From: a virus
Lineage: Duplodnaviria; Caudoviricetes
Length of the DNA stretch: 60,825 nt
Direction: 5' to 3' (one strand)
Virus record (IMG/VR): IMGVR_UViG_3300016469_000245
Coordinates: 1-60,825 of that record
Below, piece after piece: positions 1-60,825 of the stretch; the stretch's first letter is position 1, and each line of letters begins with the position of its first letter. A model generated the notes under the pieces. It had not been told where the DNA came from. It made no database searches and saw nothing but the letters and a program-made list of their open reading frames with translations. A program made the translations under genes and the position numbers.

Positions 1-299
1 CCCATCGACGCCTCGTGCATCTTGAGTGCGTTCGTCTGCGACACCTCGAACTGCTCCGCCTGCTGCTCGCGGTTGAGCTGGTTCTCTTTGGCGGTGAACT
101 CCTGCGCGCCTTTCTGCATCTCCTTGCCGTGCTCCTGCTGGAGCGTGATGATACGCTCTTGGAACGCGCGATTCGCCGCGTCGCGACGCTCTTCCGCATA
201 CCTCTGCGCGGCGTCGCGCTCTTGCTGCGCCTTGTACCCGGCAAGCGTGCCGAGACCGTCTCCGAGCCTCGCAAGGCCCTCGCTCCAGTTAAGTCCCAT
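1..299 (-). CDS. 5' part of a coiled-coil virion/ejection-type protein spanning the window junction
   Basis: ATG at 299 gives MGLNWSEGLARLGDGLGTLAGYKAQQERDAAQ...HEASM with no stop to position 1; the leftover GG plus the T from 60825 makes GGT, in frame with ORF 60195..60824. Confidence 0.8.
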   Translation of the reverse strand, partial: MGLNWSEGLARLGDGLGTLAGYKAQQERDAAQRYAEERRDAANRAFQERIITLQQEHGKEMQKGAQEFTAKENQLNREQQAEQFEVSQTNALKMHEASM

Positions 300-1116
300 C
301 GCGGCGACCCTCCAGCTTCTTGCCCATCTCGGCCCGCGCGGAGTCGATGTCGATCTCCGACAGGATGTCGTCGCCGACTTCGCCCGCGTTCATCTCGCGC
401 TCGATCTGCGACTTCCAGAACTGCTGCGCTTCCTCCATCTGCTCTTCGCTGATCTGGCCCGTCTGCTCCAGCATGAGCCCGAACTCATGCACGGCGTGCA
501 GCTTCGCTTCCTCCAGCAGCTTCATCTCCTGCTCGCTGAACTCGTAGCCCTCGAAGTCGCCGCCCTCCGGCACCTTGATCGGCTGCACGCCATCGAAGAT
601 TCCGGCGACGTTCCCCATCACGTACAGCGCGGGGATCAGCTCGTCGGCGCCGTGGAAGAGCACGTCCGGCGAGTACGTGACTTCCTGACGCTTCGCGTTG
701 TTGTGGATCAGAAGCGTGACGCGCGCTGCCGCGAGGCCGATGGCCTGCGGAACCGTGAGCTTCCGGTTGTTCATGATCTTCATCGTCGCCTCGCTCGGCG
801 ACAAGGCGCCCTCTTCGGGCTTGCGCGTGTCCGAGATCATGAGGATCGCGCGCGCAACGAAGTCCTCGTACTGCGCCTGCTCGTCTTCCGTCACCGCTTC
901 CGCATTCCACGGATCGGCGTCCTGCTGCTCGCGAGCGATGTCGTCCGGAGTTCCGCGCGGACGCGGCTGTCCATCCGCCGGGATGAACTCGCCGCCTTCT
1001 TCGCCCTCGCCTTCGAGAGCTTCCTCTTCGCCCTCGACAGCAGCTTCCATCTCGGCCTCTTCACCGGCCGGCGCGAGTTCCTCATCCATCTCTTCCCGTG
1101 GCACGTTCATGGTCAC
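289..1116 (-). CDS. Acidic hypothetical virion-module protein
   Basis: 275-aa ORF in the late operon, overlapping both neighbours. Confidence 0.75.
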   Translation of the reverse strand: MTMNVPREEMDEELAPAGEEAEMEAAVEGEEEALEGEGEEGGEFIPADGQPRPRGTPDDIAREQQDADPWNAEAVTEDEQAQYEDFVARAILMISDTRKPEEGALSPSEATMKIMNNRKLTVPQAIGLAAARVTLLIHNNAKRQEVTYSPDVLFHGADELIPALYVMGNVAGIFDGVQPIKVPEGGDFEGYEFSEQEMKLLEEAKLHAVHEFGLMLEQTGQISEEQMEEAQQFWKSQIEREMNAGEVGDDILSEIDIDSARAEMGKKLEGRRDGT

Positions 1117-2006
1117 GCCATCCCGCTGTAGTCGCCGGTCTTGTAGCCCCGGCTGATGAACTCACCCTGCTCCTGTTCGGTCGCAGAGGCCGCGTTGAGG
1201 TCTTGTGGCGCCGCGTTCTGCGACGCGATGAACTCGTCGCTCTGGCCGGGCATGGCCGCTTTGCCGCCGGGCTCGGTCGGGCCCTGCACGGGCGCGCTGC
1301 CGCCGGTCGTCTCCATGCTTGCCTGCGCCGACCCTGAAGCGGCCATCGACTTCCCGCCGCCGCTGTCCGCGGCCATGTCGATGTTGCCGGTCTCGCGATT
1401 GAACGTGACGCCGAGACCGGGGCCGTTGCCCTTCGAGTCGCGACCGCTGAACTGATTCGGCGCCGGGAACGGATCGGGCTTCTTCGCGAGAAGACCGGCC
1501 GCGGTGTCCACGCCCATCTTGAGCATCATCACCTTCTCGAAGCTCGACATGCCGGCGAAGAACCCCTTGGCGCCAGCCGCCGCCGCGGTGCCCGCGCCAG
1601 CCGTGCTCGCCGCGAGCGCTCCGCTCGACAGCGCGCCGGTGCCGGCCGCGACCGTGCCAGAACCCGCCGCTGCGCCGCCGCTCATGATCGAGCCGTAGGC
1701 GCCGAAGTTGCCGGCCGCAGCCGCGCCAGCAGCCGCAGCGGACGCCGAGCTTGCCGCTGCCGTCGCCGCGATGCCGCTGCCGGCCGCTCCCTTGAATCCG
1801 ATGGCGACAGCGGCTTTGCTGAATAGCCCTCCTGCGCCGAATCCGGGCATCGCCGCGGCCATGCCGGCGGTTGCGCTGAACGCGCTCAACGCGACGCCAG
1901 CGGTGAAGTAGACAGCCGCCGCGATCAGCAGCGGCTTCGCGATCTTCTTCACCACTTTCGCGACCTTCTTGAAGACCTTCTTGACACCCTTCACGACGCC
2001 AGACAT
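1113..2006 (-). CDS. Putative DNA ejection/pilot protein
   Basis: Likely start MSGVVKGVKKVFKKVAKVVKK (ATG 2006); basic amphipathic N-terminus, hydrophobic segment and Ala/Gly-rich body; lies next to the GNAT gene as in podovirus ejection modules. Confidence 0.65.
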   Translation of the reverse strand: MSGVVKGVKKVFKKVAKVVKKIAKPLLIAAAVYFTAGVALSAFSATAGMAAAMPGFGAGGLFSKAAVAIGFKGAAGSGIAATAAASSASAAAAGAAAAGNFGAYGSIMSGGAAAGSGTVAAGTGALSSGALAASTAGAGTAAAAGAKGFFAGMSSFEKVMMLKMGVDTAAGLLAKKPDPFPAPNQFSGRDSKGNGPGLGVTFNRETGNIDMAADSGGGKSMAASGSAQASMETTGGSAPVQGPTEPGGKAAMPGQSDEFIASQNAAPQDLNAASATEQEQGEFISRGYKTGDYSGMA

Positions 2007-2476
2007 TGGGGTTTCTCCTTCAGCTTGGGATGCTCTGCCTCGAACATCGGCCCCATATAGTCGAAGCCCATGCTGCGGTAGAAGCTCTCGGTGCGTTCGG
2101 TCTTGATGCCGGAGCTGACACCGATCTCGACGCGCACCACGCGCGGAACCGACCACGCCCACTCGACCATCGCCTTCATCATCTGCTCGCCGTCACCGAT
2201 GCGCTGCGAGTAGAAGAGAAGATCGGAGACGACGCGCGGGCCCGCCTTCGGCTCGGCCCACCAGAACTCTTGCACGACGGCGATGATGAGCCCCGTGATT
2301 TTGCCGTCATGCTCCGCGACGATGACGCGCCCTGCCGGCGACGTTGCCGCTTTCGTTATCGTCTGGAGCACGGTCGGCCAGTGCGGCTTGAAGCGGCCGT
2401 AGCGCGAACGCTGATGCAAGCGGCGGCACAGGGCCACCACTTGCTCGATGTCGCCGGGGACCATCGTGCGAATCAT
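1991..2476 (-). CDS. GNAT-family acetyltransferase-like protein
   Basis: MIRTMVPGD start, VIVAEHDGKITG strand, DLLFY..RIGDGEQMM helix, and ESFYRSMGF motif B. Confidence 0.8.
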   Translation of the reverse strand: MIRTMVPGDIEQVVALCRRLHQRSRYGRFKPHWPTVLQTITKAATSPAGRVIVAEHDGKITGLIIAVVQEFWWAEPKAGPRVVSDLLFYSQRIGDGEQMMKAMVEWAWSVPRVVRVEIGVSSGIKTERTESFYRSMGFDYMGPMFEAEHPKLKEKPQCLAS

Positions 2477-4272
2477 CCTCCGGGCACCTTCGGCTGAGTC
2501 GGGCCAGCCTCACCGGGCGCCGGGTAGTTCGGGTCGGCCCCTCCACCCGGCGGCTCCGTCGGCCGCGAGCCTCCGCTCGGAGGACGCCCCGGCGTTCCGC
2601 CAGTCGGCCGCGATCCGCCGCTCGGCACGTTCTGCGGCTGCGTGCCCTGCGCGTAGGCTCGGTTCGATCCGTACATCGGCTGATTGACCGTTCCGCTTCC
2701 GCCCCAAAACCGCATCGTCGGCGGCGCGTACATCTGGTAGCCGCCCTGCCCCATCGAGTAGCCGCGGCCTCCGGTGTAGCTCGTGTAGTCGAACGCCGGT
2801 GTGTTGTAGAGGTTCTTCCCTCCGCCATCGTCGGTCGCGTTCGGATCGGCGCCCGGACGCGGATTGCCGAAGAACGCGCGCGTCTGTTCGTTGAAGCTGT
2901 TGTAGAGCGAGAGAAGATCGCGCGCTCCGGCCGCGGCCTGATCCGGCTTGAGGTTCGGGTTGCCGCGGATTTCTCCCATCGACGAGATGATCTGCCGCTG
3001 CGTCGCGCTCGTCTCCGAGAGGTAGGTCAGAGTGAACTGATTGCGGAATTGGTTGTTCTGCGAACGGATGTCGTTGTCCGTCTGCCGGTCCATCCGCTCC
3101 AGCGTGTGCGCCTGACCTTGCTCGTTCAGGGCCCAATTATGCTGGAAGTTCAGCTCGTCGCGTTCGAGATTGTGGCCGTGCGCACGATCCATCACGCGAA
3201 TCTGGTTGTCGGTGCGGCGGTCCTCCAGCGTCAGCTCTCCCGCGATCTGCGCGCTGATCGCCGCGAGTCTGCCCGATGTCTCGGCCCCGATCTCGTTGAT
3301 GCGCGCGGCGCTCTGCTCGCGAATCATCATCACGCCTTGCCGGTAGTTCTGGTCCGACAGCAGAGCGTTGTGGATGAACCGCTGCTCGGCGAGGCCGAAC
3401 TGATTCGCCATCGCGGCATTGAACTCCGCGGATCGCGCAAGCGTCTGCGCGTCCTGCGATCCGATCTTGAAGGCCATGTCGGCCATCTGCGTCACGGCAG
3501 CGCGCGCGGCCATGAGCGAGTTCTTGCCGCCACGCGCGGCGTGCGCCCGCATGGTCGCCTCGCGCAAGCTCTGGAAGACCGGGTTGTCGCTCTCCATGAG
3601 CGACGCCATCCGATTCTCGACGAGCTGGTCGCCCGTGACTTCCCAATTCGTCGGGCCCGGCATGTCGCGCGGCATGTTGCCGAGGTAGTCGGGCTTGTTG
3701 CCGCCCCAAAACGATCCCTCTTCCTCGCGCACGCGCACGTCGCCCGCGGGGCCGTCTGCGGAGCCGGGACCGCCGGGACCGCCGGGGGTCGTGGTCGGCG
3801 TTGCGCCGAACCAACCGGGGATGCCGCTCTGTCCGCTCGGCGGCTGCGATGGATTCGGCGGACCGAAGTCCGCCGTGCCGAAGTTGCCCTGCGCCCCGCT
3901 GCTTCCCGCGTCCGGCTGGCCCTGATAGTGCTGCCCGTCGTTCGGCGCAGCACCGCCCGGCGTTGCACTCGTCGGCCCTGCGGTCGGCGTCGCCGTGGTG
4001 TTCGCCGTCGTTGTTGCAGCCTCGCCACCAGAAGCCGCTTCGCCACCGGACGATGCGGCGCCCGGCGCTGCCGCCGTGCTGTTCGCCATCGTGCCGGGGA
4101 TGAAGTCGTACTCGTTGCCCGGCTGAGTGCTGCTCGCGGACTTCACGCCCCCGGTGTCAGCGCTCTTCGGCCCCGGCTGCTTGATGAACGCATTGTCGTC
4201 GTCGGGAAGGAAGGACGGCGTGGGCTCTTTGAGCGCTGCCGCCTTCTCCCGAAGCTGCGCGATGTTCTGCAC
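2473..4272 (-). CDS. Putative internal virion/ejection protein
   Basis: 599 aa; disordered Gly/Pro/Thr-rich ends with a helical Gln/Asn/Arg-rich core; position in the ejection module. Confidence 0.6.
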   Translation of the reverse strand: MQNIAQLREKAAALKEPTPSFLPDDDNAFIKQPGPKSADTGGVKSASSTQPGNEYDFIPGTMANSTAAAPGAASSGGEAASGGEAATTTANTTATPTAGPTSATPGGAAPNDGQHYQGQPDAGSSGAQGNFGTADFGPPNPSQPPSGQSGIPGWFGATPTTTPGGPGGPGSADGPAGDVRVREEEGSFWGGNKPDYLGNMPRDMPGPTNWEVTGDQLVENRMASLMESDNPVFQSLREATMRAHAARGGKNSLMAARAAVTQMADMAFKIGSQDAQTLARSAEFNAAMANQFGLAEQRFIHNALLSDQNYRQGVMMIREQSAARINEIGAETSGRLAAISAQIAGELTLEDRRTDNQIRVMDRAHGHNLERDELNFQHNWALNEQGQAHTLERMDRQTDNDIRSQNNQFRNQFTLTYLSETSATQRQIISSMGEIRGNPNLKPDQAAAGARDLLSLYNSFNEQTRAFFGNPRPGADPNATDDGGGKNLYNTPAFDYTSYTGGRGYSMGQGGYQMYAPPTMRFWGGSGTVNQPMYGSNRAYAQGTQPQNVPSGGSRPTGGTPGRPPSGGSRPTEPPGGGADPNYPAPGEAGPTQPKVPGG

Positions 4273-4300
4273 GGCACGCCTCCTTCTGGTTCAGTGCATT

Positions 4301-4609
4301 CTACTGGTTCTTGATCCACTCGATGAGTTGCTCGCGGCTCGCGAGACACTCACCGACCACCCGGATCGCCCGCACGTAGTCCAGCGTCACCGCTCGCGCT
4401 TGCTCTTCGGGCGGAAGCGCCGCGAGCGGCGTCGGCGGCGGCGGAGGCGCGATCTCGCGCATGTTCGCTTCCGGCTTGATCGCGGCCACCGCTACCGGGA
4501 TCGGCGACGGGGAAGGCCGCACGGTAGGCTTCTTCACGCAGCCCGTCAGCAGCAGGATCGAAATTGCACAGGCCCACAGCGAGCACCAGCGCGCGCTTCT
4601 CGACTTCAT
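4301..4609 (-). CDS. o-spanin (Rz1-like lipoprotein)
   Basis: Lipobox LLLTGC after a hydrophobic stretch; Pro-rich mature part (PSPSP, PPPPPTP); overlaps the i-spanin in another frame. Confidence 0.8.
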   Translation of the reverse strand: MKSRSARWCSLWACAISILLLTGCVKKPTVRPSPSPIPVAVAAIKPEANMREIAPPPPPTPLAALPPEEQARAVTLDYVRAIRVVGECLASREQLIEWIKNQ

Positions 4610-4964
4610 GCAGAGCATCGGTAATTCCTCCGATTCGGTTGAGCACCTTGGTCACAGACTTCTGCGTCTCGCCGTTGATCCTATGGGTCTCCTGCACGGC
4701 GACATTGAAGACCTTGATCTGATCGGCGCGGAGCTGCTCGCTCGTGGCGAGCGCGTCGCCGATGGCGCGCGTCGTCTCGTTGAGCGTCGTGTTCGTGTCC
4801 GCGAACTGCTTGGTCCACTTCGCCGCTTCGACAGCCGACGCGATTTTCCACGACGCGAATCCGCCGATGGCCGCGCCCGCGGCGAGAATCGCCAAAAGGA
4901 ACCACATCTTCGCGCCACCGCGCAGCGCGAGCCACCCCGCCTTCACCGCTGCCATCTCAAGCAT
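4350..4964 (-). CDS. i-spanin (Rz-like)
   Basis: N-terminal TM segment WFLLAILAAGAAIGGFASW followed by a helical region; lysis cassette context. Confidence 0.7.
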   Translation of the reverse strand: MLEMAAVKAGWLALRGGAKMWFLLAILAAGAAIGGFASWKIASAVEAAKWTKQFADTNTTLNETTRAIGDALATSEQLRADQIKVFNVAVQETHRINGETQKSVTKVLNRIGGITDALHEVEKRALVLAVGLCNFDPAADGLREEAYRAAFPVADPGSGGRDQAGSEHARDRASAAADAARGASARRASASGDAGLRAGDPGGR

Positions 4965-5295
4965 CTTTCTTCTCCCGTTCGTCGTATGCCCCACCCTCGA
5001 TCTTCTTCAGCTCGCGAGAGCTGAAGGCCGTCACCACGCTGTCTGCCATGTAGCCAGCCGTGAACGCGCCAGCCACCGTGAGCTGATCCGATGCGTACAG
5101 GAATCCGTATGCGACGAACCCTGCCAGTACGCGGAATGCTGCGCTGAACGGCTTGCTGCGAATGATCCTCCACGGCTTCGGATGCTGGCCTGCGACTTCG
5201 ATGTCGCGCAATTCCTTCAGGAAGTGCAGCCCTTGGCCGCACCACATCATCACCCACGGGTGGAAGATCACGGCGAAGAACTCTTCAGCGTTCAT
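4957..5295 (-). CDS. Putative holin
   Basis: 112 aa, 2-3 hydrophobic segments, charged C-terminal tail, between endolysin candidate and spanins. Confidence 0.65.
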   Translation of the reverse strand: MNAEEFFAVIFHPWVMMWCGQGLHFLKELRDIEVAGQHPKPWRIIRSKPFSAAFRVLAGFVAYGFLYASDQLTVAGAFTAGYMADSVVTAFSSRELKKIEGGAYDEREKKDA

Positions 5296-5719
5296 CGTTT
5301 ACCTCGATGATGACCTGCGTGCCCTCGATGAGCGCGTCACGGATCACGGGGTACACCCTGCGATATGCGTCTCTGCTGCGACGAAGCTCGTTGCCATGCA
5401 CGGTCTCTCCGACAAGGATGCAGCCATGCGTCTCGCGCGCGACGTTTCCCATGTGGATCAAGATGAACTCGAACTCCGTAACGTCCTGCAACCACAGCAT
5501 CCCCTTGTGCCAGTCGCCGAAGATGCGGCTGTACCGCTCGTGGAACCCGCCGACGGTCCGCAGCTTGATCTCGTAGCTCCCTGCCGGGATTCGGGTCTCC
5601 CCGTGCACTTTCTTCGGTCGCGCGATGTCCTCCAGCGTGTAGCACTCGACGCCTCCCACCGACAGCGTGCCGATGGTGGCGTCGCGAAGCTGCCTCTCTC
5701 TGTTGAGCGTGACGATCAT
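5285..5719 (-). CDS. DUF5675-family protein, candidate endolysin
   Basis: Start MIVTLNR at 5719; motifs TIGTL, CYTLED, ETRIPAGSY, ILIHMGN..ETHGCILVG. Confidence 0.8.
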   Translation of the reverse strand: MIVTLNRERQLRDATIGTLSVGGVECYTLEDIARPKKVHGETRIPAGSYEIKLRTVGGFHERYSRIFGDWHKGMLWLQDVTEFEFILIHMGNVARETHGCILVGETVHGNELRRSRDAYRRVYPVIRDALIEGTQVIIEVNDER

Positions 5720-6051
5720 TCGCCCACCACATGCAGGACGACAATCCGACCGATCTCGAAAAGCACGAGCGCCGATGATCCTATGAAAGCGAACCTGCGC
5801 TGCCACATTGTGTTCTTTCGTTCTGCGCCAGCAATGCGTTCTTCGAGCTTGTCGATGCGATCTTCTTGAGATGCCGCATTTTCGATTGCTGCTCCCAAGT
5901 GTTGCACTTGAATCGTAAGGGCATGAACGGCCCTTCCTTGTTCATTGATGGACTCATTGAGCTTCTCGTTGATGCGTCTTTGCTCGCGCATCTCTTCGAC
6001 GAGTTGGTCGTGAGCGCGCAGCATCATCGTGATGATCTCCGGGTTGCTCAT
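5716..6051 (-). CDS. Coiled-coil membrane protein (XhlA/holin-like)
   Basis: GAGG RBS before ATG 6051; heptad-rich N-terminus and single C-terminal TM segment. Confidence 0.6.
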   Translation of the reverse strand: MSNPEIITMMLRAHDQLVEEMREQRRINEKLNESINEQGRAVHALTIQVQHLGAAIENAASQEDRIDKLEERIAGAERKNTMWQRRFAFIGSSALVLFEIGRIVVLHVVGE

Positions 6052-6058
6052 ATAGTCC

Positions 6059-9000
6059 TCATGCACTCCATTTCCAAATCAACACTGCTGGCGCTGATGC
6101 GCCACCAACTCCCGTTCCATTGCCGCCACCGCCACCGCCTGCACCGTATCCAGTAGCAGCGCCACCAGCGCCGGTTGATGAACCTGTTCCAGCCACACCA
6201 AACGGACTTCCGCCGCCGGAGTTCTGGCTTGCGCCGCCGCTGTTGTTCGGAGAGATTTGTCGATCCAGGCTTCCAAACGCATTTCCTCCCGTCCCTCCGC
6301 CGAATGAGCCCGCTCTGTATCCGGGTTGACCCGGATTCGTAGTTCCGCCTCCTGATCCAAGAAGACCGCTATCTGCGCCGAGATTTCCACCGCCGCCAGC
6401 TCCACCAAGTCCATCGGCTGCGCCAGCGTTTGCTCCTGCGACTCCCGGCCTCAGTGTGTACGTCGCTCCGCCAATCGTGAATGTCGTGGCAACACCTGCG
6501 CCGCCGATCACGTAGCTGTACGACGTACCGCCTGTTACCGGAAGCACAAGACCTTCAACCCACTCTCCTGATCCGCCGCCGCCGCCACGGTTTGCGGCGC
6601 TTCCCGAGCCCCCGTTACCACCGCGAGCGGTTCCGCTGATTTCTACCGACCTAGCCCACGGCGGCGCAGTAATGCTTGTTCCGCTTGTCGTGACATCGGT
6701 TCTAGTCATTGTTCTTCTTCCGGTTACTTGCGACCACCTTGATCCTGTGTAGAAAAGAAGAACGCTCTGGTTCGGCTCAAGAACTGTGGTTTCGGAAAAT
6801 CTGTTTGTTGCTGTCGAGCTACTTGATTCTTCAACCAGCGTTATTACGTTCGATCCGACGTTCGTAAGAAGGATGATTTTGCCGACCTGCGTCGGAGCAA
6901 TGAATCCAGTGATGTTGACGTTTGCGCTTGATGCGAGATTGAAGCGAGTGTAGTGCTCGTAATTCAGTGGCGCGTAGTTGTTCTGATCGGCGCTTATGCT
7001 CGACGGCGAGAGAGGCTGCTCAAGACTCATTGATCCAGCAAATCGCATTGCTGCAACATTGGATGGACCTGAAAGCTCCATCCTAATTCCGGACTGTCCA
7101 GCAGTGATCCCTTGACCAAGAAGAAGTGGGATTCCTCGAATGGTCGTCGTTCCGTCTTCGTTCGCAAGCGTTCCGACGTTTCCCGTTTCATCCTGAAGAG
7201 TGAAACCGGAAACGTAGTTTGATTGGCTTGCGATTGCGCGCCATCGAGATGACGTGCTGTCGTACTGAAGGACAACCGCAGACTTTATCGGCAACCATAT
7301 TGACTCTGATTGCGATCCTCCGTACACCGGAAGAGCGAATCTGTTTGCCGCAGCAGAACCGGTGTTTTCTGCTGCAAGACGGATTAGTCCGCTTGTTCCG
7401 CTGATGTTGTGAAGGATCAGGATTCGTCCGTCTGCTCCGCCAGCGATTCCAGTGATGACTGCCGCGCCTAGACCGCTGGTAACTTCCAGTCGAATCGTGC
7501 TTGCCGTCGAGAGACCCGTCGGGTTGTAATCGTTGTACGTGGTTCCGCCAGCAAGACCTGCCGGCGTGATGTCTCCCGTGAATGCGATGTCCGCTGCGAA
7601 CGATGCACCGGACCCCGGCGGTCCGGGCGGTCCGCTCGGGCCAGTAGGTCCGGCAGGGCCAGTAGGTCCCGTCGGCCCCGGCGCTCCAGCGGGCCCCGTC
7701 GGCCCCGGCGCTCCTGTCGGTCCAGTGGGGCCCGTAGCACCCACGTCGCCCGCGCGCGTGAACTGGAGGTACACCACGTCGGATGCAGCAAACGGCTCTG
7801 CCGTTCCGAGTTCCGCGAGCTGCGTCACGGAGATCGCGACGTAGCCGGTGTTCGCCGTCACGCCGGTCACGTTGAAAAGCTGCCCGCGCGGCACGCCAGA
7901 TGCGTTGTACGCGAGCACGGCGAGATGACCCTCGACCGTGTTCGTGGAATCGTCGAAGGTCAGAAGCCAGTTGCGGACGTTGTTCGATCCGTTGTCGATA
8001 TCGTCCACATAGAGCGCTGTCGTCGCGCTCTGATCCGCGTTGTTGAAGCGGATGACGCCGTTGCCGGGATCGGCGTTCGTGGTCGTCGTGCTGAACGAAT
8101 AGGGCACGCCGAACGGCGACACCGGACCGCTCGGGCCAGTGGGGCCGGGCGGGCCCGCAGGCCCGGCAGGGCCGGTCGCACCCGTTGGGCCCGCAGGCCC
8201 GGCAGGGCCGGTAGGGCCGGTGAGCCCCGTCGGTCCCGGCGGGCCCGGAGGTCCAGCCGGCCCGGCAGGGCCGGTGCCACCGGTCGGCCCGGTCGGCCCC
8301 GTAGCGCCGAGGTTGCCGGTGCGGACGAACTGCACGTAGATGCGGTCGGTGTTCGCGAACGGCTCTGGCGTGCCGAACTCCGCGACTTGCGTCACGCTGA
8401 TCGTTCGATAACCCGTCGAGTTCGTGACTGACGTGATCGTGAATACCTGCCCGCGCGGAAGCCCGCTCGCGTTGTACGCGAGCACATGCAGTTGTCCGCG
8501 GTGCGCCGTGTTCGTGGAGTCATCGAACGTGTCGATGAACGTGCCGACGGCATTCCCGTTCGCGTCGAGATCATCGACGTAGATCGCTGTCGTCGCGCTC
8601 TGGTCGGTGTTGTTGAAGCGCAGGTTGCCAGAGCCGGGATCGCTCGCCGTCGTCGTCGTGCTGAAGTTGAACGGCAGGCCGTTCGCCGGGCCGATGGCAC
8701 CCGTCGGGCCCGTAGGGCCGGTGGGTCCAGTCGCTCCGGTCGGTCCCGGCGGTCCAGCAGGGCCAGTCGCACCGGTGGGGCCGGGCGGGCCCGCGGGGCC
8801 AGCAGGGCCAGTGAGCCCTGTCGGGCCGGTAGGTCCGGGCGGGCCCGCAGCGCCATTGGGGCCCGGAGGTCCGGCAGGGCCAGTCGCGCCAGCGGGGCCC
8901 GGAGGCCCCGCTGCTCCTGTTGGTCCGGCGGGTCCAGCAGGTCCCGTCGCACCTGCCGGGCCCGTCGCTCCCGGCGGTCCCGGTGGACCGGGCGGTCCCG

Positions 9001-9745
9001 ATCCGCTGGCGTCTTCGTCAATTCGGAGATCGAGCACGTCCTCCGTCGCGAGCGCGTACACCGTGACGAACGATGCGCCAGAGAGCGGCGTGGTGAACTC
9101 CAGCTCGAACGCATCGAAGAAGCCGTAGAAGAGGACCGTCGCGCCGCGCGTGCCCGTGAGGTTGATCGCCTCCAGCTCGTCGCTGATCTTCGTGAACCCG
9201 AAACCGCCATCCGCTCGACCACGAAGGCGGAGCGTTCCGGCGCTGGCTTCCGCATCGAGCGAGATCGTCACCTGCCGCATCGGCAGGAACTTCTGGTCAT
9301 CGAGCTTGCCGGCGGTCGCTGCTGCGCCGGTCCATGCCTCGATGATCTTCTGCGCTGGAGCGCGCCTGCGAGATTGCTCTGGCGAGAAGTCTGCGCGTGC
9401 GACGGAGAAAAGCTGCGCGGTCGCGTTCGCTCCAGTTAACGCTGTGGTGAACTCCAGCTCGTATGCGTCATAGAAACCGCGGAATACAACAGTTACTCCG
9501 GGCAAGCCGGTAAGGTTGATCGCTTCGAGGTCAGCAGAGATTCGAGTGAACGAAGCGTCTTGCGCAACGCGGCCTCGAATCCGCAACACGCCACCGGTTG
9601 CAACGGCATCGAGCGACACCGTGATCTGATGATCGACAAGGCTCCGATGGTCGGGGCACTCTCGCGCAATCGCGCCCGTATTCCACGGCCCACCGATGGG
9701 CTGCGAAATAAGGCGACGACGCGCGGGAATGCCTTGTTCTTTCAT
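6059..9745 (-). CDS. Large collagen-like tail fibre/receptor-binding protein with duplicated domains and Gly-rich C-terminus
   Basis: Start MKEQG at 9745 overlapping the upstream stop (ATGA); three Gly-X-Y tracts; paired repeated globular domains; GGGGGSGE...YGAGGGGG C-terminal domain. Confidence 0.85.
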
Positions 9746-10359
9746 CGGAAGCGAGGTCCGCCGATCCAGCTCACGAGGGCTTTGCGAGTTCCTCGCGTGA
9801 TCGGAGTCACGCAGTGCGGAACCCACGAGGGAAAGATGAGCATGTCACCTTGCCCGATGTGGCCCGGATCGAAGTCCTGATCCGTGAACAGTCGGAGCCG
9901 GCACCCGTCGTACTCTTCGGGCGGCGAGAGCTGCACGATGACCGACAGCTTCCGGAGCGAACTATAGCCGCCACCGAAGTCTTGATGCCAGTCGTAGTGC
10001 CCCGGCGGTCGCGTCTCGTCGCCGGTGTCGTAGCGGAGGTACACGATGTCCTCCAGCATCCCGTGGAGATCGAACTCGAAGTGCTCGTTGTTCGTCCACT
10101 CCACGCGCTCGCGGATGCGCTGGAAGAGCCAGTGCAAGTTGTCCTCCGGAAAGAGCGAGCACGTCTTCACCGTCCGGTATTCGAGGTTCTGCCGGAAGGA
10201 ATTGTTGTCGCCGTTGCCGATAGTTCCGTCGCAGAGCTGCTTCGATTCCGCGACAGCGTTGATCGCGTCGCATTCGGGAGGACTGAACGCATTGCTGTAG
10301 AACACATAAGGCGGGAAGAACTTCTTCTCCCGCGGTCGAATGAGTCGAACGTCTTTCAT
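9742..10359 (-). CDS. 2OG-Fe(II) oxygenase (prolyl-4-hydroxylase/PKHD-like)
   Basis: YDWHQD (HxD), [37 protein letters not shown] (distal His and 2OG-binding Arg). Confidence 0.92.
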
Positions 10360-10372
10360 GGCCTTCCTCGCT

Positions 10373-11182
10373 TTAGAGATTCGTGTCGATGTGCTCGAAA
10401 GTAACCACAGCGTTCTCCGTGTACGAGGTCTGCAACGTCACCGTGTCGGTGACGAGGCACCGGAACGTGCCTGTCGTCACCGAGTTGGATGTCGTGTAGG
10501 ACACCGTGCAGGTTGCGCTGCTTGCGCCGGCAGTAATCGAGCCGTTGCCGGCGACTTTTTCCCACGCATAGCTGAACGATCCGGAGCCTCCGGTCGCCGC
10601 AGCCGTGATGTTTGCCGTCGCTGTGCATTGTGTCTGCCCCGGCGATGCGTAGCTGCATGAGCCGGATGGCGCCGCGTTCGTCACGTAGGCGTTCAAGCCC
10701 TTCAGGCCAGCAGGGCCGGGCGGACCGGGAGGTCCGGCAGGGCCGGGCGATCCCGCGGGGCCAGCGGGACCGGTGGGGCCCGTAGGGCCGGCCGGCGATG
10801 GTCCAGTGGGGCCGGGCGGTCCTGTGACCGCGCTCGGCGTCCCGGCAGGGCCAGTGGGGCCCGGAGGGCCCGGAGGGCCCGGAGGGCCAGCGGGGCCGCG
10901 CGGCGATGATCCGGTAGGCCCTGTCGGCCCCGGACCGCCGGTCGCACCCGCGGGACCGGGAGGCCCCGGAGGGCCGGCTGGTCCGGGCGTACCATTCGGC
11001 GTGCCGCTCGATCCTGTGGGGCCGGTGGGTCCGCGCAGGCCCGGAGCGCCAGAGGGGCCGGTGGGGCCGGTGGGGCCGGCAGGGCCGTTCGGACCAACGC
11101 CCGGAGGGCCCGGCAAGCCCGTCGGCCCCGTCGGCCCCGTCGGCCCCGTCCTGCCTTGTGCGTAGCTGGATACAAGGATCAC
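10373..11182 (-). CDS. Collagen-like fibre protein with C-terminal beta-rich (Ig-like) domain
   Basis: GTG start with GAGG RBS; long GPT/GPP/GPA tract followed by [12 protein letters not shown]...FRCLVTD. Confidence 0.85.
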
Positions 11183-11194
11183 TTTCGTGCCTCG

Positions 11195-11950
11195 TTACGG
11201 TGCCACGTAGAAGCCTGCCGTGATGCGCCAAATGACGCTTGTGGTCGCCGGACACACAATTGTCGTTGCCGTGTTCTGCGCTGACGACGCGATTGGGTAC
11301 GCGAAATCTTCTCTCCAACGATCAACCGTTCCTTGCGCGGCAGCGTCGGCCGGAAAACTGAATGCCAGCGATCCGGGAAGATTTGTCGTTGTCACGTTTA
11401 CCGGTGCCGCAGCGGCAGTAAGAAGCGCCGTTGCGAATCTCGTGATTCCGATGTAGGTCAAGTAGTGGCGAAGACCAACGCCGGGCGCCGCAAGAGTGAG
11501 CGTGGTTGCGGCTCCCGCGGTTCCAAGCGTTGTTCCGACCTGCGTTGTCAAAGAACCAATGACGCTCTGATCGAGCGGCGCGTTTGAAGCAACGCATGTT
11601 GCGATTGCCGTTCCTGACGTGTATGCCGTAACGCGAACACGGATGCGGTCGAATCCTGCGCACGATCCTTGCCACACACCCGCCGTCGATCCGGCTACTG
11701 ACGCCACGTAGCTTACTGACGCTTGACCAACAGCACGCAACGGAATGGGCGGACTCGGGTTGCTTGCGTCCACAAACCCGGTGACTTCGATGGTGAGGTT
11801 GAATGTTCCTCGCAAATCCAGCGAGAAACTTGAGCATCCATCGCAGTCAACAAAAAACTCTGCGTTCAGCGCCCCAAGGTTTCCAGCAACGAGAATGTTC
11901 TCTCTTGGGTGCCTTGTTCCGCTTTTTCTGTCTTGGGAAATCTTTGCCAT
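11195..11950 (-). CDS. Beta-rich virion accessory protein
   Basis: Start MAKISQD at 11950 with TAATG overlap; Thr/Ala-rich beta-sandwich-like sequence; lower GC than flanks. Confidence 0.65.
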   Translation of the reverse strand: MAKISQDRKSGTRHPRENILVAGNLGALNAEFFVDCDGCSSFSLDLRGTFNLTIEVTGFVDASNPSPPIPLRAVGQASVSYVASVAGSTAGVWQGSCAGFDRIRVRVTAYTSGTAIATCVASNAPLDQSVIGSLTTQVGTTLGTAGAATTLTLAAPGVGLRHYLTYIGITRFATALLTAAAAPVNVTTTNLPGSLAFSFPADAAAQGTVDRWREDFAYPIASSAQNTATTIVCPATTSVIWRITAGFYVAP

Positions 11951-12840
11951 TAGAAAGCACTCCAGTTGATCGGAATGGGGCCAGAAGACAATGCTCCAAA
12001 CGTAATTCCGATTGTCAGTTGATCCGTTCCCGGCGTAGCCCACAGAGAAAGAACGTCGAGAAGCTCAGGATCGTTTTCTGCGTTGTCATCCGTTCCAGCA
12101 ATCGAAAGAATTATTCGACTTGAAGGGAGAACTCCTGTTGCAGAAAACACTTGAACCCATTCGAGTGCGCCGGGATGGGTGACGCTGAGAGTCGCAACGC
12201 CGGAAATTGATCCTCCAGCGGGGCCCGGAGGTCCAGCGGGGCCGGTAGGACCGGCGGGGCCGCTCGGGCCAGTGGGGCCGCGGATGTTGCCGACAACGCC
12301 CCACGTGCCCGCGGTCTTGCGCAGCACGTCGCCGTTGAGGGTGTTGAGCGCGTAGTCGCCGTTGACGCCGGTCGGCCCCGACGGCACGCCGGCCGCATCG
12401 AACCACACCGTGCCCGCAGTTCCCGTCGGCCCGGTGGGACCGGTGGGGCCCGTCGGCCCTGCGGGGCCGGGAGCGCCAGCGGGGCCGGTCGGGCCGGCGC
12501 CGCCAGCCGGTCCGGTAGGTCCGGGAGGTCCGGGAGGTCCGGCGAGCCCCGTGGGACCGGCAGGGCCGGCAGGGCCAGTGGCGCCAGCCGGCCCCGGAGG
12601 ACCGGGCGGGCCCGGCGGGCCGGGATCGCCACCACCCGGACTACCGCCACCCGGAGGGCCCGGAGGCCCCGGAGGGCCCGGAGCGCCACGCATGACGCCC
12701 TCGTATGCCGGGCTCTCGCCGATCTTTCGGATCACGCGCCAGCCGTCCTCGAACCGCTCGAAGACGAGGCCGTCGCTGTTGATGGCGCGGTCGCCGACTT
12801 CGCCGCCGGTCGGCCTGTCCTTGACGAACGAGGTCTTCAT
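11950..12840 (-). CDS. Collagen-like fibre protein
   Basis: Two Gly-X-Y tracts flanking a [24 protein letters not shown]...W knob. Confidence 0.85.
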
Positions 12841-12843
12841 GGA

Positions 12844-13329
12844 TCAACCCGCAGGGCCCGGTGGGCCCGGAGGGCCGGCAGGACCAGCGGGGCCAGTCGG
12901 TCCCGGTGCGCCGGTCGGCCCCGTGAGCCCCGTGGGGCCAGTGGGGCCCGGAGGGCCGGCAGGGCCGGCAGGGCCGGCAGGGCCGGGGTTGCCCGCAGGG
13001 CCGGTGGGGCCGGTGGGGCCGGCAGGGCCGGGCGGGCCGGCAGGGCCAGTGGCTCCCGTCGCGCCGGTGGGACCAGCAGGGCCAGCAGGGCCGGTAGGGC
13101 CGGGAGGACCAGCCGGGCCGGTAGGTCCGGGCGGGCCGGGCGGGCCGCTCGTTCCATTCGACCCTGCGGGGCCAGTGAAGCCAGTGGGGCCGGTGGGGCC
13201 GGTGGGGCCGGTCGGCCCGGTCGGTCCGGGCGGTCCCGGCGGGCCGGGGTTGTTCGCGCCCGTGGGCCCGGTCGGCCCTGTGGGCCCGGTCGGTCCGAAG
13301 AGGAAGAACCCGGAGAGCGGCTGGACCAT
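12844..13329 (-). CDS. Nearly pure collagen-repeat protein
   Basis: 11-aa leader then Gly-X-Y repeats (one interruption) to the stop; no C-terminal domain. Confidence 0.8.
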
Positions 13330-13336
13330 GTTCGCC

Positions 13337-14062
13337 TCACGTCAGCACGCGCAAGCGCCAGCCGCGCGCTGCGTCGGAGTAAATGAGCGAGATCGACTGA
13401 TTCGCTCGGTCGAACAGAAGATCATCGAGAACGCCCATGATGCGATTCCCGTTGCGAGCAACAATGATCTGCTGCCCGACGCCGAGCGTTCCGCCGATGT
13501 GCGTGATGTTGATCGGCGCTTCCAACGGACTCGGACTTGCCGGCAGCGTGATTGTCACCGTGCCGCCGGACGAATCGACCAAGTAGTCGGAACCAGCGAT
13601 TGCGTTCTGGTTCGTCGTCACGATCTGATGGCTGACGAAGTTCAACCCCGAGAGGTCGATCATGATGTCCCACTCGGGTCCGACGGCGAACACTGCCGGC
13701 GACGCGGGCGACGTGTGGTTGATCCTGCAAATGTAGAGCGAGTTGTACGGGCCAGCGCGCACCACGTCTCCAACGACGTAGATCGTGCTGTTCTCCCAAT
13801 CGCTCCGGTAGGTGAACGGCGACGCGACCACTTCCGGCTGTCCGCTCGGGTCGGCGAAGCGAAGGTACTTGCCAGCGCGCCCCGCCGCGTTCGGGAGCTG
13901 ATTCAGCGTTTCCGTGCTCGGGCCGCGAAGCCCCGCGTAGAGGATTGCTTGCACGAGATCGAACGCCGCCGAAATGGCCGCGAGCTGGTTTTCCACCTGC
14001 GCTGCGCGAGCGGTCTGTCCGGCGACTCCGGTGAATGCCTCGTTGTAGAAGTCGTTCGCCAC
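13337..14062 (-). CDS. Tail fibre attachment/adaptor protein with a carbohydrate-binding-like repeat
   Basis: N-terminal [18 protein letters not shown] anchor-like helix; [22 protein letters not shown] (CBM5/12-like); C-terminal [15 protein letters not shown]...GW domain. Confidence 0.65.
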
Positions 14063-16309
14063 TTACCCCTCCTGCGTTCCGCGATTGATTCTGCGCATCG
14101 ACATCTGCATCGCCACCCCGTACAGCGTGTGCGAGTCTTCGTCATCCGCGCTCGTGTAGAAGAACAGTCCCACGTTGTAGCCAGAGCCTTCGACTTTGAT
14201 AACGAGCTGATCGAAAGCCGACTTGCTCCACACAAACTCATCCCAATTCGAGACATCCCAAAAGCCACCGCTACCGAAGAACTCGGACGGCTCTTCGGTC
14301 TGGCCTTCGCGGTTTCCGAAGTTGAAGTCCACGGCAGCAAGGATCGTTGTCGGGCCGACGACATCGAGGTCGATCTGCGCACGACGGTATCGCTTGTACC
14401 GCTCGGGCGAACGGCTCATGTGGTACGCGAGCCGCAGGAATCCTTCGATGGTCTGGCCGTCGTATGAGCGCCCCTTGTCCAGCTCGTACACGTAGCCGTT
14501 CTCGCATCCCATGAAGAGCCGTTCTGCGTAGAGCCCTCCCTCCGTCAGCTCTTGCTCGATCTCGTTCGACGTGAGGCAGTACGGTTGCTCCAGCACTTGA
14601 CCCGTCATCCACCCGGTGAGCTTGTTGCCCGGCCGCGATCCAATGGACAGAAAGCGTCCGTTGCTGAAGAACACCCGGTACAGGTTCTTCGAGCGCGAGA
14701 TGATGGTCCCGACAGGAATCGACTCGCGCAGCACGCGCTGCACCAGAGGCAGGATGCGGTCGCTGATGCTGTTCGCTTGGAAGTTTCCGAAGCTCGCCGT
14801 CGCGCGGAGCGTAGTGAATCCGCGGTCGTCGAGGTAGATCGTCTGACCGATTCGCCCCACCGTCTTCGGGATCATTCCCGTGTTCGGCGTGTAGATGCGG
14901 AATTGGAAGTTCTCGACCACATCTCCATAGAAGAGGTAGGTGTTGCGGCGCGTGGCGATGACGAGCGTGTTGTTCGTTTCTTCGATCATCTCCGTCACGT
15001 TGTCGCCAGCGCTGCGCTCGTCGGCTCCAGTGATCGGGTTCCAGTTGAGCGGCTGCTGGTAGCCGGAGTTCTGGATCGAGCCTCCGGGGAACGCGAGCAC
15101 GAGATGATCGTTGTGGACGGCGAGATGCGTGGGCGTGTCCGTCTCCATGCCCGTGCGGATCGGCACGAAGAGCGGCTTCGATCCGTCCGCTTCGAGTTCC
15201 TCGAACTCGAACGCCTGCCCGACGCCGTTCACACCGTACATGCGGTACTGATCTTCCGCGCCGAGGAAGTTGTGGTTCCTGAAGCGGTAGTACCCGCCGG
15301 CCGGAAGCGTGTTGAGGTCTTGATCCAAGAAGCGAGCGTGCTTCACTGCGCCGATGAACATATCCTCGTTCGGCGTCCACACGAATCCGGGATCGGCGAC
15401 CGTCGTGACGATGTAGCCCTTCGCGTTCCGACCCCACACGCCTTCTTCGACCACGACGCGGCGAACGACGAGCTGCTTCACGGTCGTAACGTCCGTGAGC
15501 GTCATGCCCTCCGTGATCTCCACGAGCCCCTGATCGAAGAAGTAGGTCTCGCCGAGGAAGACGCGATCCCATCCATCCGCGCTCGCGCGGAACATCGCGC
15601 CCTGCGTCAGCTCGCCGACCGTGATGTCGCGGAATGCGTAGACGTTCTCCTTGTAGATGTGGACGCCACGCACAGGTCCGGACGGGGCGCCGAAGCCGGC
15701 ATCCTTGACGCCGACTTCCTGAATCGCGATACGAAGGAACGCCGTCTTGCCTTTCTCGAACTCCTGCCGGAGATCGTCAGTCGGCGCATCGTCCACCCAT
15801 GCCGCGAGCGCGCGCGCCACCGGCGATCCGGGAGGGTTGGTCGAGTTGATGAAGATGTCGTTGTCGAGGATGTTGTTCGCATCGACGACGGCCTCGAACC
15901 CCGAGGTCCACTCGATGACGAGGTAGCCTTCGGTGTCGGTCGGCGAGTTCGTGTATTTCACGTAGTAGACGACGCCTGTCGCGAGAAGCGTCGTCGTCGA
16001 TTGCTGGTACAGCCGGAACGTCTCGCCGCCGATGATGAGCGGATCGGCCGACGCATCGAACTGCACCACGATGAAGCGCGCGTCAGTCGGCGAGGTCTGC
16101 CCGTCGAAGCGCTCGTAGCCCTGCACGCGCGAGTAGCCGCCGCGCACCGACGGCTCGTAGTTCTTGCAGCCGAGAAGCTGCCCCGGCGCGAGCTGGTTCG
16201 GAGGATCGGTGAGGTTCAACCCTCCGTCGAAGGGGAACCCGTCTCCGGTCTGGACCCTGCTTCCGCGTTGCAGAGCCCCCGTGTTCTGCAAGGCTTCGCG
16301 CAGGTTCAT
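14063..16309 (-). CDS. Tail tubular/nozzle protein (P22 gp10 / T7 gp12-like)
   Basis: 748 aa beta-rich; [12 protein letters not shown]-terminus, KRYRRAQID and [13 protein letters not shown] near the C-terminus; follows the adaptor gene. Confidence 0.7.
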
Positions 16310-16310
16310 C

Positions 16311-17009
16311 TCATTCCACCGTGCCTGCGAGGCCCACGTTGCGAGACGTGCGGCCGTGTCGATGCTTGGGAAGCTGGAACGCTTCGAGCTTCTCCAGAAG
16401 GTCCGCGTACTCCGCGGATGCTCCGCTCATGATCTCCGGCGCGTCTTCGCGCTCGGCATAAGTGATCTTCGTGCGGACCACGATGATGCGGTCGAACGTG
16501 TCGGGGATCGGCGACAAGTCCGTGTTGTCGATCATGCGGTACGGCTTGCGATGGTACTGCGCGTAGAACTGCGTGATTCCGCTCGGCGTGAGGTGACTGA
16601 GCTTGATCCGTCCGTCCGGCGTGAGCGTCCAGTTCGCGATGCGCGTGTTCGCTTGCTTGTCGCCCATCTCGTAGAGATCGAAGAACTCTTCGTAGGGCAT
16701 CCACTTGACCCTGTAGGCCGAGCTGGTTCCCTTGCCGACGATCAAGCCGCGCTCTTCATCGGGGAAACCGATGGGCGCCGACGTGCTGAACGTGTCGAGC
16801 CCCGCTCCGACCGCGATGCTCTGCTCCGTCCACAGGAACTTCCAGTCCGTCCAAAGCTGCTGAATGTAGAGGTCAGCTTCCGCTGTCCAATCCACGATGT
16901 TCTTCAGCTCGCGCGTCTGGTTGAACACGGACGCAGGGCCGTTGCCGCCTTGGATTCCAAGCTCGGCGACAACGGCCTTGCAAAGCGCCAAGTAGTTACG
17001 TGCGCTCAC
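16311..17009 (-). CDS. Head-tail adaptor (T7 gp11/P22 gp4-like)
   Basis: NYLALCKAV start, WTDWKFLW, DLSPIPDTFDRIIV; size and position. Confidence 0.7.
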   Translation of the reverse strand: MSARNYLALCKAVVAELGIQGGNGPASVFNQTRELKNIVDWTAEADLYIQQLWTDWKFLWTEQSIAVGAGLDTFSTSAPIGFPDEERGLIVGKGTSSAYRVKWMPYEEFFDLYEMGDKQANTRIANWTLTPDGRIKLSHLTPSGITQFYAQYHRKPYRMIDNTDLSPIPDTFDRIIVVRTKITYAEREDAPEIMSGASAEYADLLEKLEAFQLPKHRHGRTSRNVGLAGTVE

Positions 17010-17368
17010 GAGATGTGCTTGGCGATGAACTCGGCATTCGAGCGCACCGACGCATCGTCGGTCTCGATGCTCGGCTCGAACGAGACTTCGACACCCTCAC
17101 CCTTGAGGCGCTCGATGAGGTTCGTCGCCGCGTCGAAGACCTTCTCGGCGCCCATCGCGAGCACGCGCTCGACCTTGGCCTCGAATGCCTTCGCCTCTTC
17201 GCTCTGCACCACTTCTTCTTCGGCGTAGGCGGGATCGACCTTCTCGATGCCGTCGCCGAGGCAGCGGCCTTCCGAGTTGAAGTAGAGCCCGTCCTGCGTG
17301 TAGCACGCACCGTTCGGCACTGAGCCGAAGATCGAACCGAACGGCTTGCTCTTGTCGAGACGCCTCAT
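17006..17368 (-). CDS. Hypothetical head-module protein
   Basis: AAGGGGA RBS before ATG 17368; RLDKSKPFG...YTQDGLYFNSEG. Confidence 0.65.
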   Translation of the reverse strand: MRRLDKSKPFGSIFGSVPNGACYTQDGLYFNSEGRCLGDGIEKVDPAYAEEEVVQSEEAKAFEAKVERVLAMGAEKVFDAATNLIERLKGEGVEVSFEPSIETDDASVRSNAEFIAKHIS

Positions 17369-17388
17369 GTTCCCCTTCCTCTTGCTGG

Positions 17389-17631
17389 TCAGAGCCCGAC
17401 CTTGTACGTGCGGTCGCCGTTGTCGCCTTGGCAGGCCATCGGCATCCGCATCGACAGGCCCGCGCCGGGCGGAAGCGAGCCGTACTTCGCCGCGTCCAGC
17501 TCCGCGTGCGTCCGGGGACGGCAGCGGTTGCTGGTGTCGGCGAGGCAGTCGTTCGTCTTGTGCGTGAAGTGCGTGGGGCTCTCGACGCCCGGCGCGTGCT
17601 CCACGGTCACGTTCAGCTCCACGTTCTTCAT
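17389..17631 (-). CDS. Hypothetical protein
   Basis: 80 aa ORF with GGGAG RBS. Confidence 0.55.
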   Translation of the reverse strand: MKNVELNVTVEHAPGVESPTHFTHKTNDCLADTSNRCRPRTHAELDAAKYGSLPPGAGLSMRMPMACQGDNGDRTYKVGL

Positions 17632-17650
17632 CGCGATCTCCCGATAGAGA

Positions 17651-17673
17651 CACGGCGCCCGTGGGGCGCCGTG
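17651..17673 (-). terminator. GC-rich hairpin, possible terminator or processing site
   Basis: CACGGCGCCC-gtg-GGGCGCCGTG 10-bp stem in an intergenic gap, followed by only a weak pyrimidine tract. Confidence 0.45.
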
Positions 17674-17706
17674 CGATTGTACCGCCTGTCGTTCCAGTGC
17701 GCGGCG

Positions 17707-17904
17707 TCAGCCGAGCTTGTGACCACCCCACGCCGACCCCTTCTGCGGGCCGTCGGGCTTGCCGGAATCCATGTTCCGGCCCTGCCCGAGCGACTCGGGC
17801 GTGGTCGAGTGGAACTTCTCGTGGTGCGACAGGCCCTTCGAGAGATCGCCGCCGCTGGAGGGCGTCGGCTTCTCGGAGGTACGGCTCACGTTGTTGGTCG
17901 GCAT
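17707..17904 (-). CDS. Small hydrophilic hypothetical protein
   Basis: GGAG RBS before ATG 17904 (MPTNNVS). Confidence 0.55.
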   Translation of the reverse strand: MPTNNVSRTSEKPTPSSGGDLSKGLSHHEKFHSTTPESLGQGRNMDSGKPDGPQKGSAWGGHKLG

Positions 17905-17929
17905 GTTCGTTCTCCGCTCGGGCTGAGGA

Positions 17930-18334
17930 TCAGATGTAGGCTTCGTCGAAGCCCACGATGATGTGGACATCCGCGACACCGGCCGGCGTGCCGCCGGTCG
18001 GCGCGACGAGCGTCACCAGCAGCTCGTCGATGGCGTCCACGCTACGACGCCACACGTCGCGGAAGCCGTTGTTGTCGCTGAAGTTGTACGCGGCGTTCGC
18101 GGGCGCGGCGCCCATGTTCAGCTCGGCGAACTTGGCATTGTTGCCCGCCGTGCCGACACGGATGAAGCCCGGCGTCGTGACCTGCGTGAAGAGCGTGGTC
18201 ACGTTGCAGTTGATGTCGAGCACACGGGCCATCTGCGCGCGACGCGGGATGCCGATGCGGAAGTTGCCGGTGAACGTCGAGCCGACCGTCCGCGTGCCGA
18301 GGCTGAAGCTGAAGGGGATGAGCTTGTCGTACAT
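17930..18334 (-). CDS. Putative capsid decoration/cement protein
   Basis: 134-aa beta-rich protein directly after the major capsid gene. Confidence 0.55.
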   Translation of the reverse strand: MYDKLIPFSFSLGTRTVGSTFTGNFRIGIPRRAQMARVLDINCNVTTLFTQVTTPGFIRVGTAGNNAKFAELNMGAAPANAAYNFSDNNGFRDVWRRSVDAIDELLVTLVAPTGGTPAGVADVHIIVGFDEAYI

Positions 18335-18362
18335 GATCTTCTCCGGGTGAGGGATCAGCGGC

Positions 18363-19379
18363 TCAAGCCGCCGAGTCCCAATGGACGATGCGCGCGTTCT
18401 TCACGTCGGCCGCGGTGTCGCCGTGGACGATGCCGAAGCCGCCGAGGTAGTACCACGCGATGCCTCGCGAGCGACCGTAGTCCGTCGGAATCTTGCCGCG
18501 GATTTCCTCCGGGATCGCGAGCGCTTCGGCCACCGTGTCCTCGCCGAAGAAGAAAATCCAGTCGCAGTAGTTCGTGGCCGCGTTGTTCCACGGATCGGCC
18601 GTGCGGAAATTCCACGTGCCGGCGAGGCGCGCATCGCGGGCGCCGCCCTTGGCGACGTGCGTCTGCTCGACAAAGCGCATCCCCTCGTACCGGCCGATCT
18701 CGCCGTTGGCGATGTAGCGGAAGCCGGTCTCGACGTACTGACGAAGAGTTTCGAGGCCGTTCTTCATCGCGCGGAACGTGCTCGGCCAGCCGATAGCGTA
18801 GTAGTCGTCGTTGATGTACGCCGGGATGTTGCGCTCCTTCATGAGATCGGACACGAGCTTCACGTGTTCGATCCGGAAGGTGACGTTCTGCGTCGCCGTG
18901 ATGGTGCCGTTCTCCACCACTTCGAGCGCGGTCGTGCTGGTGCCGCCGGCAGGCGCTGCCTTCAGCAGCGTGCGGAGGAACTGCGCGTGGGCGGCGCCGT
19001 CGAGCGTCTCCTTCGCGTCCACCTTCAGCACCTTGTGGATGATCTCGGTCACGGGCTGCTTCGACAGGTTGTCGAGCTTGCCGGTGTACGGGATGGAGTT
19101 GCCGTACTCCGTGATCGTGAGCTGCTTCTGCGTGACCGTGAAGTTGGTCTTCGGCATCTCGACCGACTCGTTCAGCACGCCGCCGCCGCTCGCGACGCGC
19201 GAGTAGACGTTCCAGTTGAAGAACTCGCCGTGGTTGAGGCCCTTGTCGATGGCGTCCTTCGCGTCGCAGAACTGCCGGAACTTGACCGTCGGCAGCAAGT
19301 CCATGCGGAGGATGTCGGACAGCTCGTCGGAATACATGAATCCGCCGAGCGCGTTGACTGCCCAAAGCTGACCGCTCAT
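18363..19379 (-). CDS. Major capsid protein (N4-gp56-like, HK97 fold)
   Basis: Start MSGQLWAVN (GGAG RBS); LTITEYGNSIPYTGKLD, GEIGRYEGMRFVEQT, DYGRSRGIAWYYLGGFG. Confidence 0.9.
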   Translation of the reverse strand: MSGQLWAVNALGGFMYSDELSDILRMDLLPTVKFRQFCDAKDAIDKGLNHGEFFNWNVYSRVASGGGVLNESVEMPKTNFTVTQKQLTITEYGNSIPYTGKLDNLSKQPVTEIIHKVLKVDAKETLDGAAHAQFLRTLLKAAPAGGTSTTALEVVENGTITATQNVTFRIEHVKLVSDLMKERNIPAYINDDYYAIGWPSTFRAMKNGLETLRQYVETGFRYIANGEIGRYEGMRFVEQTHVAKGGARDARLAGTWNFRTADPWNNAATNYCDWIFFFGEDTVAEALAIPEEIRGKIPTDYGRSRGIAWYYLGGFGIVHGDTAADVKNARIVHWDSAA

Positions 19380-19407
19380 TGTGGAACTCCTGAAGTTGTT
19401 GGAAGGG

Positions 19408-20616
19408 TTAGTACGGTCTTCCGCTCCGCTTCCTGAGTTCCTGCACGTACCCGCTTCCACGCGGAAGCAACGGCTGGTCCACAGCAGCGGGCGATTTGCC
19501 TGCGGCGGCGGACTGCGGCGGGAGTTCGCGCTTGCGCTCGTGCGTCGCTTGACGCGGGTTCGGCTTCACGGTTTTCCGTGCATACTCGCCCGCTTCGCGC
19601 GACAGCTCGATCAGCGTGCGCCCTGCGTTGTTCGGATCGGCGTGGAGCTGCATGAAGCGCTTGTAAGCCGCATCACGCGCGGTGGCGTCTCCCATTACGT
19701 CCGCGTAGTCGCGGGCCATCATGGCGTTCGCCGCTGCTCGCTCACCTTCATCGAACTCCGCCGGGGGCGCCGGCTTGCGTTCTTCACCCGGCACAGCCGC
19801 CCCCTGCTTCTTCAGCAAGGCGAGCGCCTGTTCCGCGACTTGCTCGGGCGTCAGAGACGGCCCGGACTTCGCCGCGGTGAGAACCCTCGTCACGGCCGCA
19901 GCCGCGCGCTTCGGGTCTCCAGAGTAGAGCGCCTTCACGATTTCATTCGCGTCGGCCTCCACGCCCGTTCCGCCGGCAGCGCCCGTTGCGGGTGGCTGCT
20001 GCGATCCGCCGGGCGGCGGTTCGCGGGTGGCTGGCGCTCCTTGCGCCGCGCGAGCTTCGATCTCGCGCCTCGTCCTTTCGGCCGCTTCCAGCTCGGCTTG
20101 CGCCTTGCGCCGGATCGCGGAGGCTTCGTTCAGGGCAATCGCCGCGGCTCGCCGCTTCTGGTATGCCTCGACGCCTCCAGCTTCCTCGACATCCTTTCGC
20201 GGGACATCGAACTCGCGTCCGTTGACCTTGACGGTAACACGTTCCGGGAGCGTTTCGCCAGAGGGGGGCGGCGTCGCCGGTTTCCGCTCGGGGCGAGCCT
20301 CGTATCGACCGCGCTCGTTCTCCACGGCCGGCGCTTGCTCGCCGCGCGATTCCGCCTCCATCGCCGCGCGCATCTCCGCTGCGTCTTCGTGCGCGGCGTC
20401 ATCCGCCTGCACCTGCGCAGTGCGCGTCTCGCGACTGCGGTTGAAGAGCGCCTTGCGCGCTTCGGTCTGGTCCACGATGCGGGCGGGCGGAGTCGCCTCA
20501 TCACCGCGAGGAACCTTCACATCGCCGCCTTGCGAGAGATCGGCGCGTCGTGCCGCCTCCGCATCCGCGATGGCCTTGTCTTCCGGGGACAGCGGGGACA
20601 GCTTCGAGTCACTCAT
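19408..20616 (-). CDS. Scaffolding protein
   Basis: VTVKVNGREFDV motif, coiled coil, basic C-terminal tail; directly upstream of the capsid gene. Confidence 0.75.
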   Translation of the reverse strand: MSDSKLSPLSPEDKAIADAEAARRADLSQGGDVKVPRGDEATPPARIVDQTEARKALFNRSRETRTAQVQADDAAHEDAAEMRAAMEAESRGEQAPAVENERGRYEARPERKPATPPPSGETLPERVTVKVNGREFDVPRKDVEEAGGVEAYQKRRAAAIALNEASAIRRKAQAELEAAERTRREIEARAAQGAPATREPPPGGSQQPPATGAAGGTGVEADANEIVKALYSGDPKRAAAAVTRVLTAAKSGPSLTPEQVAEQALALLKKQGAAVPGEERKPAPPAEFDEGERAAANAMMARDYADVMGDATARDAAYKRFMQLHADPNNAGRTLIELSREAGEYARKTVKPNPRQATHERKRELPPQSAAAGKSPAAVDQPLLPRGSGYVQELRKRSGRPY

Positions 20617-20980
20617 CTTCTTCCTCCAGCGCGCGCCCGGCCGAGAGGCCGGATTCCACGATCTCGTTCAGCAGCGCAAGCATTCCACCATGCACGCGCG
20701 CTTCGTAGTGCAGCACCCTCGCCTGTTCGCAGGACGGGTCGTTCAATTCCAGCAGTCCGCGCATTGCGTCGCGCACTCGCTCTTCGCATCGCTCGACAAG
20801 CGTCTTGCCGACGAGCACCAAGTCCTCCGGCCGCGTCTGCACGGCCGTCATGAACCGGATCGCGGATTGCGCCAGCACGTAGCGCTGGTATTCCTCGACA
20901 CCGACAGGCCCTTGCGCATCCGCCTCCTGTCGCTCCGTCGCGGTGAGGCGCCTTCCCCTGAAGCCGTCCAGCGGGTCCAC
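20609..20980 (-). CDS. Hypothetical helical protein between portal and scaffold
   Basis: 123 aa ORF at a conserved podoviral position. Confidence 0.6.
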   Translation of the reverse strand: MDPLDGFRGRRLTATERQEADAQGPVGVEEYQRYVLAQSAIRFMTAVQTRPEDLVLVGKTLVERCEERVRDAMRGLLELNDPSCEQARVLHYEARVHGGMLALLNEIVESGLSAGRALEEEDE

Positions 20981-23434
20981 TTACCCCTCCTTGCCGGGGA
21001 TCAGTCCGAAGTCGCCGCGTGCGATCACGCCGGCATCGCTCGGGTCCGCCTTGGCGACGCTCGCATCCATCGACACCGACGGGCGAGCGCGCGAGCCGCT
21101 CGTGGCGCTGAAGCTGCCCGGACGGCGCAGGCTCGACACCAGCTCGCGCGATCCTCCGGGGATCGGCTGATCCTTCGGGTTCGGCGGCGGCGCGACGGTC
21201 ATCGTCTGGAGCTTCAGCATGTATTCGCGCTCGGCCATCTGGATCGTGTGCGAGAGCGCCTCGCGCTGCATGTAGAGTTCGGCGCGCTTGAGCTGGTTCT
21301 TCTCGCGCTCGATGGCGAGGTCCAGCTTCACCAGCTCCAGCTCCAGCTCCTTCATCGCCATGTCGAACTGCATACGCACGTTCGCCAGCTTCTCGGCGTT
21401 CTGCACCGTCATCTGTGCGACCGCGATGCGCGCCTCCGCGGCGATGCGCGCGACGTTCTCCTTCGACTGGAGTTCGAGCTGCTTGCCCTCGACCATCGCC
21501 GTGAGCTGCTCCACCTGCTGCCGGAGCTGCGCCACCTGCGGGTCTTCCTGCCCTTCCGCGAGGCTCGGGAAGAAGCGAGCGGCGTCACGGTATCCGAGCG
21601 CGCCGAACACTTCCTGCGTGATCTCGCCCACGTCCGCGGTCTGAAGCATCTGCGGGAACATGCCCGCGATGGTCTGGAGACCGACGGACATCTTCTCGAC
21701 GCGCTTGATCGGGTTCGTCGCGCCGAAGCCCGCGTTCACCATCACGCGGCTCGGTGTCTCCAGCGCGCGGAACACTTGCCCGGCCTCCGCTTGCAGCCGT
21801 GCGCCCACCAGCGCGGCGACGGTCTGGTCCGTCTCCCACAGCTTGATGAGGTCCGCCGTCTGCCGCAGCAACGGCTCCACGAAGGTCTCGCTGAAGCTCC
21901 GCACGGACAGCTCGGTGAGCACGTTCGCGCCCTCGCCGAGCATCGTCATGCCGCCGACCGTTTCGTTGAGCTGGCGGTTCGCGCCGACCGACGCGCCGGA
22001 GAAGTTGCCGATGAGGTCGTCCATCTCCAGTTGGAGAAGGTTGTGCTCTTCGAGCGATCCGCGGCCGGGCTCGGGCGCGCGGTCCCACTTCACGTCGGTA
22101 CCGGGGTTGTTCGTCTCGATCACGCCGGCCGGCACGAAGCGCGTGAGCGCGTCCATGTCCACGGCCGATCCGCGGCGCACGAAGTAGCGACCCATCGTCG
22201 CCATCTTGGTCGCGTCGAGCCGCAGGTTCGCGGTCTCGTTGATCTCTTCCTGCACCGGCTGGAGCATCCGCACCATGCCGTCGGGCATCGGGTTGTGCGA
22301 CTCGATCACCGAGTAGCCCATCACGTAGGGGCGATACCCGCGCGGGTCGATCTCCGACAGCGGCACCGGGTCGCTGAGAAGCATCTCCGTGCCGATGGTG
22401 TCGTACACGTAGTCCTCGCCATCGACGCGCATGATGTTGCGGTGGACCCACGCCACGGCGTACTCGCGCAGGCCGTTCGATGCGTCGAAGCGATCCTGTC
22501 GCGTGCCCTCGCGCGCAGCGCGCAGGGAGTCCCACGATTGCTTCATGCCCGCCAGCAGCTCGCCGTCGGAGTAGTCACGGTAGCGCAGGCTCGGGCGGAT
22601 GCGGTCGTTGCGCATCCGCTCCCGGATGTCGCACACGTACATCGGGATGATCTCGATGATGTACGGGCTGGAGTTGATCGGGTCAAGCCAGTCGGCCGCG
22701 GGGTCCACGCGGAAGTTCTCGGCCGGGATCAGCGTGATCTGCGGCCGGTCCTCCACCACCCTGTTCTCCGTGATGAGCTTGGTCTCGCCGTTCGCGTCCC
22801 GCTCGGAGAAGTAGCTGGTGGACTCCCGGTACTGCCACGCGGTCTTCGCCACGACGAAGCCCTGCCGAGCCGCGTCTTGCAGCGCGCCGATGATGAGCGG
22901 GAAGAACTTCACCGACTCGGAGAGTCGGTAGTTCAGCAGCGCCTCCTGAATCTTCGCGTCGCGCACCGCGGCCTTGTCGCCGGAGTTCACCGCGCCGATG
23001 GAGATCGCGTCGCCAGTCGAGAAGAACGCCAGCGCGGCGGCGGCTTCCTGCTTGCGCACCATCGCGCGCGTCTTCGGGCGGAACATCTTCGAGCGCTTCG
23101 CGAAGCTCGGGAGATGGTACTTGCTGCCCGCGGGATGCTCGCTGCGGTACAGCGCGTGCGCGTCCTCGATTCGCTTGCGCACCGCGCTGTCGAAGAACGT
23201 CGTGCTCGTCGTGTAGCACTCGCTCGCCATCCGCACCCATCGCGAATCGGAGAGGTCGGCTGGCTGTGCCGACTGCATCACCGTCGGCCGCTGCGGGATG
23301 AGGCCCTCCGACATCACGTCGATCATGTCCGCCATGCCGCCTGTGTTCGGCGCATTCACCGGCTCGGCCGATGACGGCGGCGTCGGATCGCGGAACCCTT
23401 CGAGCCGTGATTCGCTGGACGGTTGCGAGCGCAT
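20981..23434 (-). CDS. Portal protein (P22-like, with C-terminal coiled coil)
   Basis: RSKMFRPKTR, IPAENFRVDPAADW, LQPVQEEINETANLRLD, NETVGGM; 817 aa. Confidence 0.9.
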   Translation of the reverse strand: MRSQPSSESRLEGFRDPTPPSSAEPVNAPNTGGMADMIDVMSEGLIPQRPTVMQSAQPADLSDSRWVRMASECYTTSTTFFDSAVRKRIEDAHALYRSEHPAGSKYHLPSFAKRSKMFRPKTRAMVRKQEAAAALAFFSTGDAISIGAVNSGDKAAVRDAKIQEALLNYRLSESVKFFPLIIGALQDAARQGFVVAKTAWQYRESTSYFSERDANGETKLITENRVVEDRPQITLIPAENFRVDPAADWLDPINSSPYIIEIIPMYVCDIRERMRNDRIRPSLRYRDYSDGELLAGMKQSWDSLRAAREGTRQDRFDASNGLREYAVAWVHRNIMRVDGEDYVYDTIGTEMLLSDPVPLSEIDPRGYRPYVMGYSVIESHNPMPDGMVRMLQPVQEEINETANLRLDATKMATMGRYFVRRGSAVDMDALTRFVPAGVIETNNPGTDVKWDRAPEPGRGSLEEHNLLQLEMDDLIGNFSGASVGANRQLNETVGGMTMLGEGANVLTELSVRSFSETFVEPLLRQTADLIKLWETDQTVAALVGARLQAEAGQVFRALETPSRVMVNAGFGATNPIKRVEKMSVGLQTIAGMFPQMLQTADVGEITQEVFGALGYRDAARFFPSLAEGQEDPQVAQLRQQVEQLTAMVEGKQLELQSKENVARIAAEARIAVAQMTVQNAEKLANVRMQFDMAMKELELELVKLDLAIEREKNQLKRAELYMQREALSHTIQMAEREYMLKLQTMTVAPPPNPKDQPIPGGSRELVSSLRRPGSFSATSGSRARPSVSMDASVAKADPSDAGVIARGDFGLIPGKEG

Positions 23435-23437
23435 GGC

Positions 23438-24022
23438 TTACCCCTTGATCTGGAGGATGACGCCCGACGATCCGTCGGAGCCTGTGGCATCGGTCACGAA
23501 CTCGGCGCGGCCTTCGGCCACCGCCAGCTCGATCTCGGCTTGCGTGCGCTTGCGACCTTTCGGCAGACAGTCCGGGCGGATCAGCACGTTCCCGAGCTGG
23601 TCGCGCGGAAGCGCTGCGAAGCGGTCCTCATTGAACGCGCTTCCCTCGTAGCCGAAGGCGCGCAGCAGCTCGGCGCCCGCCTTGCGCACGGCGCGCAAGT
23701 TCGGGTCATCGCGAAGATCGTCCATGCGGATCGTGTAGCCGAACGCTTCGCCAGCCGGGCGCGGCTGCATGGAGAGGTTGAGTATGTTGATGACTTGCCC
23801 GCGGTTGTCGGGCTGCACGCCCCACCGCCATCCGGGATAGTGCTTGCACAGCACGTTCATCGCTTCCTTCGCGATGATGTGCATCGACGCATGGAGGTTC
23901 ACCAGCTCATCGGGATGCAGCGCGAGGCCCTCCGGCTCGGCGCCTTCGTCTCGGATCGCGCCCCGCTCGGAACGAGGCGTGGAGACGCCCGCTCTCCGAT
24001 ACAGCTCGGTCAGGATACCCAT
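23438..24022 (-). CDS. Hypothetical protein
   Basis: GGAGG RBS before ATG 24022; LCKHYPGWRWGV and KAGAELL motifs. Confidence 0.65.
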   Translation of the reverse strand: MGILTELYRRAGVSTPRSERGAIRDEGAEPEGLALHPDELVNLHASMHIIAKEAMNVLCKHYPGWRWGVQPDNRGQVINILNLSMQPRPAGEAFGYTIRMDDLRDDPNLRAVRKAGAELLRAFGYEGSAFNEDRFAALPRDQLGNVLIRPDCLPKGRKRTQAEIELAVAEGRAEFVTDATGSDGSSGVILQIKG

Positions 24023-24291
24023 AGCGCCTCCACAGCCAACCCGATCAACGGAATCAGCGTCGCCCCAAAGCGCCGGCTCATCGTGACCACGCGGTCCGGC
24101 ATCGTCGCCATGACGACGAGCCAGAAGAGCACCAGCTTGATGACCAAGTGCATGTTGCACATCGCAAGCGCAACGAAGTGCGATCCGTTGATGAAGATCG
24201 CAGCTTCCGGCGACGTGTTGCGATGCCAGCTCATCGCGAGGTACGCGATGATCGACGCGCAGAGAAAGAGCGCGATGGTGAGCGTGCTCAC
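24010..24291 (-). CDS. Small multi-pass membrane protein
   Basis: 93 aa with about three hydrophobic segments; AAGGAG RBS. Confidence 0.6.
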   Translation of the reverse strand: MSTLTIALFLCASIIAYLAMSWHRNTSPEAAIFINGSHFVALAMCNMHLVIKLVLFWLVVMATMPDRVVTMSRRFGATLIPLIGLAVEALWVS

Positions 24292-24452
24292 TCGTAAGGC
24301 TCCTTCTCGACGAAGATGCGGTTGCCGAACCGATAGACTTCGGGCTCGTCCGGGCGGTTGCCTTCGGCCGTGTCCACGATGGTCTGCCAGTCGGTTTGCC
24401 GGACGCCGTGGCCTCCGGGATCGATGTCTTGCTTGGGCTCAGGCTGGCTCAT
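24288..24452 (-). CDS. Small acidic protein (not in ORF track)
   Basis: GGAG RBS; MSQPEPKQDIDPGGHG...EKEPYE, 54 aa; stop overlaps the next GTG. Confidence 0.55.
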   Translation of the reverse strand: MSQPEPKQDIDPGGHGVRQTDWQTIVDTAEGNRPDEPEVYRFGNRIFVEKEPYE

Positions 24453-24530
24453 GACGTTCTCCAGTGCGCGGGGCGCCGCCGCAGGGGGCGCGAGGAAGGG
24501 GAAACCCGGCGGCGGGCCCGCGCGCTACGA

Positions 24531-26069
24531 TCATACCGCATCCGGTTCTGCACTCCGTGTCCCCGCCAGCCGGGACGGCACCTTCTGGAAGAAGGTCAAC
24601 GCGAGCGCGTCGGCCGCGTCCGGCGACGGCACTCCGCGCGCCTTCATGTCTTCCTTCGACTCCAGCAGCTCAAGCTGCGTCGTGCGCTGGTACGTGTAGG
24701 TCGGCGCGAGGATGTCGGATTGCAGCATCGGGTCATCCGGGATGTCGGCGCCCTTGAGCCAGTCGCGCATCCGGGCCCACATCACGATCCGCATGTTCGC
24801 GTAGACCTTCTTCTCGCTAGGGTCTTCCGGCTTCGATCCGCTGTGGACTTCCACCACGTTCTGCACGCCCATCTGCACGAGCCGGTCGTACACGCCAGAG
24901 CCCATGCCCGTAGCGTCCACGAAGATCACGTCCGGGGCGAAGTCGCGTATCGCCGTCATCACGCGCGACGCCACCGCCATGAGGTCGCGCACGTTGAGTC
25001 GGATGATGGTCGGGTGCATCTTCCGCCCGACGCGGAGCACGATCACGCTACTGTCGTCTCCCTGCCGCGCCACGTCAACGCCCATGATGCGCGGCACCGT
25101 GCGCGGCACGTCCTTCCATTCGATCTTGCGCTTGACCGCTTCCGCGACATCGACCGGGCTGATGAACTGGCTGAACGCCTGATGCGGGAACATGCCGCGC
25201 ACGCGGACGCGCACGAAGTCGCTGTCTTCGCCGTGGTCCTCGATCCACTCCGTGAGCTGCTGCCTGTTCGTGAACGTCACGGTTCGCGAGTCCACCGTGT
25301 ACGTCTTCCATCGGTGGCGGAACCTGTGATGCGAGTCGTGGAAGCCGCCGCTGCTCTCGGTCGGGTTGCCGAACGCGAAGAACAAACATCGGCCCGACGT
25401 GAGTCCACCTTCCGCGACTTCCCAAATCTTCGGCGCGATGCCCGACGCTTCGTCGAAGACGAACATCACGTACTTCTCGTGCGTGCCGGCGAACGCCTGT
25501 GAGTTCGCCTCCGACCACGGCACCTTCGCAGCGAACCACAGCTCGCCGTCGTCGCGATGCCTGTAGCGCGTGGCCGTCCACTCGAACATCCACCCGTTGA
25601 TCGCGTGCTTCTGCCACTTGCGCAGCTCGCGCCACGTCTTCGTGTCGAGCTGGTTCTCGGTGGACGCCGTGACCACGATCTGCGGTCGGACGTGCGTCGA
25701 GATGAACCAGTGGATGATCCACGCCACTAACGCCGTCTTGCCGACACCGTGACCCGTCGCGACGCTCACCTTGATGACCGTGTTGAGCGCTTCCTCCGGC
25801 GACAGTCCGTTCGTCAGTCTCTCTTGCAGGTCCATGAGGACGTTGCGCTGCCACGTCTCCGGGTAGCGCCGCTCAAGGTCCGTGCCGCGCTCGCCCCACG
25901 GGTAGCACGCCAGCACCCAATCCCACGGACGATCACGGAACGAGATCACCCACTCGGCGAACTGCTGCGCCTCTTCCTTCGTCTTGAAGGTCGGCGGATC
26001 GACCGAGTGAATCTCTTCGACCTTGATCGGTCGAGCGAGGTCTTCGAGCTTGAATGCTGGAACGCTCAC
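24531..26069 (-). CDS. terL: Terminase large subunit
   Basis: PETWQ Q-motif, ATGHGVGKT Walker A, FVFDEASG Walker B, GNPT, GVDVARQGDD and SPDAADAL nuclease motifs; GTG start inferred from a GTGA overlap. Confidence 0.95.
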   Translation of the reverse strand: MSVPAFKLEDLARPIKVEEIHSVDPPTFKTKEEAQQFAEWVISFRDRPWDWVLACYPWGERGTDLERRYPETWQRNVLMDLQERLTNGLSPEEALNTVIKVSVATGHGVGKTALVAWIIHWFISTHVRPQIVVTASTENQLDTKTWRELRKWQKHAINGWMFEWTATRYRHRDDGELWFAAKVPWSEANSQAFAGTHEKYVMFVFDEASGIAPKIWEVAEGGLTSGRCLFFAFGNPTESSGGFHDSHHRFRHRWKTYTVDSRTVTFTNRQQLTEWIEDHGEDSDFVRVRVRGMFPHQAFSQFISPVDVAEAVKRKIEWKDVPRTVPRIMGVDVARQGDDSSVIVLRVGRKMHPTIIRLNVRDLMAVASRVMTAIRDFAPDVIFVDATGMGSGVYDRLVQMGVQNVVEVHSGSKPEDPSEKKVYANMRIVMWARMRDWLKGADIPDDPMLQSDILAPTYTYQRTTQLELLESKEDMKARGVPSPDAADALALTFFQKVPSRLAGTRSAEPDAV

Positions 26070-26224
26070 TTCCACCAGCTCATCGCGTCGATCATGCGTT
26101 GCGGCATGAGATGGAAGCGGAAGCTCTCGGCGAGCGGCCACCAGCCGATAGCGTGCGCAATGGCCTCCGATAGCACCGTGCGGCGCATGACGCCGGTGGG
26201 GGATGGCAGCGCTTTCTGGCTCAC
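26066..26224 (-). CDS. Small hypothetical protein (not in ORF track)
   Basis: MSQKALPSPTG...MSWWK, 52 aa, with GTGA overlaps at both ends. Confidence 0.5.
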   Translation of the reverse strand: MSQKALPSPTGVMRRTVLSEAIAHAIGWWPLAESFRFHLMPQRMIDAMSWWK

Positions 26225-26505
26225 GTGGTCAGTCTCCTGATGATTTGCAGCACGTCGTCGATGGAGTGCGCCACGTCATACTGACCGCGCCACTCCGCCC
26301 GGAAGATGAGCTGCTTGTCCGTGAGCTTGCGCGCGCTCGGCGGCTTCGCTCCGTCCTTCAGCTCGATGAGGATGTTCTTGCCCCTGTAGCCGACGAGAAG
26401 ATCGCAGTTGTGCAGCCGAATCACCGACGCGCCAATCTGCTTGAGCGCGCGCACGATCTCGGGCTCGTTCTCGTCTCTCCTGCCGATGCGCCCGTATTGG
26501 CTCAT
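26221..26505 (-). CDS. VRR-NUC / PD-(D/E)XK nuclease, Holliday junction resolvase-like
   Basis: RRDENEPEIV, CDLLVGYRG, LIELKDG, LTDKQ. Confidence 0.85.
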   Translation of the reverse strand: MSQYGRIGRRDENEPEIVRALKQIGASVIRLHNCDLLVGYRGKNILIELKDGAKPPSARKLTDKQLIFRAEWRGQYDVAHSIDDVLQIIRRLTT

Positions 26506-26765
26506 TCCTTCGGCCTCGTCAGCATGTCCGCGCCCCACTGGAGAAGCCCGAGCGCTTCGAGATGCGTCGTCCGAATACCGACCGTCACCGGCCGCTTCAC
26601 GACGCCCTCGCGCGTCTGCATCACGAACGTAATCCGCATGGGATGCGCTTCGTCGTCGGCTTCGAGCCCATCCACGAACTCGCGCAGCGCGGCGATGATC
26701 GACGCCTTGTCGTTCTGGAACGTCGAGCCGTCCGGGTAGTTGCGCACCACCGCCACTTCACCCAC
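26502..26765 (-). CDS. Hypothetical protein
   Basis: 87 aa, overlaps both neighbours. Confidence 0.55.
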   Translation of the reverse strand: MGEVAVVRNYPDGSTFQNDKASIIAALREFVDGLEADDEAHPMRITFVMQTREGVVKRPVTVGIRTTHLEALGLLQWGADMLTRPKE

Positions 26766-27183
26766 CGGCCTTCTCCGGCTGCCCGAACGGACACCACACC
26801 TTGATCCCCGCGGCTTGCGCGATCCGGATCATGTGCGCTGTGCCGCTGCCACCGGGGAACGCCACCACAGCGTCCGCCCCGAGCGCGACCATGTACGTGT
26901 TGCGCTGCGGCCCGGCCGCGTCGCCCCACTTCGACCAATTCGCCGGGTAGCCCTCGAAGCTCACTTCGTTCCTCATCGCCCACGCCAGCGCGGCAGCGTC
27001 GGCGCCGTGGGCTGCACCCGTGACGATGTGCAGGCCGGGATGCTTGCGCTTCAGGCTGTCGAGCACGTCACACAGCTTCGCCAGCTCGTCGAGCGCACCG
27101 GACCGGCTGGTCTTGCGACTGTCCGTCGCGACCTTCGCGTAGTCCCGCCCACCGCACACGATCACGCGGAATCGCTCGGTCAT
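26758..27183 (-). CDS. SLOG-family protein (YspA/DUF2493-like)
   Basis: VIVCGGRDY, IVTGAAHGAD, AAGPQRN, VVAFPGGSGTAHM. Confidence 0.88.
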   Translation of the reverse strand: MTERFRVIVCGGRDYAKVATDSRKTSRSGALDELAKLCDVLDSLKRKHPGLHIVTGAAHGADAAALAWAMRNEVSFEGYPANWSKWGDAAGPQRNTYMVALGADAVVAFPGGSGTAHMIRIAQAAGIKVWCPFGQPEKAGG

Positions 27184-27290
27184 AGCATCGAGCCTCGCGC
27201 AATCCATCCCCATGCGAATCCGCCAGCACCCGCGGCGATCATGCCGATCAGGCACCAGAACAGCGTCTCCCAATCGTCCTTCTTCTTCAT
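27180..27290 (-). CDS. 36-aa single-pass membrane peptide
   Basis: MKKKDDWETLFWCLIGMIAAGAGGFAWGWIARGSML; ATGA overlaps at both ends. Confidence 0.55.
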   Translation of the reverse strand: MKKKDDWETLFWCLIGMIAAGAGGFAWGWIARGSML

Positions 27291-27550
27291 GTGTCGCTCC
27301 CGAAGAGCATCACCGCGAACATGGAGCCGCCGCGGCCGTCGTGGCTGACCGGGATCGCCTCGATGTCCCGGAACCCGATGCGGTACCGCTCGGGCGGTGC
27401 GGCTGCGTCCGCCACCTTCGCCGTCAGCGTGAGCGTCTTCACCCCGGCCGGCGGCTTCGAGGGAAGAGGGATAGCCTGCCCGTGCAGGCTACCCCCGATG
27501 CAGAAGCCGACCCACGGGATCGGCTTCTCGTGCTGCGGGCTCGCGATCAC
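27287..27550 (-). CDS. Hypothetical protein
   Basis: 87 aa with CIGGSLHG motif. Confidence 0.55.
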   Translation of the reverse strand: MIASPQHEKPIPWVGFCIGGSLHGQAIPLPSKPPAGVKTLTLTAKVADAAAPPERYRIGFRDIEAIPVSHDGRGGSMFAVMLFGSDT

Positions 27551-28122
27551 AGCGTGACGCCGATCTTCGCGAAGAACCCGTCGATGTCACGCCACAGCCG
27601 TTCGAGGTTGTTCGTGTACGTGACCGGGAGCGCCGCGACGTAGCCGCCTTGCAGCGGACCATCGCCGAGCGGCACGTGGCACAGGCTCATCCCGGTGTCC
27701 TGCATCGCACCGGCCGGGCCCACGCTGAAGTTGTGCATCTCTTGCAGCTTCGCACGCTGCTTGTCCGTGAGGTCCAGTCGCGTCACCCCGGTCTCGTTCG
27801 TCGGGTAGATGCTCGCGCTGGCGTAGAAGCCGACCGGCCACGCCACGCGACGGCGCGTCCACTGGCGCAGGGAGAAGTCGTAGTCCTGCCCTTCGGCGAT
27901 CCCGCCCGGATACATCGCTTCCGCCTTCGCGGCCAGCAGCGCCACACGAGGCGGCACCCACAGGCCATCGGGGCCGAGCGGCGACGTTGCCGGGTCTTCG
28001 GTGCCCGTGGGGTTGTTCCCGCCACCGGCGAGCACCAGCAGCTCTTCGACGCGGGTCGTGAGGTTCAGCAGCTCATCGCGCACGGGTAGCAGTGCGCTTA
28101 CCAGCTCTTCGCGCTTCAGCAT
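27547..28122 (-). CDS. Hypothetical protein
   Basis: GGAG RBS before ATG 28122 (MLKREELV). Confidence 0.6.
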   Translation of the reverse strand: MLKREELVSALLPVRDELLNLTTRVEELLVLAGGGNNPTGTEDPATSPLGPDGLWVPPRVALLAAKAEAMYPGGIAEGQDYDFSLRQWTRRRVAWPVGFYASASIYPTNETGVTRLDLTDKQRAKLQEMHNFSVGPAGAMQDTGMSLCHVPLGDGPLQGGYVAALPVTYTNNLERLWRDIDGFFAKIGVTL

Positions 28123-28248
28123 GTTCGATCTCCAGTTGATTGACTCGGGCCTCCATCTCGCGACAGAGGGACAACAGCTCGTGCCACAGCATGAGCGAGC
28201 TGCGCTCGCCGCGCAATCTGCGCGCGTCGATTGCATCACTGCGCGGCG

Positions 28249-28323
28249 TGGAGCGGGCGATGGGACTTGAACCCACAGCGGGCAGCTTGGAAGGCTGCTG
28301 CTCTACCTTTGAGCTACGCCCGC
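28249..28323 (-). tRNA. tRNA-Gly (anticodon TCC)
   Basis: GCGGGCG/CGCCCGC acceptor stem, GCTC/GAGC D-arm, GCAGC-CT-TCC-AA-GCTGC anticodon arm, TTCAAGT T-loop, U73 discriminator and encoded CCA. Confidence 0.95.
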
Positions 28324-28326
28324 GCT

Positions 28327-28557
28327 TCACCACGTCTTTTTCCTCGCGACCCACTCCGGATGCAGAAGCGACGGCCACTTCTCGATCTGGTCCCCTGCAA
28401 GAACAACATCGCCAAGCGCTGCGAAGATCACTCGCGCCATGAAGTCCTCCGTCATGCCTGTGATCGCGCAAGCGCCGAAGTAGTGCGACGGTTGCGGCAA
28501 ATTGAACGAGAGCTTGCCCTGCGCGTCTCGCCTCTCGATTATCCACAGCGTCGTCAT
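28327..28557 (-). CDS. Hypothetical protein
   Basis: MTTLWIIER start with ATGA overlap. Confidence 0.55.
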   Translation of the reverse strand: MTTLWIIERRDAQGKLSFNLPQPSHYFGACAITGMTEDFMARVIFAALGDVVLAGDQIEKWPSLLHPEWVARKKTW

Positions 28558-28802
28558 CTCCAGCTCTCCGGAAACTGCATCTCGGCGATCTCGTTCGCGC
28601 ACGTGCGGCAGATGTGCGAGTCGATGTCGCTTCGCGTTTCGAGCGGCAGAAGCGCGACGGGAACATTGCGGTAGTTGTCACCGGTGGAGCTGTGGTCACG
28701 CGCACTCGCAAGGCGATTCGAGAAGCCGACGGCAGCGCCGCAGCTATCGTCGCCGATCTCCTGCCTGCACAGGTTGCACACGTAGCGCTTGAACGTCGTC
28801 AT
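28554..28802 (-). CDS. Zinc-finger protein
   Basis: YVCNLC ... HICRTC. Confidence 0.65.
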   Translation of the reverse strand: MTTFKRYVCNLCRQEIGDDSCGAAVGFSNRLASARDHSSTGDNYRNVPVALLPLETRSDIDSHICRTCANEIAEMQFPESWR

Positions 28803-29308
28803 CACAACGCTCTCCGCCGGTCGATCTCCGCGGCCACCAGCGCGCCGGCCTTCTCCAGCTCCCGGATGCGCTCGGCTTCGGTGTCGCCCTTCCCCATCTT
28901 GAACGCTTCCGCGTCCCACGTGGACGGCCACGTCCACACCGGCCACATCCCCGTCATCGGGTGCCGAACTGCGCCCTCGTGCATCCGCTCGCGATACTGG
29001 CGCCGCACGCCCGGCTTCGAGATCGCCGCCGCTACGTAGGTCGTCGCCGCGAGCCCAAGCTCGCCGGCCCGGTTGTGCTCCGCGTCGTGCATCCGGGACA
29101 ACGCCTCGCCGCCCGCCTGCATCGGCGCCTGCTGCCGCGCGCGCTCTTGCAGCACGGCCCATGCACCGGGCCCGGCGCGCTCGATGTCGGTCAGCACGCC
29201 GAGCGCTCTCTGCATCCCCGGATGCCTCACCATCTGATCCGACGCCGACAGGCTGTCGAGCCTGCTCCGCAGTTCTTCGGCGAGCGCCCTGATTTCGTTG
29301 AAGATCAT
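28802..29308 (-). CDS. Conserved phage helical protein (ERxRQ...GEL..AA...WP...KAGALxxAEIxR family)
   Basis: ERARQQ, HDAEH, GELGLAA, WPSTW, ELEKAGALVAAEIDR; AAGGGAG RBS. Confidence 0.7.
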   Translation of the reverse strand: MIFNEIRALAEELRSRLDSLSASDQMVRHPGMQRALGVLTDIERAGPGAWAVLQERARQQAPMQAGGEALSRMHDAEHNRAGELGLAATTYVAAAISKPGVRRQYRERMHEGAVRHPMTGMWPVWTWPSTWDAEAFKMGKGDTEAERIRELEKAGALVAAEIDRRRAL

Positions 29309-29340
29309 GCGCGTATCTCCCTTGCGTGGTTGTGCGCGTA

Positions 29341-29637
29341 TCACGACGCGCGTATCGGCTCGACGTGGCGATACCACCACGCCTTGAACTTACCCGTGGT
29401 GTCGTTCTCCACGATGACGGCAGCGCCATGATCTTCCCATCCGGCGACGTGCCCGTCGAACTGCCCGCGACTGTGCGTCACGCGCACCGCCATCCCGAAC
29501 GGGAACTCGCGCTCCAGCACTTCGCGCAGCTTCTTGCGCGCGAGATTCACGGCATCGCACGCCTTCTCCACTGCCTTGTTCTGTTTTGTCGCGTAGCCTT
29601 CCACGTTGATCTCCCTTGAATGATTCGCGCGTATCAA
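29341..29637 (-). CDS. Hypothetical protein
   Basis: ORF in the early leftward array; true start may be the GTG after AAGGGAG near 29604. Confidence 0.55.
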   Translation of the reverse strand: MIRANHSREINVEGYATKQNKAVEKACDAVNLARKKLREVLEREFPFGMAVRVTHSRGQFDGHVAGWEDHGAAVIVENDTTGKFKAWWYRHVEPIRAS

Positions 29638-29909
29638 TGCTTCTCGCGGTCGGGGTGCGTGCCGAACACGATCCCCGCCTTCGTCATCGCGACCATCGCG
29701 CGTTCGATGGTGTCGGGCTTCATGTTCTTCCCGGCCACCATCTGGCCGGCGTGGAATGCCGGATCGGCGACGCGCAGCTCGTCGGCCTCGATGATGTCGA
29801 GGATGTCCTTGCAGCTCTCCGGCGTGTCGTGCATCTCCACGGTCGGGTGCAGGGCGCGAAGGAATTGCAGCGCGCGGTGTCTCTCACACGTGGCGAACAT
29901 GAATTGCAT
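29634..29909 (-). CDS. Hypothetical protein
   Basis: 91 aa, AAGGGAG RBS. Confidence 0.65.
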   Translation of the reverse strand: MQFMFATCERHRALQFLRALHPTVEMHDTPESCKDILDIIEADELRVADPAFHAGQMVAGKNMKPDTIERAMVAMTKAGIVFGTHPDREKH

Positions 29910-29936
29910 GGCGATCTCCCTTGTTGAGTGCGCGTA

Positions 29937-30140
29937 TCAGTATTCCAAGTCCACGTAGAACTCGAAGCCGCACTTCGGGCACGACACTTCCACGTCGCGC
30001 GTCTTCTCCGTGCCGTGCTCCGCGATCTCGAACGGCGCGTCGCACATGAAGCCGGCGGTCTCCAGCAAGTCCACGTACTTCGTGCAGGCAGGGCACTCCA
30101 CGTTCAGCTCTACCGACCACACCGCTTTCCGGTTAGCCAT
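29937..30140 (-). CDS. Zinc-ribbon protein
   Basis: ECPAC ... SCPKCG. Confidence 0.65.
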   Translation of the reverse strand: MANRKAVWSVELNVECPACTKYVDLLETAGFMCDAPFEIAEHGTEKTRDVEVSCPKCGFEFYVDLEY

Positions 30141-30147
30141 GTGCGTA

Positions 30148-30684
30148 TCACCCGCGCAGCACCGCGATGTCGATGTCGGACAGGCCGAGCGCCTTCGCTT
30201 TCTCCACAACCGCCTTGCGCTCATCCAGCTCTTTCTGCCGCCGGATGTCTTCGGGCGTTGCGACCTTCGCCGCGTGTCCGGCCCATAGGGGAATCCAGTC
30301 GTGCCCGTGCTGGTCCCGCATCACCTTGAACGGATTCACCTTGCCGTCGCAGCCTTGCACGTCGATTCCACGGGCAAGGCGGAGCGCGGTGGCTTCCATG
30401 TCGGCGACACCGACCGTGATGTTGAATCCCCGGCCCTCGGTCGCATCGGTGTTGCGGCGGATGGCGTACAGCGTGTGCCGCTCGGCGCACAGCACTCGCT
30501 CGTCCAACGCGGGCAATGCCAGCGCCTCCGTCGCATGATGGATCGCAACCGCGACCCTCGACGCGCGTTCTGACTCTCCCGACGCTTCGAGCCGAAGCTC
30601 CTTCATCGTGTCGATGCACAAGCGAAGCGCGCCCGCCTGCGTGGAGATGATTTGCGCGTATCGCAACACCTTGTCGTCGCTCAC
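30148..30684 (-). CDS. Hypothetical protein
   Basis: GTG start with AAGGGAG RBS; DATEGRG motif; KAKALGLSDIDIAVL tail. Confidence 0.6.
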   Translation of the reverse strand: MSDDKVLRYAQIISTQAGALRLCIDTMKELRLEASGESERASRVAVAIHHATEALALPALDERVLCAERHTLYAIRRNTDATEGRGFNITVGVADMEATALRLARGIDVQGCDGKVNPFKVMRDQHGHDWIPLWAGHAAKVATPEDIRRQKELDERKAVVEKAKALGLSDIDIAVLRG

Positions 30685-31427
30685 TTCTGCTCTCCCTTGT
30701 GGTCTTCCTTCAGCTTGTTGCACATCTCGCGCAGCCGGTCGGCTGTGATCGCGAGCTGCTCCGCGTGTTGCTCGGCGTACTGGATCGAGCGCTGGAGCTG
30801 CGCAGCGCCGTTGATCGCTTTCGCCATGCGCTGCACGTCGTGGCCGTACAGCAAGTCGATGCCCGTCATGCGCTCCAGCTCGACAGCGCGCGAGACGATC
30901 TTCTGCGCTTGCTCGCGGACGTGGCTGATCTTCAGCTCGGCGAGCCTCTCGGCTTCCTGCCTGTAGCCGGCCGTCATCGCTTTCGCTGCGGCCATGCGGC
31001 CTTCCTGCGCTGCCTCATGCAGTCGACGCATGATGCACACGGCGAAGCCCCACGGCACGACGTGCGTATCAGGTCTCCGCTCGGCCTGAACCACGACGCG
31101 CAGGGAGTCGCCCCGCTTCTCCAGCAAGCCCCATGCGCCGGGCAGCTCGCCTTCCTTCACCACGTCCGGCGTCGTCACCACCCACCACTCGTGGCACAGG
31201 CTCGCGAACCGCTCCGCCTTGTCGGGCTTCGACAGCTCCCGGAGCCAGTCGGAACGGCTCACCTTGCACTCGAAGCCCCGGACGTGCAGTCCGCGGCTCG
31301 GCCAGAACCCGACAGCAACGGCATCGGCGAACCCGCGCCCGGCGAATCCCGGACGGTCCGCAACCTCGAAGGCCACGAGCGCGTCCTTGCTGAACCGCTC
31401 GGAGATGAGCGTCTGGAGGCTCTTCAC
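30681..31427 (-). CDS. MmcB-like PD-(D/E)XK nuclease
   Basis: AFEV, ADAVAVGFWPSRG, GFECKVSRSDWLREL, CHEWWVV. Confidence 0.8.
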   Translation of the reverse strand: MKSLQTLISERFSKDALVAFEVADRPGFAGRGFADAVAVGFWPSRGLHVRGFECKVSRSDWLRELSKPDKAERFASLCHEWWVVTTPDVVKEGELPGAWGLLEKRGDSLRVVVQAERRPDTHVVPWGFAVCIMRRLHEAAQEGRMAAAKAMTAGYRQEAERLAELKISHVREQAQKIVSRAVELERMTGIDLLYGHDVQRMAKAINGAAQLQRSIQYAEQHAEQLAITADRLREMCNKLKEDHKGEQK

Positions 31428-31681
31428 GGCTCGTCACCCTGCTCTGCCGCCTCGATCTCTCGCTCCAGTCGCTTCTCGTCGCCATGCTTCACGAACGCGA
31501 ACAGCACCGCGAGCACGGAGCGGTTGATCCCGAGCTTCGCGACGGGCTCGTGCTGCGACAGCAGCCACGCCATCGCGCGGTCCATCCTCGCGATCTCCAG
31601 CCGCGCCGTCGCGAACTCCCTTTGGGCGGTCCAGCGCTGGACCGCATCGTCTGCTGCAAACAACCGCTGAAGACTGCTCAT
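31424..31681 (-). CDS. Hypothetical protein
   Basis: MSSLQRLF start with ATGA overlap. Confidence 0.5.
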   Translation of the reverse strand: MSSLQRLFAADDAVQRWTAQREFATARLEIARMDRAMAWLLSQHEPVAKLGINRSVLAVLFAFVKHGDEKRLEREIEAAEQGDEP

Positions 31682-32115
31682 CGGCGGCAGTCCTCGACGC
31701 GCGGATTGCAGCCGGCGGAGAGCTGGTACTCGCTCCACACGAACTCGCTCTCGAAGCTATCGCCGGAGATCGCATCCGGATCGGCGATCACGTAGAGCGT
31801 GACGCGCGGCGTTCCGCCGATGATGTCTCTCTGCGTCCAGCGCGCGCTGTATGCGACGCGGTTCTCCACCAGCTCCAGCGTGCCGTCGGGCAGGTAGGAC
31901 GCCACCGTGATGTAGCCAGTGCCGATTCCCGGACCCGGAACGCCGGGATGCGATTCATCCGACGCGAGGATCACGTCGAACTGGAACGGGATGTACCAGC
32001 GCTCGCCGTTCACGTCGTCGATGATCCGCACGAGATCGGGCATCGGCGACGGCGGCACGAGCTGCGCCGCGGCCAGCGCCGGGGCGAGTAAGAGCAACGC
32101 GATTGCACTACGCAT
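31678..32115 (-). CDS. Secreted/periplasmic protein with Sec signal peptide
   Basis: AAGGGAG RBS; MRSAIALLLLAPALAAA-Q signal peptide. Confidence 0.7.
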   Translation of the reverse strand: MRSAIALLLLAPALAAAQLVPPSPMPDLVRIIDDVNGERWYIPFQFDVILASDESHPGVPGPGIGTGYITVASYLPDGTLELVENRVAYSARWTQRDIIGGTPRVTLYVIADPDAISGDSFESEFVWSEYQLSAGCNPRVEDCRR

Positions 32116-32153
32116 GATACGGTCTCCCTTGTAACCGTAAGCCATTGATTCAA

Positions 32154-32462
32154 TTAGCCTTTCCGCCTCGGAGTGCGGTCCGGGTAAGTGCGCTCGCTCT
32201 GGATGCGGCCGTTGGTCGCGTGGATCACCACCTGAGCCGGGACGCGATGCACTTCCCACAAGTCGCGAGCCATCCCGCAGGCCGCATCGACGGCCAGCAT
32301 CTTCATCGAGCGGAAGCTCAACAGCTCGCGCCCGGCGAAGATGCCCCACCGGATGCGTGTCGGCCCCTTCTCGGCCTTGCCGTCGATCTTGAACGGGACG
32401 CCCGGCAGGGCGACCCGTGATACGCGCAAAACGGTGCGCTTTCTGTAGACCCTGAGACCCAT
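32154..32462 (-). CDS. DUF2188-like protein
   Basis: C-terminal A...AR...VVIHATNGRIQSERTY. Confidence 0.6.
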   Translation of the reverse strand: MGLRVYRKRTVLRVSRVALPGVPFKIDGKAEKGPTRIRWGIFAGRELLSFRSMKMLAVDAACGMARDLWEVHRVPAQVVIHATNGRIQSERTYPDRTPRRKG

Positions 32463-32491
32463 GATTTTCCCCTTCGCGTGGTCTGATTGTG

Positions 32492-32776
32492 CTACTGCCC
32501 GGAGGCAGGGTCAACGACGAGATTCAGCCGGTCCAGAAGGGCCCCGAAGCCCCTCCGTGTACGGCCTGATTCACCCCGCACCATCCACCGCTCGGTGCCG
32601 GGCCAGAAGTCCACCGTGAGCCCGTTGCGTCGGATGATGAGATGCGCGCCCTGATTCTTCTCCTGCATGTTGACGCCGAGCGCGCGAAGTGTGCTCGCGT
32701 GCGAAGCGCGACGCTCGCGCCGCTCTTCTTGCTGATGCCCTCTCATCGCTTGGAAGATTTCGATTTGCTCGCTCAC
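32492..32776 (-). CDS. Conserved phage hypothetical protein
   Basis: NQGAHLII...VDFWPGTERW...RRG; GTG start. Confidence 0.6.
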   Translation of the reverse strand: MSEQIEIFQAMRGHQQEERRERRASHASTLRALGVNMQEKNQGAHLIIRRNGLTVDFWPGTERWMVRGESGRTRRGFGALLDRLNLVVDPASGQ

Positions 32777-32985
32777 TTCATCTTCTCCAGTTTCTCGATC
32801 AATCGCGACGCTTCGCTCATCGTGAGCCCTTGCAGCCATTCGCTGAAGCTGCGCCCGATCCATTGATCGCTGATGCCGATGCGTCGGTGCATCACGCTGA
32901 TCGTGTTCGTGTCGAGTTCCATCTTCATCACCATGAGTTCGATCTTCGCGCGCTGCGCGCCGGTCGCTCGTTCAAGTGCGTGCAT
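32773..32985 (-). CDS. Hypothetical protein
   Basis: GGAG RBS; ATGAQ...LTMSEASRLIEKL. Confidence 0.6.
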   Translation of the reverse strand: MHALERATGAQRAKIELMVMKMELDTNTISVMHRRIGISDQWIGRSFSEWLQGLTMSEASRLIEKLEKMK

Positions 32986-33033
32986 CTTGGTCTCCAGTCG
33001 ATTGTTACAGATTGTGTCTTGATCTATGGGGGG

Positions 33034-33062
33034 TTGACACCGGGCTGATACGCGCGTATCGT
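33034..33062 (+). promoter_or_regulatory. Sigma70-type early promoter overlapped by a palindromic operator
   Basis: TTGACA (33034-39), 17 bp spacer, TATCGT (33057-62); perfect palindrome GATACGCGCGTATC at 33047-33060. Confidence 0.75.
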
Positions 33063-33190
33063 TCACACCATCGAGCTACGGCTCGTGACCGCTTAGACCC
33101 GCAGGAAGAACCCCCGGTACTGCGGCGAGTGCGAGAGGGACAGGCAGTGTGAGATGACTGCCGCGCCGGTACATCCCGGAAGCTGTGCAA

Positions 33191-33245
33191 GATCACTGGA
33201 GTCTGCCGCCCCGTGTGGGCGGCAGCATCGAGCGATCTCAGCTCG
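33191..33245 (+). repeat. Structured leader repeat, copy 1
   Basis: GATCaCTGGAGTCTGCC-gccc-loop-gggc-GGCAGCATCGAGCGATC..GCTCG. Confidence 0.8.
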
Positions 33246-33268
33246 TAACCCAACAAGGGAGCACCGCC

Positions 33269-33448
33269 ATGACTCGCAAAGACTATCAACTGATCGCCGA
33301 TTGCATCCGCACGCCGTACCTCGACGCGGCTCCGTACAGCTCGGAGCGCTCGCACATGGATCAGATCATCCAGAACTTCGTGCGGGAGCTTGGTCGCGAC
33401 AATCCGCGCTTCGACGCTGCCCGCTTCGTCGCTGCTTGCACGACGTGA
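33269..33448 (+). CDS. Conserved small early phage protein
   Basis: MTRKDYQLIA...DNPRFDAARFVAAC; AAGGGAG RBS. Confidence 0.75.
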   Translation: MTRKDYQLIADCIRTPYLDAAPYSSERSHMDQIIQNFVRELGRDNPRFDAARFVAACTT

Positions 33449-33498
33449 TCTCTGGAGTCTGCCCTCTGCACAGAGGGCAGCATCGAGCGATCCGCTCG
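33447..33498 (+). repeat. Structured leader repeat, copy 2
   Basis: GATCtCTGGAGTCTGCC-ctct-loop-agag-GGCAGCATCGAGCGATCCGCTCG. Confidence 0.8.
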
Positions 33499-33520
33499 GA
33501 ACGAAGTGAAGGGAGCCTCC

Positions 33521-33763
33521 ATGAGCTTCACCACCGTCTACACCAGAACCCGCAAGCCACGTGGATCGAAGGCTGCATTCAAGTACGCCTGTCGATACAC
33601 CACCAAAACCTTGACGCCGATGCACGCGCGAATCCGTTCGCGCTACCCAACCGCGCAGACTTGGGAAAACCCGGACCGCGTGATTCTGAACTTCGCGCCC
33701 GGATTTCCTCTCGTCACGCCGATTGTGATCGGCGGAAAGCTCATCGCTGGCGTTCACGCCTGA
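33521..33763 (+). CDS. Hypothetical early protein
   Basis: AAGGGAG RBS. Confidence 0.6.
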   Translation: MSFTTVYTRTRKPRGSKAAFKYACRYTTKTLTPMHARIRSRYPTAQTWENPDRVILNFAPGFPLVTPIVIGGKLIAGVHA

Positions 33764-33817
33764 CAACAACAGCGCGCCCCGCACCGGGGCGCGCATCACC
33801 ACGCAAGGGAGAACATC

Positions 33818-34030
33818 ATGACCATCGCACGCACACTGCACACCAACGAAGGCAAGTCCGTCGTCGTCACGTTCGACGAATACAACGTCGTGGACACGAT
33901 CACTGTGGACGGCCGCACCATTTCGTCCACGCATCCCATCGCGCGCCGCGTGCTCGCGAAGGCTGACGACATCCTCGCGGGAGCGATCCCGCAAGGCTTC
34001 CGCACTCCGCTCCGTCCGAAGAGGTACTGA
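33818..34030 (+). CDS. Hypothetical early protein
   Basis: AAGGGAG RBS, preceded by a hairpin at 33772-33794. Confidence 0.65.
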   Translation: MTIARTLHTNEGKSVVVTFDEYNVVDTITVDGRTISSTHPIARRVLAKADDILAGAIPQGFRTPLRPKRY

Positions 34031-34033
34031 GCC

Positions 34034-34336
34034 ATGATCCGCGAAGAACTGAAGAACCTCGCGCCCGTTGCCCGCGGCGACGGAAACGTGAACCTCTACA
34101 TCGGCGGATACAACGTCGCTCTCGCGTGCGCCCCGAAGTACGCGCCCGACATCATCCGCGCAGTGCGGTCGCACAACGAAATGGTGGAAGCGCTGGAGGC
34201 GGCGGAGCGACTGATTCGTGAAGCGCTGCCGAAGTTTAATTGGGGCGCGTCCGCGCTCGATGCGAACGCAATCCGCCTGCTGAACGAGGTTCCGGCCACG
34301 GTGCGCGCCGCCCTCGCCGCCGCCAAGGGAGGCTGA
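34034..34336 (+). CDS. Hypothetical early protein
   Basis: IIRAVRSHNEMVEALE...RAALAAAKG, a common phage early motif. Confidence 0.65.
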   Translation: MIREELKNLAPVARGDGNVNLYIGGYNVALACAPKYAPDIIRAVRSHNEMVEALEAAERLIREALPKFNWGASALDANAIRLLNEVPATVRAALAAAKGG

Positions 34337-34339
34337 GTT

Positions 34340-34624
34340 ATGCGCCCGCAGGATCGTGAAACCGTGCGCCGCTGGATCGTCAGCGGCGCCAGCCTGAACG
34401 ACGTGATCCGAGAGTCGCTTAATCGCGTCGGCGTGGTTGGCAACGAGCGTTTCAGCCCCCGCGCCACGCGGCTCTTCATCGAGCTGTGGACGTGGAGCGC
34501 GCCGCGCTACGACGGCACTGCCGGCAAGCGACAGACTCGCGCCTACGCTTGGGGCGGAATGCTTTTTCTCCACAACAGAAGGCAGCGCTGCGCGAAGATC
34601 GTCGCCGCGCTCAAGGGAGACTGA
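34340..34624 (+). CDS. Hypothetical early protein
   Basis: GGAGG RBS, tight packing. Confidence 0.6.
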   Translation: MRPQDRETVRRWIVSGASLNDVIRESLNRVGVVGNERFSPRATRLFIELWTWSAPRYDGTAGKRQTRAYAWGGMLFLHNRRQRCAKIVAALKGD

Positions 34625-34627
34625 ACC

Positions 34628-34906
34628 ATGCGCAAGTTCGTGATCGCCATCATTCCCGAGTTCCCCGGCAGGCCAGCCGGGGACATCGAGAGCGAGCTGT
34701 GGTACGTGGTATCGGTGTTCCGGGTCGGAGATCACCGGCCGAGACGGCGCATCGAAGGGCATGTCCGATCCGTGCCGGCGTGGCCTTACATCTACTCGCA
34801 CGCTCGGAACCACGCGAAGCGTTACCGCTCGGAGCTGGTGGCGCGGCGCGTCCTCGCCAAGCTCCGGCCGCGGCCCGGCCAACATCTCATCGTGCAACCC
34901 GCCTGA
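34628..34906 (+). CDS. Hypothetical early protein
   Basis: AAGGGAG RBS. Confidence 0.6.
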   Translation: MRKFVIAIIPEFPGRPAGDIESELWYVVSVFRVGDHRPRRRIEGHVRSVPAWPYIYSHARNHAKRYRSELVARRVLAKLRPRPGQHLIVQPA

Positions 34907-34916
34907 AGGAACCGAC

Positions 34917-35288
34917 ATGGACACACCGAACTCGAACCGCATCATCACCCTCACCGGCTTCGACGCCGTGTTCCTCGCCGAGATGGCGCAGCGCTCGCCC
35001 GAGACGCTCACGCCGACCGGCGCGTGGTCTTCCTCGATGCTGCACAAGGCGCGGCAGCTTGCGAGCGACGAGCCGTTCTCCGTGCGGCTGCGCGAAGACG
35101 CGAGACGGCTGGCGGAAGACGTGCTGCGCACGGACGCGCACCGCGTGTCGCCGTTGCCGACCGCTCCCTCCGAGCTGTCTCGCCGACTCCGCGCGCTCGC
35201 CAAGCTGGAGAGCACGAGCGACTTCGGTTGGAACATCACCGAACTCCAGCGCGCGGCGCTGGACCTGATCGCGGACAAGCTGCCATGA
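34917..35288 (+). CDS. Hypothetical early protein
   Basis: AAGGA RBS before ATG 34917. Confidence 0.6.
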   Translation: MDTPNSNRIITLTGFDAVFLAEMAQRSPETLTPTGAWSSSMLHKARQLASDEPFSVRLREDARRLAEDVLRTDAHRVSPLPTAPSELSRRLRALAKLESTSDFGWNITELQRAALDLIADKLP

Positions 35289-35545
35289 CCGAGACGCGCG
35301 CCGACAAGATGAAGCGCAACACTCGCAACCGCGAGCGCGCCATCCTTGAGTCCGGCGGGCGCCGGATCAACCTCTGGATCGACAAGGTGGCAGCAGCCGC
35401 CTTGTCGTCGATCATGGAGAAGACCAAGCTCAAGGCTACCGCAGCCATCGAGCTTGCCCTGATCGAAACTGCACGGCGTCATCGACGACACGTCAGTCCA
35501 GAGGAACAAGCGGCAAGCCCTGAAGCGTCGCATTCGACGCCGTGA
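35285..35545 (+). CDS. Putative ribbon-helix-helix DNA-binding protein
   Basis: GGRRINLWID strand then AAAALSSIMEK and TAAIELAL helices. Confidence 0.6.
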   Translation: MTETRADKMKRNTRNRERAILESGGRRINLWIDKVAAAALSSIMEKTKLKATAAIELALIETARRHRRHVSPEEQAASPEASHSTP

Positions 35546-35732
35546 TCTCGCCGTTCGTCAGCGCCTTCAGCGCGCGGTCGATCTCCAGCCAGTCCGCCTT
35601 GTAGAGCACTACACGGCGGACGCCGCGCGGCAACGTCACCGCAAGCATCTCGTCCGCCTTCTTGAGCACCTTCTTCGCGCCGGCCGGGAGCTGGCCCCGG
35701 TGTTCCTCGATCCGCGTACTGAAGCTCTTCAT
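35493..35732 (-). CDS. Hypothetical protein, counter-oriented in the early operon
   Basis: AAGGGG RBS before ATG 35732 (MKSFSTRIE). Confidence 0.55.
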   Translation of the reverse strand: MKSFSTRIEEHRGQLPAGAKKVLKKADEMLAVTLPRGVRRVVLYKADWLEIDRALKALTNGEITASNATLQGLPLVPLD

Positions 35733-35778
35733 GGTCCACCCCTTCGTCGCCTGCAAACATGACGCATGTTTGTGGGTG

Positions 35779-35807
35779 TTGACAAGTAGCACAAGTGCTA
35801 GTAGCGT
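35779..35807 (+). promoter_or_regulatory. Sigma70-type promoter with palindrome in its spacer
   Basis: TTGACA (35779-84), 17 bp, TAGCGT (35802-07); TAGCAC-aa-GTGCTA at 35787-35800. Confidence 0.7.
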
Positions 35808-35857
35808 TCACCCTGCCGGAACGATCCGGCCCACCCACAGCAGAGAGAGCCATCACC

Positions 35858-36844
35858 ATGCACCTGATCGACATGAGCAACAAGCGCGCCAACATCGCCT
35901 ACCTCGGCGAGAAGCCGTGGCACGGTCTCGGGTTCGAGATGCCGAAGGGCGCCGATCTCGACACGTGGCGCGTCGCCGCCGGCCTCGACTGGACGGCCGA
36001 ACGCGCCAACGCGCTGTACCTCGACAGCAAGGGCGCCGAGCGCGTCGTCGATGACCGCGTGATCCTGTACCGCAGCGACACCGGCGACGCGCTCGGCATC
36101 GTCTCCGACCGCTACCAGATCGTGCAGCCGAAGGCCGTCGTGGACTTCTACGAAGACCTGTGCGACCGCCACGGCTTCGCGATGGAGACGATGGGCTCGC
36201 TGAAGGGTGGCCGCATCGTGTGGGCGCTGGCGAAGACCGGTCTCTCCACGATCCTGCCGGGCTCCGACCGCGTGAACGCCTACGTGCTGCTCTACACCAG
36301 CTTCGACGGCAGCTTCTCGACCATCGCTCGCTTCACGTCGGTCCGCGTCGTGTGCAACAACACGCTCACGATGGCGCACGGCGCGACCGGCGGCATCTCG
36401 GTGGCGACCCGGCACAACACGGCCTTCAACGCCGACGCCGTGAAGACGCAGCTCAAGATCGGCGACGCCTTCGAGAGCTTCGACAAGAGCATCTCCCGGC
36501 TCGCGCAGTCCGGCGTGACGCAGGAACAGGCCGTGAAGTTCTTCCTCGACGTGTACCACGATCTCACCATCGAGGAAGCCGCCAAGCTCTCGGGCTCCGA
36601 GAAGAAGTCGGTGGACAAGACGATGGAGCGCCTTGCCGGCATCCTGCACAGCTCGCCGGGCGCAAGCCTGCCGTCTGCGAAGGGCACCGTGTGGGGACTG
36701 TTGAACGCAGTCACCTACGACGTGGACCACAACAAGCGGGCCCGCTCGGACGAGAGCCGCCTGCGCTCCGCGTGGCTCGGCGCTGGCGAGGCCCTGAAGA
36801 ACCGGGCTTTCGAGAAGGCTCAGAAGATCGCGGTCGCCGCGTAA
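35858..36844 (+). CDS. DUF932/DUF945-family phage/plasmid protein (TIGR03299-like)
   Basis: EKPWHGLG, AGLDW, LGIVSDRYQIVQP, GSLKGGRIVWALA, TSVRVVCNNTL, GTVWGLLNAVT. Confidence 0.9.
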   Translation: MHLIDMSNKRANIAYLGEKPWHGLGFEMPKGADLDTWRVAAGLDWTAERANALYLDSKGAERVVDDRVILYRSDTGDALGIVSDRYQIVQPKAVVDFYEDLCDRHGFAMETMGSLKGGRIVWALAKTGLSTILPGSDRVNAYVLLYTSFDGSFSTIARFTSVRVVCNNTLTMAHGATGGISVATRHNTAFNADAVKTQLKIGDAFESFDKSISRLAQSGVTQEQAVKFFLDVYHDLTIEEAAKLSGSEKKSVDKTMERLAGILHSSPGASLPSAKGTVWGLLNAVTYDVDHNKRARSDESRLRSAWLGAGEALKNRAFEKAQKIAVAA

Positions 36845-36892
36845 TCAACAGGGGGCCGGGCAACCGGCCCCCGCCTCGCAAGGGAGAAGACC

Positions 36893-37411
36893 ATGAAGCG
36901 TTCCGAATTGAAGGTGGGGATGGAAGTCGCGGTGCGCCAAAAGCGCTGGTGGCGCATCCCGGAGAAGCTGTACGTGAATGCGGTCGAGCCGCACCGGTTC
37001 GGCGCTGGCTATCGCATTCAGATCGACCCGAACGGCGGACACGGCGTGCTGGTGAACACCGACAAAGGCGTGACTCGGATCGAGCCGCTCACCTACCTCG
37101 TACCGTTCGATGTCGCGATGAAGAACTTTGAGGCTCATCGCGCCGCCGCCGAAAAAAACGCCGCGGCTCTGGCCCGAAGGCGCGACAACGAAGCGCTGCG
37201 GGGTCACTGGAACCATGCCGTGATGAAAGCTGCGCCTGCGCTGGCCCACGCGCTGATGCTCATCACCGGCAACGCGAAGCTGATCCCCGACCCGGCGATG
37301 AACGGCACCACGGACTGCTTCAGCGTGCCGACCGACGACATCGACGCGGCGAACCATGCGCTCATGCAGTGGCGTGAGTGCGAAGCGCTCCGTGCCAAGA
37401 TCGAGGACTGA
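36893..37411 (+). CDS. Hypothetical protein
   Basis: AAGGGAG RBS after a hairpin at 36851-36872. Confidence 0.65.
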   Translation: MKRSELKVGMEVAVRQKRWWRIPEKLYVNAVEPHRFGAGYRIQIDPNGGHGVLVNTDKGVTRIEPLTYLVPFDVAMKNFEAHRAAAEKNAAALARRRDNEALRGHWNHAVMKAAPALAHALMLITGNAKLIPDPAMNGTTDCFSVPTDDIDAANHALMQWRECEALRAKIED

Positions 37412-37413
37412 CC

Positions 37414-37653
37414 ATGCGCGACGCTCGTCACGAGCACAACCCGTCACCTGAGTACGCGAAGCGCCTGATCTCGCTTGCAGCGGAAAAGCACGGGAGCCGC
37501 AACAAGGTCTCGGAGATGTCCGGCATATCACGCCGGCATCTCCAGTACCTCGAACGCGGATTCCGCGTGCGCGCTGGTCGCAAGATTCCTGTGATGATGG
37601 ACTTCTCGATGCAGGTCGTTCTCGAATCCCTCGCCGGAGTATGCAAGCCATGA
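37414..37653 (+). CDS. HTH DNA-binding protein
   Basis: HNPSPEY...SRNKVSEMSGISRRHLQYLERG...MQVVLESL. Confidence 0.7.
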   Translation: MRDARHEHNPSPEYAKRLISLAAEKHGSRNKVSEMSGISRRHLQYLERGFRVRAGRKIPVMMDFSMQVVLESLAGVCKP

Positions 37654-38117
37654 AGTCGATCTCGATTGCGTGCCTGCTGTCAGTGCCCGTTTGGGCGATC
37701 ATCATGCCGTCGCCGCGCGAGTCCTACGCCGAAGCCCTGTGGGACAGCGAAGTCCAGTGCCTCGCCATCGCTCTCTGGCACGAAGCGAGAGGCGAGCCGC
37801 TCGAAGGGCGTCGCGCGGTGGCCGAAGTCATCCTGAACCGACGCGACTCCGGTCGCTTCCCGGACACCGTGTGCGAGTCCGTGACGCAGCCGGGACAGTT
37901 CGTGTGGTTCGTGAGCTGGCCCGTCGAGAAGCCGAAGGATTGGGACTTCTGGTACAACGAAGCCCATGAGCGGCTTCAGGAACGCGCGGATGGCATCTCG
38001 ATCCTCGACCGCCGCGTAACGCGGTTCTGCTCTCCGTCCGAGCACTGCAAAGGCAGCGCGCCCGGCGCATTCCGAATCGGCAACCATTACTTCTGGAGCG
38101 ACTCATGGACTCAGTAG
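37650..38117 (+). CDS. SleB-like cell wall hydrolase (Hydrolase_2)
   Basis: CLAIALWHEARGEP..GRRAVAEVILNRR..GRFPDTVC..V.QPGQF, IGNHYF; N-terminal hydrophobic segment. Confidence 0.9.
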   Translation: MKSISIACLLSVPVWAIIMPSPRESYAEALWDSEVQCLAIALWHEARGEPLEGRRAVAEVILNRRDSGRFPDTVCESVTQPGQFVWFVSWPVEKPKDWDFWYNEAHERLQERADGISILDRRVTRFCSPSEHCKGSAPGAFRIGNHYFWSDSWTQ

Positions 38118-38467
38118 AAAACCCGGCGGCGATCATGGTCGCTGCGTTCAAGAAGTGGCACCCGCTGCACTCCGTCACCGTTCGCTACGATGCGCCAGAT
38201 TCGCCTGAGACGCGACTTCCTCCGGGCGCGATCTCGTATTGCTGCCCGGACGGCTCGGACGGCTTCTTCATCGTGCTCAACGTCAATCATCCGATGCGAG
38301 AGCTGATGTCGTGCCTGTCTCGCGCGCTGGTGGCATTGCACACGATGCTTGCCGGGGGCTCGATGGATCAGCATATGGAAGAGTTCTGCAACACCTGCTG
38401 CGCCATTGAGGAAGCTGAGTCGCGCGCCGACAAGATCGCGGAAGCGAGCGCAGGGACGCCGCACTGA
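38105..38467 (+). CDS. Hypothetical protein
   Basis: 120 aa, GGAG RBS. Confidence 0.55.
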   Translation: MDSVENPAAIMVAAFKKWHPLHSVTVRYDAPDSPETRLPPGAISYCCPDGSDGFFIVLNVNHPMRELMSCLSRALVALHTMLAGGSMDQHMEEFCNTCCAIEEAESRADKIAEASAGTPH

Positions 38468-39204
38468 TGTTCAAGCTCGACGATCTCGTCCAGACAAAGA
38501 ACGGCCCGGTCAAACCGACCGGGCTTGCCGTCCCGCGAGAGGATCGCGCGCAAGCGCGCAAGGCCGAACAAGCCGAGTCGCGCCGCCTCTCGAAACAGAT
38601 CGCGACGAAGGTGCGCGCCCGGCTCGTCGCCCAAGAGTTCCTCCGCAACGGACAGGACATCCGCAAGGCTTACTCCGATGTCGTCGGCAAGCCTTCGGCG
38701 AAGCAACAGGCGAGCCAGTTCGTCAAGAACCACTTTGATGTGTTCGTCGATGAGCTTCAACAGGCGATGTCCCACGCCGAAGTGGACAAGGAACAAGTGC
38801 TCGCCCTGCTGTGGGCTCAGGCGCGCACGAGCATCCTCGACTTCTTCAACGACAACGGCGAGGTCATGACCATCGCCGAGATGAAGCGGCTACCTCCGCT
38901 TCTCCGTGCGCTGATCGACGACATCCGCGTGGTCAACGAAGAAGTCGCGCTCACTGACGGCGACGGGAAGATCGTCAAGGGCCCGGACGATCTTCCGTAC
39001 CTCGTGACGAAACAGCGCGTCCACATTAAGCTGGTGGACAAACAGGAAGCGCTTCGCCAGCTCGCGCAGATCATGAAGTGGGTAGGCCCGAACGTGGTCG
39101 TCAACAACAACACAATCAACTACGCCGACGTGCAGGTTGCCGCGGATGCGCGCATCTCTCGCATGAACGCGCTCTACGAGGGCGTCAAGAAGGATGGAGG
39201 CTAA
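38467..39204 (+). CDS. Putative terminase small subunit
   Basis: N-terminal HTH-like EFLRNG..IRKAY; VLALLWAQARTSILDFFNDNG; HIKLVDKQEALRQL. Confidence 0.7.
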   Translation: MFKLDDLVQTKNGPVKPTGLAVPREDRAQARKAEQAESRRLSKQIATKVRARLVAQEFLRNGQDIRKAYSDVVGKPSAKQQASQFVKNHFDVFVDELQQAMSHAEVDKEQVLALLWAQARTSILDFFNDNGEVMTIAEMKRLPPLLRALIDDIRVVNEEVALTDGDGKIVKGPDDLPYLVTKQRVHIKLVDKQEALRQLAQIMKWVGPNVVVNNNTINYADVQVAADARISRMNALYEGVKKDGG

Positions 39205-39625
39205 CGCTTCCATCTACCGATCCAGCTCCATCGAATACGAGCGCGCTCTCTGGCGCCTCGTGAGAGACCAGCACGGCCTGTCGAATCGCGAACTCGGCGA
39301 ACGGCTCGGCCTTGCGAGAAACACCGTCATCGCGCTCACAAGCTGCTCGATGCGCGGCAAGCTGCACCGCATCACATCCGGGCGGTATCCGCTCCAGTTC
39401 TTGCTGGAGAGCTGCCTCCCTCCATCCGTGGTTCAACAAGCGAGGAACGTGCTATGGCAAGGGGCGTCAACAAAGCGATCATTCTCGGAACGGCTGGCTC
39501 CGATCCGGAGGTACGGTACACGGCCAGTGGGAGTGCGATCACAACTGTCAGTCTCGCGACCAACGAGTCGTGGACCGACAAGCAAACCGGCGAGAAGAAA
39601 GAGCGCGCCGAGTGGCACCGCGTGA
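39194..39625 (+). CDS. HTH DNA-binding protein
   Basis: [18 protein letters not shown] and [10 protein letters not shown]; 3' end overlaps ssb. Confidence 0.55.
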
Positions 39626-39951
39626 AGTTCTTCGGCAAGCTCGCCGAGATCGTGGGCGAGTACGTGAAGAAGGGGAAACAGCTCTACGTCGAGGGCTCGC
39701 TGCGCACCGAGAAGTGGACCGACAAGGAAGGCGTGGATCGCTACACCACGTACATCGTCGGCAACGAGATGCAGCTCTTGGGAGGCCGCGAGAGCCGCTC
39801 GGGAGGCGATGAGGAAGAGAGCGAGGGGCAGCGCTCGCGTCGGCAGGCTCGCGCTTCTCGCGAGGCTCCTGCGACGACGGGGCCGGCTGCGGAAGAGACC
39901 GGCCAGCCGACGCGCGAAGGGACGTTCGAGGACGACGACATCCCGTTCTGA
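39454..39951 (+). CDS. ssb: Single-stranded DNA-binding protein
   Basis: [41 protein letters not shown]-terminal DDDIPF. Confidence 0.97.
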
Positions 39952-39966
39952 GCCCTGAAACAGAAA

Positions 39967-39994
39967 GGCCCCGGTCGATTGCTCGGCCGGGGCC
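39967..39994 (-). terminator. Intrinsic terminator-like hairpin (leftward)
   Basis: GGCCCCGGTCGA-ttgc-TCGGCCGGGGCC followed on the minus strand by TTTCTGTTTC. Confidence 0.55.
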
Positions 39995-40464
39995 CCACCC
40001 CACGCGGCAAGGGAGTCCGCTTGAAGCGAGACCACCTTACCCGGCCCCGGCGATCCGCGTCAACCGTTGACCGGATCGCCGGGGCGACATAGGCTGAAAG
40101 AACAAGGCCCCCGGCGGAACGCTCGGGGGCCCTGATCGGGTGGCTTAGCGGCAGGCCCGATGGCGTAATGTTTGCACAGGCTTTCGCCCTGCGCAACTCA
40201 CCCATCCCGTCGCCACGCACGCCCGCTGGAGAGCGCGGTCGGATGTCAACGGCAGCGCGCTCGCCAGTAAGCGCGAGACTGTGGGATAGGGTCTGAGACA
40301 TCGCGGCGCCCCGTTGCACGCATAGGGCGCGACCCGAACAAGATGCTGCCGGCTACGCCGATGGGGGACGGAAGTCCTGCATCCCGAGCCGAGAGCTTTC
40401 TCGACCGCGCGTCGGGATGCTCTCGGCTTGCCTCCGGGGTCCGGAAGTGAGAGCTGTGATGCTC

Positions 40465-40493
40465 TTGCTCTTGATCTACTGATTCTGTAAGGT
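40465..40493 (+). promoter_or_regulatory. Candidate promoter for the helicase operon
   Basis: TTGCTC, 17 bp, TAAGGT; GGAGG RBS downstream. Confidence 0.5.
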
Positions 40494-40520
40494 TTGCACA
40501 ACCTTGAAGGGGAGGTTGAC

Positions 40521-42056
40521 GTGTATCAGGATCGCGCGTATCAGGCGCAGGCCGCGCTCGAATGCCTCGAAGCGCTGCCCGAGAAGCGTCGCGTGCTGCT
40601 CGTCGCTCCGACGGGCATGGGGAAGACGGTCATCGCGACGCGCATCATCTCCGCGCTGCGCGAGCGGAATCAGAATGTCCTCTTGCTCGCGCATCGTCGT
40701 GAGCTGATCGACCAAGCCCACGCCCGTCTGCACGAAGCGCTCATCCCTTCCGGGATCATCATGGCCGGGCGCTATCCGTCGCTGCACCTGCCCGTGCAGG
40801 TTGCCAGCATCGACACGCTCCGCTCGTGGGCGAAGCGCGGGTTCATCTCCATCGGCAAGACATCGGCCTCGTGGATGCCGAACGTCGTCATCGTGGACGA
40901 AGCGCACCGCGCCGTCTCGAAGGGATATGCCGAGCTGCTGGACCGTCTTGCGGATCAGGGCGCCACCATCCTCGGCATGACCGCGACGCCGATCCGCGCC
41001 GACGGCGTGGGACTGGCGAAGCAATTCGCGCACATGGTGCAGACACCCTCGATCCTGTGGGGTATGCAGAACGGATTCCTTGTGCCGCGCGTGGACTACT
41101 ACGTGCCGTTCGTGCCGAAGCTCGAAGGCGTGAAGATTCGCGGCGGCGACTACGACGAGCAACAGATTGCCGAGATAATGGACCAGCGGCATCTCGTCGG
41201 CGATCTCGTGGAGAATTGGGTTCGGCACGCACGCGGCCGACAAACCATCGTCTTTTGCTCTGGCGTGCAACACGCGATCCACGTCGCCGAAGCGTTCAAC
41301 GCGGCCGGCTACCCGTTCGGCCATATCAACGGCGAGACGCCGACCAAGCACCGCGACGACATCCTCACGGCGTTCCGTCGTGGCGAGCTGGTAGGACTCA
41401 CGAACGATTCGGTCTTCATCGAAGGCACCGACGTTCCGAACGTGAGCTGCGTTGCGATGGCTCGTCCGACGCGCTCGCTCGGCCGCTACCTGCAAATGAT
41501 CGGCCGCGGTCTCCGCCCGGTCGAGGGCAAGTCCTCGTGCGTCGTGCTCGATCACTCGGGATCGTTCTACCAGAACGGCCGCGTGGATCGCGACTTCCAT
41601 TGGAAGCTGCGTGAGGGCAAAGAGCTGGTCGAGGAAGCGAAGGCGGCGCGGAAGAAAGAGCCAGTCGAGTTCACCTGCCGCGAGTGCGCGTTCGTGTTCT
41701 CTGGCCGCGTCGTGTGCCCGATGTGCGGAACCCGCATCGAGAAGACGGGCAAGTTCGCGGAGTACCTCGATGCCGAGCTGGTGCAGCTCACAGTCGAGTC
41801 GCTGGAGAAGCGGAAGCCCGGCGTCAAGGCGAAGGCTCAGTTCTACGCCGAGCTGCTCGGCTACGCCCGCAAGAACCGCAAGACCTTCCGCTGGTGCGCT
41901 GGAATCTACAAGGCGAAGTGGAAGGAATGGCCCCCGTTCTCGTGGCGCACGATGGTCCCGGTCGAACCGAGCCCTGAAGTGTGCGCCTACGTGATCTCCC
42001 GCGGCATCGCCTTCGCCGCCCGCCAAGCCAAGGAACGCCGCCTTGCAGCACCCTAA
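40521..42056 (+). CDS. SF2 DEAH helicase with C-terminal Zn finger (RadD/YejH-like)
   Basis: RAYQ Q-motif, APTGMGKT, IVDEAH, GMTATP, EGTDVP, QMIGRGLR, CREC..CPMC. Confidence 0.93.
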   Translation: MYQDRAYQAQAALECLEALPEKRRVLLVAPTGMGKTVIATRIISALRERNQNVLLLAHRRELIDQAHARLHEALIPSGIIMAGRYPSLHLPVQVASIDTLRSWAKRGFISIGKTSASWMPNVVIVDEAHRAVSKGYAELLDRLADQGATILGMTATPIRADGVGLAKQFAHMVQTPSILWGMQNGFLVPRVDYYVPFVPKLEGVKIRGGDYDEQQIAEIMDQRHLVGDLVENWVRHARGRQTIVFCSGVQHAIHVAEAFNAAGYPFGHINGETPTKHRDDILTAFRRGELVGLTNDSVFIEGTDVPNVSCVAMARPTRSLGRYLQMIGRGLRPVEGKSSCVVLDHSGSFYQNGRVDRDFHWKLREGKELVEEAKAARKKEPVEFTCRECAFVFSGRVVCPMCGTRIEKTGKFAEYLDAELVQLTVESLEKRKPGVKAKAQFYAELLGYARKNRKTFRWCAGIYKAKWKEWPPFSWRTMVPVEPSPEVCAYVISRGIAFAARQAKERRLAAP

Positions 42057-42510
42057 CCTCGAAGTGTTCCTCGGCAAGCTGGACGGCGTGCGCAAGTTCG
42101 GGCGCGACTACCGTGCCCGGTGCCCGCACCACGACAGTCGCCGCAAGGACGCGCTCGTCATCACCGACAAGGGCGATGGGCGCATCCTCCTGAAGTGCTT
42201 TGCCGGCTGCTCGGCGAGCGATGTCGTCGGCGCCGTGGGGATGAAGCTCACGGACCTGATGCCGCCGCGCCCCGAGACCTACAACGCCGAGCAACGCGAT
42301 GACCTGAAGCGCCAGATCACGATGGCCGAATGGGGCGCCGCGCTCGCTGTGATCGACGACGAGAGCGATGTCATCGCGATCCTCGCCGACAAGCTGTCCA
42401 GAGGCCACGCGCTGACCGAAGGCGACACCGCTCGACTGGCGAAGGCGAAGACCCGAATCAACGAAGCGAGGATGAGCCTCCGTGCAAAGCGACAAGCCGA
42501 AACCCGATGA
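42043..42510 (+). CDS. Primase-type CHC2 zinc-binding domain protein without catalytic domain
   Basis: YRARCPHHD...ILLKCFAGC; only 155 aa. Confidence 0.8.
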   Translation: MQHPNLEVFLGKLDGVRKFGRDYRARCPHHDSRRKDALVITDKGDGRILLKCFAGCSASDVVGAVGMKLTDLMPPRPETYNAEQRDDLKRQITMAEWGAALAVIDDESDVIAILADKLSRGHALTEGDTARLAKAKTRINEARMSLRAKRQAETR

Positions 42511-42649
42511 GCTGAAAGACCTGTTCGAGACCTACTTCCCGGAGCTGGTGCCGACGCTGAAGGCGCTCGGCAAGAAGGAAGGCGGACCCGGATTCCGTGT
42601 CGTCGCAATCGACACCCCGACAACGAAGTGGAGAGACCCGAATGCGTAA
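42482..42649 (+). CDS. Small hypothetical protein (not in ORF track)
   Basis: GAGG RBS; MQSDKPKPDELKDLFETYFPEL...RDPNA, 55 aa. Confidence 0.45.
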   Translation: MQSDKPKPDELKDLFETYFPELVPTLKALGKKEGGPGFRVVAIDTPTTKWRDPNA

Positions 42650-43085
42650 GTTCATTGCGTTCTACGAAGGCGAGCTGATGAGTCCGATCACCTTCGACTC
42701 GCCGCGCGCTGCGGCCGAGTCGGTATCGACTCGCCCCGCACAAGTGCAGTCCATCGCGTCCGACGGCTCACGATACATCGACGAGCTGGCGAGCCTCACT
42801 GCGCCGATTGTCGTGTGCGAAGTGCGCTCGCCTTTTCTGTCCGACTTCTTCGATCCGGGCGACTTGATCTCTTCGCTGCGCGGCGTGATGCTGCACAAGA
42901 TCGGCAACGACGATGCGCTGTCCAGCGTTGAAGAGCCGCTGCTGAACGACATCGTGACGCGCTTCGACGACGTGCTCGATTCCATAGCTGAGGCGCACGG
43001 CATTCGCATCGACGGCCTCATCGTCGTGAAGAAGTGGATCGTGCGCCGGGAGAAACTCGATGGATTCGACTTCGATCAAGCCTGA
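42642..43085 (+). CDS. Hypothetical protein
   Basis: GGAG RBS before ATG 42642. Confidence 0.6.
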   Translation: MRKFIAFYEGELMSPITFDSPRAAAESVSTRPAQVQSIASDGSRYIDELASLTAPIVVCEVRSPFLSDFFDPGDLISSLRGVMLHKIGNDDALSSVEEPLLNDIVTRFDDVLDSIAEAHGIRIDGLIVVKKWIVRREKLDGFDFDQA

Positions 43086-43728
43086 AGAAGTCGCCTACTA
43101 CGGCACGTTTCGGCTTTACAACGCCGAGAGTTCGCACGCCAAGGGATACCGAGTCGAGTTCCAGCTCGGCTCGGAGGATGACTACCGCACCTTCAAGGCG
43201 CTCACGAAGCGGCGGAAAGGCAAGGCGGGAATCCTGTTCCGCTGCTACCTGATGGAGCGCGACTCGACGATTGCGGAGTTCGAGGGCGAGTTCGCGGGAT
43301 GGGGCGTGTCGAATCAGCTCGGCGCGAAGGTCCGGTTCAACCTGTCCAGCGAGACCGCGTTCAATGCGTTCCGGGAGCTGCCTGCGCTGGCATCGAGCGA
43401 CAAGCCCGCCGAGTGGAACGTCGTGCTGGTCGAGATCGCGGACACTGGCGAGGTCGTGAACCAAGCGAAGCGCGAGACGGTCGAGACGCTCCGCGGTGGC
43501 CCTGTCTCACAGCACGCCGGCAAGCTCTGCGCGGACAAGCTCTTCCAGCAGTACGTCCGGTCCGCGGCCGGACTCGACAAGATCGCTACCCCGGACGAGT
43601 GCGCCGAGTTCATTCGGGAGAAGTGCCGCATCGAGAGCCGGCGCGAGCTGGACCACGACACGGCCGCGCGCGAGCGCTATCACCGATGGGTCACGAAGCC
43701 CTTCGCTATCTGGTCGGAGGGGCGGTGA
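43060..43728 (+). CDS. Conserved phage hypothetical protein
   Basis: C-terminal AGKLCAD..FQ...CRIESRRELD motif. Confidence 0.65.
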   Translation: MDSTSIKPEEVAYYGTFRLYNAESSHAKGYRVEFQLGSEDDYRTFKALTKRRKGKAGILFRCYLMERDSTIAEFEGEFAGWGVSNQLGAKVRFNLSSETAFNAFRELPALASSDKPAEWNVVLVEIADTGEVVNQAKRETVETLRGGPVSQHAGKLCADKLFQQYVRSAAGLDKIATPDECAEFIREKCRIESRRELDHDTAARERYHRWVTKPFAIWSEGR

Positions 43729-44069
43729 AGATCGCGAAGCACCATCTCAACTGCCGGCTCAACGGCTGCATCATCACTGAGCGACCGAACCCCACGCTGC
43801 ATCACGTCCACGGCGGCAGCATGACGGAGTTCGGCGTGAGCCGTGGCGGAGCGCAGCGCACGAGCGACTGGCTTGTGATCCCGCTCGATGCGGACCTTCA
43901 CGTCGGCAAGAACGGGATCGACTACGGGGTCGGCGTGCTGTCGTGGGAGCGCCAGTGGGGAACGCAGCTCTACTGGCTGACCGAGCTGTGCCGTGCGCTC
44001 GGCTACGACGTGTTCGCGCTCGCCGGCCTGAAGCACCCCGGCGAAGTCCCGAAGTACCCTCTTGCATGA
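43725..44069 (+). CDS. Ref/DUF968-like HNH-type nuclease
   Basis: GCIIT...LHHVHGG...DWLVIPL...H...WERQWGTQ. Confidence 0.65.
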   Translation: MKIAKHHLNCRLNGCIITERPNPTLHHVHGGSMTEFGVSRGGAQRTSDWLVIPLDADLHVGKNGIDYGVGVLSWERQWGTQLYWLTELCRALGYDVFALAGLKHPGEVPKYPLA

Positions 44070-44116
44070 CTTCGCAGGTTGTGCAAACATTACATCACCA
44101 CAAGGGAGACCGATCC

Positions 44117-45073
44117 ATGCCACGCAAGCCCGCCGCCACGAAGTCCGCCACGCCCGCCCCGAACTTCACGCTCGCCTACACGCCGGGCACGCGCCGCCGC
44201 TTCAAGGTCGCCGGCCCGCTCGACTTCGACGCCGAGACGCGCTACGCGACGCAGCTCATCTTGAACAACGACACGCTCTTGAAGGCAGCGAACGAGAACC
44301 CGGAGAGCCTCGCGAATGCGTTGCTCGATGCCGCCAAGATGAACCTGTCGCTGTCGCCAGCCATCGGCCACGGCTATCTCGTGCCTCGCCGCGTGAACAA
44401 CGTGTGGCACGTCTTCTTCGTTCCAAGCTACCGTGGCCTCGAAGCGATGGTCCTGCGGTCGGGATTGATCTTGATGATCCAGAGCGATCTCGTGTTCTCG
44501 AACGACACCTTCCGCCAGTGGACCGACAGCACGGGCAAGCACATCCACCACGAGCACGCGCGCGGCGACCGCGGAAACTTCGAGGGCGCGTACACCATCG
44601 CGTTCTTCGTGAACGGCAAGAACCACGTCGAGTTCATGCCTGCGAAGGATGTCGAGGCTGCTGCCGAGCAAGCCAAGCGCATGAACCAAGGGCAGCTCCC
44701 GCCGTCGTGGCGGTTCTGGCCTGATGAGATGCGCAAGAAGTGCTCCGTGCGCCGCGGCTGGAAGCACTGGCCCCACGACGCCGCGATTGCGACCGCGATG
44801 GAAGCCATCGCCCGCGTCGAGCCGATGGACTTCGACGCCATGCCGGAGCCCGAACCGGAGGGCGAGCTGGTTTCCCCGGAGACCCTGACTGCCATCGCCA
44901 ACGAGCTGACCGAAGTTCCCGAGTCGCAGCGCGGCATCTGGATCGAGCGCGGTGCGCAGGCGATGGGCGTCCTGAAAGCTGCCGATCTCCCGGCGGACAA
45001 GGCCGACGAGCTGAAAACCCGGCTGATCGCTCGCATGAAGCTGGTCGCCGAGCGCAAGGGGGCCGCGTCGTGA
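44117..45073 (+). CDS. recT: RecT-family ssDNA annealing recombinase
   Basis: LSLSPAIGHGYLVPR, SYRGL...LRSG, GAY, W..WPDEMRKKCSVRR..KHWP. Confidence 0.9.
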   Translation: MPRKPAATKSATPAPNFTLAYTPGTRRRFKVAGPLDFDAETRYATQLILNNDTLLKAANENPESLANALLDAAKMNLSLSPAIGHGYLVPRRVNNVWHVFFVPSYRGLEAMVLRSGLILMIQSDLVFSNDTFRQWTDSTGKHIHHEHARGDRGNFEGAYTIAFFVNGKNHVEFMPAKDVEAAAEQAKRMNQGQLPPSWRFWPDEMRKKCSVRRGWKHWPHDAAIATAMEAIARVEPMDFDAMPEPEPEGELVSPETLTAIANELTEVPESQRGIWIERGAQAMGVLKAADLPADKADELKTRLIARMKLVAERKGAAS

Positions 45074-45366
45074 GCACCGGACTGGACTTCCTGATCGCCG
45101 TCAACGAAGCGCAAGGCGACGCGCTGGTCCGCACCGCGTTCGCCATGCACGAAGAGGCGACCATCTTCCGCACCGTGGCGTGGGCCCTGCGGTCGCACCG
45201 CACGCAAGACGACATGAACCGGCGCTTTTTCGCGGACTCGTTCTTCACCTACTACGACGCGATGAGCGACGCACACAAGGCTGTCGTCGCGGACAAGCTC
45301 TCGAAGGAAGGCTACGCGCTGCCGGAGCGCCCGGCGAAGAAGGGGGATTCGAATGGACAGGCATGA
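45070..45366 (+). CDS. Hypothetical protein
   Basis: GTGA overlap start VSTGLDFL. Confidence 0.55.
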   Translation: MSTGLDFLIAVNEAQGDALVRTAFAMHEEATIFRTVAWALRSHRTQDDMNRRFFADSFFTYYDAMSDAHKAVVADKLSKEGYALPERPAKKGDSNGQA

Positions 45367-46036
45367 GCACGCCGCGCGCCGCTCCGGGCGTGTGACCGCA
45401 AGCATCGCGCGCGAGATCATCCGGCGCACCGGAACGCCGGAAGCGAACCACAAGGTGTGGGAGCGCATCGCACGCACGCTGTGGCTCGCCGATAACTCCG
45501 ACTTCACCGTCGAGACCACTGGCGCCCGAGCCCACGGCCACCGTGTCGAGCCGATCACCATCGCCCACCTGTGGGAGCGGCACCCGGAGATGGAGGTCGA
45601 GGCCGCGCCGTTCATCGAGGGCGAGAAGATCGACCTGTCCCACGTACCGGAGCTGGTGCCCTACGCGCACTTCCTCGGCTGCTCGCCGGATGCTCTCGGC
45701 TTGCAGGACGGGCGGATCATCGCCGGGATCGAAGCGAAGAGCCCGGTCGTCGAGTCCGTGTTCACGGACTATGCGAGCTGGTGCAGTCGCGGTGAGGTTC
45801 CGCCCGAGCACAAGGATCAGGTTTTCTTCTCGATGCTGCTGCTGAAGCGCGACTGGTTCTTCGTGGCGCAGCACGCCGGGAAATACTGCGAGGCGTTCGC
45901 CGCGTACAGCAGCCCGGCGTTCCGCATGTGGCGAGCGATGGCCGTGCCGCAGCTCGTCGCCTTCCTGAAGTTCTACGCGGATGGCGAAGTGACCGAGAAG
46001 ACCAAGCTCTCGAAGTCGATCATCGACGCGATCTAA
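45353..46036 (+). CDS. YqaJ/lambda-exonuclease family protein
   Basis: RRSGRVTAS, HGHRVEP, LGCSPDAL, IEAKSP, HKDQV. Confidence 0.85.
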   Translation: MDRHEHAARRSGRVTASIAREIIRRTGTPEANHKVWERIARTLWLADNSDFTVETTGARAHGHRVEPITIAHLWERHPEMEVEAAPFIEGEKIDLSHVPELVPYAHFLGCSPDALGLQDGRIIAGIEAKSPVVESVFTDYASWCSRGEVPPEHKDQVFFSMLLLKRDWFFVAQHAGKYCEAFAAYSSPAFRMWRAMAVPQLVAFLKFYADGEVTEKTKLSKSIIDAI

Positions 46037-46040
46037 CCAC

Positions 46041-46069
46041 TAGACAACCCTTCCCGAACCTGCAAACAT
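46041..46069 (+). promoter_or_regulatory. Candidate promoter
   Basis: TAGACA, 17 bp, AAACAT with extended -10 TG; same spacing at 44062-44090 (TTGCAT, 17 bp, AAACAT). Confidence 0.5.
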
Positions 46070-46086
46070 ACACGCGCGAGGACAAC

Positions 46087-46704
46087 ATGACTGACACTGC
46101 GAACAAACCGACCGGGCTCGCTGCGACGAACCCCGACCTGATCTCGACGATCACCACGCTCTGTGAGAAGGGCGCCGGCATCGTGCCGAACGTCACCGTC
46201 GAGAACGTGAGCCGAGCGGCCGAGCTTCTGGCGCGCGTGCGCGAAGCGGCGAAAGCTCTCGATGCTGCGCACAAGGAAGCGGTGGCCGAGCTGAAGCGCC
46301 AGCTCGCGCCCTTCGACAGCCAGAAGAAGTCGAGCGTCGCTTCTCTCGAAGCCATCGACGATGCCCTGTCCGATGCGATCCTGAAGCTCTACGCCGACAC
46401 CGAGATCGGCAAGCGACTGGAGGGCGTGCTTGGCTCGACGATCTCCATCGCCGAGCGGCACGATCTCGCGCTCGAAGAAGACTTCATCCAGATTCAGTCG
46501 GTTCCTACCGGCTACGGCAATCTCACCAGCGTCACGTTCCCATTCGACGCGAAGTTCCTGCACTCGCCGGTCGATATGGTCAACAAGAAGGCTCTCTTCG
46601 ATTCGGCGAAGCGGGAGCTGGAGATCACCGGCAAGCTGCCCGGCTACGTGAAGCGCAAGACCACGCGCTACATCACGACGCGCGCGCTGGAGATCGTCGG
46701 GTGA
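46087..46704 (+). CDS. Coiled-coil protein, Gam/Gp157-like
   Basis: N-terminal coiled coil; C-terminal VNKKAL...GKLPG; next to recombination genes. Confidence 0.45.
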   Translation: MTDTANKPTGLAATNPDLISTITTLCEKGAGIVPNVTVENVSRAAELLARVREAAKALDAAHKEAVAELKRQLAPFDSQKKSSVASLEAIDDALSDAILKLYADTEIGKRLEGVLGSTISIAERHDLALEEDFIQIQSVPTGYGNLTSVTFPFDAKFLHSPVDMVNKKALFDSAKRELEITGKLPGYVKRKTTRYITTRALEIVG

Positions 46705-47108
46705 AGGTCCGTCTCTTCATCCTCTCGGTTCTGGCGCGCGTGCTCGGCGTGCGCCTGCAATTCCACGTCCGCTTCCTGCGGAACGATTACCGTCGTGCCG
46801 AGTACGATGGTGCCCTTCTATTTAGCAGCGGCGACGCCTTTGCGGCGGCACGTGCTGCGCGCGAGGTTGCGGAGAAAGAGCATGGCAAAGGCAAAGTCTT
46901 CATCGCGATCCACGGGCGGATCGCAGCCGAAAGCACGGGAGCAACCCGCGGAATACATGCGCCTGTACCGGGATCGGATTCTGGTCGATCCGAAGGCGCG
47001 TCTTCGCCTGAAGCTGAAGATGCTGAAGGACGAGGAAGTGAAGCATCTGGAGGAACTGGCGGACAAGTGGATCGCCGCGAGGGCGAGCAACACCCGCTGA
47101 TTCCCTAG
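46701..47108 (+). CDS. Hypothetical protein
   Basis: GTGA overlap start; 3' half overlaps a second ORF. Confidence 0.45.
   Translation: MKVRLFILSVLARVLGVRLQFHVRFLRNDYRRAEYDGALLFSSGDAFAAARAAREVAEKEHGKGKVFIAIHGRIAAESTGATRGIHAPVPGSDSGRSEGASSPEAEDAEGRGSEASGGTGGQVDRREGEQHPLIP
46882..47100 (+). CDS. Small basic hypothetical protein
   Basis: GGAG RBS before ATG 46882 (MAKAKSSS). Confidence 0.5.
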   Translation: MAKAKSSSRSTGGSQPKAREQPAEYMRLYRDRILVDPKARLRLKLKMLKDEEVKHLEELADKWIAARASNTR

Positions 47109-47229
47109 AAACCCTGCCTCTCTCGACGATGTTGTCCCCGCAGAGCGGGGGCAGTCACGGGCAGCGGCTCCGGCACGGAGAGAAGGGCCGGAGCTTCTTC
47201 AACCAACCACCACCACAAGCGAGGATCAC

Positions 47230-47517
47230 ATGAACGCGAAGACCACCAGCGGCACCACCACCAACGCCAAGCCGGGCGAGAAGCCGAAGAAGCCGCGCAA
47301 GCCGTCGGGCCCGCGCAAGAAGGTCAATCCGATGTTCGCCGTCGCCCGCGACGGCAAGACCACGGTCTTCACGGCCGCGTCGCTCAAGGCCCTGCGCAAG
47401 CACCTGTTCGGCGGCGTCACCATCTCGAAGCTCGATGCGACCGCCGCCTTCAAGGCCGCGCAGAGCGGCGCCGAGATGGTCGATCTGACCGTGCCGGCGG
47501 AAGCCACCGCGCAGTAA
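47230..47517 (+). CDS. Small Lys-rich putative DNA-binding protein
   Basis: GAGG RBS; KPGEKPKKPRKPSGPRKK. Confidence 0.65.
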   Translation: MNAKTTSGTTTNAKPGEKPKKPRKPSGPRKKVNPMFAVARDGKTTVFTAASLKALRKHLFGGVTISKLDATAAFKAAQSGAEMVDLTVPAEATAQ

Positions 47518-47656
47518 GCTCAACGGCCACGGCCGGCGGGGATGGCTCTCCCTCTGTAGCCGGTTCGCCCCCGATCCGGCTTTGTCGGTCGTGGCCTCCC
47601 TATGCTGGGCGGGTTTCCGGGGACTGCTTACGGCATTTTCTCGTGGAGGCAACCGG

Positions 47657-47705
47657 CGCTGTGCCCGAGCGATATCGGGAAACGCTGCGCCCGAGCGATA
47701 TCGGG
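47657..47705. repeat. Tandem 23-bp hairpin repeats
   Basis: CGCTG(T/C)GCCCGAGCGATATCGGG at 47657-47679 and 47683-47705. Confidence 0.85.
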
Positions 47706-47816
47706 CGATCTTTCTATGCCGCTCGGCAAGCGTAGCGGGGACAGCCTGACGCCCCCTGTGGGCCCCTCTGGCACGCTGCGCGGCCCGGTCGTCCCGCCGG
47801 GCCAGCCGAGCGGCGC

Positions 47817-50800
47817 CTACTCCGCGAGCTTCAGGTAGGGCCTCGCCATCTCCAGCAGCTCGTTCCGCTCCCGGTTGATCTGGTCGATGGCCTCGCGCTT
47901 CATCTCCGGGGTCATGTCGGACACCATCACGAAGCGCTGCCGCGTGTTCAGGGAGCGCAGGCCGTCGCGGAAGTCCCCAAGCACGCCCCTGATCTCCAGC
48001 TCGCTCTGCCGGCGTCCTACGAGCGCCTGCGCCTCCGCAAGCCGATCCGTCCGCAGCATCATGTTGACCGTGCGGTAGAGGTCGTCGGCGCGCTCCAGCG
48101 CCGCGTAGAGGTCGTCCGCGTACTTGTTCCGGGACTGCACCGCCGGATCAGGCCGCACGAAGCGCGCAATGGGCGCGTCGGGCAGGAACGGGAAGCGGTC
48201 GGCCGGCTCGGCCGGGAACGCCCCGGTCGCCGCCACGGCGCTGTCCGTGCCTTGCAGGATGTACGAGCCGATGGTCCCGAGATAGCCGCGGACCGCCGCC
48301 TCGATCCGCACGGGCGAGCGCATCCCGTCCGGCAGGAAGTCCGGCATGATCCGCGCCAGCACGCGCGCGGTCTCGGAGGTCCACGGGTTCGCCTGTTCCT
48401 CCGGGATCAAGCCGGCAAGGTTCACGTCCACGATGGGCTGGCCGGTGAAGAAGTTCCGGTTCGCCCACTGCTCGACGAGCGGCTTGATCGCCTGCGGCAA
48501 CGGGTTGAACGCGAACGTGTCCAGCAGCGCTCGACGAATGGACGCCATGAACTCGCGACCGCTGTCTTGCCCGGCCAGCGCACGCACCACGCGCTCCGGA
48601 ATCGTCGCCGCGATCACGCCAACCTCGAACGGCTTCGGGATCGCGAAGTGACTGTTGCCGACGAAGATGTGCCAGTACGTGTCCTTCTGGTCGTCCGGGA
48701 GCTTCTCGTAGCGCTCGTCGTCCCAATTCGCGAGAGCGACGAGCATCGACGCCATGCCGAGCATGATGCTCTTCGTCCAGAACCGACGACGCCCTTCGGC
48801 CGGGTCTTCCGCATCGCGCCCGAGTGCGCCCTTGTAGAGCCGGTAGAGACCTTGGATGCGGGCGTTCAAGAACGGCACCGTGCGGATGAGGAACTGCGCT
48901 GCGATGGAGTCGCCACGCTGCGCGAAGTTCATGATGTCCTGCGCCTGATACGCAGCCTCCGCCATCGAGCCTCCGTCCGCGAGCACCTTCCGCGCGATTG
49001 CGAAGCGGTTGATCTGCTCGGACACGAAGCCGATCTTGCGATAGGTCTCCCACAGCTTCCGCGGCGAGTTCACGAGGATCGAACCGTCGGGCGGATTGAC
49101 CTTGCCGAGCACGTCGCGAAGGTCCGTGATCGGGTTGTAGAACGTCTCTCCCACGCCGCCAGCGATGGCGAGGTCACGCGAGAGGCCATCCCCGGTCCAG
49201 ATGTCGCGCGCGTCTTGGATCGCCGTCGAGAGCGGCACGAAGTTCGCCGACGACGTGACGAAGGAAGACAGCGTGTCGCGCATCCAGTTAGCGGCCATGA
49301 ACGCCGGATCGAGCGTGACCATGTTGGTCAGCAGGTTCTTCGCTCCCTGCATCGCATCGACGAGCGCGCCGAAGTCCATCGACTTCATGTCCATGATCGC
49401 GCGCAGCACCAGCGGATCGTTGACCCTGTAATACTCCAGCCGACCGCCACGGCTGACGCTCACCACGTCGTTGCCGATGGGACGAATCCTGCGGAAGAGC
49501 GTGCTCCACTGCTCCTTCTGCTGGTCGGTCATCTGCTCGACGACGCGGATCGCCTTGTCGTAGCCGGCCGCAGGATCGACACCCATGTCGGTCCACCAGA
49601 AGAGCCGGTTGAACTTCCGAGCGCGCGGGTCTTGGTCATCGCCGACCACGAGCCCTGCCTTTGACAGCGCCTTCGCGATGTCCTCGTTCGTGAACTTGAT
49701 GGCCTCGACCTTGAGCGGCTCGGCTTCGAGGACGCCGGCAGATTCGCCGAGCGCAACGATGCGCTGCATCGCCTCGTTCTTGTAGATGCGATCCAGCAGC
49801 GCCGCCATGTTGAGCACGATGTTCTGCGTCACCGGCTCGATCATCTTCTCCGAGCCCGTGAGCCGCTTCGACTTGTATTGCTGATTCGAGAAGCCGCCGT
49901 GGCGGCGCGCGCCACCGGGGCCCGCCGACGTGTCGTCCTCGTCCATGACGCGATAGAACGGCACGTAGTCGTTCTGCTTCCAGAGGTCCGCTTCCTCGCG
50001 CGACATCACGCCACGATCCACGGCGAGGTCGAGCATCTCGGCGTTGAACTTCTGCCAGTTGTCGAAGACCGACTTGAAGTGCGGGTACTGATTCTCCAGC
50101 TCCAGCAGCTTGTCGATCTCGTCCTGCGTCAGCAGCTTTTCCTTCGACGTGCCGTCGCGGTTCGTCTGCTGGATGAGCTGGTTCGCGCGACGGGCGATGG
50201 CGTAGCCTTCCCACAGGTACACCTGATTCTTCCCGTCCGCGGTCTGGTGCAGCGGGCGGAAGATGTCGTACAGGCCCATGCGCCCCGGCTGGCTCACGAA
50301 GGAACCGTTGTCGTAGCGCGGCACTCCGAAGCGCGCGACCGCCGCCACGAGCTGCGGCAGGTTGCGCGTGAGGTTGACCATCTTGTACGCCGACTGCGAT
50401 GCGTCCAGCAGTCCGCCACCGTACTGTCCGCGCTCCAGCTCTTCGATAGCCGCGGCCGAGTCGATCCACCCGGTCTTCAGCTCCAGCATCGTCTCGCCGA
50501 TGGAGAAGCGATCCCGCGCCATGCGGAAGTAGTGCTGCATCTTGCCCCACAGATTGAGGTCGTGGGGCGTCGGTTCGAGGGTCTTCGCGAGGATGCGCTC
50601 GACTTCCTGATCGCCTTCCGCTCGATGGCGGAGCGAGAACGCCGGAGCCTCGCCGCTCTGGCGCTTCCTCCAGCCGTCCGAGAGCCGGATGCGGAGACCG
50701 TCGCCGGCCTTCTCCACGGCGTACCCTGCGCGCTTCAGCGTCTCTTGGGACGCAGCGAACGGGCTGAACACCAGCTCGGCCACGCCTTCCTCTGCGGCGA

Positions 50801-53800
50801 AGCGAGCGAGTGTCCTGATCGCCTCCGGGCCCTTGCCGAGCATCTCGTTGACGGCCAGCGCCGGACCCTTGTCGCCGGGCACAGTCGCAACCCGAGCGGA
50901 CAGGCCCGCGGCCGGGATGCTCACCAGCCGCTCCCCGTCCTCGATGAAGACCGATCCCTGCCCCGCGGCACCCCGGTAGGTCGTCTCGATCTTGCCGTCC
51001 TCGCCGAACCGCACGAGCGACTGGCGAAGGCGCGTGACGCTGGTCGGTACGACGCCCGTCCGGATGCCGTCATGCACCCGGTACATGAGGTCGATGAGGT
51101 CGTTGTCGCTCCACCGCTTCACGAAGCCATGCTCGCGGAGCCACTGGCGCACCGCGGCGATGAGCATCTTCCACACCGACGGGTTCTCGTTCGGCGACAC
51201 CTGCGCGAGATACTCGTCCGCGAGGACACGCTTGCGCTCTGTCGGCGACAGGCCGGCGACCACATCTTTGTAGCGGTTCGCGATCTCCTTGTAGCGCGGC
51301 GTGCCCTTGATCGAGTCGAAGATGTCGTCTCGCAGCTTGTTGAACGCCTCGCGACCGAGCGTTGCGCGCAAGCCGAAGTGACCGAGCGCTTCCTCGAAGA
51401 GCACGGATTCCACTTCCTCCCGCGACGACAGAGCGTCGGCGATCATCCACACCTGCCCGTCCGCATAGAAGCCGCGCGGCGACTTGTCGGGACCGATGCT
51501 CGCCAGCCAGCGGGAATATCGCGACGGAAGGTCTTTCGCGGACTTCACCACGTTGACCTTTGGCGCAGCCTTCCAGCTCGACGCGATGTCTGCGACGTGA
51601 TCTCTGACCTGATCCACGGTGAACGGCTTTCCGCTCGGGCTGGCGATGGACCACGCCGGCATCTCATCCACGTCAAGCGCCTGCCTCACCTTGTCCGTGA
51701 TCGGGATGACCCACACAGGTGCTTTTCCATCTTCGGCCCGGAATCCGGTATTCCCTTCGGTCTGCCCGTGCAGAACGCCATTCATCACCTTGGCTTCCGG
51801 ATCGACGCTCTTCAAGAACTTCTCGGCGATCTTCACCATCTCTCGGTCGTAGAACTGCGACATGCCACCGCCCGATCCGCCCAATTCCTCTGCGCTGATC
51901 GACACCGAAGGCACATTCAACGGCATTTGTGAATAGCTGCCTTGCTCTGCTCTCCACTCAAGCGACCGTTCCGTCAGCTCTTGCAGCGACATGTTTTTGT
52001 CTGCCGCCTGCTGCTCCATTTTGGCCCTTGCAAGCGCGATACCTTCCCCGCTGAGAAGCATTTCCGACATCTTCTTCCCAAGAACCGCTTGCATCGTGTG
52101 TCGCGCAGTCTGAATGGTTTGCGCCGACACGCCAGTGCTGTCGAAAAAGAATGTCTGCGCGTTTCCGTACTTCGGAACCGCCGCTACCGTGTGCTGCGCA
52201 ATGGGATAGTTCGATACGCCTTGACCGAAAATCGCCCGCACCGACGGATCGGTAGACCTGTAAACTACGCTATCGTACTCGGCCGTCAAAGCCGATCTGT
52301 ACCTTCGGCCCTGAATCTCACCGCTGGTCCACGCGACATGCGTGAACCCCTTGCTGGCCGCGTGCGCCAAGAACATCTTGAACGACGTATCCGTCCATGC
52401 GTTCAGCAGCGGCGGGCGCTTGTACGAACTGATCTTGGCCTTCGCATCCCTGAAGTAGTCTTCCGCTTCCTTGGTTCTCACGCGATCATCATAAGTCTTC
52501 GCCATCGCGTCGATAATCATCGCCGAGATGTGTCCGAACCTTTCTTCATCCGCCTTGTTTCTTAGCCTTTGAAACGCGTTTCCTTTTTCAAAGTCGTACC
52601 CACGACGCCTCATGTAGTCAACATTGAGGTCGTCAATCATCGAGTTCAACACCCACGTGTCGCGATCCATCACATGCGTCAGTTCCGGCACGTCCGCAAG
52701 AAGCGCATCGAATTCCGCTTGCGCTTCTGCGTATGCACCCTCTACAAGCTCCGTCGTAAGCCGGTACTTGTTTGCGTTGACGAGCTTGTTGAATACCTGA
52801 TCCAGTGCCTCCAGACGGCTTCTGTTGACCTTGCCGCTCATGTAGATAGCGGCCGTTGCGTACCGGATTCTGAATGCCACATTCACTGCGTGCGTGCTGC
52901 GATCCTTGAATCCCTCCGAAATGTCGAATACGAGCTTCTTGCCAGCCTTGCTTGCCGCAATCGCTTCCGTCGTGAACGTCGCTTCGTTTTTTCCGAAGCT
53001 GTAATCGAATGTCGTATCGCTTTCGTGATACTCCGTCGAGTGTGCAAAAAGCGATGTCACAAAATTCTTCACGTCGTAATACGACGGATTTTCGTTCATG
53101 AACGAATCCGCTTCAGCGGTTGAGGCGAAGCGGCTCTGCACTCTCTTGAGAACCGTCTCCGGAGCGATTCCCGCCGGAGCTATGGCGATTTCTGTGAGTT
53201 CTTTATCGAATCCGAAATCCTCGACGAAGACAGATTCCACTTTCTTCAAGATGTCTTTCTTCGACTGCTCGATGTGAGACTCCACCATGTTCAAGAGTTC
53301 TTTGCGCTTTGCTTCCTGCGCCTCAAGGCCGATGTCCTCCGGCACCATCTTGGATGCCTTGGAGGTATTCATCCCCATGTAGTTGACCAACATGCGGACG
53401 AACTCGCTCCGCACGCGGTCAACCGCCTGCGACCAATCGGACTGGAACTCTTCGATGAAGAACGTGTCCAGCGGCTCGGACGCCTCTCCTTCCTCCGTCA
53501 CAGGGAACACGTCGCGCGTGGACGTGCGCGCGTGCATGACCAAGTTCTTGTTGTACCGGAAGTGCCCGTCCAAAAACTCGTTTCTGCGCGCGTCCCAATG
53601 GAACGTCCACTCCTGCATTCCTTGGAACGGGCCAGCAGTGTTGTACGAATGGTATTCAAGCGGGTCGGTTTCGTCGATAAGACTCGGCCCACCATCATCG
53701 TCCATCTCGTTTTCAATCACCCACTGTCGAAGCTGTTCGATGTATTCCTCGGTCTCTCGCTCCCTTCTTCGAGCCCTCACAAGAGCGCGATTTGCTTCGT

Positions 53801-56800
53801 CTTCTGAATCGTATGATGTTGCATCGCCGTCTTCGTCAGATACGACGTATTCCGATCCGTCTATATGCGATGTCCATCGCCCGACAAGAAGACCTTCTTC
53901 AATCAAGTGATCGGCAATTTCTTCCGCAGAAGGGCGACTCAAATCTTTTCCGCCTTCTTCGTACAGATAGTCGCGCAGCGCTCGCGCAAGATCGCTGTCG
54001 TCCGTCGGCGTTTCGTCGTTCGCTCTCGCCCAATCGTCCCACTTATCTGCAATGTGACTCACAACGTCAATCACTGATTGACGAACAGAGTCAGCCTCTT
54101 CGGCAGTCCACTCGCTTACATCCTTGCTCTTGATGGACTCCCATGTTTCTTCACGCTCTTTTGTGCCGCTTTCGGTCTCGCCAACAAACTCGGCGATATT
54201 AAGCCCGGACTCAATGAAGACTTCATAAGCAGCCTTCGCTTCGTCAACAGACATCGCGGCCAAGTTGTTTCGCCTAGATGGATACTTAAACTCCACCTCC
54301 CTGTCGATCTCTTCCATGTTCGATCGCCACTCAAACTGCTTCTCGAACCTGTCGATGACGGCTTGAGAATTCATGAGTTCGCCGATCTTTTCCTCGATCT
54401 GCTCTTCCGTCAACGGCTCCGGCGCATTCGCGCGCTCGCCTCTCTGAAGCGCTTCGCTTCCACGAATAATCATGGAGATCGTGGGAACCTTCACGGCGTC
54501 GAGCACCGCGCTCTTCGAGAGCACGTCTGCCCCTTCCGGCAGATACCACACCGGGTCAAGCGCCTTGTATGCGGCACCCGATCCCGTGTTCGGCTCAATG
54601 TTTGCGCTGAGACTCTCGAACGCTTGCTCTGCGCGCTCAACCGATTCCTGAACCTTCCTTTCGATACCCTCTTCGCGCGGAGACGCTTCGTTGCGCAGGC
54701 GATGAATCTCCTTCGCTATGCCGAGAAGGTAGCTCGCCCTGTTTCCGATGTGCGACAAATCCGACCCGGTAAACACCATATTGAAATCGGCGGTGCCGCG
54801 CATGTATTCCGTGAGGTCTTTGTTAAGGATTTCGTGGATTTGGCTAGCGATGTCGGCGTAAACCGGCACCATCTCTTCGCCTCGCTTCATGACTTCGTTG
54901 CTGCGAACGATGTCGTCAAGCGCTTCGTTGATGTTGGCGAACGTCGCCTCTTCCTTGCTGATCTTGCCTTCGGCGACCATGCGCTCGAAGAACCGCTTCC
55001 ACTTATCGACAGGCGCCGACTTCGGACCGTTCGTGCGGATCACGCGGCGAAGGCGCGAGATGAAGCGAACCCCGCCGAACTCGAACATCGTGTCCTTCAG
55101 CGCTTCACTGGCCTCCTGCTCTTCGCTGGCCTTCGGGTTGTCCGCGATGCTGAAGGCTGGCATCTCACCTTCGTAGGTGTCCTCCATCACCCAATCCGGG
55201 AGCAAGCCCATCTTCTGGTCGGCGTAGTAGGTGTCGGCACCGGACCGGCCTTTGTTCCACTCGGCCACGGTCATGCCGGCGCCCGGATGGTCGCCGCGGA
55301 TCACCTTGTCGGAGAAATTGACGAAGCTGTTCTGGCCGCGCGTCTCGGCCGTCATCGCCATGCGCGCCGCCGGGGAATACATCGCCGCGTGCGAGCGCCA
55401 TGCGTTCTCTTCGCCATCGGCGCGGAAGCCGACGCCGTTCATCACGTGACCGAAGTAGTCATGGACGACGCGGAAGAGATCATTGGCGAGCATCGGCTCG
55501 CCATCGTCCGTAGTGAACTCCGTCTCCGCCAGCAGAGGGTTCTCTTCCGGGTCGAACGTCGCGTCGGTGCCGAATCCGTCGCGCGTCGAGAAGACCCACA
55601 TATGGTTGTTGACTACGATGTCGAGAATCGCCTTGCGCGGCGTGCTCGCATACGGATCGCCGGTCTCGGCGTACTTGATGAATTGGACCTTGAACTCAGG
55701 ATGGTACTTGCGGATCGCGCGGAACTGCGCCGCGGTCTCGGCGATCATCGCATCGTAGGCCGCGCGCACCACGGGGTTGCGCGGATCGTGCTCCATCTCA
55801 TCGAACGCCTTGGCGATTCGCCTGCTGCGCTCGGGATCGACCGTGACGTACTGCTTCGGCGGGTTGTACGCCATCCCGGCGTCGCGCATGTACGCGCGCG
55901 CGACACGCTGCGCCTTCTTGAACGAATGGAAGAAGACCTTCTGCCCGTCCACGCGCTGCGCGGACGGGAGCCCCTCTAGGTCCGTACCCCGCGCAGATTT
56001 CGGATACGGCCGATCCGCGCTCGGTACATCCCGAGCGCTTCCTCGAACTCTTCCTGCGTCTCGAACTGCTCCCTCGTCGGGGGCGGCGGGAGCGACGGAG
56101 AAGGCTGGCCGCTCAACGCCGAGTCGGCTGGCGATTTCGGCGGCTGCGCTCCGACGAAGATCGCCGAGCGCTTCCCACTCAGCAGTTGTTCCTGCGGCCC
56201 CGCGGAGCGTACTTTCATAGTCCTGCTTCCCGATGAAGGTCGCGCCGATCTGGCCGTGCGCGACAGTGACGGATTCATCGCCATCCAGCATGGCGAGACT
56301 GTTCTCGATCCGCTCGGCCAGCGCAGCGATGTCGCCGTCGCTGAAGTCGAGGATCAGCATCTTCCCATCGACATTCGAGAACCCCTCGATGCCGACGTTC
56401 TCGCGGAGATGCTGGTACACCTTGGTCGCGAGTGCTCGCGTGATCTCGGTGTCGAACTCCAGCGTCACCGCGCCAACCTTCTCGGGCGCGTCCTTGTCGA
56501 TCAGGATCACGCTGTCCTGTGCGTACACGTAGCCGGCGGCGGCTGCCGCCCGCAGCGTTTCCTCCCGCGACATCTCAGGCGCGAACTCGACCGACAGGGA
56601 CGGGTTGACCTGATCCAGATACCCGCCGAACGATTGCACGTAGCGCTCGGGGTCGATCCCGAGAACGCCCATGATCTGCGGCGTGATGAGGGCATTCAGC
56701 TCATGCGTGAGCTGGTCGCGCTCGGCCTCCGGCAGAGCGGCGAATCGGTCACTCAGCTCACGGTCGTTCGGGTCCGGCGCGATCTCGAAAGCGCCGGACC

Positions 56801-59800
56801 TTACCGCAGCTTGACCACCTTCGCGACGCTCACCACTGCGCCGGCCGGGATTTTCAGGGCCGTCCGCAGCTTCTCCGGGTCCGCGGAAGCGTCGAGGCGC
56901 CCGAGTCGGATCGTTCCGAGCATCTTCCCGGACTCCGGCTTCGAGTCGCTCTTGCTTCTGTCGTGCAGCGTTCCGGTCTGCGTCTTCATAGGTGTCTCCG
57001 ATGCCGTAGCTGATCCCGATTCCCTCGTAGATCGCACGGTTTCCACGGTACGTGAGATGTACCTCGTACTTGTCGAGCTGGTCCTGCACTTCCTGCATGA
57101 CCGCTTCCGCCGGGCGTCCCGACGTTTGCACGGTTTGCAGAAATGCTCCAAGTTCGCGCAAGATAGCATCGGCTGCATCATGTGACAAGGTATCGTTAAT
57201 CCGCTTCAAACCGTCCATGTCGATAGCCGCAATCCGGCCGTCGTCGAAGATGGCGGCGAACTCATCGCCCGAGCGGTGGAAGAATCCGCGACCCTTGCCG
57301 GTGCGGACGGCCTCGTCGAATGCCTTCTTGTTCGGGAGCCCGGTCACGCGGCTGGTGTTCAGCTCGGTCTTCAGCTCCGACAGCTCTTCCCGAAGCACTT
57401 CCTGCTCCGGGCGCTGCACACCCTGCCGCTTCTGGATCGCGCGGCGCACGCGACCTTCTGAGGCGACCGGAACGCGGATCGCCTTGCCGGTGAACTCGCC
57501 ATCGACTTCGGACGCCAGCTCGGCGCCGTCGATCCCGGCTGGCACATCGACCGTCGTGAACTTCCGCTGGAGCACCATCGGCTCGCGGTTGAACGGGTTG
57601 ATCGGAACATCGGTGTCGCCGCGCTTCATCCACTCGCGCGCCTGTTCGTTCGTCATCGCGATGATCGAGCCGAACCCGTTCCATCCTTTAGGGAAGTGCG
57701 ACAGGTATGCGTTCTTCGCCTCGCCTTCGCTGTCGAAGCCGAGCATCACCTTGTGCTCGTCGAACTCGCCGGTCTTCGGATCGAGCTGCTGGACGACGAA
57801 CACCTGCTTCTTCGGATCGTTCGCGCCGCGACCGAGGTACACATCGAGCGGCTCACCATCCTGCGACTTCGTGCCGGGGATGTAGCCGTAGTGATTCTTC
57901 ATCTTGCGCTGCCACGGGCTCTTCGCTCCGGGGCGCGACTTGCGGATCGAGCCGGCCGGATTCTCGACCGACACCTTGAAGCCAGCGAGCTTGACCTTGC
58001 CCTTGCGGTAGTTGCCGGAGCTGATCTCCGCGTCCGACGGCTCGCGGAAGTCATTGAGCGGCGACGTGGCCGCATCGTTGGCCGCGATCTCGATGGCCCG
58101 CTCGGCAACATCCGGCGGCGCATCCGGGGCGATCTCGACCGCGCCCGACGGGCGAGCGGCCACCAGCTCCGGCTGGAGGCCGCTCTCCGTGATCTGCCTT
58201 GCGACGTTCTCAGCTCGCGGGGTTACGGCTTGGGCCCCCGGCCCGGCCGTCCCGGCATCGCTCCCCCGCCCCGTACCGGGGACGGCGGCTTCGAGGCCGA
58301 CGGCGGCTTCACCGACGGCGGCTGCGGGCGCGGCGGCTTGGTTGCCGGCGGCTTGGGTGGGCGCATCGAACCTGACGGCATTGCTGCTTTCCTCCGGGGC
58401 TCCAATGGTGAAGGCGACGCCGGTAGCCCCTTGGACCTGTTGCGCCACCATCTGCAAGGCGGACTCGCCCTGCTTGCGAACGGGAACGACGACGCTGCCG
58501 TCGTTCATCACGTAGCCAGTCGCACCAGCCTTCGCGAGCGCGCCCATCACTTCGTCGAGCTTGCCCGGCTCGGCAGCGAACCGCGCGCTGGTCTCGAAGC
58601 CGAACTTCGCCGCGTCCTTCACGAACGCCTGCTGCGTGAGGTAGCCCGATCCGTCGATGTCCTCGCCGACCTTCGCGTCGATGAACTCCGGTGCCTTGCC
58701 CGTGTCGCGCAGGATTTCGAGCGCGCGGTTGAACTCGATCACCGTGCGGTCGCCGGGAGCGCCGTCGAGCTGATTTCGACCGGCCCACCGCGCGACCTTC
58801 ATGAACTCGCTCGCCGGCACACCGGCCGACTGCACTTCGTCCAGCGTCTTCTGGACGCGCTGCATCATCGCTTCGGACGGCTTCGCGAACTTCGGGGGCG
58901 GCGTCTCCAGCTTGGGCGCCTTGCCGCTCGAAGGGGGCTTCTTGCTGCCCGTCGGCTTCACTCCACCCGGAGCTTCGCCGCTCTCGAAGATCGCCGTCGT
59001 GCCTGCGCCGAGCACGCCACCGACGATGCCGCCAGTCACCGCAGCGTTCAGCACACCTTCCCACGGGTCTTGCGTGAAGTCGGCGTACTCGCGGATACCG
59101 AGGTTCTGGAGCACTTGCTCCGCGCCCGACTGCGCGAACTCCTGCGCCGCCTCGCCGGCTGCACCCTTGGCGACGGTGGCAGCGAAGCCCATGCGCTCAT
59201 TCAGCTTCAGCGCGCCTTCCTTCACGGCTTTGCCGACCGCCGTGTCGGCCGCGCCAGATGCGGCGACCTTTCGGCCGAGCGTGCCGAAGAACGCGCCCAT
59301 CGGAGCGCCGAGACCCGCCGTCGCAAGGCCCACATTCAGCGCGACCGAGTTTGCAGCCTCGCGCGCGAGCGTGCGGCGCGCGTACTCCTGCCGCGCCTCT
59401 TCGTCTTCCTCGCCTTCGGTCGCGTTGTAGATTTCGCGATAGCGATCCGACTTCACCATGAGGTCGTCGTGGTCGCGACCCATGATGTCCTCTTCGATTG
59501 CGACACCGCTCGCGCCGCCGGCCAGCGCGCCTTCGGTGAGACCGCCGCCGAGAGCACCCGCGATCTGCTGCGCGCGCTTCAGAATCTTGTTCGCGCGGAC
59601 ACCGCCAGCGGCGGCTTCCTTCATGAGCTGCGGAGCGCCGCGCTTGAGCGCGGCCGTCGAGAGAATTGCTGCGCCTTTCGCGGCGCCGGCTGTCAGCATC
59701 ATCTCGTTGAGCGATGCAGCCGCTCCGGCGACGATGGTCGTCATCGTCCAGTCGTCACCGATGCTGTAGCCGAGCGGACTCGATTCGTCCTTCTCGATGA

Positions 59801-60182
59801 TGTTGGCTTCCGCCTGCTTGCGGAAGCCTTCACTGACCTTGCTGTTCCACCACTCAGCGGACTCGCCAGCGCGCTCCTTCAGAGCGGCGCCAGCTTCTTG
59901 AAGGATGTTCGTTCCGTCCAGCGACAGCGCGTCACCGAGCCGCTCTGTGAGGAAGCCGACCGTCTGTCCCGTGCGCGCAGCGCCGGACATGAACGTCTTG
60001 CCGACATCGCCAGCATAGCGAACCGCGGAATCGAGCCAGCTCTCTTCCTCGTCAAACGCGACCGACGGCGTGAATCCATCCGGCGCCTTCTTCAGCATGT
60101 ACGGCTGCTCTTCCGGTTCGTCCGGATTGAAGAGCGGCTGGTATCCCTGCGGCGCCTTCCTGATGCGATACACGTCGGTCAT
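47817..60182 (-). CDS. Giant polyvalent internal virion protein (InPase-like, GGDEF-like, HDxxGH, GNAT-like, zincin-like and LPD38-like modules)
   Basis: 4121 aa; GNYRKG..ENP.GS..YGYI..DG..LDV..FDEHKVMLG; TGLPN/SGDEF/IDMDGLKRIND; FRVVHDYFGH; EEFQSDW; EEALGHFGL; IPKPFE..KPLVE..NRNFFTGQPIV..SP. Confidence 0.9.
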   Translation of the reverse strand: MTDVYRIRKAPQGYQPLFNPDEPEEQPYMLKKAPDGFTPSVAFDEEESWLDSAVRYAGDVGKTFMSGAARTGQTVGFLTERLGDALSLDGTNILQEAGAALKERAGESAEWWNSKVSEGFRKQAEANIIEKDESSPLGYSIGDDWTMTTIVAGAAASLNEMMLTAGAAKGAAILSTAALKRGAPQLMKEAAAGGVRANKILKRAQQIAGALGGGLTEGALAGGASGVAIEEDIMGRDHDDLMVKSDRYREIYNATEGEEDEEARQEYARRTLAREAANSVALNVGLATAGLGAPMGAFFGTLGRKVAASGAADTAVGKAVKEGALKLNERMGFAATVAKGAAGEAAQEFAQSGAEQVLQNLGIREYADFTQDPWEGVLNAAVTGGIVGGVLGAGTTAIFESGEAPGGVKPTGSKKPPSSGKAPKLETPPPKFAKPSEAMMQRVQKTLDEVQSAGVPASEFMKVARWAGRNQLDGAPGDRTVIEFNRALEILRDTGKAPEFIDAKVGEDIDGSGYLTQQAFVKDAAKFGFETSARFAAEPGKLDEVMGALAKAGATGYVMNDGSVVVPVRKQGESALQMVAQQVQGATGVAFTIGAPEESSNAVRFDAPTQAAGNQAAAPAAAVGEAAVGLEAAVPGTGRGSDAGTAGPGAQAVTPRAENVARQITESGLQPELVAARPSGAVEIAPDAPPDVAERAIEIAANDAATSPLNDFREPSDAEISSGNYRKGKVKLAGFKVSVENPAGSIRKSRPGAKSPWQRKMKNHYGYIPGTKSQDGEPLDVYLGRGANDPKKQVFVVQQLDPKTGEFDEHKVMLGFDSEGEAKNAYLSHFPKGWNGFGSIIAMTNEQAREWMKRGDTDVPINPFNREPMVLQRKFTTVDVPAGIDGAELASEVDGEFTGKAIRVPVASEGRVRRAIQKRQGVQRPEQEVLREELSELKTELNTSRVTGLPNKKAFDEAVRTGKGRGFFHRSGDEFAAIFDDGRIAAIDMDGLKRINDTLSHDAADAILRELGAFLQTVQTSGRPAEAVMQEVQDQLDKYEVHLTYRGNRAIYEGIGISYGIGDTYEDADRNAARQKQERLEAGVREDARNDPTRAPRRFRGPGEAADGPENPGRRSGERREGGQAAVRSGAFEIAPDPNDRELSDRFAALPEAERDQLTHELNALITPQIMGVLGIDPERYVQSFGGYLDQVNPSLSVEFAPEMSREETLRAAAAAGYVYAQDSVILIDKDAPEKVGAVTLEFDTEITRALATKVYQHLRENVGIEGFSNVDGKMLILDFSDGDIAALAERIENSLAMLDGDESVTVAHGQIGATFIGKQDYESTLRGAAGTTAEWEALGDLRRSAAAEIASRLGVERPAFSVAPAAPDEGAVRDAGRVRGSARDVPSADRPYPKSARGTDLEGLPSAQRVDGQKVFFHSFKKAQRVARAYMRDAGMAYNPPKQYVTVDPERSRRIAKAFDEMEHDPRNPVVRAAYDAMIAETAAQFRAIRKYHPEFKVQFIKYAETGDPYASTPRKAILDIVVNNHMWVFSTRDGFGTDATFDPEENPLLAETEFTTDDGEPMLANDLFRVVHDYFGHVMNGVGFRADGEENAWRSHAAMYSPAARMAMTAETRGQNSFVNFSDKVIRGDHPGAGMTVAEWNKGRSGADTYYADQKMGLLPDWVMEDTYEGEMPAFSIADNPKASEEQEASEALKDTMFEFGGVRFISRLRRVIRTNGPKSAPVDKWKRFFERMVAEGKISKEEATFANINEALDDIVRSNEVMKRGEEMVPVYADIASQIHEILNKDLTEYMRGTADFNMVFTGSDLSHIGNRASYLLGIAKEIHRLRNEASPREEGIERKVQESVERAEQAFESLSANIEPNTGSGAAYKALDPVWYLPEGADVLSKSAVLDAVKVPTISMIIRGSEALQRGERANAPEPLTEEQIEEKIGELMNSQAVIDRFEKQFEWRSNMEEIDREVEFKYPSRRNNLAAMSVDEAKAAYEVFIESGLNIAEFVGETESGTKEREETWESIKSKDVSEWTAEEADSVRQSVIDVVSHIADKWDDWARANDETPTDDSDLARALRDYLYEEGGKDLSRPSAEEIADHLIEEGLLVGRWTSHIDGSEYVVSDEDGDATSYDSEDEANRALVRARRRERETEEYIEQLRQWVIENEMDDDGGPSLIDETDPLEYHSYNTAGPFQGMQEWTFHWDARRNEFLDGHFRYNKNLVMHARTSTRDVFPVTEEGEASEPLDTFFIEEFQSDWSQAVDRVRSEFVRMLVNYMGMNTSKASKMVPEDIGLEAQEAKRKELLNMVESHIEQSKKDILKKVESVFVEDFGFDKELTEIAIAPAGIAPETVLKRVQSRFASTAEADSFMNENPSYYDVKNFVTSLFAHSTEYHESDTTFDYSFGKNEATFTTEAIAASKAGKKLVFDISEGFKDRSTHAVNVAFRIRYATAAIYMSGKVNRSRLEALDQVFNKLVNANKYRLTTELVEGAYAEAQAEFDALLADVPELTHVMDRDTWVLNSMIDDLNVDYMRRRGYDFEKGNAFQRLRNKADEERFGHISAMIIDAMAKTYDDRVRTKEAEDYFRDAKAKISSYKRPPLLNAWTDTSFKMFLAHAASKGFTHVAWTSGEIQGRRYRSALTAEYDSVVYRSTDPSVRAIFGQGVSNYPIAQHTVAAVPKYGNAQTFFFDSTGVSAQTIQTARHTMQAVLGKKMSEMLLSGEGIALARAKMEQQAADKNMSLQELTERSLEWRAEQGSYSQMPLNVPSVSISAEELGGSGGGMSQFYDREMVKIAEKFLKSVDPEAKVMNGVLHGQTEGNTGFRAEDGKAPVWVIPITDKVRQALDVDEMPAWSIASPSGKPFTVDQVRDHVADIASSWKAAPKVNVVKSAKDLPSRYSRWLASIGPDKSPRGFYADGQVWMIADALSSREEVESVLFEEALGHFGLRATLGREAFNKLRDDIFDSIKGTPRYKEIANRYKDVVAGLSPTERKRVLADEYLAQVSPNENPSVWKMLIAAVRQWLREHGFVKRWSDNDLIDLMYRVHDGIRTGVVPTSVTRLRQSLVRFGEDGKIETTYRGAAGQGSVFIEDGERLVSIPAAGLSARVATVPGDKGPALAVNEMLGKGPEAIRTLARFAAEEGVAELVFSPFAASQETLKRAGYAVEKAGDGLRIRLSDGWRKRQSGEAPAFSLRHRAEGDQEVERILAKTLEPTPHDLNLWGKMQHYFRMARDRFSIGETMLELKTGWIDSAAAIEELERGQYGGGLLDASQSAYKMVNLTRNLPQLVAAVARFGVPRYDNGSFVSQPGRMGLYDIFRPLHQTADGKNQVYLWEGYAIARRANQLIQQTNRDGTSKEKLLTQDEIDKLLELENQYPHFKSVFDNWQKFNAEMLDLAVDRGVMSREEADLWKQNDYVPFYRVMDEDDTSAGPGGARRHGGFSNQQYKSKRLTGSEKMIEPVTQNIVLNMAALLDRIYKNEAMQRIVALGESAGVLEAEPLKVEAIKFTNEDIAKALSKAGLVVGDDQDPRARKFNRLFWWTDMGVDPAAGYDKAIRVVEQMTDQQKEQWSTLFRRIRPIGNDVVSVSRGGRLEYYRVNDPLVLRAIMDMKSMDFGALVDAMQGAKNLLTNMVTLDPAFMAANWMRDTLSSFVTSSANFVPLSTAIQDARDIWTGDGLSRDLAIAGGVGETFYNPITDLRDVLGKVNPPDGSILVNSPRKLWETYRKIGFVSEQINRFAIARKVLADGGSMAEAAYQAQDIMNFAQRGDSIAAQFLIRTVPFLNARIQGLYRLYKGALGRDAEDPAEGRRRFWTKSIMLGMASMLVALANWDDERYEKLPDDQKDTYWHIFVGNSHFAIPKPFEVGVIAATIPERVVRALAGQDSGREFMASIRRALLDTFAFNPLPQAIKPLVEQWANRNFFTGQPIVDVNLAGLIPEEQANPWTSETARVLARIMPDFLPDGMRSPVRIEAAVRGYLGTIGSYILQGTDSAVAATGAFPAEPADRFPFLPDAPIARFVRPDPAVQSRNKYADDLYAALERADDLYRTVNMMLRTDRLAEAQALVGRRQSELEIRGVLGDFRDGLRSLNTRQRFVMVSDMTPEMKREAIDQINRERNELLEMARPYLKLAE

Positions 60183-60194
60183 TGTTCTTGTCCG

Positions 60195-60825
60195 TTACGA
60201 GAGAGGAACCCCGGTCTTGGCGAACTGATACGAGAGAGGAACCCCGGTCTTGGCGAACTGAGCCGCGCTCGCGGCTGATCCGGACATGCTCGGACGCGCC
60301 GCCTTTCCGCCGCCCATGATCTTCCGCATCACTTCCTTGAGCTGCTCGGGGTCCGTGATGCCGAAGTCCTCGCGAAGCGAGTATTCGATGTCGGCCGGCG
60401 CCATCTCGGAGAAGTTCGGGGAGCCCATGATCGCATTGATCGCGGTCGTTGGGTCGGCCTTCTTCTCGGTCTTCGCTTCCCCGCCGGCAGCGGCTTCGGG
60501 CTCGGTCTTCGGTAGCTCGATGTTGACCATCTCGCTCGCCTTGCTGAAATAGCTCTGGAACTTCTCGTCGGCCGCGACGATCTTGTCCTCGTAGCGCTGT
60601 GCGATCTGCGCTTGCGCGGCTTCAAGGCGCTCCGGGTTGAACTTCAAGGCTTCGTTCTTCGACAGCTCGGCGATCTCTTTCTGCATGGACGACACGAGCG
60701 AGTTCTTCTCGTTCGCTGCCGCCTGCATTCCGAGCTGGATCACGTTGAGCTGTCGTGCGGTCTCCGAGTCCTTGACCTGTTGCTCGCGCGCCGCAATGGT
60801 CGCTTCGAGCTGCGCGCGCTGCACA
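60195..60825 (-). CDS. 3' part of the junction-spanning virion protein
   Basis: In-frame continuation of 1..299 (combined 309 aa). Confidence 0.8.
   Translation of the reverse strand, partial: VQRAQLEATIAAREQQVKDSETARQLNVIQLGMQAAANEKNSLVSSMQKEIAELSKNEALKFNPERLEAAQAQIAQRYEDKIVAADEKFQSYFSKASEMVNIELPKTEPEAAAGGEAKTEKKADPTTAINAIMGSPNFSEMAPADIEYSLREDFGITDPEQLKEVMRKIMGGGKAARPSMSGSAASAAQFAKTGVPLSYQFAKTGVPLS
60196..60261. repeat. Perfect 33-bp tandem duplication
   Basis: TACGAGAGAGGAACCCCGGTCTTGGCGAACTGA twice (60196-60228, 60229-60261). Confidence 0.95.

Follow-up and report, generated by a model that had tools for sequence, protein, structure and literature searches.

A probable GGDEF-family cyclase domain with internally permuted active site motifs in a giant phage polyvalent protein

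Residues 946 to 1085 of P0001, a phage protein of 4121 amino acids, probably form a genuine GGDEF-family cyclase domain which has undergone an internal, non-circular permutation, is likely to make c-di-GMP and may be delivered to the host. The catalytic beta-hairpin of this domain lies ahead of the strand and helices which it follows in canonical members of the family. By homology the domain still belongs to the GGDEF family, and the difference in order makes it a permuted variant; the permuted fold is conserved and is no artefact. The protein is encoded in a stretch of 60,825 nucleotides, referred to here as the window, which is a metagenomic contig (IMG/VR record IMGVR_UViG_3300016469_000245).

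The giant protein and its domains

According to the list of open reading frames and their translation, the GGDEF-type domain is carried by a single uninterrupted reading frame on the minus strand. Pfam finds InPase, GGDEF and LPD38 in the protein, and its PHROG matches include DarB-like antirestriction, virion RNA polymerase N-terminal region, minor head protein and virion structural protein. Elsewhere in the window, genes for portal, terminase and tail fibre provide a phage structural context. P0001 is thus a polyvalent protein, being giant, multidomain and phage-encoded and combining unrelated enzymatic domains with an LPD marker. Its main features are:

47817..60182, minus strand: P0001, phage-type polyvalent protein; reading frame of 4121 amino acids which houses the cyclase-type domain
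57624..58031, minus strand: InPase (inorganic pyrophosphatase) domain, amino acids 718-853; Pfam PF18823, E 1.4e-47, profile positions 2-135 of 135
48186..48719, minus strand: LPD38 domain, amino acids 3822-3999; Pfam PF18857, E 4.8e-41; marks phage-type polyvalent proteins

GGDEF and InPase domains of polyvalent proteins are already described in the main text of Iyer et al. 2017 (PMC5512222). In P0001 some 90 residues separate the InPase domain from the cyclase domain downstream of it, and in 23 of 121 sequences of the family InPase-like and GGDEF modules lie about 70-560 residues apart, in either order. No protease domain which could free the GGDEF domain from the middle of the 4121 amino acid chain was found among the Pfam and PHROG matches of P0001.

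Order of the motifs within the domain

The translation of nucleotides 56889-57419 (minus strand), which lies within this reading frame, contains SRVTGLPNKKAFDEAVRTGKGRGFFHRSGDEFAAIFDDGRIAAIDMDGLKRINDTLSHDAADAILRELGAFLQTVQTSGRPAEAVMQEVQDQLDKYEVHLTYRGNRAIYEGIGISYGIGDTYEDAD. Canonical GGDEF domains have the DxD strand and the GHxxGD helix first and the RxGG(D/E)EF hairpin thereafter, whereas in P0001 amino acids 963-980 with the hairpin precede amino acids 981-1018. The motifs run VTGLPNKKAF (starting at 57347), HRSGDEF (57258-57272, which by codon arithmetic from the start of the reading frame are the codons of SGDEF, residues 971-975), IDMDGLKRINDTLSHDAAD (AAIDMD...AIL at about 57159-57230) and GISYGIG. 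This order had been read from the sequence without database searches, and it proved correct to the base, including the position of SGDEF. The same sequence-only reading took the DxD part to be a relocated segment. While the order has indeed changed, the event is better described as two blocks neatly trading places, the hairpin of 18 residues and the strand-helix segment of 38 residues which normally comes first: P0001 consists of the N-terminal part, hairpin (18 amino acids), strand-helix segment (38 amino acids) and rest, its relatives of the N-terminal part, strand-helix segment, hairpin and rest. The parts of the domain and the helix ahead of it are:

57360..57410, minus strand: N-terminal helix, amino acids 925-941; AF2 helix H4-20 of P0002; precedes the domain
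57300..57347, minus strand: entry turn VTGLPNKKAF... and helix alpha0, amino acids 946-961; model helix H31-40; aligns to the LTGLxNRR start
57243..57296, minus strand: relocated catalytic beta-hairpin KGRGFFHRSGDEFAAIFD, amino acids 963-980, motif C equivalent; strands E45-50 and E53-57
57129..57242, minus strand: strand beta1 and helices DGRIAAIDMDGLKRINDTLSHDAADAILRELGAFLQTV, amino acids 981-1018, motif A/B equivalent; E63-68, H71-77, H80-95
56928..57128, minus strand: C-terminal half, amino acids 1019-1085; H104-116, E119-124, E127-132, E136-141, H144-160

The segment with beta1 and the helices carries D988, K993, N996 and D1005 and was aligned to PleD index 324-354 (chain 2wb4_A). In the C-terminal half a helix is followed by three strands, one of them with GISYGIG, and by a last helix which carries ADxxxxxxKxxR (K1076, R1079). 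The N-terminal helix may serve as a dimerisation stalk; 6ttr and 3i5c, both constructs of a coiled coil and a GGDEF domain, are among the best fold matches in the PDB.

Several observations make the order more than a chance resemblance. Twelve of the 18 residues of the hairpin block are identical to the canonical-position hairpins of relatives, and in the alignment with these relatives (A2) no hairpin is left at the canonical position of the P0001 domain. When compared by phmmer with its closest relatives the domain splits into three matching stretches, of which the hairpin breaks the sequence order, and four further proteins, described below, are colinear with P0001.

Family membership and active site residues

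The Pfam GGDEF profile (PF00990) recognises the domain alone with 33.7 bits and the whole protein with 27.2 bits, the cut-off being 23.8. Two partial matches in reversed order had been expected for a permuted domain; a single one was obtained, which covers profile positions 5-71 of 161 only, a hairpin of 18 residues being too short to reach a score by itself. With the family profile built from alignment A2, matches to 54 different PDB sequences were obtained at E <= 0.001, the best at 1.4e-19. Judged by molecule name or by entry, all of these are GGDEF-domain proteins, some of them degenerate non-catalytic domains, e.g. FimX, LapD and DosP.

For PleD, PMC6629876 gives as active residues Asp327, Lys332, Asn335, Asp344, position 370 (Asp/Glu), Lys442 and Arg446. 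All seven are present in P0001, with D988, K993, N996, D1005, D973/E974, K1076 and R1079 as their equivalents. K1076 and R1079 align to AK..GR of WspR and to PleD 442, and the equivalent of Arg446 is found at K+3, not K+4, throughout the family, which is a shift by one residue. The equivalents of Asn335 and Asp344, which read the guanine, are kept in P0001. Across 119 sequences of the family the asparagine is found in 118, the lysine in 108 and the aspartate of GHxxGD in 104. GDE occurs in 119 of 119, a count which, like that of D.D, is partly fixed by the classifying pattern, as G[DE][ED] was required beforehand. Serine instead of glycine as the first hairpin residue is the norm of the family (80 of 119 sequences). 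As read from the sequence, an RxxD product-inhibition site is absent upstream of the P0001 hairpin.

Predicted structure

An AF2 model of the P0001 domain reached a pLDDT of 92.7 and a pTM of 0.86, with strands 45-50, 53-57 and 63-68 consecutive. The corresponding domain of P0039, a second hairpin-first protein, was modelled with a pLDDT of 91.4, a pTM of 0.84 and the same order of elements. Both models were built from shallow input alignments, of 18 and 11 rows, respectively, in which canonical-order sequences predominated. A Foldseek search of the PDB yielded 28 matches for P0001 and 27 for P0039 at E <= 0.001, and those listed were GGDEF-domain structures throughout, among them 6ttr_B (8.8e-07) and 7e6g_A (TMq 0.60). 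By the AF2 models together with Foldseek, both domains are predicted to adopt the palm-type alpha/beta fold of diguanylate cyclases. The TM-scores of 0.44-0.60 are modest, as is to be expected from a non-sequential match and a free stalk helix, but a fold that is somewhat distorted would fit them as well. Five matches to phage diguanylate cyclases at E <= 0.001 were obtained in a fold search of BFVD. A homodimer prediction with two domain copies, two GTP and two Mg scored 0.32 against a mark of 0.42 and has no bearing on dimerisation either way.

In the ordinary palm fold, strand beta3 is antiparallel to beta1 and adjoins it, so that a turn of five residues (FDDGR) could link both into a three-stranded meander. 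The permuted chain would run from alpha0 through the hairpin (HRSGDEF, motif C equivalent) to beta1 and its helices (IDMDGLKRINDTLSHDAAD, motif A/B equivalent) and on to the remainder, with helix alpha2 leading directly into alpha3. On such geometric grounds the same three-dimensional active site may be rebuilt with different wiring, and the order of secondary structure elements together with the fold matches would place SGDEF close to the IDMD aspartate.

Relatives and origin of the swap

Homologues with the same order, which the sequence-only reading proposed to look for, were found in four other polyvalent lineages, represented by P0031, P0038, P0039/P0283 and P0059, the last one also by way of an IMG/VR contig. 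Their identity amounts to 27-33% in alignment A1, in which GDE, D67, D69, K72, N75 and D76 are invariant and the four proteins are colinear with P0001. P0031 and P0039 go without a GGDEF match in Pfam, and the other three permuted lineages give half-matches. In the family sample 113 sequences have the canonical order and 8, in 5 clusters, the swapped one. The closest relatives (44-53% identity), which are domains in proteins of 2000-4000 amino acids with LPD, ART-PolyVal and InPase domains, keep the canonical order among the 150 of 536 matches listed.

Further permuted members were sought in several collections. A search with the permuted profile in proteins of 327-2000 amino acids gave 445 matches, 120 of them listed, and the best four by local HMM among those listed (P0152, P0153, P0165, P0193) were canonical. 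Searching proteins of 2266-7212 amino acids with the P0001 domain retrieved 19 proteins, none between 41% and 100% identity. A scan of IMG/VR gave 51 loci: 46 canonical, one permuted (on the contig of P0059) and four unclassified, three of which are canonical by eye and one truncated. In GTDB genome contigs no permuted order was found; only four cellular GGDEF genes were detected there (Oscillospiraceae and Ruminococcus MAGs), all canonical. A tblastn search of GenBank phages returned one weak match only. Intermediates with two hairpins were not found among the family sequences; P0051 and P0142 came into question for their GEDF strings in the alpha0 region, which were judged to be due to chance.

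In a quick IQ-TREE analysis of 118 sequences, from which the hairpin columns were excluded, the 6 permuted sequences fall at 4 places, and the well-supported branches force at least 2 order changes. The near-identical P0281 and P0282, the too short P0072 and 8 unclassifiable sequences were left out of the trees. Joining all 6 permuted sequences to a single clade was not rejected by the AU test (p 0.212); the value became 0.065 once the long-branch P0038 and P0059 were dropped and 0.275 with the hairpin block added. At AU p values of 0.07-0.28 a single clade is not rejected, and the swap may have arisen once or several times.

Assembly, strain variation and base composition

A protein of 99.9% identity, with an identical domain, is encoded in two more assemblies, of 61.0 and 61.5 kb, and contigs from four other studies span the region colinearly, with differences at SNP level and without indels or joints across it. 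The strains differ at 23 variable sites, 19 synonymous and 4 non-synonymous in the reading frame. At the end of the domain no minus-strand reading frame of at least 40 amino acids begins in another frame. A local misassembly, which was named at the outset as the finding that would overturn the permutation, is contradicted by these data and, within the limits of contig evidence, excluded.

The relocated segment had also been described as lower in GC. GC is 0.52 over the DMDGLKRINDTL segment and 0.65 over the hairpin, at a gene average of 0.625 (sd 0.068, windows of 90 nucleotides), and the lowest window (0.478) corresponds to the 2.6th percentile of the gene. The dip over the DxD segment is therefore real but modest, and it is probably caused by the conserved motif rich in K, N, I, D and T which it overlies. 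It was not accepted as evidence that the segment is foreign or has moved, and it says nothing on which of the two pieces changed place.

Proposed activity and alternative explanations

The view that the domain has been rewired and has not decayed is upheld by the retained active residues, the confident fold, the conservation of the order elsewhere and the mostly synonymous variation. Since the residues which bind substrate, metal and phosphate and the guanine-reading asparagine and aspartate are kept, synthesis of c-di-GMP would be the most likely activity: a dimer would condense two GTP to c-di-GMP, and the InPase domain upstream may remove the product PPi. P0001 belongs to a class of proteins believed to be carried in the virion and to enter the host cell with it, and family-level annotation hints at its packaging and injection. 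Once inside, the enzyme might increase the level of c-di-GMP or of a related nucleotide at an early stage of infection, and altered host c-di-GMP signalling or a decoy role are plausible predicted functions.

That the order is an artefact of a local misassembly or a chimeric contig, or a chance resemblance in a decayed domain, can be given a negligible probability. The window is a metagenomic contig, and the stretch is covered by contigs, not raw reads; yet the domain recurs unchanged in two other assemblies and colinear contigs come from four further studies, the ratio of synonymous to non-synonymous changes is 19:4, four divergent proteins on other contigs share the order, and both models are confident. 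A permuted GGDEF fold which is catalytically dead, acting as a structural spacer or as a binding module for GTP or c-di-GMP like many degenerate GGDEF domains, appears rather unlikely. The modest TM-scores, the one-position shift of the Arg446 equivalent and the recognition of only half of the domain by Pfam would fit such a role. However, all seven residues defined in PleD are kept and the active residues show little or no variation among the five permuted lineages, which are otherwise 27-33% identical, and among the 119 family sequences, whereas degenerate, binding-only GGDEF domains usually lack the acidic pair of GG(D/E)EF. The recurrent neighbouring pyrophosphatase, too, makes most sense beside an enzyme which releases PPi.

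An active cyclase or nucleotidyltransferase with a product other than c-di-GMP, be it a different cyclic di- or oligonucleotide or a linear pppNpN directed against nucleotide-based anti-phage immunity, is less probable still. GGDEF enzymes of altered base preference differ at the Asp344 position, and the equivalents of Asn335 and Asp344 are kept both in P0001 and in the large majority of the family (118 and 104 of 119), which argues against this explanation. The divergence of the family from cellular diguanylate cyclases (17-22% identity in the fold matches) is in its favour, as is the interference with host nucleotide signalling proposed for polyvalent GGDEF domains in the main text of Iyer et al. 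2017 (PMC5512222); decoy nucleotides of the cyclase type are described on the host side for Panoptes (PMC12657218). A c-di-GMP-making cyclase remains the preferred reading of the P0001 domain.

Comparison with known systems

With canonical diguanylate cyclases (PF00990; PleD, WspR, DgcB 6ttr, SiaD 7e6g, DgcR 6zxb) the P0001 domain shares the superfamily, by profile and predicted fold, the active site residues, and a helix ahead of the domain as in coiled-coil cyclases. In these enzymes the hairpin follows helix alpha2, whereas in P0001 it precedes strand beta1; they have GGDEF where P0001 has SGDEF and lacks the RxxD site; and they are attached to a sensor domain, while the P0001 domain is embedded in a phage protein of 4121 amino acids. 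The GGDEF modules of phage polyvalent proteins treated by Iyer, Burroughs, Anand, de Souza and Aravind 2017 (PMC5512222, main text) are of the same family and have the C-terminal ADx6KxxRxxxGxR helix in common with P0001, but most of them are canonical (113 sequences), in contrast to P0001, which is among the 8 swapped ones. Small phage GGDEF genes, e.g. the 'diguanylate-cyclase GGDEF domain protein' of Bordetella phage CN1 found as a BFVD match, also belong to this family. The string 'permut' is absent from the main text of PMC5512222, the supplements, which perhaps contain alignments revealing the order, being apart from it. Among the papers listed by a literature search no title or beginning of an abstract pointed to a permuted GGDEF domain, and in PMC7825114 the term is confined to the reference list.

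A comparable connectivity is known from another class of palm enzymes. RNA-dependent RNA polymerases of Birnaviridae and Permutotetraviridae have the order C-A-B-D (Gorbalenya et al. 2002, as cited in PMC8310298), and according to PMC8310298 their crystal structures show the same overall architecture of the catalytic site as canonical polymerases. There, as in P0001, the motif C hairpin with its acidic pair lies upstream of the strand with the metal-binding aspartate of motif A. These polymerases serve as an analogy of mechanism only, as they are template-dependent enzymes with fingers and thumb and share nothing but C before A. Among the significant sequence and fold matches of the P0001 domain no RNA-dependent RNA polymerase was found; a single one from Riboviria occurs in the BFVD matches at E 0.13 and TMq 0.20.

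Implications

Few bacterial signalling enzymes have been studied as much as GGDEF domains, and their occurrence in phage polyvalent proteins has been known since 2017. A permuted topology of the active site is not mentioned in the main text of that report. By analogy, a hairpin placed before its partner strand appears otherwise to have been described only in a few RNA virus polymerases. If active, the P0001 domain would be a second, independent natural palm active site which tolerates the motif C hairpin before motif A, and it would provide a test case for the evolution of protein topology and for enzyme engineering. Since profile searches recover only half of such a domain or miss it altogether, surveys of nucleotide-signalling enzymes in phages will arrive at counts that are too low. 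Its repeated association with a pyrophosphatase domain suggests a self-contained, phage-delivered module which makes the signal and pulls the reaction.

A wider reading may be entertained tentatively, with the balance of probability somewhat against it: polyvalent proteins would hold active hairpin-first GGDEF cyclases in which the swap has occurred independently more than once, the palm site would be intrinsically tolerant to it across unrelated enzyme classes, and domain models would miss such enzymes. Were this true, the C-A-B rewiring would no longer be special to the polymerases of birnaviruses and permutotetraviruses.

Motif Order and Integrity of the Domain

The giant gene of the window (47817-60182, minus strand) runs through 4121 codons without interruption and encodes P0001, a polyvalent protein with a permuted GGDEF domain at residues 946-1085, where the hairpin (HRSGDEF) precedes the strand-helix block carrying the DxD motif. 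In-frame translation of 56889-57419 reads ...ELKTELNTSRVTGLPNKKAFDEAVRTGKGRGFFHRSGDEFAAIFDDGRIAAIDMDGLKRINDTLSHDAADAILRELGAFLQTVQTSGRPAEAVMQEVQDQLDKYEVHLTYRGNRAIYEGIGISYGIGDTYEDADRNAARQKQERLEAGVRED..., and the swapped motif order described in the sequence-only reading is correct. Codon arithmetic from the ORF start places SGDEF at residues 971-975, that is 57258-57272, exactly where it had been reported.

An artefact does not account for the permuted order. Within its 90% cluster P0001 is joined by two more full-length proteins, on contigs of 61,499 and 60,966 nt, which are 99.9% identical and have an identical domain sequence. The region 56500-57800 is present in runs of ten studies, and contigs from four runs of four studies not flagged as possible sources were compared over it. 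A 20-kb contig spans the whole region; 56767-57800 is covered by a contig of 1390 nt, 57127-57800 by one of 1307 nt, and 57062-57714 by one of 653 nt. All are colinear and no insertions, deletions or joints were found in them over 56500-57800, so that the assembly, for which the sequence-only reading had wanted confirmation, is supported by contigs (not raw reads) of four other studies. Strains differ at 23 sites, 19 of them synonymous in the main frame; inside the domain five synonymous changes stand beside one non-synonymous change (D1063G). Two ORFs in other frames, 126 and 140 codons long and rich in Arg, Ser, and Cys, overlap the domain on its own strand (56801-57181 and 57262-57684, both minus). 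They look like by-products of high GC, since the strain differences are mostly synonymous and 20 of the 23 fall on third positions of the main frame.

The Phage Contig and Its Giant Protein

The window is a phage contig with a GC content of 0.64. Its sole tRNA is a tRNA-Gly (anticodon tcc; 28249-28323, minus strand), and no exact terminal direct repeat was found in it.

Features of the window and of P0001
6059-9826, tail fibre (PHROG match)
20981-23434, portal (PHROG match)
24531-26141, large terminase (PHROG match)
in the window, amidase-like protein (PHROG match)
57624-58031, minus strand, residues 718-853 of P0001, InPase, polyvalent-type pyrophosphatase domain (E 1.4e-47)
residues 946-1020 of P0001, GGDEF, partial Pfam match (profile 6-71 of 161; 27.2 bits)
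residues 3822-3999 of P0001, LPD38 (Pfam)

PHROG matches in the N-terminal third of P0001 include a DarB-like antirestriction protein, virion RNA polymerases (N-terminal part), a minor head protein, and a virion structural protein. The polymerase match (58959-59744, minus strand, residues 147-408; phrog_2206, E 2.1e-11, profile 197-426 of 3406) may represent a packaging or ejection module that P0001 shares with N4-like virion polymerases. Residues 1425-1623 (55314-55910, minus strand) match phrog_3170, of unknown function (E 2.3e-12), contain an HDYFGH-like motif, and may form a further enzymatic module of the polyvalent protein. Directly upstream of the giant gene lies a 209-aa ORF whose C-terminus (60195-60245, minus strand) carries a peptide twice in tandem, first as FAKTGVPLS and next as YQFAKTGVPLS, and the opposite-strand reading gives a matching repeated ERNPGLGEL; as the peptides are duplicated on both strand readings, a short tandem DNA repeat lies at the junction of the two genes. 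Polyvalent proteins of this kind were described by Iyer et al. 2017 (PMC5512222), whose main text calls GGDEF in them "not very widespread", lists InPase and LPD38 as restricted to phage-type polyvalent proteins, and makes no mention of permutation.

Relatives and the Exchange of Blocks

A HMMER scan of the 177-residue domain against 1.84 billion representatives returned 536 proteins at E <= 0.001, the best 150 of which were used; these are mostly 2000-4000 aa long. Against the closest relatives among the best 150 of 536 (44-53% identity) the match of the domain splits into three stretches. The stretch matching query residues 41-60 or so, the hairpin, comes after that for residues 60-100, and the order in these relatives is therefore canonical, as was confirmed by reading the sequences. 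Canonical members consist of an N-segment, a 38-residue strand-helix block (xxAIDMDGLKRLNDTIGHDxAD...), an 18-residue hairpin block (xxRFYHRSGDEFAxxF), and the rest, whereas P0001 has the N-segment, the hairpin block, the strand-helix block, and the rest, with the old hairpin site left empty. As judged by alignment, this is a clean exchange of two blocks.

Homologues with the same order, which the sequence-only reading had proposed to look for, do exist: P0031, P0038, P0039 (with its near-copy P0283), and P0059 are four other hairpin-first proteins, which share 27-33% identity with the window domain in a colinear alignment where G51 D52 E53, D67, D69, K72, N75, and D76 are invariant. In a non-random sample of 282 proteins (the best 150 of 536, listed matches of two further searches, and 90% cluster members) the family's C-terminal block is found in 129, with 113 canonical, 8 permuted, and 8 unclassifiable rows. 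The permuted rows form five clusters; three rows are P0001 and its two 99.9% copies. A scan of IMG/VR gave 51 loci, 46 canonical, one permuted (the P0059 contig), and four unclassified, three of which are canonical by eye and one truncated. By these counts the permuted form is rare, though it recurs.

All five permuted proteins resemble polyvalent proteins in size (1805-4121 aa), and three carry polyvalent marker domains, namely LPD38 in P0001 and P0039 and LPD22 with ART-PolyVal in P0031; for P0038 and P0059 Pfam gives a partial GGDEF match and nothing else. At E <= 0.001 Pfam did not detect GGDEF in P0031 (residues ~660-810) or P0039 (~440-590), and in P0001, P0038, and P0059 its match covers half the domain at most, so that hairpin-first cyclases are largely invisible to routine annotation.

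Homology places the domain in the GGDEF superfamily and, within it, in the polyvalent-protein subgroup; as it fails one classical family descriptor, the sequential motif order, it is best called a permuted variant. Nothing relevant on permuted GGDEF domains was found among the best literature matches, judged by title or start of abstract. The same rewiring is described in PMC8310298 for the RNA-dependent RNA polymerases of Birnaviridae and Permutotetraviridae, where motif C comes before motif A (C-A-B-D) and crystal structures show catalytic sites of the same overall architecture as in canonical polymerases; the likeness is one of analogy, with no kinship implied.

Origin of the Permuted Order

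In flanks and hairpin the window domain is nearest to canonical-order members (53% identity to P0003, in the best 150 of 536 plus added rows), and its hairpin is identical at 12 of 18 positions to those of canonical P0014, P0269, and P0271. P0031 and P0039 are nearest to another canonical subgroup, with P0153 and P0121. A quick IQ-TREE analysis of 118 rows, made without the hairpin columns, implied four order changes, and the well-supported branches of its tree force at least two. With the hairpin columns, the window row is the sole permuted one among the 49 rows of a set with 97% support. The AU test did not reject a single clade of the six permuted rows (p = 0.212), of four rows after long-branch P0038 and P0059 had been dropped (p = 0.065), or of these same four with hairpin columns added (p = 0.275). 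As the trees imply several changes and the AU test rejects no single clade, independent origins are suggested but unproven; we lean slightly towards them. No two-hairpin intermediates were found among 119 family rows.

Predicted Structure and Catalytic Residues

AlphaFold2 modelled the window domain from a shallow 18-row alignment with a mean pLDDT of 92.7 and a pTM of 0.86. The predicted elements are, in order, helices 4-20 and 31-40, strands 45-50, 53-57, and 63-68, helices 71-77, 80-95, and 104-116, strands 119-124, 127-132, and 136-141, and helix 144-160. By this order GFFHRS and EFAAI make up the hairpin, whose turn holds GD; the chain then passes through FDDGR, a five-residue link, to strand beta1 (IAAIDM) and two helices, and directly enters the helix that normally comes after the hairpin. 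In the ferredoxin-like palm beta3 and beta1 are antiparallel neighbours, so that a tight turn from beta3 to beta1 and a join of alpha2 to alpha3 would be geometrically simple. The domain of P0039, a second permuted lineage, gave an identical element order (pLDDT 91.4, pTM 0.84; shallow 11-row alignment).

Foldseek against the PDB at E <= 0.001 yielded 28 matches for the window domain and 27 for that of P0039, and all among the matches listed are GGDEF-domain structures, including DgcB (6ttr), SiaD (7e6g), DgcR (6zxb), PleD, WspR, and DgcZ. The query-normalised TM-scores of 0.44-0.60 are moderate, as should be expected from a sequence-order-dependent aligner, and do not prove identity of the active site. 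Five fold matches at E <= 0.001 were obtained among predicted viral structures, including diguanylate cyclases encoded by Bacillus phage SP-15 and by Bordetella phage CN1.

The residues for GGDEF functionality listed in PMC6629876 are, in PleD numbering, Asp327, Lys332, Asn335, Asp344, residue 370, Lys442, and Arg446. Phmmer aligned query 64-94 to index 324-354 of the PleD chain 2wb4_A, and D988, K993, N996, and D1005 therefore correspond to 327, 332, 335, and 344. The family profile Lys (position 159) aligned to index 442 of 2wb4_A and the next Arg, with a one-residue gap, to the Arg in WspR AKNNGRN, which makes K1076 and R1079 the equivalents of Lys442 and Arg446. D973 and E974 come from the hairpin. 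All seven listed residues are kept in the window domain. Across 119 family rows N is found in 118, K in 108, and the Asp of GHxxGD in 104; D.D and GDE occur in nearly all, the classifying patterns having already required both. In 80 of the 119 rows the hairpin residue in first place is Ser, which makes SGDEF the family norm. In the window domain, read from sequence, an RxxD motif is absent at the position which we take to be the product-inhibition site.

Neighbouring Pyrophosphatase and Proposed Mechanism

In 23 of 121 classified rows, of which P0001 and its copies account for three, an InPase-like module is found within about 70-560 residues of the GGDEF module, before or after it; none was found in the other four permuted proteins, P0031, P0038, P0039, and P0059. 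Further rows among the 23 include P0004, P0009, P0012, P0021, P0041, P0051, P0062, P0074, P0075, P0081, P0100, and others. The adjacency suggests a functional pair of a pyrophosphate-releasing cyclase and a pyrophosphate remover; clearance of pyrophosphate has been proposed, in PMC5512222, for nucleotidyltransferases in general, and we infer the link to GGDEF specifically.

In the proposed mechanism GTP-Mg would be bound via D988, the acidic pair of the hairpin, K993, K1076, and R1079, and the guanine would be read by N996 and D1005. A pair of domain copies, held together either by the helix in front of the domain or through oligomerisation of the giant protein, would make c-di-GMP from two GTP, and InPase would clear the pyrophosphate in cis. 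The RxxD motif associated with product inhibition is absent. Delivered with the phage or made early by it, the enzyme would increase host c-di-GMP, which may, as a matter of speculation, alter motility, surface structures, or exopolysaccharide, or disturb nucleotide-based defence.
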